Source: Bugula neritina (lineage: Eukaryota; Animalia; Bryozoa). From it: a stretch of DNA of 64,000 nucleotides. Below, in pieces: positions 1 through 64,000 of the stretch. Each line of letters starts with the position of its first letter. The stretch's first letter is position 1. The DNA is taken from the NCBI GenBank assembly GCA_964035545.1, contig OZ037766.1, positions 7,740,722 through 7,804,721 of the forward strand, read 5' to 3'. Both the position numbers and the translations under genes were made by a program. The notes under the pieces were generated by a model that was not told where the DNA came from, ran no database searches, and was given only the letters and a program-made list of their open reading frames with translations.

Positions 1-326
1 CTGGCTATAAGATTCAATTACCTATATGATGGGCATTAAAATTGCAGTAATTATCTATTAAACTATGAGTGCCATATAATCACGTCAATTTTAGTGCTCA
101 TGTAGCTACTGCATCACTTAATAAAGTTTACTCAATTCAGTTTACTCAACTAACTCATTGATACCTGCTAATTGAGAATCAAAGTTTTCTTAGTATGGTA
201 ATTTCTTTGTGTAGCTACTATACTTTCATATTTGCATAATTAAAAATAATTTGATGAATTGGAGAATGCTGAATTGAAGACAGTCTTAATTTAGTTGTAA
301 CAACAAGCTGTTGCACATTACTTTAA

Positions 327-581
327 AAGGTAGGTTCAGTAACAGAGAAATTCTGAATTTTGTGTTCTTGTAAGATTTTTAATCTACCATACAAACTAAA
401 ATTCATGGAGACTATAGCTATAGTGCCAAGGTTTTTAATTTATTAACTTATGCGTAAAAATCTACAGGTTTATATAATATTTAAAAATAGAAACCTATAT
501 TCTCCGTTCTTCATCTTTACAAAAAAAGAGTCTAGAGCTAAATTCAGCCTGTTGATATTTCTCTGTTACTGAACCTGAATG
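327..581. mobile_element. Non-autonomous DNA transposon remnant (MITE), TTAA-flanked, Kolobok/piggyBac-type
   Basis: Perfect 20-bp inverted repeat AGGTTCAGTAACAGAGAAAT (332-351) / ATTTCTCTGTTACTGAACCT (557-576). TTAA lies 5 bp outside each arm (323-326, 582-585). The outermost 5 bp no longer match. Confidence 0.5.
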
Positions 582-774
582 TTAAAGTACGCAAACTGTG
601 AATCAAGTTATACAAAAGGCCTAAAACTGATAACATTTATGAGATATTATGTAATGTCACATGGCAGGAATTTTGTTGAATAAGTGAAAAGAAATAAGTC
701 CTACAAGGATTAGCTGTCTAGATAAAAATAACACACTCGCTCAGGTGTAGATGGCAGCATGAAATAATAAATAC

Positions 775-2780
775 CTTCTTCAACAGATACTCGACAACTC
801 GCGGTTGATTTGCAGCTGTGGCAATGTGTAGAAGTGTTTTTTGGCGGCAATCCACATATCCAGCTGACAACTTTCCACTGTATAGGAAGTAATGCACTAC
901 TTCCGTGTAGCCTAAGTTTATTGATTCTAGTAATCTGCTATAATGGACCTCTATCTTATCTCTGTGCCCCGTCAAATGTTCACTTGAGACTTTAGGCACC
1001 TCAGCTATTTGTTGATAGAATTTAATGACTGCCACCCAGATGTTGATCAACATAAATGATCGACTAGCTAGAATTAGCTGCACATGCTCTTTATTTCTTG
1101 TAGAAAGTTTTACGTCAGAGAGAATTGTTCTATATTCTGTAGTTCTTTCGGATGTAAATATATCTAAATAATCTAGAAACAAGTATATTCCAGCTGGCAT
1201 TGTCAGCTTCTTCGGGTATTCTCTAAGCAAAGCAGAAAGCAGTTCTTTAATGTCATTTTGCTTAACTTTTCCTGTCCGTAAACCTGTTTGAAAGGCAACT
1301 GTCATTTCATCCAACAATATTGAATGCTCTAAGGCTAATATTTCACAACGCTTTTCAACGCCGAACTCTGTAATCCAAAATTGAGCAAATCGGATGAAAT
1401 TGTTATCTGTGCACCAAGCTGTTAGATCTTTAAGGCTTTGGTTTGACCTTTGAAGCCATTCAGCTACAACCTCTTCATCTAGATACTCTATTATGTCAGA
1501 GTAATCAGTTCTTAGTTGCTCAGTAGGATTGGTGATATTTAGTGAATCTCCACTACTAAAAAAAATACATACAAAAATTTACACCATATGTAAACAAAAG
1601 CAAAATAGGGCAAGTTAGACTTGAAGATAATAAATTACCTAAAAGAAATTGTATTTATTGCATTATGAAGATGCTCTACTACAGTTATACTAGTAAGCAG
1701 TAAAGGAACTGTTACTGTTAAACATGGTTATCAGTATATTTTACTACTGTAATAATATGCTTTATATAGTCTATAGCAGTTTATAGTGTTTACACCAACT
1801 TTTAATTGCATTCTACAAGGTCTTTTTAAAATTTGACTTGACCAAAAACAGGAATTACTTACGTACATACATCTATCTTAAATTTATTAATATTTTTCAT
1901 AAAGGCATGTTTGCATCCATTATTAGATGTAATTTCTAATTACATAACTTAAGCACAGTTAAGAAAATCATGCTTAACAGTTACCTGCTGCTTTCAGTGC
2001 TTTGACTTCTATCACTAAACTGTTGAAAGTGTGCACCTACTGCTGGAAGAGGTTTGGGTTTAGGGAATTCATGATATGAGAGTACTTGGGAAGACTCTGG
2101 AAGTTTACTACTTCTGTATCCTTTTGGGCGTTTTCTCTTTTTCTTGCGCCGACCAATACCACTATCAGCTGATGATGGTGGTGTTGGAGTAGCAGTTTCT
2201 AAAAATATGCAAGCATAAACAAGTATTTCAATATAATATGAGCAGGTGCCAATGTATAGACAGTTGTACTGTACTAATTAATTTATCCCTTGAGCAATTC
2301 TATATTCATAACTTAAATAATGTAACACATTATAGAGCTCATTGCATTCTACCTGCATGCCTGTCAGTGATATCTAAAGATTCAAATGGTGTTATCAAGC
2401 CCGCTCTTCCATCATCACTTTCACTATCACTGCATCTAGATAAAGCATACATATTAAATAATATCAATATTGTCTTTGTAGGTCAAGGTATTTATTTCAA
2501 GAATTTCATATTTGCGCAATATGAATATAGGAAGTTTAAACTCTGATATTAGCAAATAGTTTAAGACTTGCAAAATATCGAGTAATGTAGCAAAGTTTTT
2601 GTTTTAGAATTATTCAAAACTGTTTGTTCAAAATAGACGAGTAGTGTTACTACTTAAAAAATATTCTCTTAAACAATGAAGTTATTTACCAGTAAAAAAA
2701 GAATAAAACAGAAGAAAATACCTGTAGGTTAAGCGAGAGACAACCACTAAATCTCGCAGGTCTTTCACTCCTCTACTCAT
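775..2780 (-). CDS. Ankyrin-repeat-containing protein, 5' part; the gene continues past the left window edge. Exons 2722-2780, 2353-2435, 1985-2198, 775-1555
   Basis: GT-AG boundaries with consistent phases (2,1,2,0) give one open frame: MSRGVKDLRDLVVVSRLTYR...GRRKKKRKRPK (NLS-like)...DYSDIIEYLDEEVVAEWLQRSN...KTLLHIATAANQPRVVEYLLKK (ankyrin-like TxLHxA...VVEYLL). Donor AAG|GTATTT at 775/774. Confidence 0.75.
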
Positions 2781-2919
2781 TGCCAAGAGGAAAGATTGCA
2801 CAAACTGAGTAAAGTTTTCTACAATATCAATAAAAAAATTTATGATGAGTTAATAGCTTATGTTATGTAGATTTTATATGCAACAAACTAAACACAATAC
2901 TCATTACTTGCTAAAAATA

Positions 2920-2949
2920 ACACACACACACACACACACACTCACACAC
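2920..2949. repeat. (CA)n microsatellite
   Basis: About 10 perfect AC units plus an interrupted tail. Confidence 0.9.
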
Positions 2950-3642
2950 TTCATTGCCAGTACAATCATCAGATTTTGTTAATCTGATGAATATTTCACT
3001 AAGCTATATAATTGTGCAATTTAATAACAGTTAAAGTACTTAATTTTAAATTTAGTGATATATGAAAAATTAAATTCATGATCACCACAATTATAAACAA
3101 CATATCGTGGTCATTCATGTCATATTAGTATCATATTAATGGTAATATAGCAATGTTTTCTCAAAATACTACTAGCTTCTTAGTGAAAGCAAATGAAAAA
3201 TTTAAACATTACAACAGAAACTTCAATAGTGTATGCAATTTTTTAAATAAAATTTATAACTCAAACTGTTGCATTGTACAATAATAAGCACAAAGACAAT
3301 GATTCGTCTTCTTTTAAATTTCTTAATTACACCAACTTTAAGCATGATATCAATTGTTTTCATTTTTATCGACAGTTTTTGCTTTTAATTTAGACAGCAT
3401 TCTAAATTAAATTTGCAATTTATAACTCTCGACTAAATTCTTTATTTAGCGTTCTAGCATTTGAGGAATGATGCATCTTATAAGTAAATTTAAGCACTGC
3501 TGTCGGTTACTGTTAGTGTTTCTGAAGTAACTTAAACTGAAGGTTACAGAAAAAATCTTGCTTTAGATTTATGAAACTATAAAAAACTAGTAATTTAATA
3601 AATGCATAGTTTGCTGATATAAAGTTAAGTGCCAGTGATTAC

Positions 3643-3800
3643 CAGTAAATGCAGTAGTTAATAAACTTTCTAAATTGTAATAAAAGCAGCATAGCCGCCA
3701 TACTCAAACCAGTAGTTGCTTATCAACCAAACGCCTACGCTAGATGGCGCAAGCAGAAATTAATAAGACCGAGGAGAATTGATATTTGCTCTCGGAGGGT
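3643..3800. promoter_or_regulatory. Probable compact bidirectional promoter with non-coding first exons (ankyrin gene on -, Vang on +)
   Basis: Local CpG enrichment in AT-rich DNA. Divergent YY1-like motifs GCCGCCAT (3694-3701) and AGATGGCG (3742-3749). Splice donors on both strands (minus CTG|GTAATC at 3643/3642; plus GG|GTAATT at 3798/3799). Both flanking ATG-containing exons are preceded by acceptors (2805-2806; 13789-13790). Confidence 0.5.
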
Positions 3801-4393
3801 AATTTTACTCGCTCGAAGAACTCATTAAAGCATAATTAAATTTTGGTTCTTCGCTACGATTTTCAATCCATTGTTTGAAAAGTTTTTGTCTGAATTTCTA
3901 CACGCAAATTGCGATTAAATGTTTATGTTGAGTTGTATTGGTACATTATTATTATATTATTCAAATTATTTGTGATTTACTAATATGTAAATTTCAGCTA
4001 ATGTTACTATTAGTATTATTTCTACTAGTCATAGTTAATACTTAATGTTATAGTTATACTAATACTTACAGTTATACTTATACTTATAGTTATAGATAAT
4101 ACTAATAGTAATAGTTAATGTTATGGTGAACTGAAAGTGAATATCATTCTCATTGTCATTGTGATTGTCGTTGTGAATATCATTGAAATCATCGTGATTA
4201 TCATTATCATTATGCTTACCTTATGATTACATTTGGTTTCATTAATAATAATAATGATGTAATCTTTATTAATATTAATATTATCATTATGATGATCCTT
4301 ATGGTTATTTACTTAAACTTATACTTATAGTTATTATAATTTATTATAAAATTAAATGTACTTGACTTATTATACTTATACTTATACTAATAC

Positions 4394-4699
4394 TGTTATA
4401 TTTTTCAGATTTAGGGTTGATATGCTATCCAGAGAGTCTATTTATCTAGTATAGAACTACACCAGGCTAAGTCGAGTGAACGAGTATATTTTATACACAA
4501 CTATACATTACAAAAACACGATACATTATTTCCAACAAGTTACACATCTAATCTATTTCACACTCTAGCTTCGACTGAGTTAGCAGCGGGAAACTACAAT
4601 TGCTGCTAACTATCAACTACGCTAATTGGCTATCCATTGTTCCGGGTCAATTACGCGACCCTACATGTTGTGCTGCTGGTAGTTCCACGAACCACCACA
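4394..4699 (-). repeat. 3' LTR of Gypsy element 1 (306 bp)
   Basis: Direct repeat of 11592-11897; plus-strand termini TGTT...CACA. Confidence 0.97.
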
Positions 4700-4710
4700 C
4701 CGCCCCCACC
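4700..4710 (-). other. Polypurine tract of Gypsy element 1
   Basis: Minus-strand GGTGGGGGCGG directly abuts the 3' LTR. Confidence 0.75.
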
Positions 4711-4988
4711 AGCAGAAAGCCATCTTTCTGATATATATATATAAAAAAACATTCAATAGTAATTGCATACATCAGTGGACAAAATAATACATGATATACA
4801 GGAAGAGACATAATAATAGACAGAGTCATTATAACGATCCGTTGCATACAATTGGCCAGCTGTAGATAGACGAGGAATACTAGCTAGCTGTGGTGTTAGA
4901 CCGGGGATAACCTGTTAAGCAGTCAAACATTTACATGACATCTGGGCTTCCCCCGAGAGGCAGAGTTGGAGTACCCCGAGTAGTCTAA

Positions 4989-5776
4989 CTAGAGTCCTTG
5001 TTGGGCACGCCGGTGCTTGGCTTGGCATGTACGCAGTTTCCGTTTCATACGGCATACGGATCCCTTGAGCTGGAAGAGTCCTGTTGTAGTGTTAAGTAGG
5101 TCTGGTGCCAGCTGGGTGAACTCTTCTTGTAATCGTAGGAGGCGTTCTTCTACTGTGGCTAGTCGTACCGGGTCGGGGGACGGTGTCCGTCTGCGGCGTA
5201 AGGGTGGACTGGGGGACCTGGTCCGTCTCTTCGCCGGGGTAGGGGAGATCTCTCCTTCTTCTGGATATGTAGTTTCCTCGGGGGTGTATGTAATTTGAGG
5301 GCGGTCAGACACCAACGGGGATTGTTGGCGGGCGTTGTCTAACACACGTTGGAACCCCGAGGATAGAACGGCTAATAGCATGGCCTTCTTTACCAGAGGT
5401 CGTATATATGTGAGGAACTCCGGGTACAGCTTAGCGTCGACCACATAGTTTTCTCCAGGGAAACAGCCCGCCGCTCTGTGTCTGGTGACGGGGTAGGGAT
5501 ACACATCATTGTACCCGCAGGGGCAGAAGGTCAGTAGGAGATGAGCATTGACGTGTAGTTTAAGGGAGCGGTGGGAGGCGCAATCTTCACCACAGATCTG
5601 GCATCTCGTCCGTCCTCTGGACCCCCAGGCTGTTTCTATTTCTTCTTCGGTTTGTGGAGACACCCACCGCCAACGGCGGCGTAGTGGCTCAGGCCGGTCG
5701 CCACTAGTATAGTCCTCCGGATACGGAGCGGGAAGTGTTCTATCCCGTACCCTGGTTGTAGCGGGTCGAGTGTAAT
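4989..5776 (-). CDS. ORF3 of Gypsy element 1, predicted second exon of a spliced protein (exon 1 = 11518-11560, 276 aa in total): C2H2 zinc finger + CxC..H..C motif + Arg/Ser/Pro tract + coiled coil
   Basis: The frame is open from the acceptor TTTTTCAG| (5777-5778; branch point TACTAAC 5796-5802) to TAG at 4989, with no ATG near the 5' end. Motifs: CQICGEDCASHRSLKLHVNAH, CPCGYNDVYPYPVTRHRAAGC, KRRTRSPSPPLRRRRTPSP, heptad-rich RLATVEERLLRLQEEFTQL. It lies inside the LTR boundaries. Confidence 0.8.
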
Positions 5777-6089
5777 CTGAAAAAGTTTCAACAGTGTTAG
5801 TACATTACACTGCTGTGTTGTCAGCTTGAACAGCTTGGCAACTCCTAATTCAGTTACCTCGTAGAGATTAATGATAGTGAATAGTCAGATAGAACCGTAT
5901 TGCAATGAGATTATGAAAATCTCTAAGTCAAACTGAGTTCTTACTACGGTATTCCACTAACCTATCTCCAGCTCGATTGACTCAGTGAGTCAGAGCTGAG
6001 CGATGCAATCTAGTTTCGTATTAAGATATAGTTAACTCACCCCACGATCTGTCGTCGTAAGACATACTGAATATGTGAAATGGTTTGAA

Positions 6090-9000
6090 CTACTGCTTAG
6101 AAACACGTCTACTCTTGACTGCATCAGCGTATGAAAAGATCGAGCAACGTGGTTGGGGTGCGTGATTAAGACTTTGTGCACCCGGCGGATGAATTTTGTT
6201 TCTACTTCCGCCGATACAAAAGTTGATATTTCCGTGGTGTTGACAACTCCCACATTTGCTCGATTCTTTTCTCGTACGGTTTTCCCCTAGACTTTCATGT
6301 GTGCCGCTTTTAACGCAGTCACATACGAAGTCTTTCAAGTATGCGGGGGGTTGCCTCGTACGCTGTCCCCTCTCTAGGGGGGGTGACACGCTTGCCGGTT
6401 CGTTAGTAGGGGCCTCTAATGGCGTCTCTACTTCACCGTCAGCAGTCACCTCTTCTTGTTCTCCGGATGGAGCCCCTCCCTCCGTGGGGGTTTGCACTTC
6501 CGGAACCGGCTCGGTTTCTGGAAGTGATGGAATCAGACTTGGCGGTGGCGGACACGCTTCTGTTGGTAGAAGCTGCCGCTCCTCTCTCACCAAGTTTTCT
6601 TCCCGCGGTATGACCACTTCGTATTCAGGTCCATGCCGCCGTCGCCCGCGCGTCGTTGTCTGCCTCCTGGGCTCTAACAACGGGGGGGCTTCTCCCACTC
6701 CGTCAGGGCTAGCCCAATACGGTTTCAAGCGAGACTCATTCTGGATAGACACCTGTCCTGAGCGCTCAATCTTGTACGTATGATTGGGCATAGCCTCGAC
6801 GACCACGTAGGGGCCTACGAACTTAGGCTTCAGCTTATCAGCCTGTCCGCGGCGCCTACGGTAATTGACCATCCACACCTTATCTCCCCTTTGATAGAGA
6901 GGTGGTTCATCGGAATCTTCGTGCCGCACCTTCCACTGCTGTTGGCGCAGTATATCGTGTGCGGCCTTCATCCGTTCCACTAGTTCACTGGCATACTCGT
7001 GGACTGAGTTATCTTGCTCTGGAACGTGATAGGTGAGATGGTCAGGGACACGAGTCTCTCTCCCGAGCATCAAGAGGTTTGGGGTCTCACCAGTACTGGT
7101 GTGTGGGGTGCTACGGTATGCACGCATGACTTGCGGCAACACCGTATCCCATTCCTCTTGACCTCGTCCAAGGAGGAGACTCCGGAGCGCATCACCTAGC
7201 ATCCGGTTGTTGCGCTCCACCACCCCGTTACCTTGAGGGTGGTAGGGGGTGGTCCTGCTCTGATTTACTCCCCAGAGGTGGCAAAGGTCGCTCATCAGTT
7301 GAGACTGGAATTGAGCGCCTTGATCAGAGTGTATCTGTTCGGGAAGCCCAAAATAACAGAATACATGTTGGTCTAGTGCCCTGGCCACTGTTGGGGCTGA
7401 TGCATCTGGGATAGCCAGAGCATCCGCCCACCTAGTAAAGTGGTCGGTTAGTACTAGGATCCAATTATTGCCTCTGGGGGTCATGGGCATGGGTCCGACC
7501 AGGTCTACAGCGACTACCTGCCAGGGCCTACCAGCATATAGCCTCCGCCGTCCTGCTTCACAAGGGGGGCGGCTATGCTTACTGGCCTGGCAGATCTCAC
7601 ACTGTTTGACTCTGAGCCGGACGTCACGCTCCATCTGCGGCCAATACCACCGGAGTCGTAATTTGGATATCACTCGCTTGACCCCTGCGTGGGCCTGCTT
7701 GTGAGTATCCCAAATCAACTCACGGCGGATGGCTGTGGGGCAGACTACCCTCTTCCTTCCCGGGTGTCTGCCGCTGGCAGCTAGAGAGATGGTTAGCAAC
7801 CCATCCTGCCCGATCCGCAGCGAGTCCCAACGCTGACAGTATAGCCGGAACTCGGCGCATCCCTGTCGTATGCGTTCCTCGCTGGGTCGTCGCCCTTCCT
7901 TTTTGGCCCGGTAGATGTCTGCCACGACTCCAGGCAGCTCTTCTTGGAGCTTCTTCAGCTCTCGAACATTACCGGCCAGTACAGGGTTGGCGCGGAGGTT
8001 TTGTACATCCTCCGGGGACTCGTCAACTCTTTGCCTGAGTTGACCTTGATCCCAGTCAAACGGTGCTCCGTGATGAGCCAGCGTCTCCAACTCACATCGT
8101 GGGGGACCTCCATCCCTCCTCTCGATGTTGAGACACTGTTTGCAACCTCCGTCAGGTCGGCGACTCAACCCATCCGCATTGTTGTGTCTCTTGCCCGGTC
8201 GGTGTTCGATCCGGTACGAGAATTCAGCTAAGATTTCGAGCCACCGGGCGACCTGACTAGAGGGCTCTGCTCTCCTGCACAACCAGATCAGCGAGGCATG
8301 ATCCGTACGCAGCCGGAACTTCCTGCCATATAGGTATGGTCTGAAGTGCTTCACTGACTTGATTACTGCCAGCAGCTCCTTGCGGGTAGTGCAGTAATTT
8401 CGTTCAGCGGGAGAGAGAGACTTGCTGTAGTAGGCTACTACTACCTCTCGGCCTTCCTGCACTTGTGACAGCACAGCGCCAACATTCTGGTCACTGGCGT
8501 CCGTGTCTAGGATGTACTCCAGAGTGGGGTCTGGGTAGGCCAAGATGGGCGCCGTTAGGAGGCAGCCCTTGAGGCGGTCGAACGCTTCTTGTTCGACTGG
8601 AGTCCACTGCCACGTCACTCCCTTTGCGGTAAGCCGGTTTAAAGGCTGGGCTATGCCCGCAAAGTCTGGTATGTATTGTCTGTAATACCCTACCAGCCCC
8701 AAGAAAGCCCGGAGTCCGGTCAAGTCTTGGGGGGTGACCCAGTCTTCTACTGCCCGTACCTTTTCGGGATCCGTTGCCACGCCGTTTCGACCGACAACGT
8801 GCCCCAGGTACTTGACCTCCGGCTGCAATAGAGCGCACTTGGAAGGTTTGAGCTTAAGACCGGCACCTCGGAGTCTCTCGAAAACCTCCTGCAGACGACT
8901 GACATGTGTCTCGAATTCTGGAGAGATTACGATGACATCATCGAGGTAGACCAGCAGTGTCTTCCAATGGAGTCCGCTAAGGACTTGTTCCATCAGCCTC

Positions 9001-10658
9001 TGGAAGGTGGCTGGGGCGGAGGTTAACCCGAAGGGCAGCACCTTCCACTTCCACAGACCGTCCCGTGTGATAAACGCCGCTTTCTCTTGGGCGTCGGGAC
9101 TCAGAGGAACCTGCCAATAGCCGCTTAGCAAGTCTAACGTACTGAAGTACTTGCTGCCGGCTAGGGCGTCCAATGACTCGTCAATACGAGGTAGAGGGTA
9201 GGCGTCCTGTATGGTTACGCTATTGAGTTTGCGGTAGTCCACACAGAACCGCCAACTGCCGTCTTTCTTCCGGACCAGTACGACTGGCGAGCTCCACGCA
9301 CTATGGGCGGGCTCTATCAGTCCCCGGTCCAGAAGATCCCGTACTTGTCGGCTAACCTCCTTCTCTTTCTCCGGCCCCAGCCTGCGTGTGGGCTGCCGGA
9401 CAGGGACTGTCCCTGCAGTCAGCGGTATTTCGTGTCTGACAATTCCAGTCAGTCCCACGTCATGCTCTCCGCTGCTGAACACATCACCGTAGTCGCGTAG
9501 TAACTTGGCCATAGCTTGGCGCTCTCTGTTACTCGCGCAGCCACCACTGGCTGTTTCGTATAACTCCCGGAGATGTGTTGGGACTGCCCCTCGTCCCTGA
9601 ATAGGGTGTCGAGGGAGTGCCTCTGTCGCATCACCCAGCGACGGGCCTACGTCTCCCTCTTGAACAGAGTGAAAACGGCCCAGCATCGACCCAGCCGGGA
9701 GCTTGATAGGCTCGGTAAAGGGGTTGACGCACTGCACTAAGATCTCCCCTTGCTCAGTCAGCTGATTCAGACTGCTGGCAAGTTGGATCTTTCCATGCGC
9801 GCCTTCAACCACCCCGAGTCCAGAGATCCGGCTACTATTCACCCTGCAGTGAATGGTAGCCCGGGAGCGGCCTGGTATGGTACGGTTGCGTACCACTTGC
9901 ACACCTCCCACTAAAAGGCAGCCGAACTTGTCGACGCAGGCGAGTTCCCGCCCGGACATCATCATTGCAGATCTGCTAAAATCTATGTGACATCCGTGCC
10001 GTTTAAGGAACGGCATCCCGAGGATAGCATCCTCTTTGAGCTGACTGACGATGAACGTCTCTTGGATCGTTTGATCGCGGACTCGTCCCGTCAGCTCAAT
10101 TATACCATAGAAGGGAAGGCACGACCCGTCAGCTAGGGTGCCGTATTCCCCTTCGTATGCTTCCATCTCGCCCCTGACCCTAGCACTGAGGGTGTCGAAG
10201 AGTTGGCGGCTTAAGAGGTTTGTGGTACAGCCCGAATCAATGAGAAAAGTAACAGCTTTGCCTTCCAGTTTACCGGGCAAGAAATAGCTGTTCCCATGGG
10301 GCTGCACCTGAACTCTCCCTTCAGGCCTTACTCTCGCAGGGAGTACCTCCCTCGCTTTGGGTCGCGAAGGAGGTCTCTTGGGGCGGTGATAGGTAGGCCT
10401 CGGGGGTGCCGAGGCTGAATTCTCAGCTACCTTTGTGTGCTCCCATCCAGATTCTTGGACTTGTAGCCCTGTGAATCTGTTGTGAAGGGGCATAGAAAAG
10501 GCAGCCGCGGGGCGAAGCCCTTTGCTGGTCCGTCGCGGCTGTTGCCACTGTTGGTTGCCAGTACGCGGTGCCCGTCTGGGTGACCTGCGTTTCTTCTTCC
10601 CTAGAGGTTTCGTCGGCCCGCGGAAGGTGGGAACATCTGCGGGCCGCGGTAGTTTAAC
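6090..10658 (-). CDS. pol: Gypsy pol polyprotein (protease, RT, RNase H, integrase), entered by -1 frameshift from gag
   Basis: FLIDSGC (aspartic protease), WRFCVDYRKLN, LPFGL and YLDD (RT), TDASD (RNase H), HKQAH...CEIC (IN zinc), VDLVGP/SDQG/VERNN (DDE), GPY. The ORF track shows 6090..10718 uninterrupted. Confidence 0.96.
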   Translation of the reverse strand, partial: VKLPRPADVPTFRGPTKPLGKKKRRSPRRAPRTGNQQWQQPRRTSKGLRPAAAFSMPLHNRFTGLQVQESGWEHTKVAENSASAPPRPTYHRPKRPPSRPKAREVLPARVRPEGRVQVQPHGNSYFLPGKLEGKAVTFLIDSGCTTNLLSRQLFDTLSARVRGEMEAYEGEYGTLADGSCLPFYGIIELTGRVRDQTIQETFIVSQLKEDAILGMPFLKRHGCHIDFSRSAMMMSGRELACVDKFGCLLVGGVQVVRNRTIPGRSRATIHCRVNSSRISGLGVVEGAHGKIQLASSLNQLTEQGEILVQCVNPFTEPIKLPAGSMLGRFHSVQEGDVGPSLGDATEALPRHPIQGRGAVPTHLRELYETASGGCASNRERQAMAKLLRDYGDVFSSGEHDVGLTGIVRHEIPLTAGTVPVRQPTRRLGPEKEKEVSRQVRDLLDRGLIEPAHSAWSSPVVLVRKKDGSWRFCVDYRKLNSVTIQDAYPLPRIDESLDALAGSKYFSTLDLLSGYWQVPLSPDAQEKAAFITRDGLWKWKVLPFGLTSAPATFQRLMEQVLSGLHWKTLLVYLDDVIVISPEFETHVSRLQEVFERLRGAGLKLKPSKCALLQPEVKYLGHVVGRNGVATDPEKVRAVEDWVTPQDLTGLRAFLGLVGYYRQYIPDFAGIAQPLNRLTAKGVTWQWTPVEQEAFDRLKGCLLTAPILAYPDPTLEYILDTDASDQNVGAVLSQVQEGREVVVAYYSKSLSPAERNYCTTRKELLAVIKSVKHFRPYLYGRKFRLRTDHASLIWLCRRAEPSSQVARWLEILAEFSYRIEHRPGKRHNNADGLSRRPDGGCKQCLNIERRDGGPPRCELETLAHHGAPFDWDQGQLRQRVDESPEDVQNLRANPVLAGNVRELKKLQEELPGVVADIYRAKKEGRRPSEERIRQGCAEFRLYCQRWDSLRIGQDGLLTISLAASGRHPGRKRVVCPTAIRRELIWDTHKQAHAGVKRVISKLRLRWYWPQMERDVRLRVKQCEICQASKHSRPPCEAGRRRLYAGRPWQVVAVDLVGPMPMTPRGNNWILVLTDHFTRWADALAIPDASAPTVARALDQHVFCYFGLPEQIHSDQGAQFQSQLMSDLCHLWGVNQSRTTPYHPQGNGVVERNNRMLGDALRSLLLGRGQEEWDTVLPQVMRAYRSTPHTSTGETPNLLMLGRETRVPDHLTYHVPEQDNSVHEYASELVERMKAAHDILRQQQWKVRHEDSDEPPLYQRGDKVWMVNYRRRRGQADKLKPKFVGPYVVVEAMPNHTYKIERSGQVSIQNESRLKPYWASPDGVGEAPPLLEPRRQTTTRGRRRHGPEYEVVIPREENLVREERQLLPTEACPPPPSLIPSLPETEPVPEVQTPTEGGAPSGEQEEVTADGEVETPLEAPTNEPASVSPPLERGQRTRQPPAYLKDFVCDCVKSGTHESLGENRTRKESSKCGSCQHHGNINFCIGGSRNKIHPPGAQSLNHAPQPRCSIFSYADAVKSRRVSKQ

Positions 10659-11560
10659 CCCTGATTTAGGAAGGGACAATATCGGCGGAAATGTCCTTGA
10701 TTTCCGCACTCCCAGCAAAAACTGACTGTTTCTCCCTGTGGCGGCGCCGATGGCCGCATGGGCTCAGGGGCGGTACTCACTGGGTTTTGCGGTGTCAGTG
10801 TTGCTATCAGCTTGGCTAGCATGTCCGTCAGTTGAGTGACTTTTGATGCCGTCGCCAACTGGGACACGGCAGCCGCGGCGGGGGTTTCCTCCCCTTGTCC
10901 CGCGGCCGTGTCTGCGCGGTCTATCTCCACTTGGCGGGAGCTTCCGCGACTTTTATGCATTTGGTTAGCTAGGAGGTAAGCTTCCCCCTCAGTCAGAGCA
11001 TCTTCAACGGTGGTGACTCCCCTAGCTAGAAACTGGTGGTGGAGACCCAGATCGTCGACAGATGCTATGAAAGCGTCGAGGGTGTACCTCTCGCGGTTGA
11101 CTGGGGGCAAGTCGCTGTACGCGATCTGTGCCAGCTTCATGACCACGGCGGCATGCTCCCGCAGCGGGGTGCGGGGATCACGCCGCAACCTCTGTAATCG
11201 GGCCCTGGCATCTGTAGCCGAGAGGCCAAAGCGGGCCCGCAGAGAAGCAAAGATATTATCAATGTCTACGCCCAGCCCATAGGGCTTGGCTTTGTCCATC
11301 AATGCCATTCTAAGCTTCAGCAGGGCCACCCTAGGGGGCCACTGAGCGACGTCCATTACGTCGCTAAACTCTTGAATAAATTGTTCCACCTCCTCTTCAC
11401 CCGTGAAGGTGGGCGCCTTTAACCTGTAGCGGTCTTCAGCTAGTTCTCGCGGAACCCTTCGCTCTTCTACTACATGGTTAACAGGCATTGTCTCTACAGC
11501 ATTGTCTCTACGCTCACCTTCGATTGCCGGTGGTTGAGTTTCAGCATTTTCAGTCTCCAT
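10601..11560 (-). CDS. gag: Gypsy gag (capsid + CCHC zinc knuckle)
   Basis: 319-aa ORF starting 13 nt after the PBS. LKAPTFTGEEEVEQFIQEF capsid-like start and CWECGNQGHFRRYC knuckle. Confidence 0.93.
   Translation of the reverse strand: METENAETQPPAIEGERRDNAVETMPVNHVVEERRVPRELAEDRYRLKAPTFTGEEEVEQFIQEFSDVMDVAQWPPRVALLKLRMALMDKAKPYGLGVDIDNIFASLRARFGLSATDARARLQRLRRDPRTPLREHAAVVMKLAQIAYSDLPPVNRERYTLDAFIASVDDLGLHHQFLARGVTTVEDALTEGEAYLLANQMHKSRGSSRQVEIDRADTAAGQGEETPAAAAVSQLATASKVTQLTDMLAKLIATLTPQNPVSTAPEPMRPSAPPQGETVSFCWECGNQGHFRRYCPFLNQGLNYRGPQMFPPSAGRRNL
10614..10658 (-). other. -1 programmed ribosomal frameshift signal (G_UUA_AAC + 5-nt spacer + GC stem-loop)
   Basis: pol is in the -1 frame relative to gag. 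Heptamer GTTAAAC (10652-10658) is in gag phase. 8-bp stem CGGCCCGC (10639-10646) / GCGGGCCG (10614-10621). Confidence 0.75.
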
Positions 11561-11572
11561 CTTGGATGCACT

Positions 11573-11590
11573 ATCCCACCGCTGCCACCA
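11573..11590 (-). other. Primer-binding site, tRNA-Leu
   Basis: Minus-strand TGGTGGCAGCGGTGGGAT, 1 nt inside the 5' LTR, complementary to the metazoan tRNA-Leu(AAG/UAG) 3' end ATCCCACCGCTGCCACCA. Confidence 0.85.
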
Positions 11591-11591
11591 C

Positions 11592-11897
11592 TGTTATATT
11601 TTTCAGATTTAGGGTTGATATGCTATCCAGAGAGTCTATTTATCTAGTATAGAACTACACCAGGCTAAGTCGAGTGAACGAGTATATTTTATACACAACT
11701 ATACATTACAAAAACACGATACATTATTTCCAACAAGTTACACATCTAATCTATTTCACACTCTAGCTTCGACTGAGTTAGCAGCGGGAAACTACAATTG
11801 CTGCTAACTATCAACTACGCTAATTGGCTATCCATTGTTCCGGGTCAATTACGCGACCCTACATGTTGTGCTGCTGGTAGTTCCACGAACCACCACA
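11592..11897 (-). repeat. 5' LTR of Gypsy element 1 (306 bp)
   Basis: Direct repeat of 4394-4699. Confidence 0.97.
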
Positions 11898-13797
11898 ATA
11901 CTTACAGTTGCAGTACATGTACTTAGTACTTTTAGTAATAAAAATATTGAAGATTGCTTCTGGTTATCAATTTCATTATGCACTAAATCTCATCATAATC
12001 ATAATGCTAATACTAGTAATAGTACTAGTAGTAGTAGTAATACTAATAGTAATGTGAATAGGTAAACTTTAAGTTAATCACTAATTACAATGTTAAACTT
12101 AATCATAATGTAGAACTAAATGTGGCCTAATTATAATGGTAGTGCTTTAAGTTTAAGCCTTTAAGTTGAACTTACGTCCTACTTTTTTATTTTTATTTGT
12201 AATTTTGTTGTTACATTAGTGATACTAATAACTAACAACACTACTATAAGCAGTGTTGTTAGTTATTAGTTATACTTATAGTAATGTTAATTGTTACAGT
12301 TATACCTATTAACATATAGTTGTACTTATACTCAAATTATAGCCTATTTAAGTATTTAGTCTTACTCTTACAGCTGATTTGATTTAATTTTAATTTAATT
12401 TATTATGGTTTGCATTTTCTGTGTTACAATTTTTAGTTTCATTTTAATCTTCATTAATAATGTTTGTATGTAATTTACTATGTATGGTAATAAATTATGA
12501 AACGGAAATGATCAAGTTTCTTTTTAATGGCTGTCTTTTAGCCATTAGCATTTAGTTAAAATTGTTAAAAGTTTGTTGTTCCTGGGTAGGTCAAGTGTGC
12601 TGTTACTAATACTGGTCTTTAAGTGGATATTACTCATTATTATTATTAGACTACTTCTACACTAACATTTATTTAATCAGAAACTGGAACAATAAAAATA
12701 AAATAATTAACTGTAACTTGAAATTCTAGTTCTAAGTATTAGATTTAAGAATCATAATGTTATCAACATTTTTTTCATCAGATATTGTTACTCAGGTATT
12801 ACTTCTAGAACAATTAGGCTCTGATAGTTGTTTACTCGTTCATAGTATACTCAGTAAGCAGACATGGTAGCTGTGTCTATAGTTTTTTGCTGATAATAAG
12901 GCATAATATAATATTTGTGTGATAATTCAGCTGTAGTAGAACTGTACTGTAAAGGTTTTTAGTTTTTATTTGATTTTTTTAATTGAAACTCTTAAATATC
13001 TATTGAAATGGACATAAGACTATAAATTTGTATATTTCTGTGAGCACCTATGGAACTAAGAGAGTATAACTGTAGTTGTCAATATCATGGTTTCACTGTG
13101 TCTCATTCCTATAAAAATAGTTGAGATGACTGCATCGGCTTGTATTTTGTATGAGAAAAAGCAGCTATTTGTTTAATCTGAAAACTAGTGTTTTCCACGC
13201 TAACCATGCATGAATTTGAGCTTGTAGGCCTACGTTGAAATTGAACTAGTTTTGTTGGCTAATTTTATTAAAAGTTATACACCATTGCTATAGCTACTAT
13301 ATAGATATACTACAGTTAGTATAAGGGAAGTTGAGGTGATATAACCTTGCCCTTTGTGTAAGTGCTTCACCAGTACATTATATAATCGCACAAGAATAAA
13401 ATATTCTGCTAAAAGTGTAATGGTATTCATTTTCAGTAGTTTCAAGTTTTGTGTTTGCTAATAACGGGCTCTAAACTAATTCTCTTATTATACAGCTTAT
13501 GCAGTCAACCTTTCTTATTGGTTTTGCTCATATGTTATGTTTGTTATGTTTTTCTATGATTATAATTTTATCTTTGAAAAGTATAGTAACTTTGCATTCA
13601 TTTAAAAATGCACACCTAATAAATGTAAACACCAATAGAACCTGGTTTAGAGAGGAACATATGCATTTTGTCATCCAATATTGAATTTTACTTTTTTATT
13701 GATAAAATTTGAATTAGAAATCACATTTTTTATGTTATAAGTGTTTGGTAAGCTGGTAAGTGTTGAATCAGCTGACTTGTGTTCACACAGTTATTAA

Positions 13798-16700
13798 ATG
13801 GATGGTACGGAGTCAGTCCGCTCTGGTAGAAGTGAGAGAAGTCATCGCAGTCATCATAGTCATCGACATCACCACAGTCAAGGCAGCAGAGCGGACTCGC
13901 ACACTGACTCGCATAGACACCACAGGAAGCATCATAGACACAGAAGCTCTCATCACGACTCCTCCCGTCTTCCTGATGAGAACAGATCTGTCTCTATACG
14001 ACTGCCTACATCAGAAGATACACAGCAACTGACCAAAAACGATCATGTGGGCATACAAATCCTCCCACAGGTTTGTTGTAACTTCTCATTGGTTATATCT
14101 CTGAAGCTAAAATTAACTTTTAGACTTTTTAAACGGCATTTTCCAGAGTTTAAGTTGGATTGTAAGCCTGTAGTTTATAGTAGTTGGTGGTTGGTGGATT
14201 GAAAATACAAACCCTAGCATGTCTAGTGACTAATAAAGTAAATAATGCATATTCTCATTGAGTAAGCATCGGTTTTTAGAGTATCCTAGATACTATTCAG
14301 GTATCAAAAGAAATCGATCAGCTAAAATATAGCCGTGCTATTCGAGTAGCATTGCCAGGTTGAATTTCACTCTTAGTGAAAGAAGCATTGATTTCTGCAC
14401 GGATATTGCAGTTATGAGTGAAAAGCTTGTATACATGATAAGATCATGGTTTTCTATGTCTTCATTCCATTGAAGATTAAATTAATAATATATCATTTAA
14501 TGAGCTAGTAGTTTCAGCATTTTCATGTTGTGTTGTCAGCTGGAGTGAAATATGCAAATTATGATATATATAAAGTAACATTATGCTAAGCCTAGGGCCA
14601 CACTGTGCGTATTTTCGCATGCGAAAATTAAAATCACGCGTAGCAAAGGTGTCCACTGTAGCGTCAGTGATGCGTGATAAATAAAGCTTTCATTTTTAAA
14701 TCGCACTCGCTTTCAATAAAACGCAATTTGCTGGAATATAGCACTAAATAGAGAAATTGGGTTCGCTGAATAGCTACCAGCCAATTAGGTGACGACGACA
14801 GAGACGTTTCGCACCTGCGTTGAAAATGCAGAGCGACAAGTGCGAAGGTTTTCTCAACGCGCACAGTGGACACCTTTGCTACTTGTGATTTCAATTTTCG
14901 CATGCGAAAATACGCGCCGTGTGGCCCTAGGCTAAAGGCGATGAAGCGTGTGCACTGATGTTTGCTGCTTGTAGGATGACCATTGGGCAGACAACACCAC
15001 AGCTGTCACTAGCGAGACCGGCTGGAGTGACATGGATGATGTCAAGATGACGACTAGTGAAGCTATGGAGAAGTCGGTTGGACTCAACTGTTCCCGACGC
15101 TATGCAGGCTCTGTGGTGACTGGCTTCATCGCCACCATAGCTTTCTTCTCGCCTATTGCAATGATTGTAATACCACACGTTGTGCCCAATATTGGACTCG
15201 CCGACCTTCACTGTAGGCCCGATTGCGAGGGTTACATCATCAGTCTGATTGTCAAATTGCTCATCCTACTTATTGGATCGTGGGCTTTGTTTGTTCGACG
15301 GCCTAAGGCTACAATGCCAAGGTCATTTGTGTTTAGAGTGGTCATAATTGTGTTGCTCTTTGTGCTCAGTTTCGCCTACTGGCTATTCTACGTCTTCAGA
15401 CTACTTAGTATACAGAGCGTGTCGACCGGCTTGGGCTCATCCGACTTCAAGACTGTCGTCCTCTTTGCCTCTAGTATGGTTGATTCACTCATATTCATCC
15501 ATTACGTGGCGATTATACTAGTAGAAATACGACAATTACAGACTATATATACTATCAAAATACTCAGATCTCCTGATGGTCAAAGTAGAACATACAGCAT
15601 TGGACAACTTAGTGTGCAAAGGGCTGCAGTTCTCTGCCTAGAGTGGTACTACAGGGACTTCCCTGTTTACAACCCGTACTTGGAGAATGCTATACATCGA
15701 AAGTCTAACAAAGTTAGCCAGGTGTGTTTTACTGAATGTCCATAAGAGCAGTGCTTTAGTATTTCAGTCGTCAGTACTTGGTAGTCAGTACTTCGCTAGT
15801 TAGTACTTTATTAGTTAGTACTTCAATACTCAGTGCTTTAGTAGTCAGTATTTTAGTAGTCACCACTTCAGTAGTCAGTATTGGATAAGTTAGTACTTCA
15901 CTAGTCACTACTTCAGTAGTCAGCACATAGACAGTAGTGCAGTTTAGCCACTAGACCCCCTCTATACTCATGCAGCTGTCAACCCTCACTGCTCGTTTAA
16001 ACTGAAAGCCTTATTGTTTGTCTAGCTCAGATGCAATGAATATAGTAATTTCATTAATTGAAACTCACAATGTGGATGTTATGAATGTTATTGTTTGTGT
16101 GCCTACTTGTTTGTCTACTTGAATACCAGTGACTGATAGAAGAAGATATACCACTGCCCCAATACAAATACTTCTCCATCAGCCTCTATCACACTACATT
16201 GTTGTTTGTAGTCCAACATGTCAGCAAACAAGTACAAGGTTTATGACGTTGACGGGCCTCTGGGTGGCCCTGCTGGTGGTGAATCCTTAGCTGAACAGAA
16301 ATCTAAAGCAATTTTTGCAGCTGCAGCTAGAAGACGGGATGCAGGACACAACGAAAGGTGTGGCCTTTTTAAACATGTGTGTTTGAGTAGCCCGTTGTTA
16401 TATCATGTGCAACTTTGGTTTTTACATCAGGTAAGGCACCAGAATTTTCGACTCTTTATGTAGAGTACATATCTATTTGTGTATTGAGAAAAATATATTT
16501 AGTATGCTATTACAGCCAAACTATACTCTAGAGTTAAACAAATTTTCCACAGGCTCTTCTTAGCCTGCAGGGCAGTCTGACGTGAGCAGCTAGAGTAGCT
16601 AATTTAGACCAGTGCAGCTCCAACTAACTTTACTCAATGTAGTCTTCTCAAATTTTGTTACCGGCTATGTGATTTTTAAAAGTACATTGCGCAGAACTTG

Positions 16701-19700
16701 TTCAATCGAGGTAGGTGCAGTAATGGAGAAATCAAGAAAAGCCCCGTGTTCTAGATTGGAAATGCAGCGTAAGAAGTTATTTTCTCATGAGAATTTAACC
16801 CCGTGTCCCAAACCAAAATTTAATAATAAAGTTAAAGAACTTAGGCTATCTCAATTTCTCCACTACTGCTCCTAAATAATTGAAACTGCCTTCTACACTA
16901 GCCCTGGTGTCTCTGTAGATATTACGAAGAGCAGGAGTATGAAAGACGAGTAGCTAAAAGGAAAAGTAGATTGCTGACCGCTGCCGAGGAATCGTTCACT
17001 CATATCAAGAGACTGAGAGAAGAGTCAGGTGAGAGCATCTTCTATGTTCATATAGTGTTTTAACTGCTATGTAGGAGTAAATACAGCATGGAGAAATTTC
17101 CAAAACCATGATTTTAGAATGATGCAGTCTGAAATTAAAGTGTGAAAGTTAGTCCACTACTTGCCTCTCGGATAATGAATTATTCAGGCATTAGAAACTC
17201 TCCTTTATTGTTAGTTCTGTTTTCACTGAGACATGATTAACTCTTTACATCTAGTCATAATATTTTATGGACATCTTGTGTTATGATGGGCAATCCACAT
17301 TATGAAAGCTACTCTGGTTATATTTTTATATTATACTTTACTAGATATTTATTCATCTGGTATTAAGCTAAAAGCTCTGCGCTGCGAATGCCTGTATTAT
17401 AATTGACTATAGAACTCTCTCTTAAGTCACTTGACCTTACTGTTAATTGTTAGCACGAGTTTAACACCTCCTCTAGCAACTACCACCAGCAGACTAAAAT
17501 GCTTCCTTTGTGTTGCTGCTGGTATAAAAGGCATTATTATTGTTATGGTAGCTGATTCGATTAGGGCAGAGATGTTCTTGTTGAACTTTCACCTCCTTCC
17601 AGCTGGGTGGCCTGCAAGGATTCATGTATATATGTGATATACAGCCTTTGTATAAAGTACAATGCAGCTAGGAGTGTACCTATTAACTTATTATACTCAG
17701 CCATATGGCTACTGCATAAGTAAGGCCTAAATGAAATGTTCTTTGTAAATCCTAATAATATAAAGGATGTGTCAGGAGCTTAGTGTATGTAATGTGTAAC
17801 TGCAACTTATCAAACTTTAGTGACCATTTGTAAGACTACACAATGAAAACTAGAGGTACACTAACTTGTTCAAACATGAAGCCAGTTATTATGATAAACA
17901 AAAATCAGGGTGTTTGTAGGACCAGCTATTCCAATGGACTCTAAAGAGGCTGCCGATGCAATATTTCCTTCGATGGCACGAGCTCTACAGAAATTCCTCA
18001 GAGTTACTCGTCAACAGCCTGCATACACTATAGAGATGATTATGGAGCACCTAGCTAGATGTGTCAACTATGACATGTCCCCCAAGGCTTTCCTAGAAGA
18101 ATTCCTTTACCCTGGTTAGTGTCATCTTGTTTAAAAGCTAGTCTCTAAATTGTATAGCTAATCTACCAACACGGTTTATAATATTATAAAACCAAAATGG
18201 AAAAAAACTGTTTTATGAATTGGTGCAAAAAGTTGCTAACTTTGCTAAATAATAAATTAAGATGGATGACCACAGAATTGAAATTATAGTAAATATGCAA
18301 CTAAAAACATGGCACCAAAAGTTACATAGACACTAATAATAATTTACATTACAAAGTTACTTGAAAATCAAGGTCAGATTTACCTACTAAATTTAACAAA
18401 GGAAATTGAATAAATTGAATTAGATATATTAATTTGAATAAAATGAAAAAATTTTCCTTGTAAAAGAGACATGTTATGCAAAGTTGAATGCACAATATGG
18501 AAATTCATTTTAGTTCATACAGTTTCTGCTGAATAAATCACATGTCAAACAACTTAAAATTATATACAGCACAAATTTTGGTAGTCTAAATTGTTATCAA
18601 CTGAACCTTTTCTAATAAAGTATTAAAACTCTTTAAATATTGACCTGGCAAATTTATGATTCAACAAAAAAAAATTATAATCAAAAGCGTCAAATGGTAA
18701 ATAATAGAATTTGCTGAAAAGCAGCATAATTTTATTAAACATGCATTACAATTATTAGACCAACAAAATATCTGCAACTTTTGGAGTTGTGCATCACATC
18801 TGAATATTGATATTTCACATCGATAGTTAAATGTAGGAGTAATGGTTCTAGGAGATACTTACAACTGCAAAAATACTTGAAATTGTGTGAGAGATGTAAA
18901 CAGTAAAGTTTTTAGAAAATTTCAAATTAAACATAAGACAAAAGCTAGAAGTTGAACATATAAAACTCTATGTCTCATGAAAGGTTTAGCTGTGGGGAGT
19001 TGTAACAATTCAAAATATGGATTGGGGCTGAACTACTGTAACATCTGCCCATTAAGTTTGAATTTCTTTGTAGAGATACAAATCAGTTTCAAGCGTAACT
19101 CCTAGTATGCACTATGCATAGTATGCAGTATGCACTATGTTTTAGGGTACAGCGTTTGTGTTGGAAATGGAGGAAGGGTTCTTTTAACAATACAAAATAC
19201 TCTGCAGCCTAATTATCACCAATTATGTTAAACTTTCACTGATTGATTTATAAGGAGCGTTGAAGCATTTTTTATACCTGTGTTGCAGGTGAATGTCCTA
19301 ACTATGTGTAAGAGGAATTATATTTCTACTGTGAAATTGTTCACATGTGTACCATTTTTTCCAAAAACAGCAAGTCCGAATTTAAATAATATGAATTTGA
19401 CAGAAAGGTTTTGCTAGTTACAGCATTCCATAAAAGCACCTCTAGCTAGTAGCTAGTAAGTATGTGGTGTTGAGGAGTTATCTTCTCATAATGAGATAAT
19501 TTCTCGATAGTCTTTTCCTCATTTCTCAACTAGGAAAGTTAGTTTTAAAATTGAAATATAATTCACCGTATAAAGTATATTATCTCAAGTGTTTAAAATT
19601 GATCCAATTAGGTGCTCCCATCTCCCTAGTTTTAATTTGCAGTATCACCACAGTTGGATTTAAAGTAGTTAATAAAATCTGGCAAATATCTACTTGTGTT

Positions 19701-20039
19701 TACAATGATAAGTGTATACAGCACAGCTTTGTATATTGCAAGTTGTTTGAATTTGTTTTAAATTAGCACTGGTTGCAACTTGCATCAAATATATTTTGCT
19801 CTGTTTTAGGTCAGGTTATAAATCACCCCAAACAGACGTGCGAAGAAGAAGCCTGGTCTCTGGTCAGTGAGACTTTCCTATCAAGGGGAATAGATAACGG
19901 GACACAGTTTGTTCTCAAGAAGTCAGATATATCTCTGCTCTGTGTGGTGAAGCAAATGCCATATTTCAACATTTCAGAAAAGATTTTGGAATCTCAAGAT
20001 CGTTTTGTTCTGCGTCTCAATTCTGAGACATCAGTTTGA
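13798..20039 (+). CDS. Vang: Van Gogh/Strabismus planar cell polarity protein, 566 aa. Exons 13798-14070, 14975-15721, 16212-16357, 16919-17028, 17920-18114, 19810-20039
   Basis: IQILPQ|[15 protein letters not shown], four TM helices, [68 protein letters not shown]-terminal PDZ ligand RLNSETSV. All introns are GT-AG and in phase; total 1701 nt. Confidence 0.96.
14590..14932. mobile_element. PIF/Harbinger-type MITE (343 bp) in a Vang intron
   Basis: About 70-bp imperfect TIRs (GCCTAGGGCCACAC...GTGTGGCCCTAGGC), each containing the palindrome ATTTTCGCATGCGAAAAT. 3-bp TSD TAA (14587-14589, 14933-14935). Confidence 0.85.
15757..15925. repeat. Degenerate 15-bp minisatellite (consensus ~TCAGTACTTCAGTAG), about 11 copies, intronic
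   Basis: Repeated agtagtcagtacttc variants are visible directly in the sequence. Confidence 0.8.
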
Positions 20040-20892
20040 ATTGCCAATCTCATTATTACACTAACTACCTGTGGGTTATCTTCTCAGTGTTGAGAAAACT
20101 AGCCTTTTTACTCTTCAAATCTTTTCAATCATAAAATACTGCTCATCAACAACATAGTGGTCAAATGGTAATTGGATTTTATGAATTAGAATTGATATTA
20201 GGTTTTGCCAAAACTCTCTTTGTATTTATTTCTCCATTGGCCACCAAAAATCAACTTTTGTACTGTTTTTTACATAATTCATATTTTGTAGTGGACACAT
20301 ATCTACTTATTTCAAATGATATTGAAAATTCATCTCTATGCTAATCTGTTGCACATAACTACTCTGCATCACATTTGAAATCAAGTATTAATTACTGTAT
20401 TTACTGTTTTTATTAGTTTTCAGCTTTGTTTTTCATATATCTTGTCATAAGCATATTTGTAATCTCTTTCACTACTTTTAGACAACTTTCCACTCATCGG
20501 TATATATTCTTTTTATAATTCATATAAATAAACATTCTTTACATTATACCAAAAATTATGTGTGGTGAATACTTATATTCTGTTATTTTCCCATAATTGT
20601 ACAACATTATATTGTTGTGTAAAAAATAAATATAAATTATTGGGTAGATTAAAAACGTGTCATTCTTTTAGCGTAGGTTTACAGCAATTTACAAAGTTGA
20701 TTGAAATCCAAGTTTTCATCAATATGTACACTACAGCTAAGCTTATAAATATGTATAAAATAATCTATACAGAATTTCTATATATTTACAATAAAAATAA
20801 TTCTTCATATTAAATATATAGTAGAACTTATGTCCATGGAATACGGTGATATTCTTATATTATTTAGTATACAAAAATAACTAAAAATTGTA

Positions 20893-23800
20893 TCAAGTGA
20901 TATTTTCAGATATAACTTTGTGTATCAGTTTAGGCAATGTGTTAATGTCCTCTTTTTCTATCGTTTCTAAAGATAGAGAAGGTAACATCAACTTCAGCAG
21001 CTTACATATTTGGCGTTGCAACTTGTGTATGCAAGCCTTGGTGTTAGAATGGACAATTACTTGCAGGTTCTTTCTAGTGCTACTACTACTTGGCATGCAT
21101 CGAGTAGACGAATCCCTGTTCTCTAAACAAGTTGTAATGTAATCAAGTAAGCCATCGACATCATCTGAGCTTTTACGGAAATTGCCTCCACATCGAAGAT
21201 CAGGGAACAAAGAAATAACTAAGTCTAATGCTCGCTGACGCAAATAGCACAAATACATTTGATTCTGTTTAAAGCGAGATCGGTGTGCCGCATCAACATC
21301 TGTTCTACCCGAAGATGCAGACAGCAAATCTGACTTGTAGAAGAGATTTTTATTTCGAGGCATATCGTCACCTGTGTCAGATTGAACCTTTATACCAACT
21401 TTGCGCATGAAGCTTTTAGGTCCAATACGCACATTTCTAGTCTTTTTAGCTTTTGACTTCAATTTATTTCCCATGCGCTCCATCATTTCTTGCTTGGTTG
21501 GAGCATGTAATCTTGGGTTATATTTATTATGAAGACTGTGAGTTGCCAACGTTTTGGAAGGAGTTCTTGCTGTGTGCATAGGTGTGACTGCTGGTGTTGG
21601 CACATGTGGAGAAGTTGGTCTCGGCAGATGCACCGGAGTGGCTGGCGGCATGTGAACAGGTGTAGGCGGGGGAAGTATTGGCATTGGAGTAGGTGGTTCA
21701 TTGTAGGCGGGTGTGGCAGATGGGTGGTAAGGAGTGGAGGGGGTGAAGTATGCAGGTGTTGAAGGAGGCTGATAGCTGGGGGTAGCAGATGGGTGCACAG
21801 GAGTGCGAGCTGGGTAGCCTGGTGTGACAGGTTGATAGAGAGGAGTAGCGTATGGGTTTGGTGTGCGCAGAGTTCGCCTGGTACGACCACTAGGGGCACG
21901 AGTTCTTGTCTTTTTGTTGGTGGGAGCTGCTTCTTTCAGCAACACCATGGGTATAGAGAGTGAGAGTGACGGAATTTCGAGATCAATATGGCCAGACACT
22001 TCATTAGAAGGTTTGTAGTCACTAGAAATATCACCATTCATATGAGGAAGTGGCACTGAAGAGCTACCATGAGTTGGGGTTCCAGAAGAACGACGACTAG
22101 TTCTTCTAGTAGATCGAGTAATAGGCTCAGGAGTAAGCACCTCGGCATTCTTCACTTGTACTTGTCGAGGGGAAGCACTACTTTCTAGCAAATTATCAGT
22201 GATATGATTAGGTATAGGACTAGCAGCTGATTTAATTGGTGATGGATGTGTGATAGGTGACTTATGTACTTTGACAGGCGAGGTCCACGGCTGTAGGGGA
22301 GTTTCACCTAAAGCTTCTGGTATGCTGTTTTCTTCTGGTAAGGTTGGTAATGCTGAAGGTACAATTTTTTCAGGAAGATCCTTTACTTCAGTGAGCTCAT
22401 TCATAGATTTACTATTGTCGGCTTCTTCATCAGTAAATCCACTCAAATCTCCAGATACATCGGAGTTGTCATCACTTTCGCCAGATTCTGTATAATAGCT
22501 GCTGCTGGTTTCTTCAAACAACTCGCTGTCAGTCCGTCGCCGTGGGCTAGGATTCTTTGCTTTTCGCATTGCATCGGCAAACGGGTTGGAACTAGTTTGC
22601 TCGCTAGTTGATCCTGCATATTGTTCAAATGCGCTAGATGTCTTTTTCTCTTTTGTGGCTAACATCATTCTAACTTTTTCTCTACTGCCAAAAACTGGCT
22701 CATGAGAAATTTCTCCATTTCGAGGCCGAGGTGGCACAGTCAGAGAATTACTTCCAAATTTGGAACCCATTCCAGCCAGTGGATTAGTTGCACCAAACTT
22801 ACTTACACCAAACCCTAATGAGCTAGTAGACCCAAATTTAGGCGCAGACCCAAACAGACCAGCATTCTGCGAGGTTGAACTAAAACCTGGAGACTGTCCA
22901 AATTTGGTGATATTCATATTTTTCTGAAACAGTGACGGAGCTGTAAACACACTACCATTCACAAGCCCATTTGATGTGAAGCTAGAGTTTAGAGAGTTCT
23001 TCCCAAAGCTAATGCCAGGTGCTGATGAATTCAACATTGGTTTAGAGGAAAATAGTTTGTTGTTTAAATTGCCAAATTGTCCCGCGGCTGGAGGCGGAGG
23101 TGGAAACAGTGGTGGCTTAGTCTCAGCAGCTAGGAAACTCTGTGTACCGTTGAGCATACTAAATCCAAAGCTAGCTGGATGAGCTGGTGAACCAAATGTA
23201 GCTCGTGGAGGAGTGAGTTTACTACCCAATGAGCCAGTCAACCTACTGCTTAGAGAGCTAGTAAAGTTAGTCTTTGAGAGAAAGTCTGATGAGTCTAGAC
23301 GTGGCTGTAATTTTGAAGCACCCCATAAACTCTGTTCTAACTCCAGTTTAGGTTTAGTCAATAGATTGGACTCATGAACGTGCTTGTGTTGAGTGGTAGT
23401 TATAGTGCGATCATTATGACGCACTACTAGTGTGGGCATTTTTAATATCTGGTTACGTAATACATCTTCTTCGTCCATATCAGAGTTACCTTTTCCTGAA
23501 AGACACACAATTATTTAGAGATAAACAAAATGTGCTATGAACATCAATGACTGAATAAAACTATAATATACCAATATTTAATTATGACATTGTGCTTTTA
23601 CACACCAAATTTTTTCTATTTTAATGAGTTTTAGTAAGTAGCTGCTTGGCAATTCATAATTGGCAACTTCATTAAACTAAATGTGAATTGTCTTGAATAT
23701 AAAATATTTTAGATTTTTAAAAAATGTTTATCAACAGACACTGGTTTTCACAAAAGTCAGAATGTCAAAGCTGTAACACTCAATATAAAACATATCGCTT

Positions 23801-25697
23801 CATATCATATCATGTCCCTGGTCTTCAATTTACAATAAGGAGTTGTAGCTACCATGCCAATCAAGAACAGATAGTAAAATGCCTGAAATGGACTGTTACA
23901 TAAAAGCTGAACTATTCTCATCAGAAAACTGGAAGCAATTGTGAATAGATACTTGGTTAAAATGGTACACGAATGATGTGTTAAATGAAAAATGGCCATG
24001 AAGTGCACGCAATTCTATAAAACAAAAGCAATGCTTTTTAACTTTTTGGGTAAATGTCACGCTCTGTTTTTGAGTTAATTAAAATTCTGCAGGACTTCCT
24101 GCATTATAGGGGTCTCTTGCTGAAACTTAGACACTAATATCAAGTATTTAAAAGAAATAACAAACTACTCAATATTTACAAAATGTTTCAAAACACTACA
24201 TATAATCCAAATATCCCTTATATTAAAAACAGCAAAATATGTCAAATTGATAGGATAAATTAAATTAAATATGATGTGGGATTATCTATTCGTGCGAGAA
24301 CACTTTCAAGGGCAAATAACTCCTAGAGTCTAGTGCACACATGAAATATAAAAATGCAAGCAATTATGACCGGGTGTCCTTGACATCAAAATTGGCAATG
24401 CCATGACCAAGTGCTTCAACCACTAGACCAGGCCTGCTCCATTGGTATTACTCTATTACTCCTTACGCAAATAGTGCACGAAAGAAGCCCACAATGAGAG
24501 CTAGTAAACACTGGTAACTTGTCAAATAAACTTATATATGAGAAGAGAAATCCAAAAAGGAAAATAGCATTGTAAAGATAAGAGTAGCGAGTGTAGTAGA
24601 GTGGAAAGTATATAAAGGCTAATACCTGAGTCACTAGCATGAGAACCTGGGTTCAGATCATCTGTAGCCTGTTCATCAGCACTCAGCTGCAACATATATA
24701 CCTTACATTACCACCTATCTAGCTCAACAACAAACTGAAGTATATAATCTACTACAATAACTGTTTGAAACAAAAATAATACATTTGTTTAAAGGAAAAA
24801 CAGAGACCTGATATAGGTAAAGTAATATTTTTTAATATTAACCTTTCTTTTGAGTTTGATCTTGAGCCCTTCGCCTTCTTTAACACAAAATACATCGTCA
24901 CTGGTGTCCATGCCTGAGTCATCACTGCACGAACGGGGAGGACGCTCTTGTTGTAGTACTGTAACAGACAACACAACATATCACATTAAGGTGTGCGTTT
25001 CAGTTATAGTAAGAGTAACCTACACCACTGCGTATATATCAACACCATTTAAGTCCAAAATATGGTTTTATACAGTTTAAAAAGCATATTTTGAACATAG
25101 TTGCTTATCTTGCCCCAATCATTCGATCAGCATTTTTGTCTCCACCTCCATCCGGAACAGAATAAAGAATACAAACCTATAACTCTCTTGGTAATGGTGG
25201 CACCAAACAACTCATACCTGATACGTCGTCGTGCACCAGTAGTACATGAAGTTTGGCTTCTGCCAGGTTTAGGAAGCTCGCCGAGCAATATCCACACTCA
25301 TGGTGACCTTCAAACTGTACGTGAGAGCCTTTGTGAACTTCTAGCAGCTGCCTTGACTGGAAATACTCGTCACACACTGTACATTTGTAAAATCTGCCAT
25401 CTGCAATGTGCTTGCGGCGATGTTGCTGCAAGTCATTAATTCGACGGAACGCCTGCAAAAATATCAAATGAAAAAGAGCATAAAAGAAAGTTGAGATTTC
25501 GAAGAGGAAAACTTTATAAAGTAATATTGCATAAAAGTGCTACTAACCTTGTGACACAACCTGCACACAAACGGTCTGTAGTGGTTGTGCTTCCTAAATC
25601 TATGATATTTCAGATGCAATGCACTTTTGAAATCTGCACCACAGCTTTCACAGATAAAAGGCTGTATCACATTCTTCAGCGTCAGTTTTAAAGACAT
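20893..25697 (-). CDS. C2H2 zinc-finger protein, 1054 aa, with a long disordered region (FG repeats, TPxY/H repeats) and a duplicated C-terminal helical motif. Exons 25548-25697, 25218-25452, 24843-24958, 24626-24686, 20893-23495
   Basis: Four C2H2 fingers (CESC..HRFRKH; CRLC..HRRKH across the first intron; CTVC..HKGSH; CGYC..HVLLVH). GT-AG introns with phases 0,1,0,1 sum to 3165 nt. The 61-nt exon 24626-24686 is needed to restore phase. Confidence 0.85.
24360..24440 (-). mobile_element. Decayed SINE fragment, same family as 48890-49086
   Basis: Colinear similarity by eye: gcaattatgac.gg.tg...acatca...catgac..agtgctt...agac....ctgctcc. Confidence 0.5.
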
Positions 25698-27468
25698 CTT
25701 CTAAGTTACTAAAACGTAAAAGGCACCAATAGACAATAAATAGTTTTTTGTTAGCTTAATTTAAGTTTCAATACTTCAAGACATTTATGTTATTACACTA
25801 TTGAATTCAAGTTTTTCAACATATCTTTATAACAATGTAATAGGTTTCTATCCCACCATATCAGTTTGCAATTTATTTTACGCAGCAATCCTACAATCCA
25901 GTTAATTGAGAACGATTTAATAAAGTAGGCATATTTCTAAATAAAATAACTGTGCATTTGTAAATCTTCATAACATCAAGTTTAATTTATCAAATTTTTC
26001 TTGCTGTGGAACTAGGCTGTTATAAATTATATTAAATAAAGCAGATTTCTCCAACTATTAATAAGGTAGTTTTAAAAAGGGATATTTTGTTATCCTAACT
26101 ATAACAATGGCAGAATAAAGAGGTTGGTAGACTCAGAATGACATTGATATAAGTGTAGGTCTAAGAAACTAATTAGAACTTATTGAATTAGTTATGGTTA
26201 TAAGGTAAATTGCACACTTCTAAATTAAGAAATAAAATATTATGAAATAAATATCAATTCTTTTACTCAAATGTTTCAATATTATTATTTAATATTCTGA
26301 TTCAACAACAATCAAGTTTTCAACTTCACTGATAACTATATTGATTTAAATTTAAATTTTACACATTTATTACCAACCAGAGCTGCAATAATTTCAACTT
26401 TATATTGCTATAAGTATAAAGACAAGTACAACATTGGCCAGCAGGCAATAATGATAACTTGCAGGGTTGCCTGTAATATTAAAGCACGAGTTCAATAGTA
26501 GTTTTTAGCATTGACTGAATCATGAAGCCTTGAAAATGAAGTTCCTAACTCAAAGCCAAACAGTTAATGTTATTAACTTTTAATAAGAAAAGTTTCAGCC
26601 CCAGTCTAACAGTAACTACTACTAGCAACATTTAATTTTTCCTGATAAACTTAATAGGTCTACGTAAGTTATTCACTTAGTCTTGCTCTTTGTGATTCAG
26701 ACTTAGTGCAACCAGCGGTCAAAGAGTTTTAATTAAGTCAATTAACATAAATAGATTACCATTTTGATTTAAGCAGGATCACAATGACAATGTGAATGTT
26801 AAGATCAAGATCATTTTTGGCTAGTTTTATTTTTTAGTTCAAATTTATTACTTAAACTGAAACGATAACTTGAAATAGGTGCTACATATTATTTTGTTTA
26901 TAAATAAATTTTATTTGTATCAGTATTGGGTCAATCACTGACCAGTTCGGATCTACTTTTAGTGAGACAAACTTCAACTTTGTCTTGTCCATAAGTAACA
27001 CTAACAGTAACTGTAAGACTGACAGTAACACTAACAGTGAATAAATAAAAATTGGTAAAACTAAGGGCTTAAATTTAATAAACTTGAAGCATAATCATGA
27101 TGATATTTGATGATATTAATATTATACTCAAATTGAAATCATATTTATAATTGATATTCATATTGAATTTATTGATGCTCATTAATTTTATTTTTAATTA
27201 TTAATATTAATAATATTAATTTTGTATTCAAACTAAAACTTTCACTCTGTCTCATACTAATACTGTGCAGTAAACCCAACCGCTAAAACCATTCATCTAG
27301 TATTACACTATGATCTATGAGTACTAGTGTACTTTAACACAAAGTCAAACTAAATTTTAATTTGAAATCAGAGTTACTGTTGGTGTTGGTCAATAGAAAT
27401 ACTCAGTCATACTCAATATGAATAACGGCTGCGTCGACACAACTTTAGATCCCCATATTAACCAATTT

Positions 27469-27680
27469 ACCTGCATCCCACAAATTTTGTCGAACGCGTT
27501 AACCGTTCAGATTCTCAAGAACTATAAATTTGCTTCAAGTATATTACTTTATAATCTACCCATATAAAATCAGTTTAGCCGCTCTATTATTAATCCGCAT
27601 CGCAACTCGCCATTTTGAATGCAGTCCGGATATGGCGTTTTGCTGGAAACCTAAGCGCGTTCGCGATTTTCTACATGCGC
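27469..27680 (-). promoter_or_regulatory. Probable promoter and non-coding first exon of the zinc-finger gene
   Basis: CpG-rich patch with a YY1-like AAAATGGCG on minus (27608-27616). Donor GCAG|GTAAAT near 27470 and an acceptor just before the ATG exon (25709-25710). Confidence 0.55.
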
Positions 27681-28639
27681 CGTGAAAGCCACCCTTCCCG
27701 TATTCACTTTGAGCTCTCAACCATTGAACTATAACTCCTAAGGAAGTTTTAGTTCATTGCTCCACCCCTAGCTTCCTTGCCATTATGGGATGCCATAAAT
27801 GTTATTGATAATATGGCACATCATTTAAATGAACCTTAACAAATGTTTATAGAATGTAATAATCACTTGTCACACAAGTGTTTCATACTGTCTGTGTCAA
27901 GTTTATTACCACTTCAAAATCTCAAGCTTTAATATTTGGACCAGTACTATAGAAACTAAAAATCAAGTCTCATTTATCAAGACTAAACCACTAATTTTTT
28001 TAAAGCTTTGAAATAAATTGTTTCTTTTCAACAGAGCAAATTCATAAAACTTTGGACTGTATTATAAAGTGTTGCAAAAGAGTCACTAATATTCAGCTGT
28101 TGAAAATTTTAAAAGCAGCTTTATTTGGTTAATAAACTCTATTACCAAACGGCAATGCATATAAAATTCATTAGCTGTTAACACATAATTATAAGAACAC
28201 ACTAAAACAAACATATTTTTTTACAAAGCAAAGCTTTAGCAAACAGTAAAACAATATCACACTAACACAAAGTTACTCGAGTAAAACAACTACTTATGTA
28301 ATGAGATTATACGGTTACACATGAAGATGAGTGCCATTAAATAAACAATCATCAGGTTATATGCTTCTTTGTACAAAATATTCATTAACAAAACTGATTG
28401 TTACAGTATGAAGGTGGCTGTAAATGTGAATAAGTATGATTGTATAATAAAGTCAGAGATTATCTTTCTAAGGAAAAAAAGTGTACTTACATCACAACAT
28501 TTCTGGTTTACACCAAAACGTTTTAGACAACACAATACAATATAATGCTTTATCAAATTTGCATATTGTTCGATAGAAAATGTAAGTAAACATCCAACAG
28601 GAAAACAATTGCTGTACAGAGTCACATTTAGCAAATTAT

Positions 28640-31600
28640 TTACTTAGACCCAAGGCTAGGAAACTCAAACTCATTGTCCATTTTTGGAGCAGATCTTTCT
28701 GATTTTTGAAACCCACCGCCACCACTGCCTTTTCTAAATTTACGATCAAACCCACCACTTCTAGGTGGACGAGAATTACCAAAGCCTCTGCCACGGCCTC
28801 TGCCACGTCCAGAACTGCTACCATGTATGTTGTTGTCAGTGTTGAACTTGATCTGAATATTCAGTTTATCCAGAGTAGACCTGGTGTCTTCAACCTAAAA
28901 AGTGAAGTGTTTGTAAGTGTGATTGAAGTGATTAGTGATTGGCAATCGATTAATGCATATATTAAATTTATTTCCTTAATTTTCAGTTTACGTGGTAAGA
29001 GCAAATGCATGGTATAAAAACAGAGTTTCACATTTTCCCATAATAAGAAAGACTCTAGGAGCTGTTGTATGAAATTCACGGTACAATACAAGCATTTGAA
29101 CAAAACAACCCATTGCAGTGAAAAGACAGGCTTAACTACCACTACAGCATGTAAATGACACTTTTATGCAGATTCAGTGCACAAGCTGACTATACAGCCA
29201 CTGCAGCTGTGAGTCCCATACATATAACTACATGTATAAATTTGTGAACCAAAGCAAAGTATTTAATAAAAGTGTTCACCTTGTAAGAATCATCATCAAG
29301 TTCTTCAGCATATTCTGAACTCTCCAGGCGTTTTCTTGGTTCTAAGGCTACGGTTTTCTTCCATTGCTTAGGATCCTCACCTTCACCAGCCAATCTAACT
29401 TTGAACTCTTTCTTAACTCTGGACGTGGCCTGTGAGGCCTTCCATTCATCAAGGGTCATTTCCAACTTCTCCGGTTCAACAGATTCTAAAGGTTCCTGTT
29501 CGTTGGTACTAAAATAAGAATGTGTTAATCTATAGAGAATCACTCTAAAACAGCACCTAAAGCCAACTTATACAATCTAAAGCAGCTAATTTTTTGAAAT
29601 TTAATAATTGATTAGTTGTACTGCACTGAGGTGCAAGCTCCACCACTAATAAAGTTAGCATAATTGGTAGTTGACTGTGACCAGATTTGGGTTTTTGTAA
29701 GGAATTTGTAAAATACAGTCTCCTCACATTCTTTCACTTAAAAATTGCACCAATTTAAATATTGTTCATTTACCAGCATTGTTGGAAAAAGCATTTAAAA
29801 ATGGAGGCTGCATTTGGTACAAACATATGCAGCTTTTGCAGGTTTACATTACTTATGTTAAGTGATATGAGTGTAAGTTCAATATGGCTATGTTTAAAGT
29901 AGGGTGTTAGAACAGAGCATTTAAAATCTCCCAGAATTGTACATAACTTATCCAGGAACTAATTAAGATATTACAGCGCAAGACAATATACTAAAAGCTA
30001 ACATTTCTTGGTCACCATCTTTGACTGCTCCCTCGGAGAGTTCACTGACATCAGCTTTAGTATCAGGTTGAGTAGAATTGTTCAGCTGCGCATCAATCTG
30101 CCCACCCCAGTTATGTGAGCCAAACCCCTCCTTCTTTTCTACAGCTTTAACTCCGGTTCTTTCAGAGCCGCTATGTCTGTCGAATCGCCTTGAAAATCCT
30201 CCTCGTGAGCCACCTCTTCCGCCTCTAAACCCAGCAGATCCTCTCCGTGCACCACGATGTCTACCATCATACATATGAAATGAGTTTACAAAGACCAAAA
30301 ATAATAAAGATGTAAAGTCAACATTCCAATACTTTGATCCAGCAAATGTGAAATAGTAACCATACAAACTTGCCCAAAACCACCAGAAGACTCCTTTTCA
30401 AACACATCATTTGAACGATTCTCTCGAAACCTGTTATCTATAAAAACAGGAATATAAGTATATGTTTTCTTTTGAGTATTCAATAAGTTGTCCTGTGAAA
30501 GAGTTCAATAGCAGTTGTATTAAAAATTATGAATTTGCTAAAATTTTAGTAGCCTTGAAATTAATTTTCAGAATTCCACTATTATGTCAGTAACAGCATT
30601 GAGTAAGCATAAAAGAGATAGCAGGACTACATTAGCTGAAGGTTTAGTTTACTTTATCTGCAGTAAGTATATACATGCACCACAAAAGCAAATTATAGAA
30701 TATAGTATTTAGCAAAACTTTTAAATAAGTTAATAGTAGTAGTACAAACACTTTTTTGAGAATTTTTGTTTTCAAATCTATCTTTAGAGCGCCCATAACT
30801 TTATATCAGTAAGCTGAGTAATTATTTAAATGCATGTATAAATGTATATATATTTTTACATAATAAATCAAATAAGTCTGACGAGTGAACATTTGACCAA
30901 ACTTTAAACTAAACTTAAACATAGTTACTGTTATATTGACCTATGTTACCAAGTACTAGTACGAGTATAATGCTATTACCATGGCTTAAGGCTATTAAGA
31001 ATAACTATTAGCTAAACTGGTACAAACCTCATCAACATGTAACTTATTTTCAACCAACCTGATCATCACATCTTACAAACCGACTAAAGCCTGATGTCAT
31101 TATTACCAACACTAACATTAATAGCATTACTATTAATTATATTTACACGTGTGGTGTTACTGTTACTGTAACTATTTTAATTTTTCATCACATCTGGTTG
31201 AATAATTAATATTATGAACATGATAATTTGAGTTTCACCAACAATAATTTCAATTTTAACTCACTATTAAATTGACTATAACTATTAGTATTGCCAATAG
31301 TAATACTTGTATTATTATGCTTATAGTTATACTTTTTATCACTTGTAAAAAATCACAGAGTATTTCAATTTGTAAGGGTTTTGAGTCAAACAGTGAAACA
31401 CAAATTTAGAAAATAGAAGCTAAATTAAAATTGTCAACCAAATAACCGTTTACTTTTTTATTTTAGTTTCATCAACAGAAAAAGTGAAAGTGGTAAAAAT
31501 TAAAAATGTAATTTTAATTTACCAACCCCTTTTTCCACTTTGACTTTCGATTTGATGTTGCGACATCTTTTGACCAGATTGAAATTGGTTACCCGTACCG

Positions 31601-31899
31601 CTGTCATTGTCAAGCTTATTTTGTGACTGAGACTTCTTCGAGTTGCCAAACTTTTCATTTTTAATTTTTGTGTTTTTGTTGTTTTTATTCAGATCTGATT
31701 GAACACGAGAATGATCCTGTGGGTGGTCCGCCACATTCTTTTTTTTCTCGGACTTGCTCTTACTCTTAGTCTTAGAGCTAGCATCTTGAAGTTGATCTTC
31801 GCCTCTTTTTATTATTTCAAAAATGTCAATGCTATCATCATCTTCATCATCAAGTATAAGCTGGAACCTGTTTTTAGTTTCTACGCTATACCCTGACAT
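28640..31899 (-). CDS. SERBP1: SERBP1/HABP4 (PAI-RBP1, vig) family RGG RNA-binding protein, ~392 aa. Exons 31527-31899, 30374-30437, 30003-30260, 29280-29508, 28640-28894
   Basis: N-terminal GYSVETKNRFQLILDDE; RRFDRHSGSERTGVKAVEKKEGFGSHNWG; EMTLDEWKA; RGRGRGRG; C-terminal APKMDNEFEFPSL. Phases are consistent if intron 2 is GC-AG. Confidence 0.92.
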
Positions 31900-34800
31900 A
31901 ATTTCAATCACTTTGTTGTCAAACAAGGGTGAAAAAAGCTTAAAGTATGTACACTACTTTTTAAAGCTTCGGTATTTCGAACCCTCCATTATTATCACCA
32001 TGACCATGAATGGTGGTTTTGATAAACGAATAAAACTAATAAACTTATTTTGTTATGTACAATATTTTTAATATGTAAAATATAAATTAAAATATTTCTG
32101 TTTGAAAATTTAATTCGATTTTTACATTAGTTTGTAATTTATTATTGTTGCTGAATTTTTCACTTTGACTAGACTATAGAGCTGAAAGTAGACAACTCCT
32201 GCTTTACTCAATTTGCATAGCTGTGTCGCAGTTTGTTTCAAGTCTCCAACAACGTAAAAAACCTGATGGAAAGAGTTTTAACAAGAGCTAAAGATTGTGC
32301 ATAAATATCAGCATGTTAGCAACATGATTTGAGCAGTTTTTATGAGCAGATGCTCTTCTAATGTATGCTCTTTCTGACATCTTGCCAGAATTCAAACCAA
32401 TGATATTTTGATAGTCTACAATTTACATACTATGTCATAATAGACCAGCACTCTAATCACTACTCTCTATGTAATGTTACAAGTGTTATTGTTTCACTTC
32501 AAAAATGCAATATCAGCATCAGCTGTATTCACAACCTATTATAATTATATTTTAATTGTTTTTACTACGTATGAGTTATGAGTTGGCCAAGAACATTGGA
32601 TAGTATATTTTATATATTCTATTCTTAGTCATTTGGCTATTATATAGAGTCTGCCTGCAGACTGATAGTTTGCACCAAGTTTAAATCTTTTTTGGATATT
32701 TAGATTCTAGTCAAACACTTAAAAAAGTTCATTGATTATAATTAGTAAGCAAAGTGTCAATTGCTATACTTTTATAAGAAAGCATGCTTTGGTACACAGT
32801 GAAGTAATGAGTACTATAGTATATAAATACTATTATAATTATAACTGCCAGCACCATTTATCAGAGTTATCTCTCCAAATTTTCATAGTTTCTAGGCCCA
32901 GCCATTTTTATCCTATAGCTGCATAGCACATAAATAAAAACAATTGCTATAAGCCTATAATGCTTTCTATGCACTATAAAAATATTATACAATTGACTAA
33001 TATAGCAAATTACCCATTAATCTCCATAAATTAAATTCACACAATTTTAAAGCATACTTACAGCTGCAAAGCTTTTTAAACAAACAAGAATGTAGACCTA
33101 TGTTACTGTAATGAAGAAGTCGGTTTATTTTCTTTAATAAGATATGGTTTAGAATTGTATTCCATTTGTAAAGCATTGTGAAAACTAGGAACTCTATAGC
33201 CCCCTAGAGAATTTAAACACTTGAACTGTTTAGGGACTGATGCTAGGACACTTTTTCAAATGTTGTTCAACTCATACAGTTGTGGTTCATTTGAGGATGT
33301 GCCAGAATAGCTGTACAATATTTGTCTTCTATCTGATCATTGTTACAGGCATCTGGTAATTGAATTTTAGAATGAATATTGAATTGTTAATTTAGGAGTT
33401 GTCTCCCTTAAACTGATACGGCAAAGGGTAGCTTACTAATACAAATGGTTTTATAATCAGCTCCGAGTTGGTGGTGAATGAGTGCATTACACTGTACATT
33501 GTCTGAGTTTTCAAAATAGTGCTTTTTATGCATTGTAGAACATGCATTTGCTATTTGATAAGATAAAATCCCTCTTAATGGCATTTGAGACAATAGATGT
33601 ATTTGTAAGAATATCAAAACTAACACTGATATGCTTCTATGTAACATGCAGTGCAATGTGTATTCACTCCTTTTTTTAATAATCTTTGTAATAGAAAAAT
33701 AGATAAGCTTGACTTTTGTTTGTAAAAATATAGGATGATTTAATCCTAAGTCCTATATAATATAGGATGCACACAGTTTAAACAGGGTTCCGTGTATATT
33801 ATTGTGATACACAGTAGTAACTCATGCAACGGCAGCGGTCAGCCGGTTAACAGCGCTGAGAGATATTGCTAATATTTACTCGGATAGATATCAACACACA
33901 TAGAATAATATTTACTCTGATTTATCATCATTACTCTCAATCATCTAGCTCATAAACTTTTAATTCCCTGAAACACTGTTACTAAAAAAGGAATTTACAT
34001 CAATATAATACATTGAAGCAACAGCCGATGGCTTCTGTAACAGGCTATCTAACTGGCTGTGCAGTTTGATATTCATCTCAATAGGTAGTATCTAACTGCA
34101 TAGTCATTTATGTAGGTGCAATAGTGAAAAATTTTTTAATAGCCTAAGTTTAATTTACTTTTCCAAATAGATTTTGGTTTGGGGGGCAGGTTGAAATAAC
34201 TTCTTTTGCTACATTTCTCATCTAGAACATAGGACTTTCTCAATTCCTCATTGCACCTATCTCACCGAGATGCAAAAAGCCAAACTAATAATCTGCTAGG
34301 GCTACTATTCTTTAGGGCTACTACATGCTCAAATTTACTGTATTTTCACCTCATTAACTTTTATTATGAAGGTATATAATATATAATCTCACAGTTAATA
34401 CTCTAATCAACATGCTATTACACCACGTGTGGACTCCATATTAGTGAGTCAAGTTCATTGTGTGTCATTAGAGTGACTAAGGCATATTTAACTGTCCTTG
34501 AATTTATTTCCTACTAGTTTATTTAGTATATGTTTATTGCTGACTAGTCACCCCAACATAAAGCTATTGTATAATTTAATAATGAGTGCTTACAAATAAT
34601 GATTATTGTCCTTAAGGCAATCAATAGAGCAGAGGTTAAGTCTGAGGCATGTTAGTACTATTGCAGCTCATTACCTGACTGGGAAGTTGTTTATAAGTGT
34701 TTGAGGATCACACAGTGCTTGCTGACACAGCTAAGGTTATACAAGGACAAGTTATATATCCGTAACTATGTAATGTTGAATAAGTAAGATGTTGATGTTG

Positions 34801-36790
34801 AACTATAGTGAGAGGCCGACAGTTGAGGTGTTACAGTGTTACTACTAGGAAATGTAAAAGGCAGAAAAAGGTTCTCATTGAACTGATAAGCAAAATATTA
34901 AACAATAATATTCTACTATCTGTAGCTGCAGTAACATTGCTATATAGAAGTGAACTCTGAAGTTTAAATCGACATAATACCAGCAGCTGACAAACTACAA
35001 GAGCTGAATAAGATAAATCTACTACTCATCGTGATAATGCATGCCTTCGAGCTGCAAGTCTTTTGATAGCATATCTACACATTGAACCAACTCCCAGCCA
35101 GAGGGTCATGTGTAGGGCATGGTGTTAACGAGTACACGCCACCAATGCCTGTCAACTATGTTGTTTATGCTGCATGTTGTAATTCCAGCTATACATAGCT
35201 GCAACAAATACATTTAATTGTTCTATTTAAGTAGCGTCGACTCTTATCTTGATGTTAATTCTGCTCTGCAAATAAAATAGTCAAGTGGGAACTTGTGCAT
35301 GATCTACTGTGAGCTATGGTGATCTGCTGTCAACTTGTATAAGATGTCAATATTGGACTGGGATAAGCTAGTACATACATTGTGTTCTGTATTTAATATG
35401 ATACATAATTACAGAACATGAACCCTTCTGTAGATGTAGAAGATCTACAACCATGTTGATGTACACATAATATACTGGCATAAATATTTTTGAAAACTTT
35501 AGTTTCAACTGCACTTATAATTACTGCCACTTATATAATATTATTAGGTTTGGAATGCAGCTAATACATAATACAAATAAAGAAAACCATTTATTTTTTA
35601 GCAACAGTGTGCATGAAGATAAGAAGGTGCCAAGCTTGCATGTATTTTATCTATGCAAATACATCTGTGGATTCCCTGTACAAGAAAGTTGTTATTTTAC
35701 CTGAATTTACACAAAGTACTAGTTAGAGATAAACATTGGTTGCCACTTTGTTCATGCCACCAGTTTTGAATATGGCGCAACTGATAAATAATAAACAAGA
35801 TGTCCTCTTCATAATGTACTACAGCAAAAACTTGCAACATATCTACTGTATATAGAGCCTTTACAAGTTATATTAATGGGATATGCCAAGTTTACGATAC
35901 ATCATAATATTTCTCAACATTTGTTTTTGTTTGTGTTTCAACTCGTTTGGCTGTTTGCCAAAAGATCTTCTTTTATATTTTTAGCCATGAAGTTATCTAT
36001 AAACAAACTGTAATAAATGACTGTTTGTGGTAAGTAGCTGAAATTCAAATTGTCACAAATTGCCAAGGAAACATGTGCGTTGCCACTGTAGGGTATTTAA
36101 AGCTGGAAAATATTCCGATATAATGTTGGATGAGATTTCTAACTTCCTTTTATCTCATCTGCAAAAAGATTGCTATATTAGACTTGTCTTATTGCAGCAA
36201 CTTACTAAAGATTATCTTTTAAACAGCATATACTCCCATCTGCTACTTTGATATGCCCTATTACATAATCATTGCTTATAATAGAGGGAAAAGACCAACG
36301 GTTATAGAGGCATAAAAGGAATTAAGCTTTATTATAGAAATACGATTTATGGTGCAGTAGAAATTTTACAAGAAGCTTATTATAAAAATTGGAATTAAAA
36401 CAGATAATTTTAGAATTTTTTAAAGATAAACTGGCTTTGAATTGGAAGTTCCTTAGCATGTGTAATAGAAACTGTATCAGAGTTTATATCATATTGATGT
36501 AACACATGATTATTATAATATTGCTTTCACTTTTAGCTTCAGAGCTCAGTGTAAATCCTATTGGCTATTAAAAACAATAACAGCTAGCAGCATGTTATCT
36601 GGTGTCGTATTCCAATCAATAGCAGTTAACAATAGTTGTTGACTTGGAATTTTGAGGTGTAATTAAGTGTAGCATAGGTCAAGTCAAGGATAGCTTAGAA
36701 CTGTATATATAGCAGAGATTCAGTTTTGAAACTGCACATTTTGAAACTACACCTTGAACCGAGCGATAATAATCACGCTTTGCTGCAAAT

Positions 36791-37066
36791 ATGGGGAACA
36801 ATACGGAGCTAGTGGGTGGCTTACATGCATCAAGACCAGCGCATTTATTGGTGAAAGCTGAAAATAGCCCACACGAAAATCAGGAAATAAACTCACCAAA
36901 CCTGAACCAGGTGCACCTGGAAATAGCCTTAAAACTCAGAGATATTGGTGATGACATGGATACTAGAGCTACTCAGTCAACCCAACAGCATACGAACAGA
37001 CATGTTGGAACAGCAGCAGTAGTAATTGCTGCCAGCATAATAGTAGCAGTCAGCAGTCTAAAGTAG
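36791..37066 (+). CDS. Putative BH3-only pro-apoptotic protein with C-terminal hydrophobic anchor (91 aa, intronless)
   Basis: EIALKLRDIGDDMD fits the BH3 consensus (h-A-x-x-L-x-x-I-G-D-x-h-D). Tail VGTAAVVIAASIIVAVSSLK. Good start context aatATGG, TATA-like TATATATA at 36704 and AATAAA at ~37938. Confidence 0.7.
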   Translation: MGNNTELVGGLHASRPAHLLVKAENSPHENQEINSPNLNQVHLEIALKLRDIGDDMDTRATQSTQQHTNRHVGTAAVVIAASIIVAVSSLK

Positions 37067-38300
37067 AACTAACATTAAACAGCAGATGGTGGTGAGTTTG
37101 ATCTTTCTGCTTTGTAAATTTGTAAATTATTCATTAGTCTAAAGTCTAGACTCTAGTTTTACTTATCCACACATTGTATAGATGTATGAATGGGCAGATA
37201 TTAATGGCATATAATATTTTGCTTGCTTCAATACAGCAAATAACTCTCTAATTATCATTCTAGTGCCCTTCATGGAAGAAACAGCTGCAGCTTCTTCAAG
37301 CTTCACCAGACAGATGCATGCTGAAGATGAAATTTATAATTACTGAAAATGTTAAGCTTTATCAGCGAGAGCAACGTCTGCGCTACAGCGTCTAGACTCA
37401 GTAAAATATAGCAACAGCTTTGCGACAAAATATAAATAGTATTAGAAAAATATCTTGTATCAACCAATTACAGAAGCTGTGTGGTGTTTTTCTATGCATA
37501 GAAATCGAGTCCAAGCACCCAGAGTCTAAGCATATAGCTATAGCTAGACATTGTACATAATATATTGAAAGTAGTATCTATAGTTTAATTTTAATTGCTG
37601 TATGATAACCGTTTGCTTCCAGCTTTATTAGTATTTTTTTTTCATAATATTATATGTAGCCTAAATAACTAATACGGATTGTTGGTATCTATTGCCCATT
37701 ATGATATATTGTGTGTGCAGCTCTCTCTATTAATTTCTAGTCATTACAATTTTGTACTTTTTGTATTTCCCCCAGGTGCAGTTTTACCAAATACTTTTTA
37801 AGAAGGTAGATTTTGAAATACTACCTTTAACACTCTATGAATTAGTATTACACTTATTTGCTCAGGAATGTATACTTAATTTTATTGAAAATTCCAAAAT
37901 GTTGGTGTTCAATTACGTAATATGTATTTAATTTTCAATAAATACAAATTTATAACTGACTTCAACCAAAATTAATTGCAATTTAATATAATAGACAGTC
38001 TTATAATAACTCTCATAATAATAATTTGACTACGTTGTTCACAGATTATACCAGTAATTATTCATAATAATATACTAAGTAGCAGGTGTGATCTAGACTG
38101 CTGCAACGTTTTATATTGAGTACATTGAGTAGACCCTCTGGTTTAGAGTAAAGTTGTGTTTATACCTTTGCCGAAAAAACTTCCGAGTTTCAGTTAAATT
38201 ACCCCTTTCTAGTTTGAATTTCTGACTGAAAGTCGCGATGGTATTAATGCAACTTTCCATAAGTTGGATTCTTGTGGACTATTAGTAATATTGAGCTGAT

Positions 38301-38915
38301 TGTCACAAAACTGTTGGTAGCAGTGTGACGAGTTCGAAAAGTCTGGTAGTCAGAAGTGTATAGACAAGTAGTATACAGCTTGCTAATCCAGTTGTGAATA
38401 AATAGAGTTGTGGATATAAGTATACTTTATTTCTCTAGTAAGATATGCACAGATGAATGTATTAAAATGAACTCCAAGAATGAACTCATAAAAAGGAACT
38501 GCGAGAATGAACTTATAAAAAGGAACTGCGAGAATGAACTTATAAAAAGGAACTGCGAGAATGAACTGAACTGTAAACACAACTGCCTCAGTATTTATAG
38601 TAAACAAAACACTCTAGAATATTCTCAAGCATTCCAGTATAGAAGATTCTAGTAGAAAACCTTCCCCACATGCCAATACTATTTATAGAAAATCAAAACA
38701 AAACAAAACATTGGAATTTCCATGGTTATTTCGCAATTATTGCGCAACACCTTGTTTACATTGCTGGGCAGTAGTTAACATGACTAATGAAAACAATAAC
38801 AATGAACAATGACCCATCTCTTTGATCAGTCTAGAATATTTATGAACATTCCTGTATAATCATTAGGAAAAACCTGGTAGGTCTATAGATATATGTACAC
38901 TCAGAATTTGTGACA
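38301..38915 (-). repeat. 3' LTR of element 2 (615 bp), containing three copies plus a partial copy of a 27-bp tandem unit (38478-38567)
   Basis: Direct repeat of 42185-42799. Unit GAATGAACTYATAAAAAGGAACTGCGA. Minus-strand TATAAATA (38680-38687) and AATAAA (38426-38431). Confidence 0.96.
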
Positions 38916-38961
38916 ACCCCCCATTCTAAGAGAAATTATCTTGATCATTTCTCCTAACTAC

Positions 38962-39090
38962 TTAAAATTCTGAGTCAATTCGGCTTAGATAATCAGCTCC
39001 AACATTGTCCTTTCCTTTGATTGACTCCACCTTGATTCTGAAGTTTTGTGAATACATATCCCATCTCATCACTCTGTTGTTTCTTATTGT
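38962..39090 (-). pseudogene. Out-of-frame C-terminal remnant of RNase H
   Basis: NNRVMRWDMYSQNFRIKVESIKGKDNVGADYLSRI matches the gypsy RNase H end (RW...GK.N..AD.LSR). It lies downstream of the integrase in a different frame. Confidence 0.85.
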
Positions 39091-42088
39091 ACAGATCCAA
39101 CAAATCATCTTCGCCTTCTCTTTCCTTATCGTAATCAATAATTCCAGCACCAGCAGCATCTAGAGTCATCACAGCTCCAACAGTCATAGAGTCGGTAGGC
39201 GTCTCCCGCTCAAAGTATTTCTTCAGCATGTTGGCATGGTATGTTCTCCTCTTGCCTCTAATGTTGATAATGTAGTCATTCAGTCTGACTTTCTCCTCAA
39301 TATTGAATGGTCCTTGCCAATGCATCAGCAATTTATTTCCATTTGTAGGTAGAAGAATGAGCACTTTGTCACCAGGTTTGAAGTCTCTCTGCTTAGCTTT
39401 CTTATCAAAATAGTGTTTGTATCTTTTTTGACTGTCTTTTAGCGAAGCTAGTGCCATTTCCATCATGTCATCTAAACGCTCTCTCAATTCAAAAACATGT
39501 TGATAGCAGGTCTTGACTTCATCGGCAGTGTCTTCTTTTGTCCAAAGTTGTCGCAAGATGTACATTGGTCCACGCACAGTTCTTCCATAGAGTAACTCGA
39601 ATGGGGCGAAGCCTGTTGATTCCTGTGGGACTTCTCTATATGCAAATAGAGCCGCATTGATGAATCGATGCCACTGTCTTGGCTCTTTAGCACACAACTT
39701 TTTTAACATACTCTTGAGGGTTCCGTTGAACTTTTCCACAAGTCCATTGGCCATTGCATGGTATGGTGAGGTAGGAAGTTGTCGCATGTCAAGTAATCTG
39801 GTAAACTCTTTCATGTAGTCCGAGATGAATTGAGTTCCTTGGTCGCTTATCACCTCCTCTGGTATCCCAACACGACTGTACATGTCAAGCAGCGCTTCAG
39901 CTACAGTAGCTGAGTCAATGTTCTTCAATGGTGTAGCTTCAGGATATCTTGTAGCATAGTCAACTAAAGTTAGGATGTAGCGGTGTCCTTTCTCACTTGG
40001 AGGGTTAATTGGTCCGATTAGGTCTATTGCACATCTCTTGAATGGGGTGTCAATTAGTGGAGTTTCCTGTACTGGAACTTTCATGACTGAGCCTTTTTTC
40101 ACCGTCTTCTGGCAAATGTCACATGACTGACAGAAACGTACGACATCTCCGTTTAGTCCTGGCCAGAAGAAGTTGGAAAGCACTCTATCAGTGGTTTTCT
40201 TTACTCCTAGGTGTCCGCTCATTATGCAGTCATGAGCTTTCTGTAGAACTTCCTTCCTCAGTGAACTGGGTACCATGAGTTGTTTAACAGGTTTTACACT
40301 GACAGACTTCGAGTCGGTGTACTCACGGTACAGAATCTTGTTTCTCACCACAAACCTAGTGGTGCATCCCTTTTTCTCCTTCACTTCTTTTGCATCGAAG
40401 AAACGTTCCAATGTGGGGTCATCCCTCTGCAGTCTGGCTATCTCATCTTTCCCTATACTTAATGGGTTAGCATTTGAATCAATCATCAGTGGTTTGTCTC
40501 CTGACTTCTCCTTGACAGCTTGAGCTCTTGTGGTTACGGCGCAGTCCTTCCAGTTTTCTAGCGGTTGGTCAGCTGATCTCGCTCCATCCACATTCCCAAT
40601 AAGCAGGTCACAAATCGTCTTGTCCATTACTGCAGCTTTGACGACACCATTGTAAAATGGTGAGCGCACTGAGATAAGTGCCCACTGAGCCTCTCTAACA
40701 CTTGCATCAGCCATATTCAGATAAACTGATTCTCCAGTTAAGTGTTGAGGTTGCACATACTTTGCATTGACTACAATGCAACCACAGCCGGTGTCGCGCA
40801 TTACAGTAGCTCGTTGGCCATTAACTTCCGCATCAAATATTGCTGTGCCCCCATCTTTGAATTTAGGTCCATTCTTGCAGACAGCAGTGTTGACAAACTT
40901 TTTACCATTAACTGTGATTTCCGTAGGTTCTTCCACTTTAGATGAAATTCCTGGATCTGTGACCACAGTCTTATTCTGAGTAGTCGCTATTGCAGCAGCA
41001 GCATGCACTGCCCTTCCACCATACTTTCTGCAATCTGAAGTATTGTGGTTGTTCATCTTGCAATGTGAACAGTACTTCTTCCCCCGCCGTGGGCAGTTAC
41101 GAGCAATGTGTGACTTATCTTTGCAAATAAAGCATGCCCCATTGCTTTTACTTCCTTGTTCAGCATGCATGCTACCGGCAGGTGTGTTTCCCATCCTTTT
41201 TGTATTAGTTTTCTTTGTCTTTGCTAGTTTCCTTCCACGGGCATGCAAGAACAGTGACGCTGCATCACACATATCCTCACTGCTGTTGTAGGAACTTTGC
41301 TTTAAATGCACAGCTAGGTCGTCTGGGCATGATGATATAAATTGTTCAATCGCCACCAGTTTGGCTATGTCCATGCCCCCTGAAAGCTCCACCCACTTGT
41401 GCACATAACTTTCTATCCTAGTGAACAGTTGGGCAGGAGTTTCATCCTCGTAAGCTTCTGCCTCTCTGAGCTTTTTTCTGTAGCCCTCTTGAGTCAAGTT
41501 AAAGCGCTCCAACAAGGCTTCTTTGACTTTTTTATAATCTCTACGATCGGTAGGTGACAACCGGATGTAAGCTTCTGTTGCTGTACCCCTTAGGTACTGA
41601 CTGAGATGGTAGGGCCAATCTCCCTTGTCCCAGTTACATCCTTCGGCAACCCACTCGAACCGCTCTAAATAGCTATCCATTTCGTCCACCTTCTCATCAA
41701 AGAATGGTATTTTTGGTTTTGGTTTGTTAGCTATTTCTAACCTGGTGCTCTCAAGTCTTGAGTGCTCCAAACTTGTGTTTGCTTTCAGCTTTTCCATATC
41801 TAATTCATGTCGTTGTCTTCTCTCTTCTGCCTCCTGGTCAGCTTTTATCTTCATTTCCATTAAGGCTTTCTCATTTTCTTGCTTGATCCTTTCCGCCTCA
41901 CGCTCTAATCTACGCTCCTCTCGGTCCTTTTCTTTTTCCTCTCGGTCTTTTTCTTTTTCCTCTCGTGCCTTTTCTTTTTCCTCTTGTGCAGCAACAATGG
42001 GTAGGTTCTTTTCAACAAAAGCTACGAGCTTGTCCTCCACCAGTCCAAGATCTTTACCCATCTGTGTCACTCTCTCCAACAACGCCAT
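38993..42088 (-). CDS. Gag-protease-integrase polyprotein (1031 aa) lacking RT
   Basis: Charged coiled coil, KIPFFDEKVDEMDSYLERFE capsid, two CCHC knuckles (CFICKDKSHIARNC, CSHCKMNNHNTSDC), MRDTGC protease, HDCIMSGH...CDIC, IDLIGP/SDQG/VEKFN (DDE), GPF. No YxDD. Confidence 0.93.
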   Translation of the reverse strand: MALLERVTQMGKDLGLVEDKLVAFVEKNLPIVAAQEEKEKAREEKEKDREEKEKDREERRLEREAERIKQENEKALMEMKIKADQEAEERRQRHELDMEKLKANTSLEHSRLESTRLEIANKPKPKIPFFDEKVDEMDSYLERFEWVAEGCNWDKGDWPYHLSQYLRGTATEAYIRLSPTDRRDYKKVKEALLERFNLTQEGYRKKLREAEAYEDETPAQLFTRIESYVHKWVELSGGMDIAKLVAIEQFISSCPDDLAVHLKQSSYNSSEDMCDAASLFLHARGRKLAKTKKTNTKRMGNTPAGSMHAEQGSKSNGACFICKDKSHIARNCPRRGKKYCSHCKMNNHNTSDCRKYGGRAVHAAAAIATTQNKTVVTDPGISSKVEEPTEITVNGKKFVNTAVCKNGPKFKDGGTAIFDAEVNGQRATVMRDTGCGCIVVNAKYVQPQHLTGESVYLNMADASVREAQWALISVRSPFYNGVVKAAVMDKTICDLLIGNVDGARSADQPLENWKDCAVTTRAQAVKEKSGDKPLMIDSNANPLSIGKDEIARLQRDDPTLERFFDAKEVKEKKGCTTRFVVRNKILYREYTDSKSVSVKPVKQLMVPSSLRKEVLQKAHDCIMSGHLGVKKTTDRVLSNFFWPGLNGDVVRFCQSCDICQKTVKKGSVMKVPVQETPLIDTPFKRCAIDLIGPINPPSEKGHRYILTLVDYATRYPEATPLKNIDSATVAEALLDMYSRVGIPEEVISDQGTQFISDYMKEFTRLLDMRQLPTSPYHAMANGLVEKFNGTLKSMLKKLCAKEPRQWHRFINAALFAYREVPQESTGFAPFELLYGRTVRGPMYILRQLWTKEDTADEVKTCYQHVFELRERLDDMMEMALASLKDSQKRYKHYFDKKAKQRDFKPGDKVLILLPTNGNKLLMHWQGPFNIEEKVRLNDYIINIRGKRRTYHANMLKKYFERETPTDSMTVGAVMTLDAAGAGIIDYDKEREGEDDLLDLYNKKQQSDEMGYVFTKLQNQGGVNQRKGQCWS

Positions 42089-42164
42089 AATGTCTCAACA
42101 ACTGTTAATTAATCCTGTGTATACTCACGTTGTAACTAATAACTTCCCTGTGTGCGACTGAGAC

Positions 42165-42182
42165 TTCCCGGAGCAGCCCCCA
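42165..42182 (-). other. Primer-binding site, tRNA-Pro-like
   Basis: Minus TGGGGGCTGCTCCGGGAA versus the canonical tRNA-Pro PBS TGGGGGCTCGTCCGGGAT (15/18), 2 nt from the 5' LTR. Confidence 0.7.
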
Positions 42183-42184
42183 AT

Positions 42185-42799
42185 TGTCACAAAACTGTTG
42201 GTAGCAGTGTGACGAGTTCGAAAAGTCTGGTAGTCAGAAGTGTATAGACAAGTAGTATACAGCTTGCTAATCCAGTTGTGAATAAATAGAGTTGTGGATA
42301 TAAGTATACTTTATTTCTCTAGTAAGATATGCACAGATGAATGTATTAAAATGAACTCCAAGAATGAACTCATAAAAAGGAACTGCGAGAATGAACTTAT
42401 AAAAAGGAACTGCGAGAATGAACTTATAAAAAGGAACTGCGAGAATGAACTGAACTGTAAACACAACTGCCTCAGTATTTATAGTAAACAAAACACTCTA
42501 GAATATTCTCAAGCATTCCAGTATAGAAGATTCTAGTAGAAAACCTTCCCCACATGCCAATACTATTTATAGAAAATCAAAACAAAACAAAACATTGGAA
42601 TTTCCATGGTTATTTCGCAATTATTGCGCAACACCTTGTTTACATTGCTGGGCAGTAGTTAACATGACTAATGAAAACAATAACAATGAACAATGACCCA
42701 TCTCTTTGATCAGTCTAGAATATTTATGAACATTCCTGTATAATCATTAGGAAAAACCTGGTAGGTCTATAGATATATGTACACTCAGAATTTGTGACA
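42185..42799 (-). repeat. 5' LTR of element 2 (615 bp)
   Basis: Direct repeat of 38301-38915. Confidence 0.96.
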
Positions 42800-45700
42800 C
42801 TGATTGTCTATAATTCAAATTCATAAAAGCCTAATCCTACCCCTGACACTGAGATGGGTGAGGATTTGCAGTATTTTAAATAACACAAGTTCAAGCAGAT
42901 ATTTAACGTACAAGAGGTTGTCTAGTTATAAAATAAATCAATAACCTCCCAAAACTGAACACCAAACCAAAGATTGATATATCTAAGCTATAGGTATAGA
43001 CAGAAATCTGCATTTCACAGAAAATATGGGCTTATATTTTTAGTATAAACTCACCACATGAATAAATTAACCTAAATGTAGGGCAGCTTTGATTAACATG
43101 TTACGGGATAATATGCAATTTCTAAATATTAAACGCACTTAAATATTGATCAAATAAAGAAATCATTGTCTCTCCTTGAACTTTTATAGGAATACATTTA
43201 ATTATGTTATTATGTTAACTATACTTAACAGAGAGATAGTTATGAAGAGTACCTTTCTATCAGCTTATAAATGAATAGTTCATTACAAATTATTTGCATT
43301 ATTTATACTTATGGAGTAGGTTCAGCAGTTTAGCAAGCTTCCTATGGAAATGCAAATTAATTTTTGTATAGCTGTAACAAGTTTTGAATACAGCTCACCA
43401 AACTTGCTAGTTTTAAAGATACATGAATATATACAACACGATCTATACAAAAATCAGTTTTAGCTTATTTGTATACCAATAGGTACATGAACACACACAT
43501 ACCTACGTACCAAGCTATATAGTTGTCTTTCCGGTCAGATAGTTTATATAGTTTAATATTATGCTGAAGAAATCTGCGCTACATTCACATCACAGCTCTT
43601 AGTATAATGACAATCTTTTCAACATAATTACTAGGTTTTAAAATTTAATTAAAACGATTATTTAGTGCAGGAGAGTGCAAATTTTACAAAATTGCAACTG
43701 TTATCGTGAAATGCAAAAAAGATCAAGCAACTATAAGAAGGCAAACTATAAAATCTAATATATCCAAAAGATATTCAAATACATTGAGTTTTAATACTGT
43801 TTGCTCTTGCTTAAGTTGCTTACATATTACTCATTTGTACTTCTTTTAACTTAAGCTTTTTCCATTTTATTTTATAAAATATATTATGTTTTACTTTTGC
43901 CTATGTGTTATTTATGAGCTAAACATTTTCTAGTTTGAAGTAAGCACTGGCCACTAAGCATATAGAGTAAGGAGCATTGTGTCCGATGAGGTCATGTGCA
44001 GGGAGCAGTGAGTGCAAGGCGAATGAGTCATCAGGTCAAACTGACGATTTGAAACAGCAATAGCTGTATAGCAGCACTTCTGTTTACCACACTCCATGGG
44101 TGTTAGACAGAGTATGACCTCTACACTCAAATGCTATTATGTTTATACACACAATAGTATTGATTCCTTATGGATAAACATAAATACTATAACTATTGTT
44201 TACCCTGTAAGGGCGCTATCCTTAGCCTTACTATCTAAAAATAAAAATCAATATTAGTCTTTAATTAATACTATAGTTAAATGTTTGTAATAATTAGGGG
44301 CTCAAAGCTACAATGAAATTACAGGATGTAATAATACTTTATTATAATAATTATAGCCTTTGTATGCAACTTCTGAATCTTTGAGGTCAAGTTGCATTAT
44401 ATTGCTGTGTGTTCTTTGATTAGGCTGCTTTGTCCTCAGCTGACTCCAGGCTGAATGAATAAAGTACATATTATATGGTGATATATAATTGCTACAGTCT
44501 AGAATCAGAGACAAGCCCTGCCTACACATCGGGTAATGCAATGTGACCTTAAAATGCTATAATGAGGTTGCATATTTGATTAAATAGCCTGCCTGTAATT
44601 TAATTGTTACAATTTAATTTCACATAGAAAAATGTATAACTCTTTTCCCATGTTAAATCAAAATTCATAAACTGGCCTGCTATATGAATTCACAGCAACT
44701 GTCACCATACTGCGCTGTAGGAATCACATTACTATAACATATTGAACATGAAAATAAAAGTTTATAGGCACACTATGATCTTTCTTTAAACAACATAAAA
44801 CTAAACTGATAAACCTATATCCTATTGCATAACATAACAACTCTTGTTAAATAAATTGTTGCAGATTAAACAAAAAATTATGACATTGATATGATATTGT
44901 GATGCTGTAAGCGTAAAACAGTTTATTTTTAGCCAGCTAACTAATAATTAAATAATAATCAAGGGGAGTGGTCTAAGCACTATAACATGTTATAAAGAAG
45001 TTTTGACCATATCTATCTTATAAAGTTCCTTTATTTAGATCTTTATTTGTTAGTTGTTGACATAAATGTTATGCAATAACATATGTAGTAATACATGTAT
45101 GTTATATTTTACTTTGACCCTTTAAAAGTCTAGAAAGTTATCAATTTCATTAGGCTTTTTTAGTGTTATTGAAAATAAGTTATATAGAGTTGTGTGCCCT
45201 TTGCAGTTTTGTACAAATAGAAAGTAGGTATAGAAACTCAATGATTCCAAATGCAATGTTTGAAATTGAAATCATAGTTACAAGACTAATTTGTAAATTA
45301 ACTTTTAAGACCATGAAGTATGTGGACAATATTTATTGCAGCATGTTACATTCATAATATAAGCATACCAGCTAGTTCATGTACTACTAAATGGTTAGCA
45401 GTATCTGACGTAAGAAATTGGTTATAGTCTTTTAGCTGCTGCTGCTCTATTACATAAAATATAGATCCTTTTTCAAAATAACTTAATTGAAAAACTGCTA
45501 TTGCCACAAAAAAACCTGGTAGGAGCTGCATTTGTCACGAGGTCAACAAACCCAAACAAATTCTCAAGTCTGCCAATATAACCATGGCATGGCCAAATTA
45601 ACAAGTAATTCTAATTATAAAAGTATTACCATACAGTTGAATAACATCAATATCCGTGCTAAAAAAATTGATTTCTATATGGTGCAATATTTCAGGTGCA

Positions 45701-46956
45701 GTGACTTTTTTCTACACAGAGTTTTAGATATATGTTATTATATAACTTTACTCAAATGCTTTGACAAATGCCCCACAATAATGATTTCACTGAATTTTTG
45801 GAGTTGTCTGTTTTATAAATGTACTCTTGGCAGCAATTATTTATTATAACTCTCTTACAGCTACTGAACTCGTTCTATGCTATTCACACTCCACATAAAC
45901 ATAATGATCCAAAGAAGTATCAGTATAGCAACACAGTACACTGTTATTGATGATTTTCGAGAAGAATAAAACACAATAAAACCATTAAAAATAACTTTTG
46001 CTTAAAGTTGTGGTAATAGACTTCAGTTGTGCTATAGATGGTACCTTCCACCCAGTAATATAAATCAAGGTCTCAATGTGGTGCAATATCTCTAGATGCT
46101 CTTTCTGGCCATCACCAATAGGCTCCGCTGGTGTTTAAATCAATGACTCAGTGAACAGATTACTCTGTAATAGAGTAAACAGTTTTTAGTATTGTATTGA
46201 GATAAAAAAATTATATTTCTGTTTTATCTGGATACTTCCAGGTGGTATGGTGTGGCCAAATGAGAAAATCTGTCGAATGATTTTATTTATATCTGTAGCA
46301 TGCTTAATTTGAAACTGTACAGCCAGTGACAATTGAAAATTTTGTTACCATATATGTAGGAAATTTTAAAGTTTATAATGCCTTTCCTGATTGAAAGAAT
46401 ATAAATTTAGTTCCTGATATATCTTATCAGGTAGAACAACTGCCATATGTTATGGTTTTTTCTAGAACTTTCTGAAGAGATGATTTTCTATGTAGCCTGG
46501 ATTTCTTTTGAGTCATTACTCCCAAAGCAAGGGTAGCTATCGTACCTATGCAATGTCATTTATTACACAGCGAGGGGAAATAACTGGACATACGTATATT
46601 TTATATTCAGCGTTAGCACCAGTTGCGTTGAATAATTATTACTGGAAGATAGTTTTCATTTGGTTGGAAATTTATTATCAAGGTGCGAGGTATAGCTGCA
46701 TTGACTATAGATAAACACTTGGCAATATGCCACATTTAATCGTAATACTAATTTATAGCGCTTCGCGAGACTGCGGAATAAAGCACAAAAACAAATGGAA
46801 TTTCCATTTTACGTCCTGTTAGTTGCGAGTACTAACTGGCTATAAAAAAGCGAGCACGCAGTGAAGTCGAACATAAAGCTACTAGCTGTACTGAAAGCAT
46901 CCAATGCACTAAAAGAAGTTTAATTTAAGCCTAGGCGAGCTACTAGAAATGACAAC

Positions 46957-47232
46957 ATGGGTGGAGTTTCTGATCAACTCGATACGTGCGTTTGCACAAA
47001 GCTTGAAACCGTGAAGGTGAACGACCAGTCTTGTAATCGCGAGGCTCTGTATGACCAGATTGCAAGGAACATACAAGTGATTGCTGCTCAGATCGACAAT
47101 GAAATATTGTTACCAAAGTCGAACGAAGGCAAACAAGCACCATCATCCTTCAATCTGTTCTGGAATACCGTCGCGTCTACTGCAAGATTTATGATGGCTA
47201 TAGGAATAGATGTATATGTAGCATCTTCCTAG
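46957..47232 (+). CDS. Putative divergent BH3-like small protein with C-terminal hydrophobic tail (91 aa, intronless)
   Basis: QIARNIQVIAAQIDNEI keeps BH3 hydrophobic spacing but lacks the Leu and the GD Asp. Tail LFWNTVASTARFMMAIGIDVYVASS. TATAAAA at 46841, CpG-containing promoter, caacATGG context, AATAAA at ~47441. Confidence 0.5.
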   Translation: MGGVSDQLDTCVCTKLETVKVNDQSCNREALYDQIARNIQVIAAQIDNEILLPKSNEGKQAPSSFNLFWNTVASTARFMMAIGIDVYVASS

Positions 47233-48889
47233 ATGGGTGGCTCATGATAAAAACCAAGCATTGGGGCAAGTCACGCAGAGGTAAATAATTTAAAAATTGT
47301 TTATATAAATTTATACATATACAGTTGCATTTGAATTAATTGTTATATTCTTTGCATGCATCAATTCACGATATTGATAATAAATGAAATGCATTAATTT
47401 CCATTATACTTGGCATGCAATTTATTGTAATGAAGCTTTAAATAAATGACTGATCTTCATCACTATGCACACTGTCTACAACTGTGTTCCCTATGCTTTG
47501 TAGTTTGACACACACATATCACTTGCACTCTGCCCTGGAACCTTCCAAGGCTACAGATCTCCTGCCTTCCCTCCTTTTATGCAAGAATATAAAATATTAC
47601 AAAAGTTGAAGGGCTGGCAGCTGCAATATTTGGACTCTTGAAGAAATTAATTAATAACTAATGTTATGTTTTTAATGATTTGCTCAGGTTCTGAAATTTA
47701 TTTCATGAATAGAAGCAAATTAATTTATATATATATATATTTTTTTTTTTATAAATAATGTTTTCAATCTTGATTCTGTTGAGGATTCAACAACTGCAAG
47801 ATTTGGCTCATTGCCAATAACTGCTGTATATCATTACACACATAATATATTTTATAGAACTTTTTACTTATAATTGATTGTAAATGTCAGATTTTATGTT
47901 TAACACTATCTAACCTAGTCCCATTCACTGAACTGAAACTATTATAGTTCAATGGTCCCATTACACAGTGACTATGCAATTGTATTCATGCATATAACAT
48001 GCTTCCAACTTTTGGCCATACTTAATGTACACATTTTTTTCTGCTTTTTGCTCAAATTTTATTGGTGCTGGCTATGTAAAGCAATGAAGCATATATAACA
48101 AAATATTTCAAAATATTTAAACTACAAGTGTATATATGTTTTATTTCTATAGTTATATTATATGAAATAAAATTCTGCTGGAATTAATAATTGCTCTTCT
48201 ATTTTCACTTGGCACAACTTTTCCAAGTCACAGCCGACATTTATAAACACAATAATAAAGCATAATAATATTACATACTAATGTCAAACGGTATATGTGT
48301 AACCCAAATAACAGAGGGCAAGACTCTCAGACAATTCTCTGTTTCAGATGAACATTTGAAAAGTTAGTGCTAGATTACTAGCTCCCTCACTTGTATTCTT
48401 TCACACATGCTGTGCTCTGCAGTAGCAATAAGAAAACCTATGTATGAGTGTTCTATTTGAAAAACCAGTGAAGTTCAAAATTACTATTGCATGTGCAGAT
48501 AGAGATAATGAGTTTTACCCTTTGTATATGAGTCACAATGGTTTGGTATCGAAATTACTCCTACAGAGATTTCTGTTTTGTAATTTATATACTATTCAAT
48601 CTTTCTATTGTATCAGGGTGATGCAACTTCATATCTATATCTACACAAAACAAACTTGCAAAATAAGGAACTCCATGAAATTAGGCATACTAAGTGCAAA
48701 CTCATAGTACTATTTCAATATGCTGTAATGAGCCGTTGTGTAATAGAATCTTGCTAAAGTGAGTTAGTTCATCTCTAATTAATCTCATGTAAATAGTACC
48801 AACTACCCAGGAAATAAATGCTTTATACTTATATGCGTTAATGTTTTAATGTTACAAAATAAGTTTCAAACTTCTCACGCAAGTTTATA

Positions 48890-49086
48890 GTTGCCAGCCC
48901 TGTGAGAAAACCTCTAATGGAAGGGGTTTACGGTTAAACCGGGCTAAGGACTAACTCAGATGGGGCACAGAAGCAATTATGACTGGATGCTCTTCCTAAC
49001 ATCACCAATGGCCTTTGTCAGAGCTTTAACACATGACTTAGTGCTTACTAAGCAAACGCTCTAACCTCCAGACTACGGCTGCTCCC
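48890..49086 (-). mobile_element. tRNA-derived SINE with a V-domain-like central segment
   Basis: Minus strand starts GGGAGCAGCCGTAGTCTGGAGGTTAGAGCG (A-box-like), has a degenerate B box GTGTTAAAGC, then GGTGATGTTAGGAAGAGCATCCAGTCATAA (resembles the V-SINE core GGAAGGGCATCC). Flanked by direct repeats. Related fragments at 24360-24440 and 46095-46122. Confidence 0.6.
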
Positions 49087-52000
49087 TAAATGCTTTATAC
49101 TTATATATTTTAATGCAATAGTGTTACTAAATAAGTTTGAAGCTCCTGTGGCTCCCAAAATACAAATTTTAAGCGCAATGAATATTTCATAATTCAGATA
49201 TGGTTTGTAGAGTCTGAATGACTTTCTTCATGCACCAATACACAAGACATCTGCTCACTCATGCCTAGGGCTGCTCTACATCTGACTTCCACATCCTGCT
49301 TGTCTAGAGGATTTAAATCTGATACAACACAACAGTAAAACTCTGTAATTGTATTATATGCAGCTCCGCTGAAAAGTCTCTCTTGTTGTAAGTTCTGGTC
49401 TATTTTCTCTTTCTCTTGTCAACCACCCAGCTACCCATCATATACTGTGGACTGAGACTGAAAGCAAGTGGAAACTATATTTGTTTTGAAGCTTTCATTT
49501 TGAGTCCCTCCTATATAGAGCAATTTATCAAAATAATTTCTCCTAATTCATCATAATTGTTATTCTGTACTAACAAAGCTATTTGTAAACTTTGCAACTA
49601 GTTTTCAGCATGGCTGTATGCTTTATTGTACTATTTTTATAACAGTGAATATATCAGACATTACAGAGCAATGGGTGACAGGTCCTATATCAGCTCACCA
49701 TATTATTATTATCAGGTTAACAGCACGAAATGCTGGTTTAGCCATCTGTAGATACTCTACACTCTACAGTCTACAAAATTGCATAATTATGACACTGTCT
49801 TATCAACCACAGAGATTTCACTCTGCTTGGAGTGTTAATATTTTAATTAATTTCACAGACACTGCAGAATCTACTAGAACAAGTCTACAAAAACTTAGTG
49901 AGCTGGGCTGTCGTGATCTAGAGGAAAATAGCTCATACGCGTGCAACTTCAGCTGCAAAGATTTGCTCTATTACTCTAATATACTTGTATGCTACTACTA
50001 TGCTTTTGGACAAACCAACGCATGAAAGCTTGTTTTTATTAGACAAACAAAGCAAAGTGTTTTCACTGTTTAGCTACCTGTACATAGAATAGAGGAAGCT
50101 AGAGGCCATAAACTACTACCATTTACTGTTTGGTCATATGATTGTTACAAAGTCAATACTGCATATACCCTGGCCATAATCCAACGTAATAAGCTAAAGA
50201 AAGTTGCCAAAACAACAGCATATACGTGTTTGTATTGGTTTGATCACATGTATGATATGACTAGTGATGATGAAATAACAGCTATATAGGTAGGTTTAAT
50301 AGAGTAAAAAGCGTTAACATGTAGCTGGCATAAGTTCACAAGCTATTAATCATATAGCTCAGGCTAAATATAGCTGAATCAGCTGGTAGGTAGTTAGGTT
50401 CCAATAAAAGTTGGCTCGAAGCCAGATGTGAAAAGTTTAGGAGCAAAGTTTAACAACAGTCTTGCCTACCGAGGCAGAGTTTCTATCCTGAAACAATAAC
50501 TTTATTTGAAAATAAATGTAATTATTGCTGAAATTTCAAACCAAATTACTAGCACTTTTCTTTTATTTTCATCGCTAAATACCTCGCAAAATGCTCTAGC
50601 AATGAAATGTTAACAAATATAATAGGTTATTGACACCAAGCTCTAAAAACTGAACTGTGAAGCCCATCAACAGTGTAATAGCTGGAGTACTTTTTATTGT
50701 ATTGATTTTAAGGAGCTTTTCAACAGGTTTCATGGTGGTCATGTTAATACCTATTGTGTTACCATATATGACTATATTAGCATGGCATAACATGATATTA
50801 TGTACAATTGCTTTATACCAACACAAAGCAAAAATTAGGCAGGTTTCTTAACTTAAACTCACTCGACACATCACGATTACAAAACAGCATTTAAACTCTG
50901 CCATTTCTTGTGATCAGTTGATGAGCAGTCATACAACAAGAAAACTAAGATAAGGCTTATCAGTAAGAAAATGGAAACTTTCAGGCCCTGGATCTATAAC
51001 TAAAGCTGTAACTATAATACCAATTGTCCATTAATTTTACTGTAATTGGTTTTCCCTGTTTAAACATAATTGGACACTTGCCAATTTCAAAACTAATCTA
51101 ATGAACTAGAATATTCCAAAGCCCCACTGAGTCAGGATGCAAGGTTGCACCATACTCAAATCATTTCTCCTGCTTCGTCAGCAAATTCAGTTACATAAGT
51201 GCATTTGATGACAAAAACATCCAGTAACTACAACAATCAGTTGTGATGTCAATAGAATTATAAATCAATAATAATGATATTACCAGCTTTAAATCTCTGC
51301 TAGCAACTGATATGCCTTTTTATATAATAAACAATCAGGATGTGGAAGAGCCAAGCACTATAGTTGGGTACATTATATAGCTGAGGGCGAGCCATACAGC
51401 TGTAGCATACTTATTTACAGTAGCTCCAGATAATTTTCATATTGTAACTGATTTATCATAATGTTTCATATTGTATAACTGGTCTATTATAAAACAAAGT
51501 TATTTACATCTACAGTATCTAAGGTTAAAGCTAGGGTAATAACTGATTAGCTAGAAAGCAAATAAAAGCGTAGTTGAACATAGAATAACAAACAAGCCAG
51601 CTAATAATAAGAGTAATTATAATAGATTAGATGTTGAAAGGATGCCTATAGCATTGATGTACTGCAACTGTAGCAATACAAATACTACAACAATATAATA
51701 AAATATCTAATACTTTTTCAATAAGTTTGCCAGCTTAATTAATTAATTAATTGATTATTTTCTTCAATTACAGTGAACTGGTCTATTAGTCTATTTAATG
51801 ACACAAAAACCTCCAGGTTTTAGTAACTATCAGCCTCAGCTTGTGAGGCCTAATGACACAAATTTTAAGCGCAAAGTTATGCAAACAGCTTGGGACTGCG
51901 ATTGTAGCACGGAACAGTTTAGAATGAATTCTCTTTTTGACATGGCCAATGAACCAAGGCTATAAGTTCCCCTAGTTTAGTGCCTATCACTATGTGTCTA

Positions 52001-55000
52001 TTGTTAGAATTACGCACCATGCAAATAGCACTAGTTTGAAGTGCTATTGTACTGGTTCTACTAATGGTAGCAGGTCATTTGTCAAATGAACAAGTTTGTC
52101 AGGGATCTCGGCAGTGGTGGAGAAGAACATAATATAGCTTGTAGTTAGTAATTGCCTATAACTTATGGTGGGAGTGCAATCTAGCTTTCTTATATCTTTA
52201 ATCTAACTATCTCATTAGATTCTAGGCACTATTATTATCCTTCAGATAATGTAATTGCCAATCATTCTGGACACAAGAACTTTTTGTAAGCCAATTGGTT
52301 TTACAAGGTACAACATCAATTGTTAGTTATTTTCGCTTAGCAAATTTCGTTTGGTATATTATTATTTGGTATTTTATATAATATTTATGCTCCAATTAAT
52401 CTAATGATTTCTCATTAGCAAAAATTATGCAGCTTGTGGCTTTTGTGTCTAATGAACTAAATACAATAATCAATGCAGAATGAGTGAAGTTAAAACAAAT
52501 AAAGAGTAGCAATCAAAACTAAACTAATGTTAGCCAAATTTACTAACATTAATTATGTGGGCACAACAGCTTTGCTTACATTTGTAGGTGAGGGCTTGCT
52601 TTGCAAATCTAATTTATTTAGAGTTGTCTTTCGTGGAGTAGCTTGTATAGTATAGAGAGAACAGAAGTAAGTATGGTTTTTCATTCGACACAACACTAGC
52701 TATTAGAGCAGCCTTTTAAACAATGACATAATATAGTCTTGCATATGCCATGGACTTTTTACTCAAAATGTGTGCAGTATTAAGTTTTTACTATACATAT
52801 ATTTAATGCACAATAAAGCTCAACTTTTGAAAAAATAAGGATTTTCCATGTATGCATTGTATTGCCAATACTTTATTTTCCAATTGATTGATGATATTTT
52901 TACTGGTGAAATTAGAAAAGTTTAAAGGAACACCCAGTTCAAAATGGGATGCTCCAATATTTCTAAAATTACCTATTTCTGTTGACATTATGATAAGATA
53001 GAAATGTAAGTTTATATTATTAGGCTGTACTTTCTTCTTGAACCATAGCAGAGAGTACTTAAAATCTATTTATATCAGCAGTTGATAAGGTAAGAAATTC
53101 TATTTTCCCAAGTAAGCTCTTATATAATACGTACACCTATATTCATTTCTGACAATGAGTCATAAGTCATATATGGGGAACATTATAAGGAAAGAGTCTG
53201 GAGATTCTAGCATGAGTCATGGAGTAGTTATAGACTTTATATGAGTAAAATAGTGCAAATTACCTACATAATGGTGTAATGCTGACATTCAGTAGTTTAT
53301 GGACAGGATCTTAACTGAAATTTCAATTCCGAACTTAAAAATTTAATACTCTTCAACACTTAAGTACAAGATGCAGAAATCCTATAGCTCAACATAATAT
53401 GGTTTGTTGACAACTTTGGTTGAACCATTTACAACTTTGATGAACTAACCTTTACCAGATAATCTCATTATGGTTCCTTGTGAACCCTTCATGCCTTATC
53501 ATACATGGCGCCTACTTCATACCATCTTAGGCTTCTGCAACTAGTCGCCCATAGGGTCATAAGTTCAGCTTGAAGCACAAAAAATATTTCACCATTCCTA
53601 ATAGCTATTTTCACAAGCCAAGCTATTTAACATGTATAATTTAGCTAAAATCAAAACAAATGCATTCGGAGCCATGCATGGCCATAGGATGAGCAGCTTA
53701 TAGATATTAGCTATGATATTATCTTGTTCAAATGCCAATTTCAAAGCAAGACTTTCATAATGATTTACAAACTAGCAGTGATTTGCGATGAAAGAGAGAA
53801 GTGTGCCAAACATCCAAATAAAGATAAATCTTTAATGGTTGCCAAAACATCTTAGCAGTTTTAGTGTGTAAAAGCTTTGGTGGATCTCGTATAAGCAAGT
53901 AGTTGACTCTGTGTTAGCACCCAAGGCTTCAGTGCAAAAAATAATTTTGGATTAAGTCTGGCATTGATCTGCTATTTGTTTTTTTATTAGATAATTAATA
54001 TGGAAGTTGCATTCATTTGCATACTCACCTCTGATGGCACAGCCTAGGATTCTGTTTTATTATTTAGTAAGGATAACATTCAGGGTTTGTGGTTTTCATT
54101 TTATACAGTAAAACCAAGAAAGCCATGAAACTAGAATATAATTGTTTTGTACTAAATTTCTTAAAATAATTCAATTAACAGTTACAGGCATTGAGTTGCC
54201 TGTGCAGCCGTATAAGTGAATGAAAGTAAATATTTAGTTTGCTTAAATTTGTGAACTACTGCACACCATGTTTTTCTGTGAATTAGCTATAGCTGACAGT
54301 TTTCAAGCTCTGGTATATATCTTGAGGTTGTTAATGAAAATTAAATAATAATTAATCAAGATTATAAACTAAAAGGTTATACACTTATTTATAATATTAT
54401 TTTAAAGATAGGTTTATTTGCAGTCAAACCGCAGACACTGGCATGACTCATTAGCAGGAGACTTGGTTGATGGCGGATTAGGGAATTAGTAGCCAGTTGC
54501 TGTGCGGGAAGAAGATATTAATTTTATTAGGAAATAAAAAGGATTTATGTCTAGTCTTCTTCGAATGAGTGCCATTAGTTTAAATAGAGATTTATCTGGG
54601 AACTCAATACTAAAAGTAGGAGAGAACGACTCCCATTTATGCACCCTACGAGCTAGAACTCAATGAAATGAATAATTAGCATGCACATATGCACACACAG
54701 GCTTATTCAACATCAAAAGAATTTTATTTATATTAATTACAATCGATTTGAGAAAGTAGTAAATTTATATTATAGAAAATAACCTATATATACAAGTGCA
54801 TTGTGCTGGATTAACTATTGCATAGCATACAATGTAATGATATATAAAATATTATGATATAATATAATAAATATTAATAGTATGTAAATTGATACAACAA
54901 AAAGTATATCAATTGAAGGTTACATCAAAATAAATAACTCTGATTACAGCAGCATCAAACATCTTGCGTGTACATATCAAGATTGTATATAGTGTATGCA

Positions 55001-55113
55001 ACTCCAATATTACATTGCATTTCCATTCTGTACATGACAACTTATAATTTATCTCATCAACATACAAATATATACACAAATGTAGTTTAATTTTTTAAGT
55101 TTATAGTTTCTCT

Positions 55114-58100
55114 CTATGCCCATGATGATTGGGATGAAAACTCACACTGTGAAAGTGGATTTTGGCAGTTGCTTTGGGGTACAGAATTGGCTGGCCAATG
55201 ATAGTTAGATGGGGCTAACTCTGCGGGCCTGTTGTAGCCATTCTCACATCTCGTGTATCTATACTGGTGGGTTGTGTTAGAGGAACAATATGAGGGAGAC
55301 AAAGAGGGTTCTGGCTTGCAGATGGTAACTGTTTCGTAACTGGAAATAGCCTGAGAACTATAAGCCTGGAGAGGAGCTGCAGAGGGTAGTCTAGGACACT
55401 GTGGCTGTTGTGGTGCCAAATGTAGAACCTGGTCATAACCAGATAGCTGCTGGTGCAGATGTGATAAGAGTCTGACGTGCATTGGGTGAGCAGGTCCAAC
55501 GCCTTCACTGTGTATAAGAAAGTTAGCCATCTCATGCATGCACTCTCTATAGCCTATGCTCCTGTAGTCTATAGCAAGACTTTGAGGGTTTGTGCTTTCT
55601 GAAACAAAATTAAAACAATTTATCGTTTCTAAAGTTTAGGTAAAAATGGCTGGAAAAACATTTAACCTGTATGTAACATTCAGTATTAAACATTAATTAA
55701 AGGAAGATTTACTTTATTATAATGTTGTGACACCACCAAAATTATGGGAAGCTTCAGTCGAGAAATATTATATAAAAGTATTGTAGATGTCAAAAAGAAA
55801 CAAAATGAAAATTTAAATAGTCTAAAAGCCACTAAAATTTGCAGCACAAGTATTATAATATATTATTGTTATTATGTATGCATGTCTTATGTTGTGAACT
55901 CACCAACTTGAGCAGTTAATGCTTTTATGTGATCTACAGCTAAAGACAGCACCTCAGATTTTTCTAGCTTTGAAGAAGCCTGAAACATATTATAATACAA
56001 TAAATAAATAAATAAAAATGGTTTAATGATTGAAGGCTACCAAGTTTATAAAGCATCAGGACTGGACTAAACATGGACAACTAAACCTAAACATTATAAT
56101 AATGGAATATTTAAACAAACATGTTTATCTTTATTAAACAGCATTTAGAGGGTGTAGATGAACACAACATACTAAATGCAATACCCCATCATTGTCCAAG
56201 AGCAAACAATATAAAACTTACAACAAGTAGATTTCGAGTGCCATTGAGCAACCTGTTTAAATCTGGCGGTTAGATTGTAGAAATGACTAATCAATAGCCT
56301 TAAATTTAAGTTCTTTCATCTGTTTACTATATGATTTTTCATAAGATTTTCATATTTTAAGGAGCACAGCTTATATTGTGAAGCATACCAGGTATGATAC
56401 TCAACAAATATAAGCATCAAGTCAGTGTTTGAATTTGAGATATTCAAGTGGACGATTAAATTTACTCAAACACTACACTTAAGAATATCATATACCCATT
56501 TATCATCTCAATATCCTTATGAACTAATCGTTCATCACCGGCAAACAATACAGTATTTGTTAAAGACAAATTCGGTATTGTTAATTGCTAGATTAAACTA
56601 TAAAGCTACACTCAGGCTTAAAAGATGTTAATATGAATTCATTTTACATCTGCCTTCATTGTATATCTAGTTAATGATCATATCCATCTAATATCTTTTT
56701 CAATGACTTCAAATGGCCTATTTGTTTTTTGTCTATAATATCATAATAATGCACCATCTGCTGTTGTAATCAGAGCATCAACTTTAGTACAGGTTCTCTT
56801 CAAAAGATATAATATGTCAGAAAGCTATACTTTAAACAATCTGTAATATTTTATCTCTCTTTTATCTATCCTTTTGAAAAAGTCTCTCTCAAAAATGCTT
56901 TGATCTAAATTTCAACAGCACTAAACCTTTTCTTGAGCTTCAAGCATACAATTAGCATTATGCTGATACTGTGGTTAAGATGCTTAGTACTTATTCAACT
57001 AATGTCAATGACTTTTCAACACTGTTAGGTGAAATTGATTTAAAACACCATTAAGGTGCTTCTAGCATGCATACAAGTTTATTTAATATATCACTATTAA
57101 TAAACCTCCCAAAAAATTCTTTTCATTTACCTTTTATTAAACACAGTATTTATATTTCTTCAGCTTAGCTATTTGTTGAATAACTATGCATTATAGTGCA
57201 AACATAATATTATATAATACAAGTGTAGATAACTGCTGCTATACCTGTCTCTCGTGAGCTGTGGGAATCAAATTTTTTAGGTCATTCAAACTTCGGTTAA
57301 TCCTGTCTCTACGCCGCTTTTCTATCAACTGCATCACAAAAATTAAACATGTCTATAATATGAATAAATATATATACAAAACACAACATATAATACATAT
57401 AATAAATACATATAATAAGTACATATAATAAGTACACGGATAATTTATTAATTATTGATTTAGTTGCCAACAGCATGCTGGAATGTACTCACATATTATA
57501 TCTCGTACCTACAGTGTTGACTTTTCACACAATACTGAGATAAATGCTACTATGTTGCATGTAAATAGAATACTACAATATTATATACTTTGAAGTGTAA
57601 TTTATATATTTTCATTTGTATTATTTCTGTTGCTAGAGTTCTAAAAGTTTATTTTTCAACATCCAACGTATTACCATGAAGTATGAAATAGTTCGACCTA
57701 TTTTAATCACCCATCATGCATAAGATAACATTTTATGGCTACCAGCTTGCAAGACTGCAGCTGTCTAGGTAAGACAAGTAAAAAAATAAGATAAGCTTCA
57801 AAATGGCTTACCCCACGTCTTCGTTTTCTGGCCATAGTAAAACATCCAGAGTCCCCACTTACAGAGCCCTGTGACAACGGTGAGCTGCAATGATATATGT
57901 AATATCATGTCTAACCAAATTAATTCAAATTTAAATGAAATAAAATATAATTTATATAAATAGACTGATAAATTATGTAACACATAAAAGTGTAAATAAT
58001 GGAGTTTTGGAGAGTTTAATGTTCATCTGTAATATAAGAATCCCACCTTCTGAAGCAAGAAGTGTAAATCCAGTTTTATATATGTATAAAAGGACCTCTT

Positions 58101-58365
58101 TTTTATAAGCCTCTATGTTACAGGATATATAGTATAATTTATTAACATTTCTTTCAAAAAAATTAAGCTTGAAAGTATTAGAAAAGCTACTGCATTATCA
58201 AAACGACACAGTATTTTAAAGAAAAGATACTGGTGTGTGCTGAGGTGTCTATCGTTGTATCCTACAAAATGGGCAAACCCTACATTACCTGCATTGATCC
58301 TCCTGTTCACAATCACTGTCTGTCTCAGAGCAGAGTCTGCGTTTCAAACTGCTATTCTCCACCAT
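55114..58365 (-). CDS. Hey: Hey-type bHLH-Orange transcriptional repressor, 264 aa. Exons 58289-58365, 57812-57884, 57245-57328, 55904-55979, 55114-55598
   Basis: LKRRLCSETDSD N-terminus; basic region ARKRRRG|LIEKRRRDRINRSL (Gly, diagnostic of Hey rather than Hes Pro); SKLEKSEVL; Orange DYRSIGYRECMHEMANFL...PMHVRLLSHL. All introns are GT-AG and in phase; total 795 nt. Confidence 0.9.
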
Positions 58366-58479
58366 TATTTATTCAAAATATAGTTATCACGGATTATAAG
58401 AGACAAATAATATGCTGGTCAGCTTTAACCACTAACAGCTACTGTGTACTTGAAGTGTGACTAACGTCAACCTACACTG

Positions 58480-58590
58480 TGTGCCGTTTTATATAAACCA
58501 AAATAATTAATAATAATGAAACCGATTGGTATTGTTCATTGATCGCGTTTACAACCCTGAAAGTGATGGGTTAGACACGCCCACAGCTAC
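58480..58590 (-). promoter_or_regulatory. Hey core promoter (TATA, CCAAT)
   Basis: Minus-strand TATATAAAA (~58487-58495), about 125 bp upstream of the ATG, and CCAAT (~58525-58529). Confidence 0.55.
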
Positions 58591-61533
58591 TGTATATCTA
58601 GTTCAATAGCCGTGTAAATCAAGGTGCTTATAATGAACGGGTGGAAGCTAATAAATAATTAACAGATATTTCTAAGCATTGGCTCTTGAGATTGTTATAT
58701 GTATAATTGCAATGTTTGTTATCAATTTATACAGATATTTCATATTCATCAGAATTCAATTTTGGTAATTGATAGATTGATTTTAAAAAGAAAAAATATT
58801 ATGCAACACCCAAACCAAACTGTATATTTTCCTCAATTGCAGCATCATTTGTAATTTCCTGAAAGCTTAAATGGAATATAAATTAACTTAACTTTAATAT
58901 GATGCCTACTTTAAAACAATAATTGCAGCTTACTTACTATATTAGGGTCATAACCGGCCTAGAATCTATTTTGTTTTGCGGTTGAAATAAAAACCCCAAG
59001 AACTGTATTTGATTTACAACTAGAAATTTTTTCAAAAGTTGAAATTTAAAAAGTACTAATATGAAAATGAATAGTCATTAGCTGTGAAGTGATCAGCGAA
59101 CTAATTTATTTTTGGAATATAAATATTTAAATGCTGAGACCACCTTTGATAATTACACAGAGTGAAATCTATTTAGAAGAAATTTAACATTAAACCATTG
59201 AAGAAAAAGAATAAGGGGTAACCATAGACAAGCAATAGGGACAAGGTAATAGTAAGTCATTAAATTCCTGAAGCTGACGACAACGGCTATAGATAAAAGT
59301 ATGTTAATACCTTTACTTTGGATGATGTTAGCTCAGTTTATATTTGTATCCTAACCTTAATAAAGGTAGATACAAAGAGTTGTCTAAATTTTACAGTGGA
59401 AAGGGAGTGCCAAAGTCATTATCATCAATAAACTAGGTGGTTAATGAGCATGATTAATACTTCTGTATAGCATTACAACTGAGACATAATTTCTTTTTTA
59501 TTCTGTCATAAAGATTGTATGAGAACAGTCAGTGCCCATGATGTTTACAATTAATAAAACACTGTCCACAATGTATTGGCAAATTACCCACAAGCTTTTG
59601 AACACTAAGATTTTATTGCCATCAACAGAAAAGCTTTCAAAAATATCCAACGCAAGTATTACAAAGCCTTTACCCAACCAACAACAAAGTTGCGATTTAG
59701 TTGAAGTAGCTAAAAGAAACTAGTGGTTTTTTATTATTTAAGAAGATCAAACCCAGTACAATAAACAATATAATTGACCATGTCTAACTGAAAATACTTC
59801 AAAGTTTTGAGATAATATGCTTTTCAGTACTAGGTTTTCCAAGTAAATCAGACAATTAAGCGTGTACATACATCATGATGATAGAAGATTAAGCATATAT
59901 AGCAAATATTCTATAACTGTGTAAAGCAGGTGCTGTCCTCAGACAAAAGTGACAGTCTGTGACAGGTTGAAATGGCATGGCACCCATAAGTGTAATCCTT
60001 ATATGCAATATAACCTTTTTCAATTGCTAAATCTGCAATACAACTACTGCCAAACACATCAACCTAACATTTTGACCTAGCAAAAATGTTCCCAAAAATC
60101 ATTTCCATTAGTACATTCATGCATATAAATTAGAAGTATGCATTTACAAGTATAATTATAGGTGGTATAATGTATCATTGACTTTCACACCAGAAAAAGC
60201 ATCTTCTCTATTATTGGGCAAGGTATAAATAGATGCAAAAATATAAAAATAACCTTTTATGAATAATTAAACTATGCATATATTTTGCAAGTATAGCCTA
60301 TATTTATAGTATTATTTCACTTTAGTGCTAGTACCCAGACAAAAAATAACTCCACAGTTCAGTAGCTTTGCTTTCCACACACTTCAGACGATGTATTTGC
60401 ATTGCAATGTACAACATAAGGTAATGTGTCTGCATCTGTTTTAGTGACACTAATATATTGGTGAGCAAACACAATATTGAGAGCAACATTTCAACTGTAT
60501 TGTATATTACAGGTGTGGCCCCAAGTGACTTCGTGTCATCAACTACATTAGTTTTGAAAACTGTCAGACTACACCTTCATCAGATCAATAAAATAACATT
60601 CAATAACCTAAAATGACAAAAAACTGTCAACATTTTCACACCTGGAATCTGTGTTTACCTACATCCCTGGAGAGAAATTATTATAACTCCTTACTCGGGT
60701 AATATTGTATTTTCATGCTGCACTTTCACAAAAATGAAATTATAAATTGGACTAAGCTTTCTTGTTTAAAGAGCAAAAGGGTCAGCCATGTAACACACAC
60801 AGCTTTATACATTAAAGTTATGCTCAAGGATAATTACATGATTTTACAACCTTAGCTAACGAAATTTTAGAAATCAACAATTTTAATTTTGTAGATGAAC
60901 ATTCACTTACAATTTTTACGAACAATTTTAGCTATTTTATTAAAGCAACAAATTTTGTTGCTTTTTACAATAAAATTAGCATTGAAAGCAGTACACATAC
61001 AATCGTGATGAGCAAGCTGTAATACAAAAAAGCATTTTCTTTTTGTAATTTCCACTTTACTAAAAGTGAACATTTGAACTTGGCAACAAACAACAGCTAA
61101 ACTGGTAACAGAAAAATTGCAACAAAATTCTCTTCATCAACAGTAACAATATAAGTAGTGGCAGCACCAGTCATGGAACATCCATATAGGTCAGGACATT
61201 GAGTCATATCAGGTTATCATTACCTTGTAACAAGAAATTTGATCAAACATCCTCCAAGCAATTGTAGACAAGTCTATGTGCAAACAGAATACCTTATTGA
61301 TTCAAGTCTGGAATATTAGTAAACAATTATAGATAAACATTATAATTACAACTAATTACTGTTGCTGCAAATAATAGACAGTATAAACCATAGGCATGAG
61401 TGTAGCATTTGAATAATGTTGATGATCAGCCACAACTAATTTAATATTAATATCTATGTATATCTCTAATAATTATTAATAGCTTAAGCTCTTTTAAGAA
61501 TAAAGAAAGAGATGACAATGCAAATACATAGAA

Positions 61534-61792
61534 TTCTCACGGTATGTGGCATCCATTCAATAACTGTTTATTACATGCAAACAATTTTCAAAACAAAGAT
61601 AGTGCAATCTCTTTTAGATATTAGAAGCAACAATTTCTCGTTAAGTTTCATGAAACCCAGCATATTATAAATTATCAGTTTAATGACAAAACCAGTTTTA
61701 TAGAGTTATGGCTACATAAAGCTATTAGTTCTGATCCTTAAATTTTCCACAATATTAAATGAAGAATAAATATATAAACACAAAGGTGGGAA
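61534..61792. promoter_or_regulatory. Candidate Su(H)/RBPJ sites upstream of Hey
   Basis: CGTGAGAA (minus, 61534-61541) and GTGGGAA (61786-61792). Hey genes are known Notch targets. Motif match only. Confidence 0.3.
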
Positions 61793-64000
61793 AGTTACAA
61801 TTGAAGTCATAAAAAATCTTATAAGACCACACACAGTGAAATATTCTATTGACAGTATTGAGAGGTATGAAGCAAGTTTAACCTTCTATCAGGTTACCTA
61901 TTAGTCTCAAGTACCGCTACATCTTTGTATTTATGTAGTTAATATCTTATGTGTAAACTCTACATCTCCACCAGCAAGACAAATCTAACAAATTCCATTT
62001 AAAAACTTTCTGATTCACACTTTAAAAAGCAGCAATTTGCTACAGCTGATTTGTTCTAATGAAGACATATAAACGTTATGTTTTGCAAATAGAACATTTT
62101 TTACCACCCAACTATGATCAGTGTAATAAGTATGGAAGGGAACTGAGAAACTAAGGTAATAGACAGTTAGCACCATGGTCTGCTTTAAAATATGTACAAT
62201 AAAAAAATTTAATTTTCCTGGTCCAATTACCAGGCATTTTATCAACTGACTTGCAACCAAAAAGCAGCAGGAAAAAGTTGCTAATGTAAATCTCTACCAT
62301 TGACCATCCTTGATTAATAATTCATATAAATATGCAATTTATTGAATGTGACAGTAGGTGTAATGTGACAAATCAAAAAGCTTGTTCTGTGTCATTAAAC
62401 ATGCAATCATTCAACACTCTCAAGTGGAGTATTCCAATAAAGAAATGAAATTAAACTTGGCAAATGGCCATTGCACTCAAGTTAGTAAAGGAAATATGAC
62501 TATTTGAGTTGTACTGTCCATTCAAATAAAATAGGGAAAGATAATCATTACAATCTCTGTTTTCACATCTTTTCGAGAGTGTAGCCAAAATTAGCAAGAT
62601 CGAATGGAATGTTAGAAATTACTGTGTATTTGAAAATTGACTAGATAACCATAAATAAAATAATGCTATATTTACATTATTGAATTTGTAACATGATAGG
62701 CTGCTCAATTAACTCCGTTAATGTAAGACATGTACATCTAATTTATAAAAAAAGTCAAGTTTTTATTACAAAATATCAAAACTTGTTCAAATTCTAAATA
62801 ACTCCGTGCGTGCGTATTCACAGTCACAAAAAGAAAGTCTACGAAAACTCTAAAGCTCTCAGGAATACGAACTTTCGGGAGCTGACTTGTGAGCAATAGA
62901 CAGGAAGAAGATGCTAGACAAAGCTGAGATTAAGAAGATAACGTCAAACCATCTGTGATAGAAACTGAACTGTAGCTCCCCCAGTACTTCTGTTATTATA
63001 GTTCTGCAAAATATGTATACGTAGTTACTGCTTAATACTGTATTAGATTTGCAATATATCTATATATAATATACTACTATACAGTCTACACTACTGTGTA
63101 CTTTAAAGCTGGTTAAATCATACATTTGCCACATTGTTAAAAGAATTTATCCCAGTGACTCTAAAATCTTGGATGATGTAAAATGTAATAAATGTTGATA
63201 TTTCATAATATGTGGTAACTGGTGTAGCAAAGATGCTGAAAAAAACTGCATTACAGTACTTATACTTTTTGATGAGAATATGTTGAAATGTTTGTAACAT
63301 TTCCTTTGCGTCACGCCATGTCTTTACCATAGCCTAAGTTTTCCAAGATAGCACAAGAGAATGTTCTGCCAAACAAACACTCATGTTTTTTTAGCTAAGG
63401 CTGCTTTGTTACATTATGTATCACAATTCAGTATAGGAGTAAAAAATTGTAAACAATATATGCCTTAAATTTCTTCAATATTATCATAATTATATAATAT
63501 TATTATAATTATATAATATTATTATAATGCCTATCTGGACCATTAATGGCCTTTGCCCCTTCACAGCTATATTACATATCATCAACTAGTTTATACTTAA
63601 AGTGAGACAATATTTCAGAAATAATTACCTATATTTTAATGGCATATTCATTCTCATCAGCAATACCGAAGACACGAAATACATGCCCTACAACAAAATT
63701 AATACATAACAATTGCCACAAATATGATCTTCAGAAACAGCAAACACAAACAAGTTATAAATCCAAAAAATTGGTAAGAAAAGTTTCCGACATTTAAGTA
63801 TGACCAAAACCATACAGACTAAAGAGACATGGTATATAATAATATTTACCATTAATTGCGCCAGAGCTAACACTATGATATTTGAAGATCGGGTGCTAGC
63901 CAAAGCATAGAAAAACTGCAAAAGGAAACATAGTTATAGCTTATAGATAACATAACATCTTAAAAAACATATCTTTAGTGACTTCCAAGTTCAAGGCCCA

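Follow-up and report, generated by a model that had tools for sequence, protein, structure and literature searches.

The 64,000-nt window (the whole stretch of DNA analysed here) contains on its minus strand, at 11897-4394, a complete Gypsy element of ~7.5 kb embedded in AT-rich host DNA. The two LTRs are identical, each 306 bp long and bounded by TG...CA (307 nt were compared, including one shared flanking G), and a 4-bp target-site duplication flanks the insertion, bearing out the preliminary description of an intact, freshly inserted copy. The LTR termini, target duplication, primer-binding site and polypurine tract, together with the PR-RT-RH-IN order of the pol domains, which is the Gypsy order, assign the element to Ty3/Gypsy. 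Behind pol lies a third gene, ORF3. The features, assigned from the sequence unless another basis is given, are as follows.

11898..11901, minus strand: target-site duplication GTAT, upstream copy
11592..11897, minus strand: 5' LTR, 306 bp, TG...CA, from its identity to the 3' LTR
11573..11590, minus strand: primer-binding site, presumably of tRNA-Leu type, one base behind the 5' LTR and kept in the spliced RNA
10601..11560, minus strand: gag, 319 aa, ATG at 11560, one CCHC knuckle (weak Pfam match, E 0.14)
11518..11560, minus strand: coding part of ORF3 exon 1, 14 codons + 1 nt (43 nt), common to gag (sequence and the join in relative P0023)
11512..11519, minus strand: splice donor AG/GTGAGC, cut at 11518/11517 in gag codon 15, Glu-Gly-Glu in the Gag reading
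5777..11517, minus strand: intron of the ORF3 mRNA, 5741 nt
6090..10763, minus strand: pol, 1557 aa stop to stop, PR-RT-RH-IN-SH3, in the -1 frame relative to gag
5796..5802, minus strand: branch point TACTAAC
5777..5778, minus strand: acceptor AG behind a T-rich tract
4989..5776, minus strand: ORF3 exon 2, 788 coding nt (sequence and homologues)
5307..5702, minus strand: double-zinc domain, consisting of an N-terminal W-x-S-x-x-T helix, a C2H2 finger, a CxC-x12-H-x3/4-C finger, a strand and three helices
5175..5231, minus strand: Arg/Ser/Pro patch, subfamily-specific
4992..5168, minus strand: C-terminal coiled coil and basic tail
4700..4710, minus strand: polypurine-tract candidate, G-rich, before the 3' LTR
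4394..4699, minus strand: 3' LTR, 306 bp (LTR comparison)
4390..4393, minus strand: target-site duplication GTAT, downstream copy

A protein search returned 129 Gag homologues. No further copy of the element lies within the window, and a related-locus search with ORF3, Gag and Pol returned no loci from a collection without eukaryotic reference elements. In the gag/pol overlap, a candidate -1 frameshift heptamer (10658-10652, minus strand) is followed by a GC-rich hairpin whose folding score is not significant (z -1.55). Elsewhere in the window, a second LTR element occupies 38301-42799, with LTRs of ~615 bp (300 nt were checked and are identical) and a 1033-aa ORF (42094-38993, minus strand) whose domains, read by eye, are Gag, protease and integrase without reverse transcriptase or RNase H; from its PR-IN order we take it to be non-autonomous and Gmr1-like. 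Three sets of host exons presumably belong to genes like Vang/Strabismus (13798-15745, plus strand), SERBP1/HABP4 (29190-31953, minus strand) and a Hey-type gene (55114-55635, minus strand), and the Gypsy insertion lies ~1.9 kb upstream of the first of these.

How is ORF3 expressed? The donor is the sole AG/GTGAG or AG/GTAAG on the sense strand of the element, and one of the three copies of TACTAAC sits 20 nt ahead of the acceptor. The 43 coding nucleotides of exon 1 and the 788 of exon 2, joined in phase 1 on both sides of the junction, add up to 831 nt, or 276 aa plus a stop. Exon 2 is preceded by an in-frame stop 10 codons upstream of the acceptor, and its first Met is residue 132, behind both zinc motifs; in this copy, therefore, the zinc domain needs the spliced start. 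The preliminary description had read this branch point, acceptor and phase-1 donor 43 nt after the gag ATG, and the 276-aa frame they open, and every coordinate holds.

That the splice signals are more than chance is indicated by the same join in a relative. P0023, which is 54% identical to ORF3, opens with 14 residues that equal the N-terminus of the Gag protein P0137 (14/14) and match eight other Gags at 13/14. After these shared residues, Gag continues with Gly-Glu and P0023 with Asp-His-Thr and on into ORF3, precisely at the predicted phase-1 junction. The joined form was found in one of the 209 family proteins checked, and the runner-up matched any Gag exon-1 peptide at 56%. Because the source contig of P0023 (5320 nt) is three times the size of an LTR-to-LTR spliced copy, which here would be 1763 nt, the simplest reading of P0023 is a genomic retrocopy of spliced RNA, in which both priming sites are kept. 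P0023 is also probably a short non-autonomous element, which would express ORF3 only.

Conservation at both splice sites points the same way. Among Gag homologues whose N-terminus is present (57 of 120, in two subgroups with an exon 1 of ~10 or ~14 codons), the Glu-Gly-Glu donor codons are retained in 48/56, 51/57 and 57/57 sequences, and after thinning to <60% identity in 9/11, 10/11 and 11/11, with values of 0.2-0.5 in the seven preceding columns. Three downstream columns are likewise conserved, so that donor-codon conservation alone is no proof of splicing. At the acceptor position, the 20 relatives whose frame covers it have Ser in 18 cases, Leu in one and Glu in one (P0023); Ser and Leu fit CAG or TAG in that frame, as judged from protein sequences and not from DNA. 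Taken together, the splice signals, this conservation and the joined form of P0023 support the original claim of a spliced, non-Env third gene behind pol.

Transcript collections were searched for the junction itself. RNA run X1, from a type of library that can contain DNA, yielded 20 low-depth contigs, one of them over ORF3 (5410-5628) and none with the joint, which is too thin to count either way. Run X2, whose kind is not on record, yielded 6177 contigs covering all 30 bins, and the 11518/5776 joint is not among the joints listed (15 of 49). Joints near 11572 in X2 were set aside since just 20-21 letters lie on one side. ORF3 and Gag matches fall on contigs of equal size (10472 and 19262), a hint of shared contigs that we did not count. 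As for the DNA just ahead of the acceptor, the 314-nt gap at 6090-5777 folds at z -2.4, and read-through translations in P0002, P0026, P0030 and P0046 suggest that the last ~100 nt before the acceptor are alike between elements.

The ORF3 product contains the motifs C-x2-C-x12-H-x3-H and C-x-C-x12-H-x4-C, the Arg/Ser/Pro patch and a C-terminal helix of ~50 residues. It has 72 close relatives (45-99% identity), and in 47 of these the mean identity is 79% for the coil, 54% for the zinc domain, 47% for the basic tail, 23% for the linker and 22% for the N-terminal stretch; the coil is thus the best-conserved part, and the zinc domain and coil, both named in the preliminary description, are the conserved parts of the protein. 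With a profile run against 1.84 billion representatives, the family grew to 122 matches at E <= 1e-3, many of them to the zinc region only. Across 80 aligned sequences, down to ~20% identity, the zinc ligands are nearly invariant, and the alignment retains the W, the T, both Cys pairs, three His, a Gly and a Val-Asp. Of 45 distant rows, 31 have a C-terminal coiled coil as judged by their own heptad score against shuffles, and with same-cluster duplicates removed the count is 25 of 36. The basic-tail motif occurs in 41 of the 72 relatives, and the pI is 9.0 for the zinc domain and 10.8 for the tail. We predict from these models and sequences that the protein binds zinc, forms a coiled coil and exposes basic surfaces. 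The Arg-Ser-Pro stretch, by contrast, is real in this copy but not a family trait: it is found in 3 of the 72 relatives, and its likeness to the hepadnavirus core does not therefore extend to the family, although some distant members have unaligned basic or Ser-Pro patches.

The absence of a signal peptide and of a transmembrane anchor was confirmed for this copy, in which the best 19-residue hydropathy window reaches 1.24 and the N-terminus is hydrophilic; nor does any Env family of Pfam match the element. It is accordingly very improbable, and already largely refuted, that ORF3 replaces Env, encodes a fusogen or is a neutral fragment captured from the host: the gene occupies the place of env, a hydropathy of 1.6 is reached in one window by 6 of 72 relatives and the domain occurs in host gene models, but this copy lacks the membrane features of an Env, and 72 relatives with domain-shaped conservation, a GC content like that of gag and pol and a distant element with the module in the same position argue against a one-off fragment.

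AlphaFold models the zinc domain as one compact 132-aa (~125-aa) unit at pLDDT 95.5 and pTM 0.88. Foldseek finds no match to it in the PDB at E <= 1e-3; a search of BFVD with the full-length model (pLDDT 65) likewise gave no match at E <= 1e-3. Among 48,161 chains, VIA-align found none that reached Z >= 5, which does not establish a new fold. These searches gave no whole-domain match to a solved structure, and the partial matches are weak and to finger pairs only: model residues 24-82 superpose on DNA-bound C2H2 pairs, with Kaiso at Z 3.7 (rmsd 3.0, 57 aligned) and SALL4 at Z 3.5. At the sequence level, 3 of 80 family members match generic C2H2 models of Pfam at 1e-3, the ESM Atlas returned just unnamed or generic C2H2 clusters, and Rfam gave no match for the element RNA. 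The pair differs from classical Kruppel-type tandem C2H2 fingers in that finger 2 is CxC-x12-H-x3/4-C and the inter-finger linker consists of five hydrophobic residues and is not TGEKP-like.

The module is also found outside the close subfamily. In P0329, RNase H and integrase regions that share 50% identity with Pol over 727 aa are followed, in one 1460-aa frame, by the domain (E 1.7e-26 against the family profile) and the coil, with ~400 low-complexity residues between integrase and zinc domain; the module thus takes up this position also in an element from the opposite side of the domain tree. A search for further long fused members, itself weak, gave none at E <= 1e-5. Among 30 clusters looked up, the organism is named in four, all of them bryozoan gene models (two from Watersipora subatra and two from Bugula neritina). 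The domain occurs once or twice per bryozoan model. It is present twice in the proteins P0216/P0316, P0261 and P0325. P0263, P0325 and P0326, from two bryozoan genera, have a common extra N-terminal region that is unrecognised (two were aligned), and by sequence these three look like a host family; some gene models may be element remnants. The host-annotated rows are scattered over more than one clade in the domain trees (AU p 0.0019, for 37 rows picked from 72 after the first tree and 138 columns), and this scatter would fit repeated domestication or repeated capture, in either direction. Recent capture of ORF3 from the host is disfavoured, since its GC content (0.558) equals that of gag and pol (0.56-0.57) and not that of the host exons (0.44-0.46).

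The intron of the ORF3 mRNA is structured throughout. Each of its 18 windows of 300 nt is more stably folded than shuffled sequence (z -2.2 to -4.7), compared with none of four windows at z <= -2.2 in exon 2, an LTR likewise unstructured, one of ten windows in a second element and none of ten in host exons (0/8 and 0/2). The structured stretch is gag-pol at 11297-5898 (minus strand), with a GC content equal to that of ORF3, and the strongest 120-nt windows are 7757-7638 (z -6.1) and 7337-7218. At 300-nt resolution there is no single peak of the kind expected of a response element within the intron, and the antisense strand scores similarly. This structure is compatible with a mark of the full-length RNA, for export or for packaging; because it is spread over the whole intron and the antisense strand behaves alike, it may serve packaging.

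What does the third gene do? We consider it quite probable that its product regulates the element in trans, from within the nucleus and by binding nucleic acid. More specifically, and as a tentative first choice reasoned largely by analogy, we propose that it acts on the element's own unspliced RNA and so enables the production of Gag and Pol. The short spliced ORF3 mRNA would exit the nucleus by default and be translated first. The protein would then enter the nucleus by way of its basic tail, oligomerise through the coiled coil and contact nucleic acid with the basic side of its zinc domain. Finally, by analogy with CERV and Rev, it would bind the structured intron of the full-length RNA, allowing that RNA to escape splicing or nuclear retention. 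We rank control of RNA export or splicing first on account of the CERV-like gene logic, the poor groove-reading helices of the close subfamily and the structured intron. Several points count against it. Splicing to a 3' gene needs no export factor by itself, as simple retroviruses and errantiviruses demonstrate; the joined form is a single record; an integrase and this domain in one frame, as in P0329, are odd for an early regulator; and, by sequence, finger 2 of the wider family has the residues of DNA-reading fingers. The leucine spacings of export signals fit the leucine pattern of the coil, which we attribute to the heptad repeat and did not count.

A close second, possible although we would not bet on it, is that the protein binds the LTR or internal DNA as a dimer and raises transcription, as a transactivator or anti-silencing factor with the logic of Tas/Tax-like or VANC-like proteins. 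Tandem fingers with a coiled coil have the layout of a transcription factor, the core superposes weakly on the Kaiso and SALL4 finger pairs, position +2 of finger 2 is Asp in 44 of 59 sequences of the wider family and position +6 is Arg or Lys in 35 of 59, and bryozoan gene models carry the domain. However, finger 2 of the close subfamily has Pro at +1 and +3 of its helix and finger 1 has Leu at +6, residues that, by the rules for helix positions, are unlike those of groove-reading fingers. Finger 1 is hydrophobic at +6 throughout the family, with conserved basic residues at +2, +3 and +5. The short hydrophobic linker also counts against the transactivator, and the structural scores are within the range of common arrangements.

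It is unlikely that ORF3 encodes a tether that works in trans in integration targeting or the pre-integration complex, with the zinc domain on DNA or chromatin and the coil on integrase or a host factor, for which the chromodomain fused to integrase provides the model. The order RNase H, integrase, domain and coil in P0329 would suit such a tether, as would the high conservation of the coil, which is expected of a fixed partner; yet there is one such fusion only, its low-complexity spacer is long, and what looks like a fusion may be genes that overlap in frame and have an internal acceptor. The search for long family members was negative, as described above, and in this element the protein has its own spliced mRNA. 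Slightly less probable still is a role in blocking a host restriction or small-RNA pathway purely through protein contacts, as an adaptor or decoy that does not itself bind nucleic acid. The atypical recognition helices of the close subfamily and the very high conservation of the coil are what an adaptor might display, and the host-annotated relatives could be the partners that are mimicked, but the basic residues of finger 1 and the basic tail suggest nucleic acid as the ligand.

Rev, Rex, Rec and Rem, and likewise Tas and Tax, are small, basic proteins that oligomerise, are translated from spliced mRNAs and influence the expression of their own element. ORF3 resembles them in this logic, but no sequence or fold link to any of them was found, nor a discrete response element in 300-nt windows. 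The Env proteins of errantiviruses are also expressed by splicing. As in errantiviruses and other env-carrying Gypsy elements, according to the part of PMC13524379 available, the third gene stands behind pol, and the splice signals and the joined form of P0023 indicate that it is spliced as well; ORF3s are typically expressed from spliced messages (PMC5408684, in part). Unlike an errantivirus Env, the product has no signal peptide, membrane anchor or glycoprotein character and is predicted to be an intracellular zinc protein. The 55-residue core superposes weakly on the finger pairs of Kaiso, SALL4 and ZBTB38 (Z 3.2-3.7), with sequence matches in finger 1, and differs from them in its CxC second finger ending in Cys, its short hydrophobic linker and the helices that wrap both sides.

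Accessory ORFs other than env are known from several lineages, here as described in the accessible parts of each source. The bdelloid rotifer ORF3s encode GDSL, DEDDy, CC and TM types (PMC5408684), and plant elements have additional 3' ORFs (PMC7264820); like ORF3, these are lineage-specific 3' extras for which regulatory roles have been proposed, but the word zinc is absent from the main text of both papers, and no such domain is described there. Similarly, sORF2 of the MDG1-group elements is an accessory non-Env ORF of an animal Gypsy element, but encodes a short transmembrane fusogen-like protein (PMC11952523), whereas the ORF3 product has no transmembrane segment. The available portions of PMC6238403, PMC8220671 and PMC13326412 contain nothing on the ORF3 family, and no description of its domain or of the element family was found in the literature searched, which was mainly the main text of open-access papers and not the repeat collections Repbase/Dfam.

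The closest parallel is CERV of the Caenorhabditis elegans Gypsy/Ty3 element Cer1, a non-Env ORF in the env position that is spliced to gag exons and is required for export of the genomic RNA (PMC10309623, in part; its discussion also summarises Rev). ORF3 shares with CERV the position and the splicing to a gag exon. CERV, a protein of 517 aa encoded by five exons, combines H, M and G-protein-like domains with a C4 loop, and its homologues are described as confined to nematodes (PMC10309623, in part); ORF3, with 276 aa from two exons and a C2H2 and CxC-H-C pair, is set apart from it by that description. A 'complex' Gypsy element is consequently no new category: of the preliminary proposal, the spliced, gag-sharing non-Env gene stands, but the concept has a precedent in CERV. 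What is new is the protein family, whose size and architecture are unlike those described for CERV. Its zinc domain is confidently modelled and covered by no Pfam family, and the host relatives may record domestication or capture.

Nuclear export and escape from silencing of intron-containing genomic RNA are known for very few env-less LTR retrotransposons. CERV is the clear Gypsy case found, and ORF3 adds another candidate, of different structure and with a precisely placed junction; it supports the idea of the env slot of Gypsy elements as a general accessory slot. A bolder reading, which we think somewhat less likely than not, is that an old and widespread animal Gypsy lineage is 'complex'. 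Its double-zinc/coiled-coil regulator would be translated from a spliced RNA from which reverse transcription can also yield helper copies; the regulator would sometimes be fused to integrase and would have been taken over repeatedly by bryozoan hosts. If so, Rev- or Tas-like control would have been invented independently outside retroviruses and nematodes.
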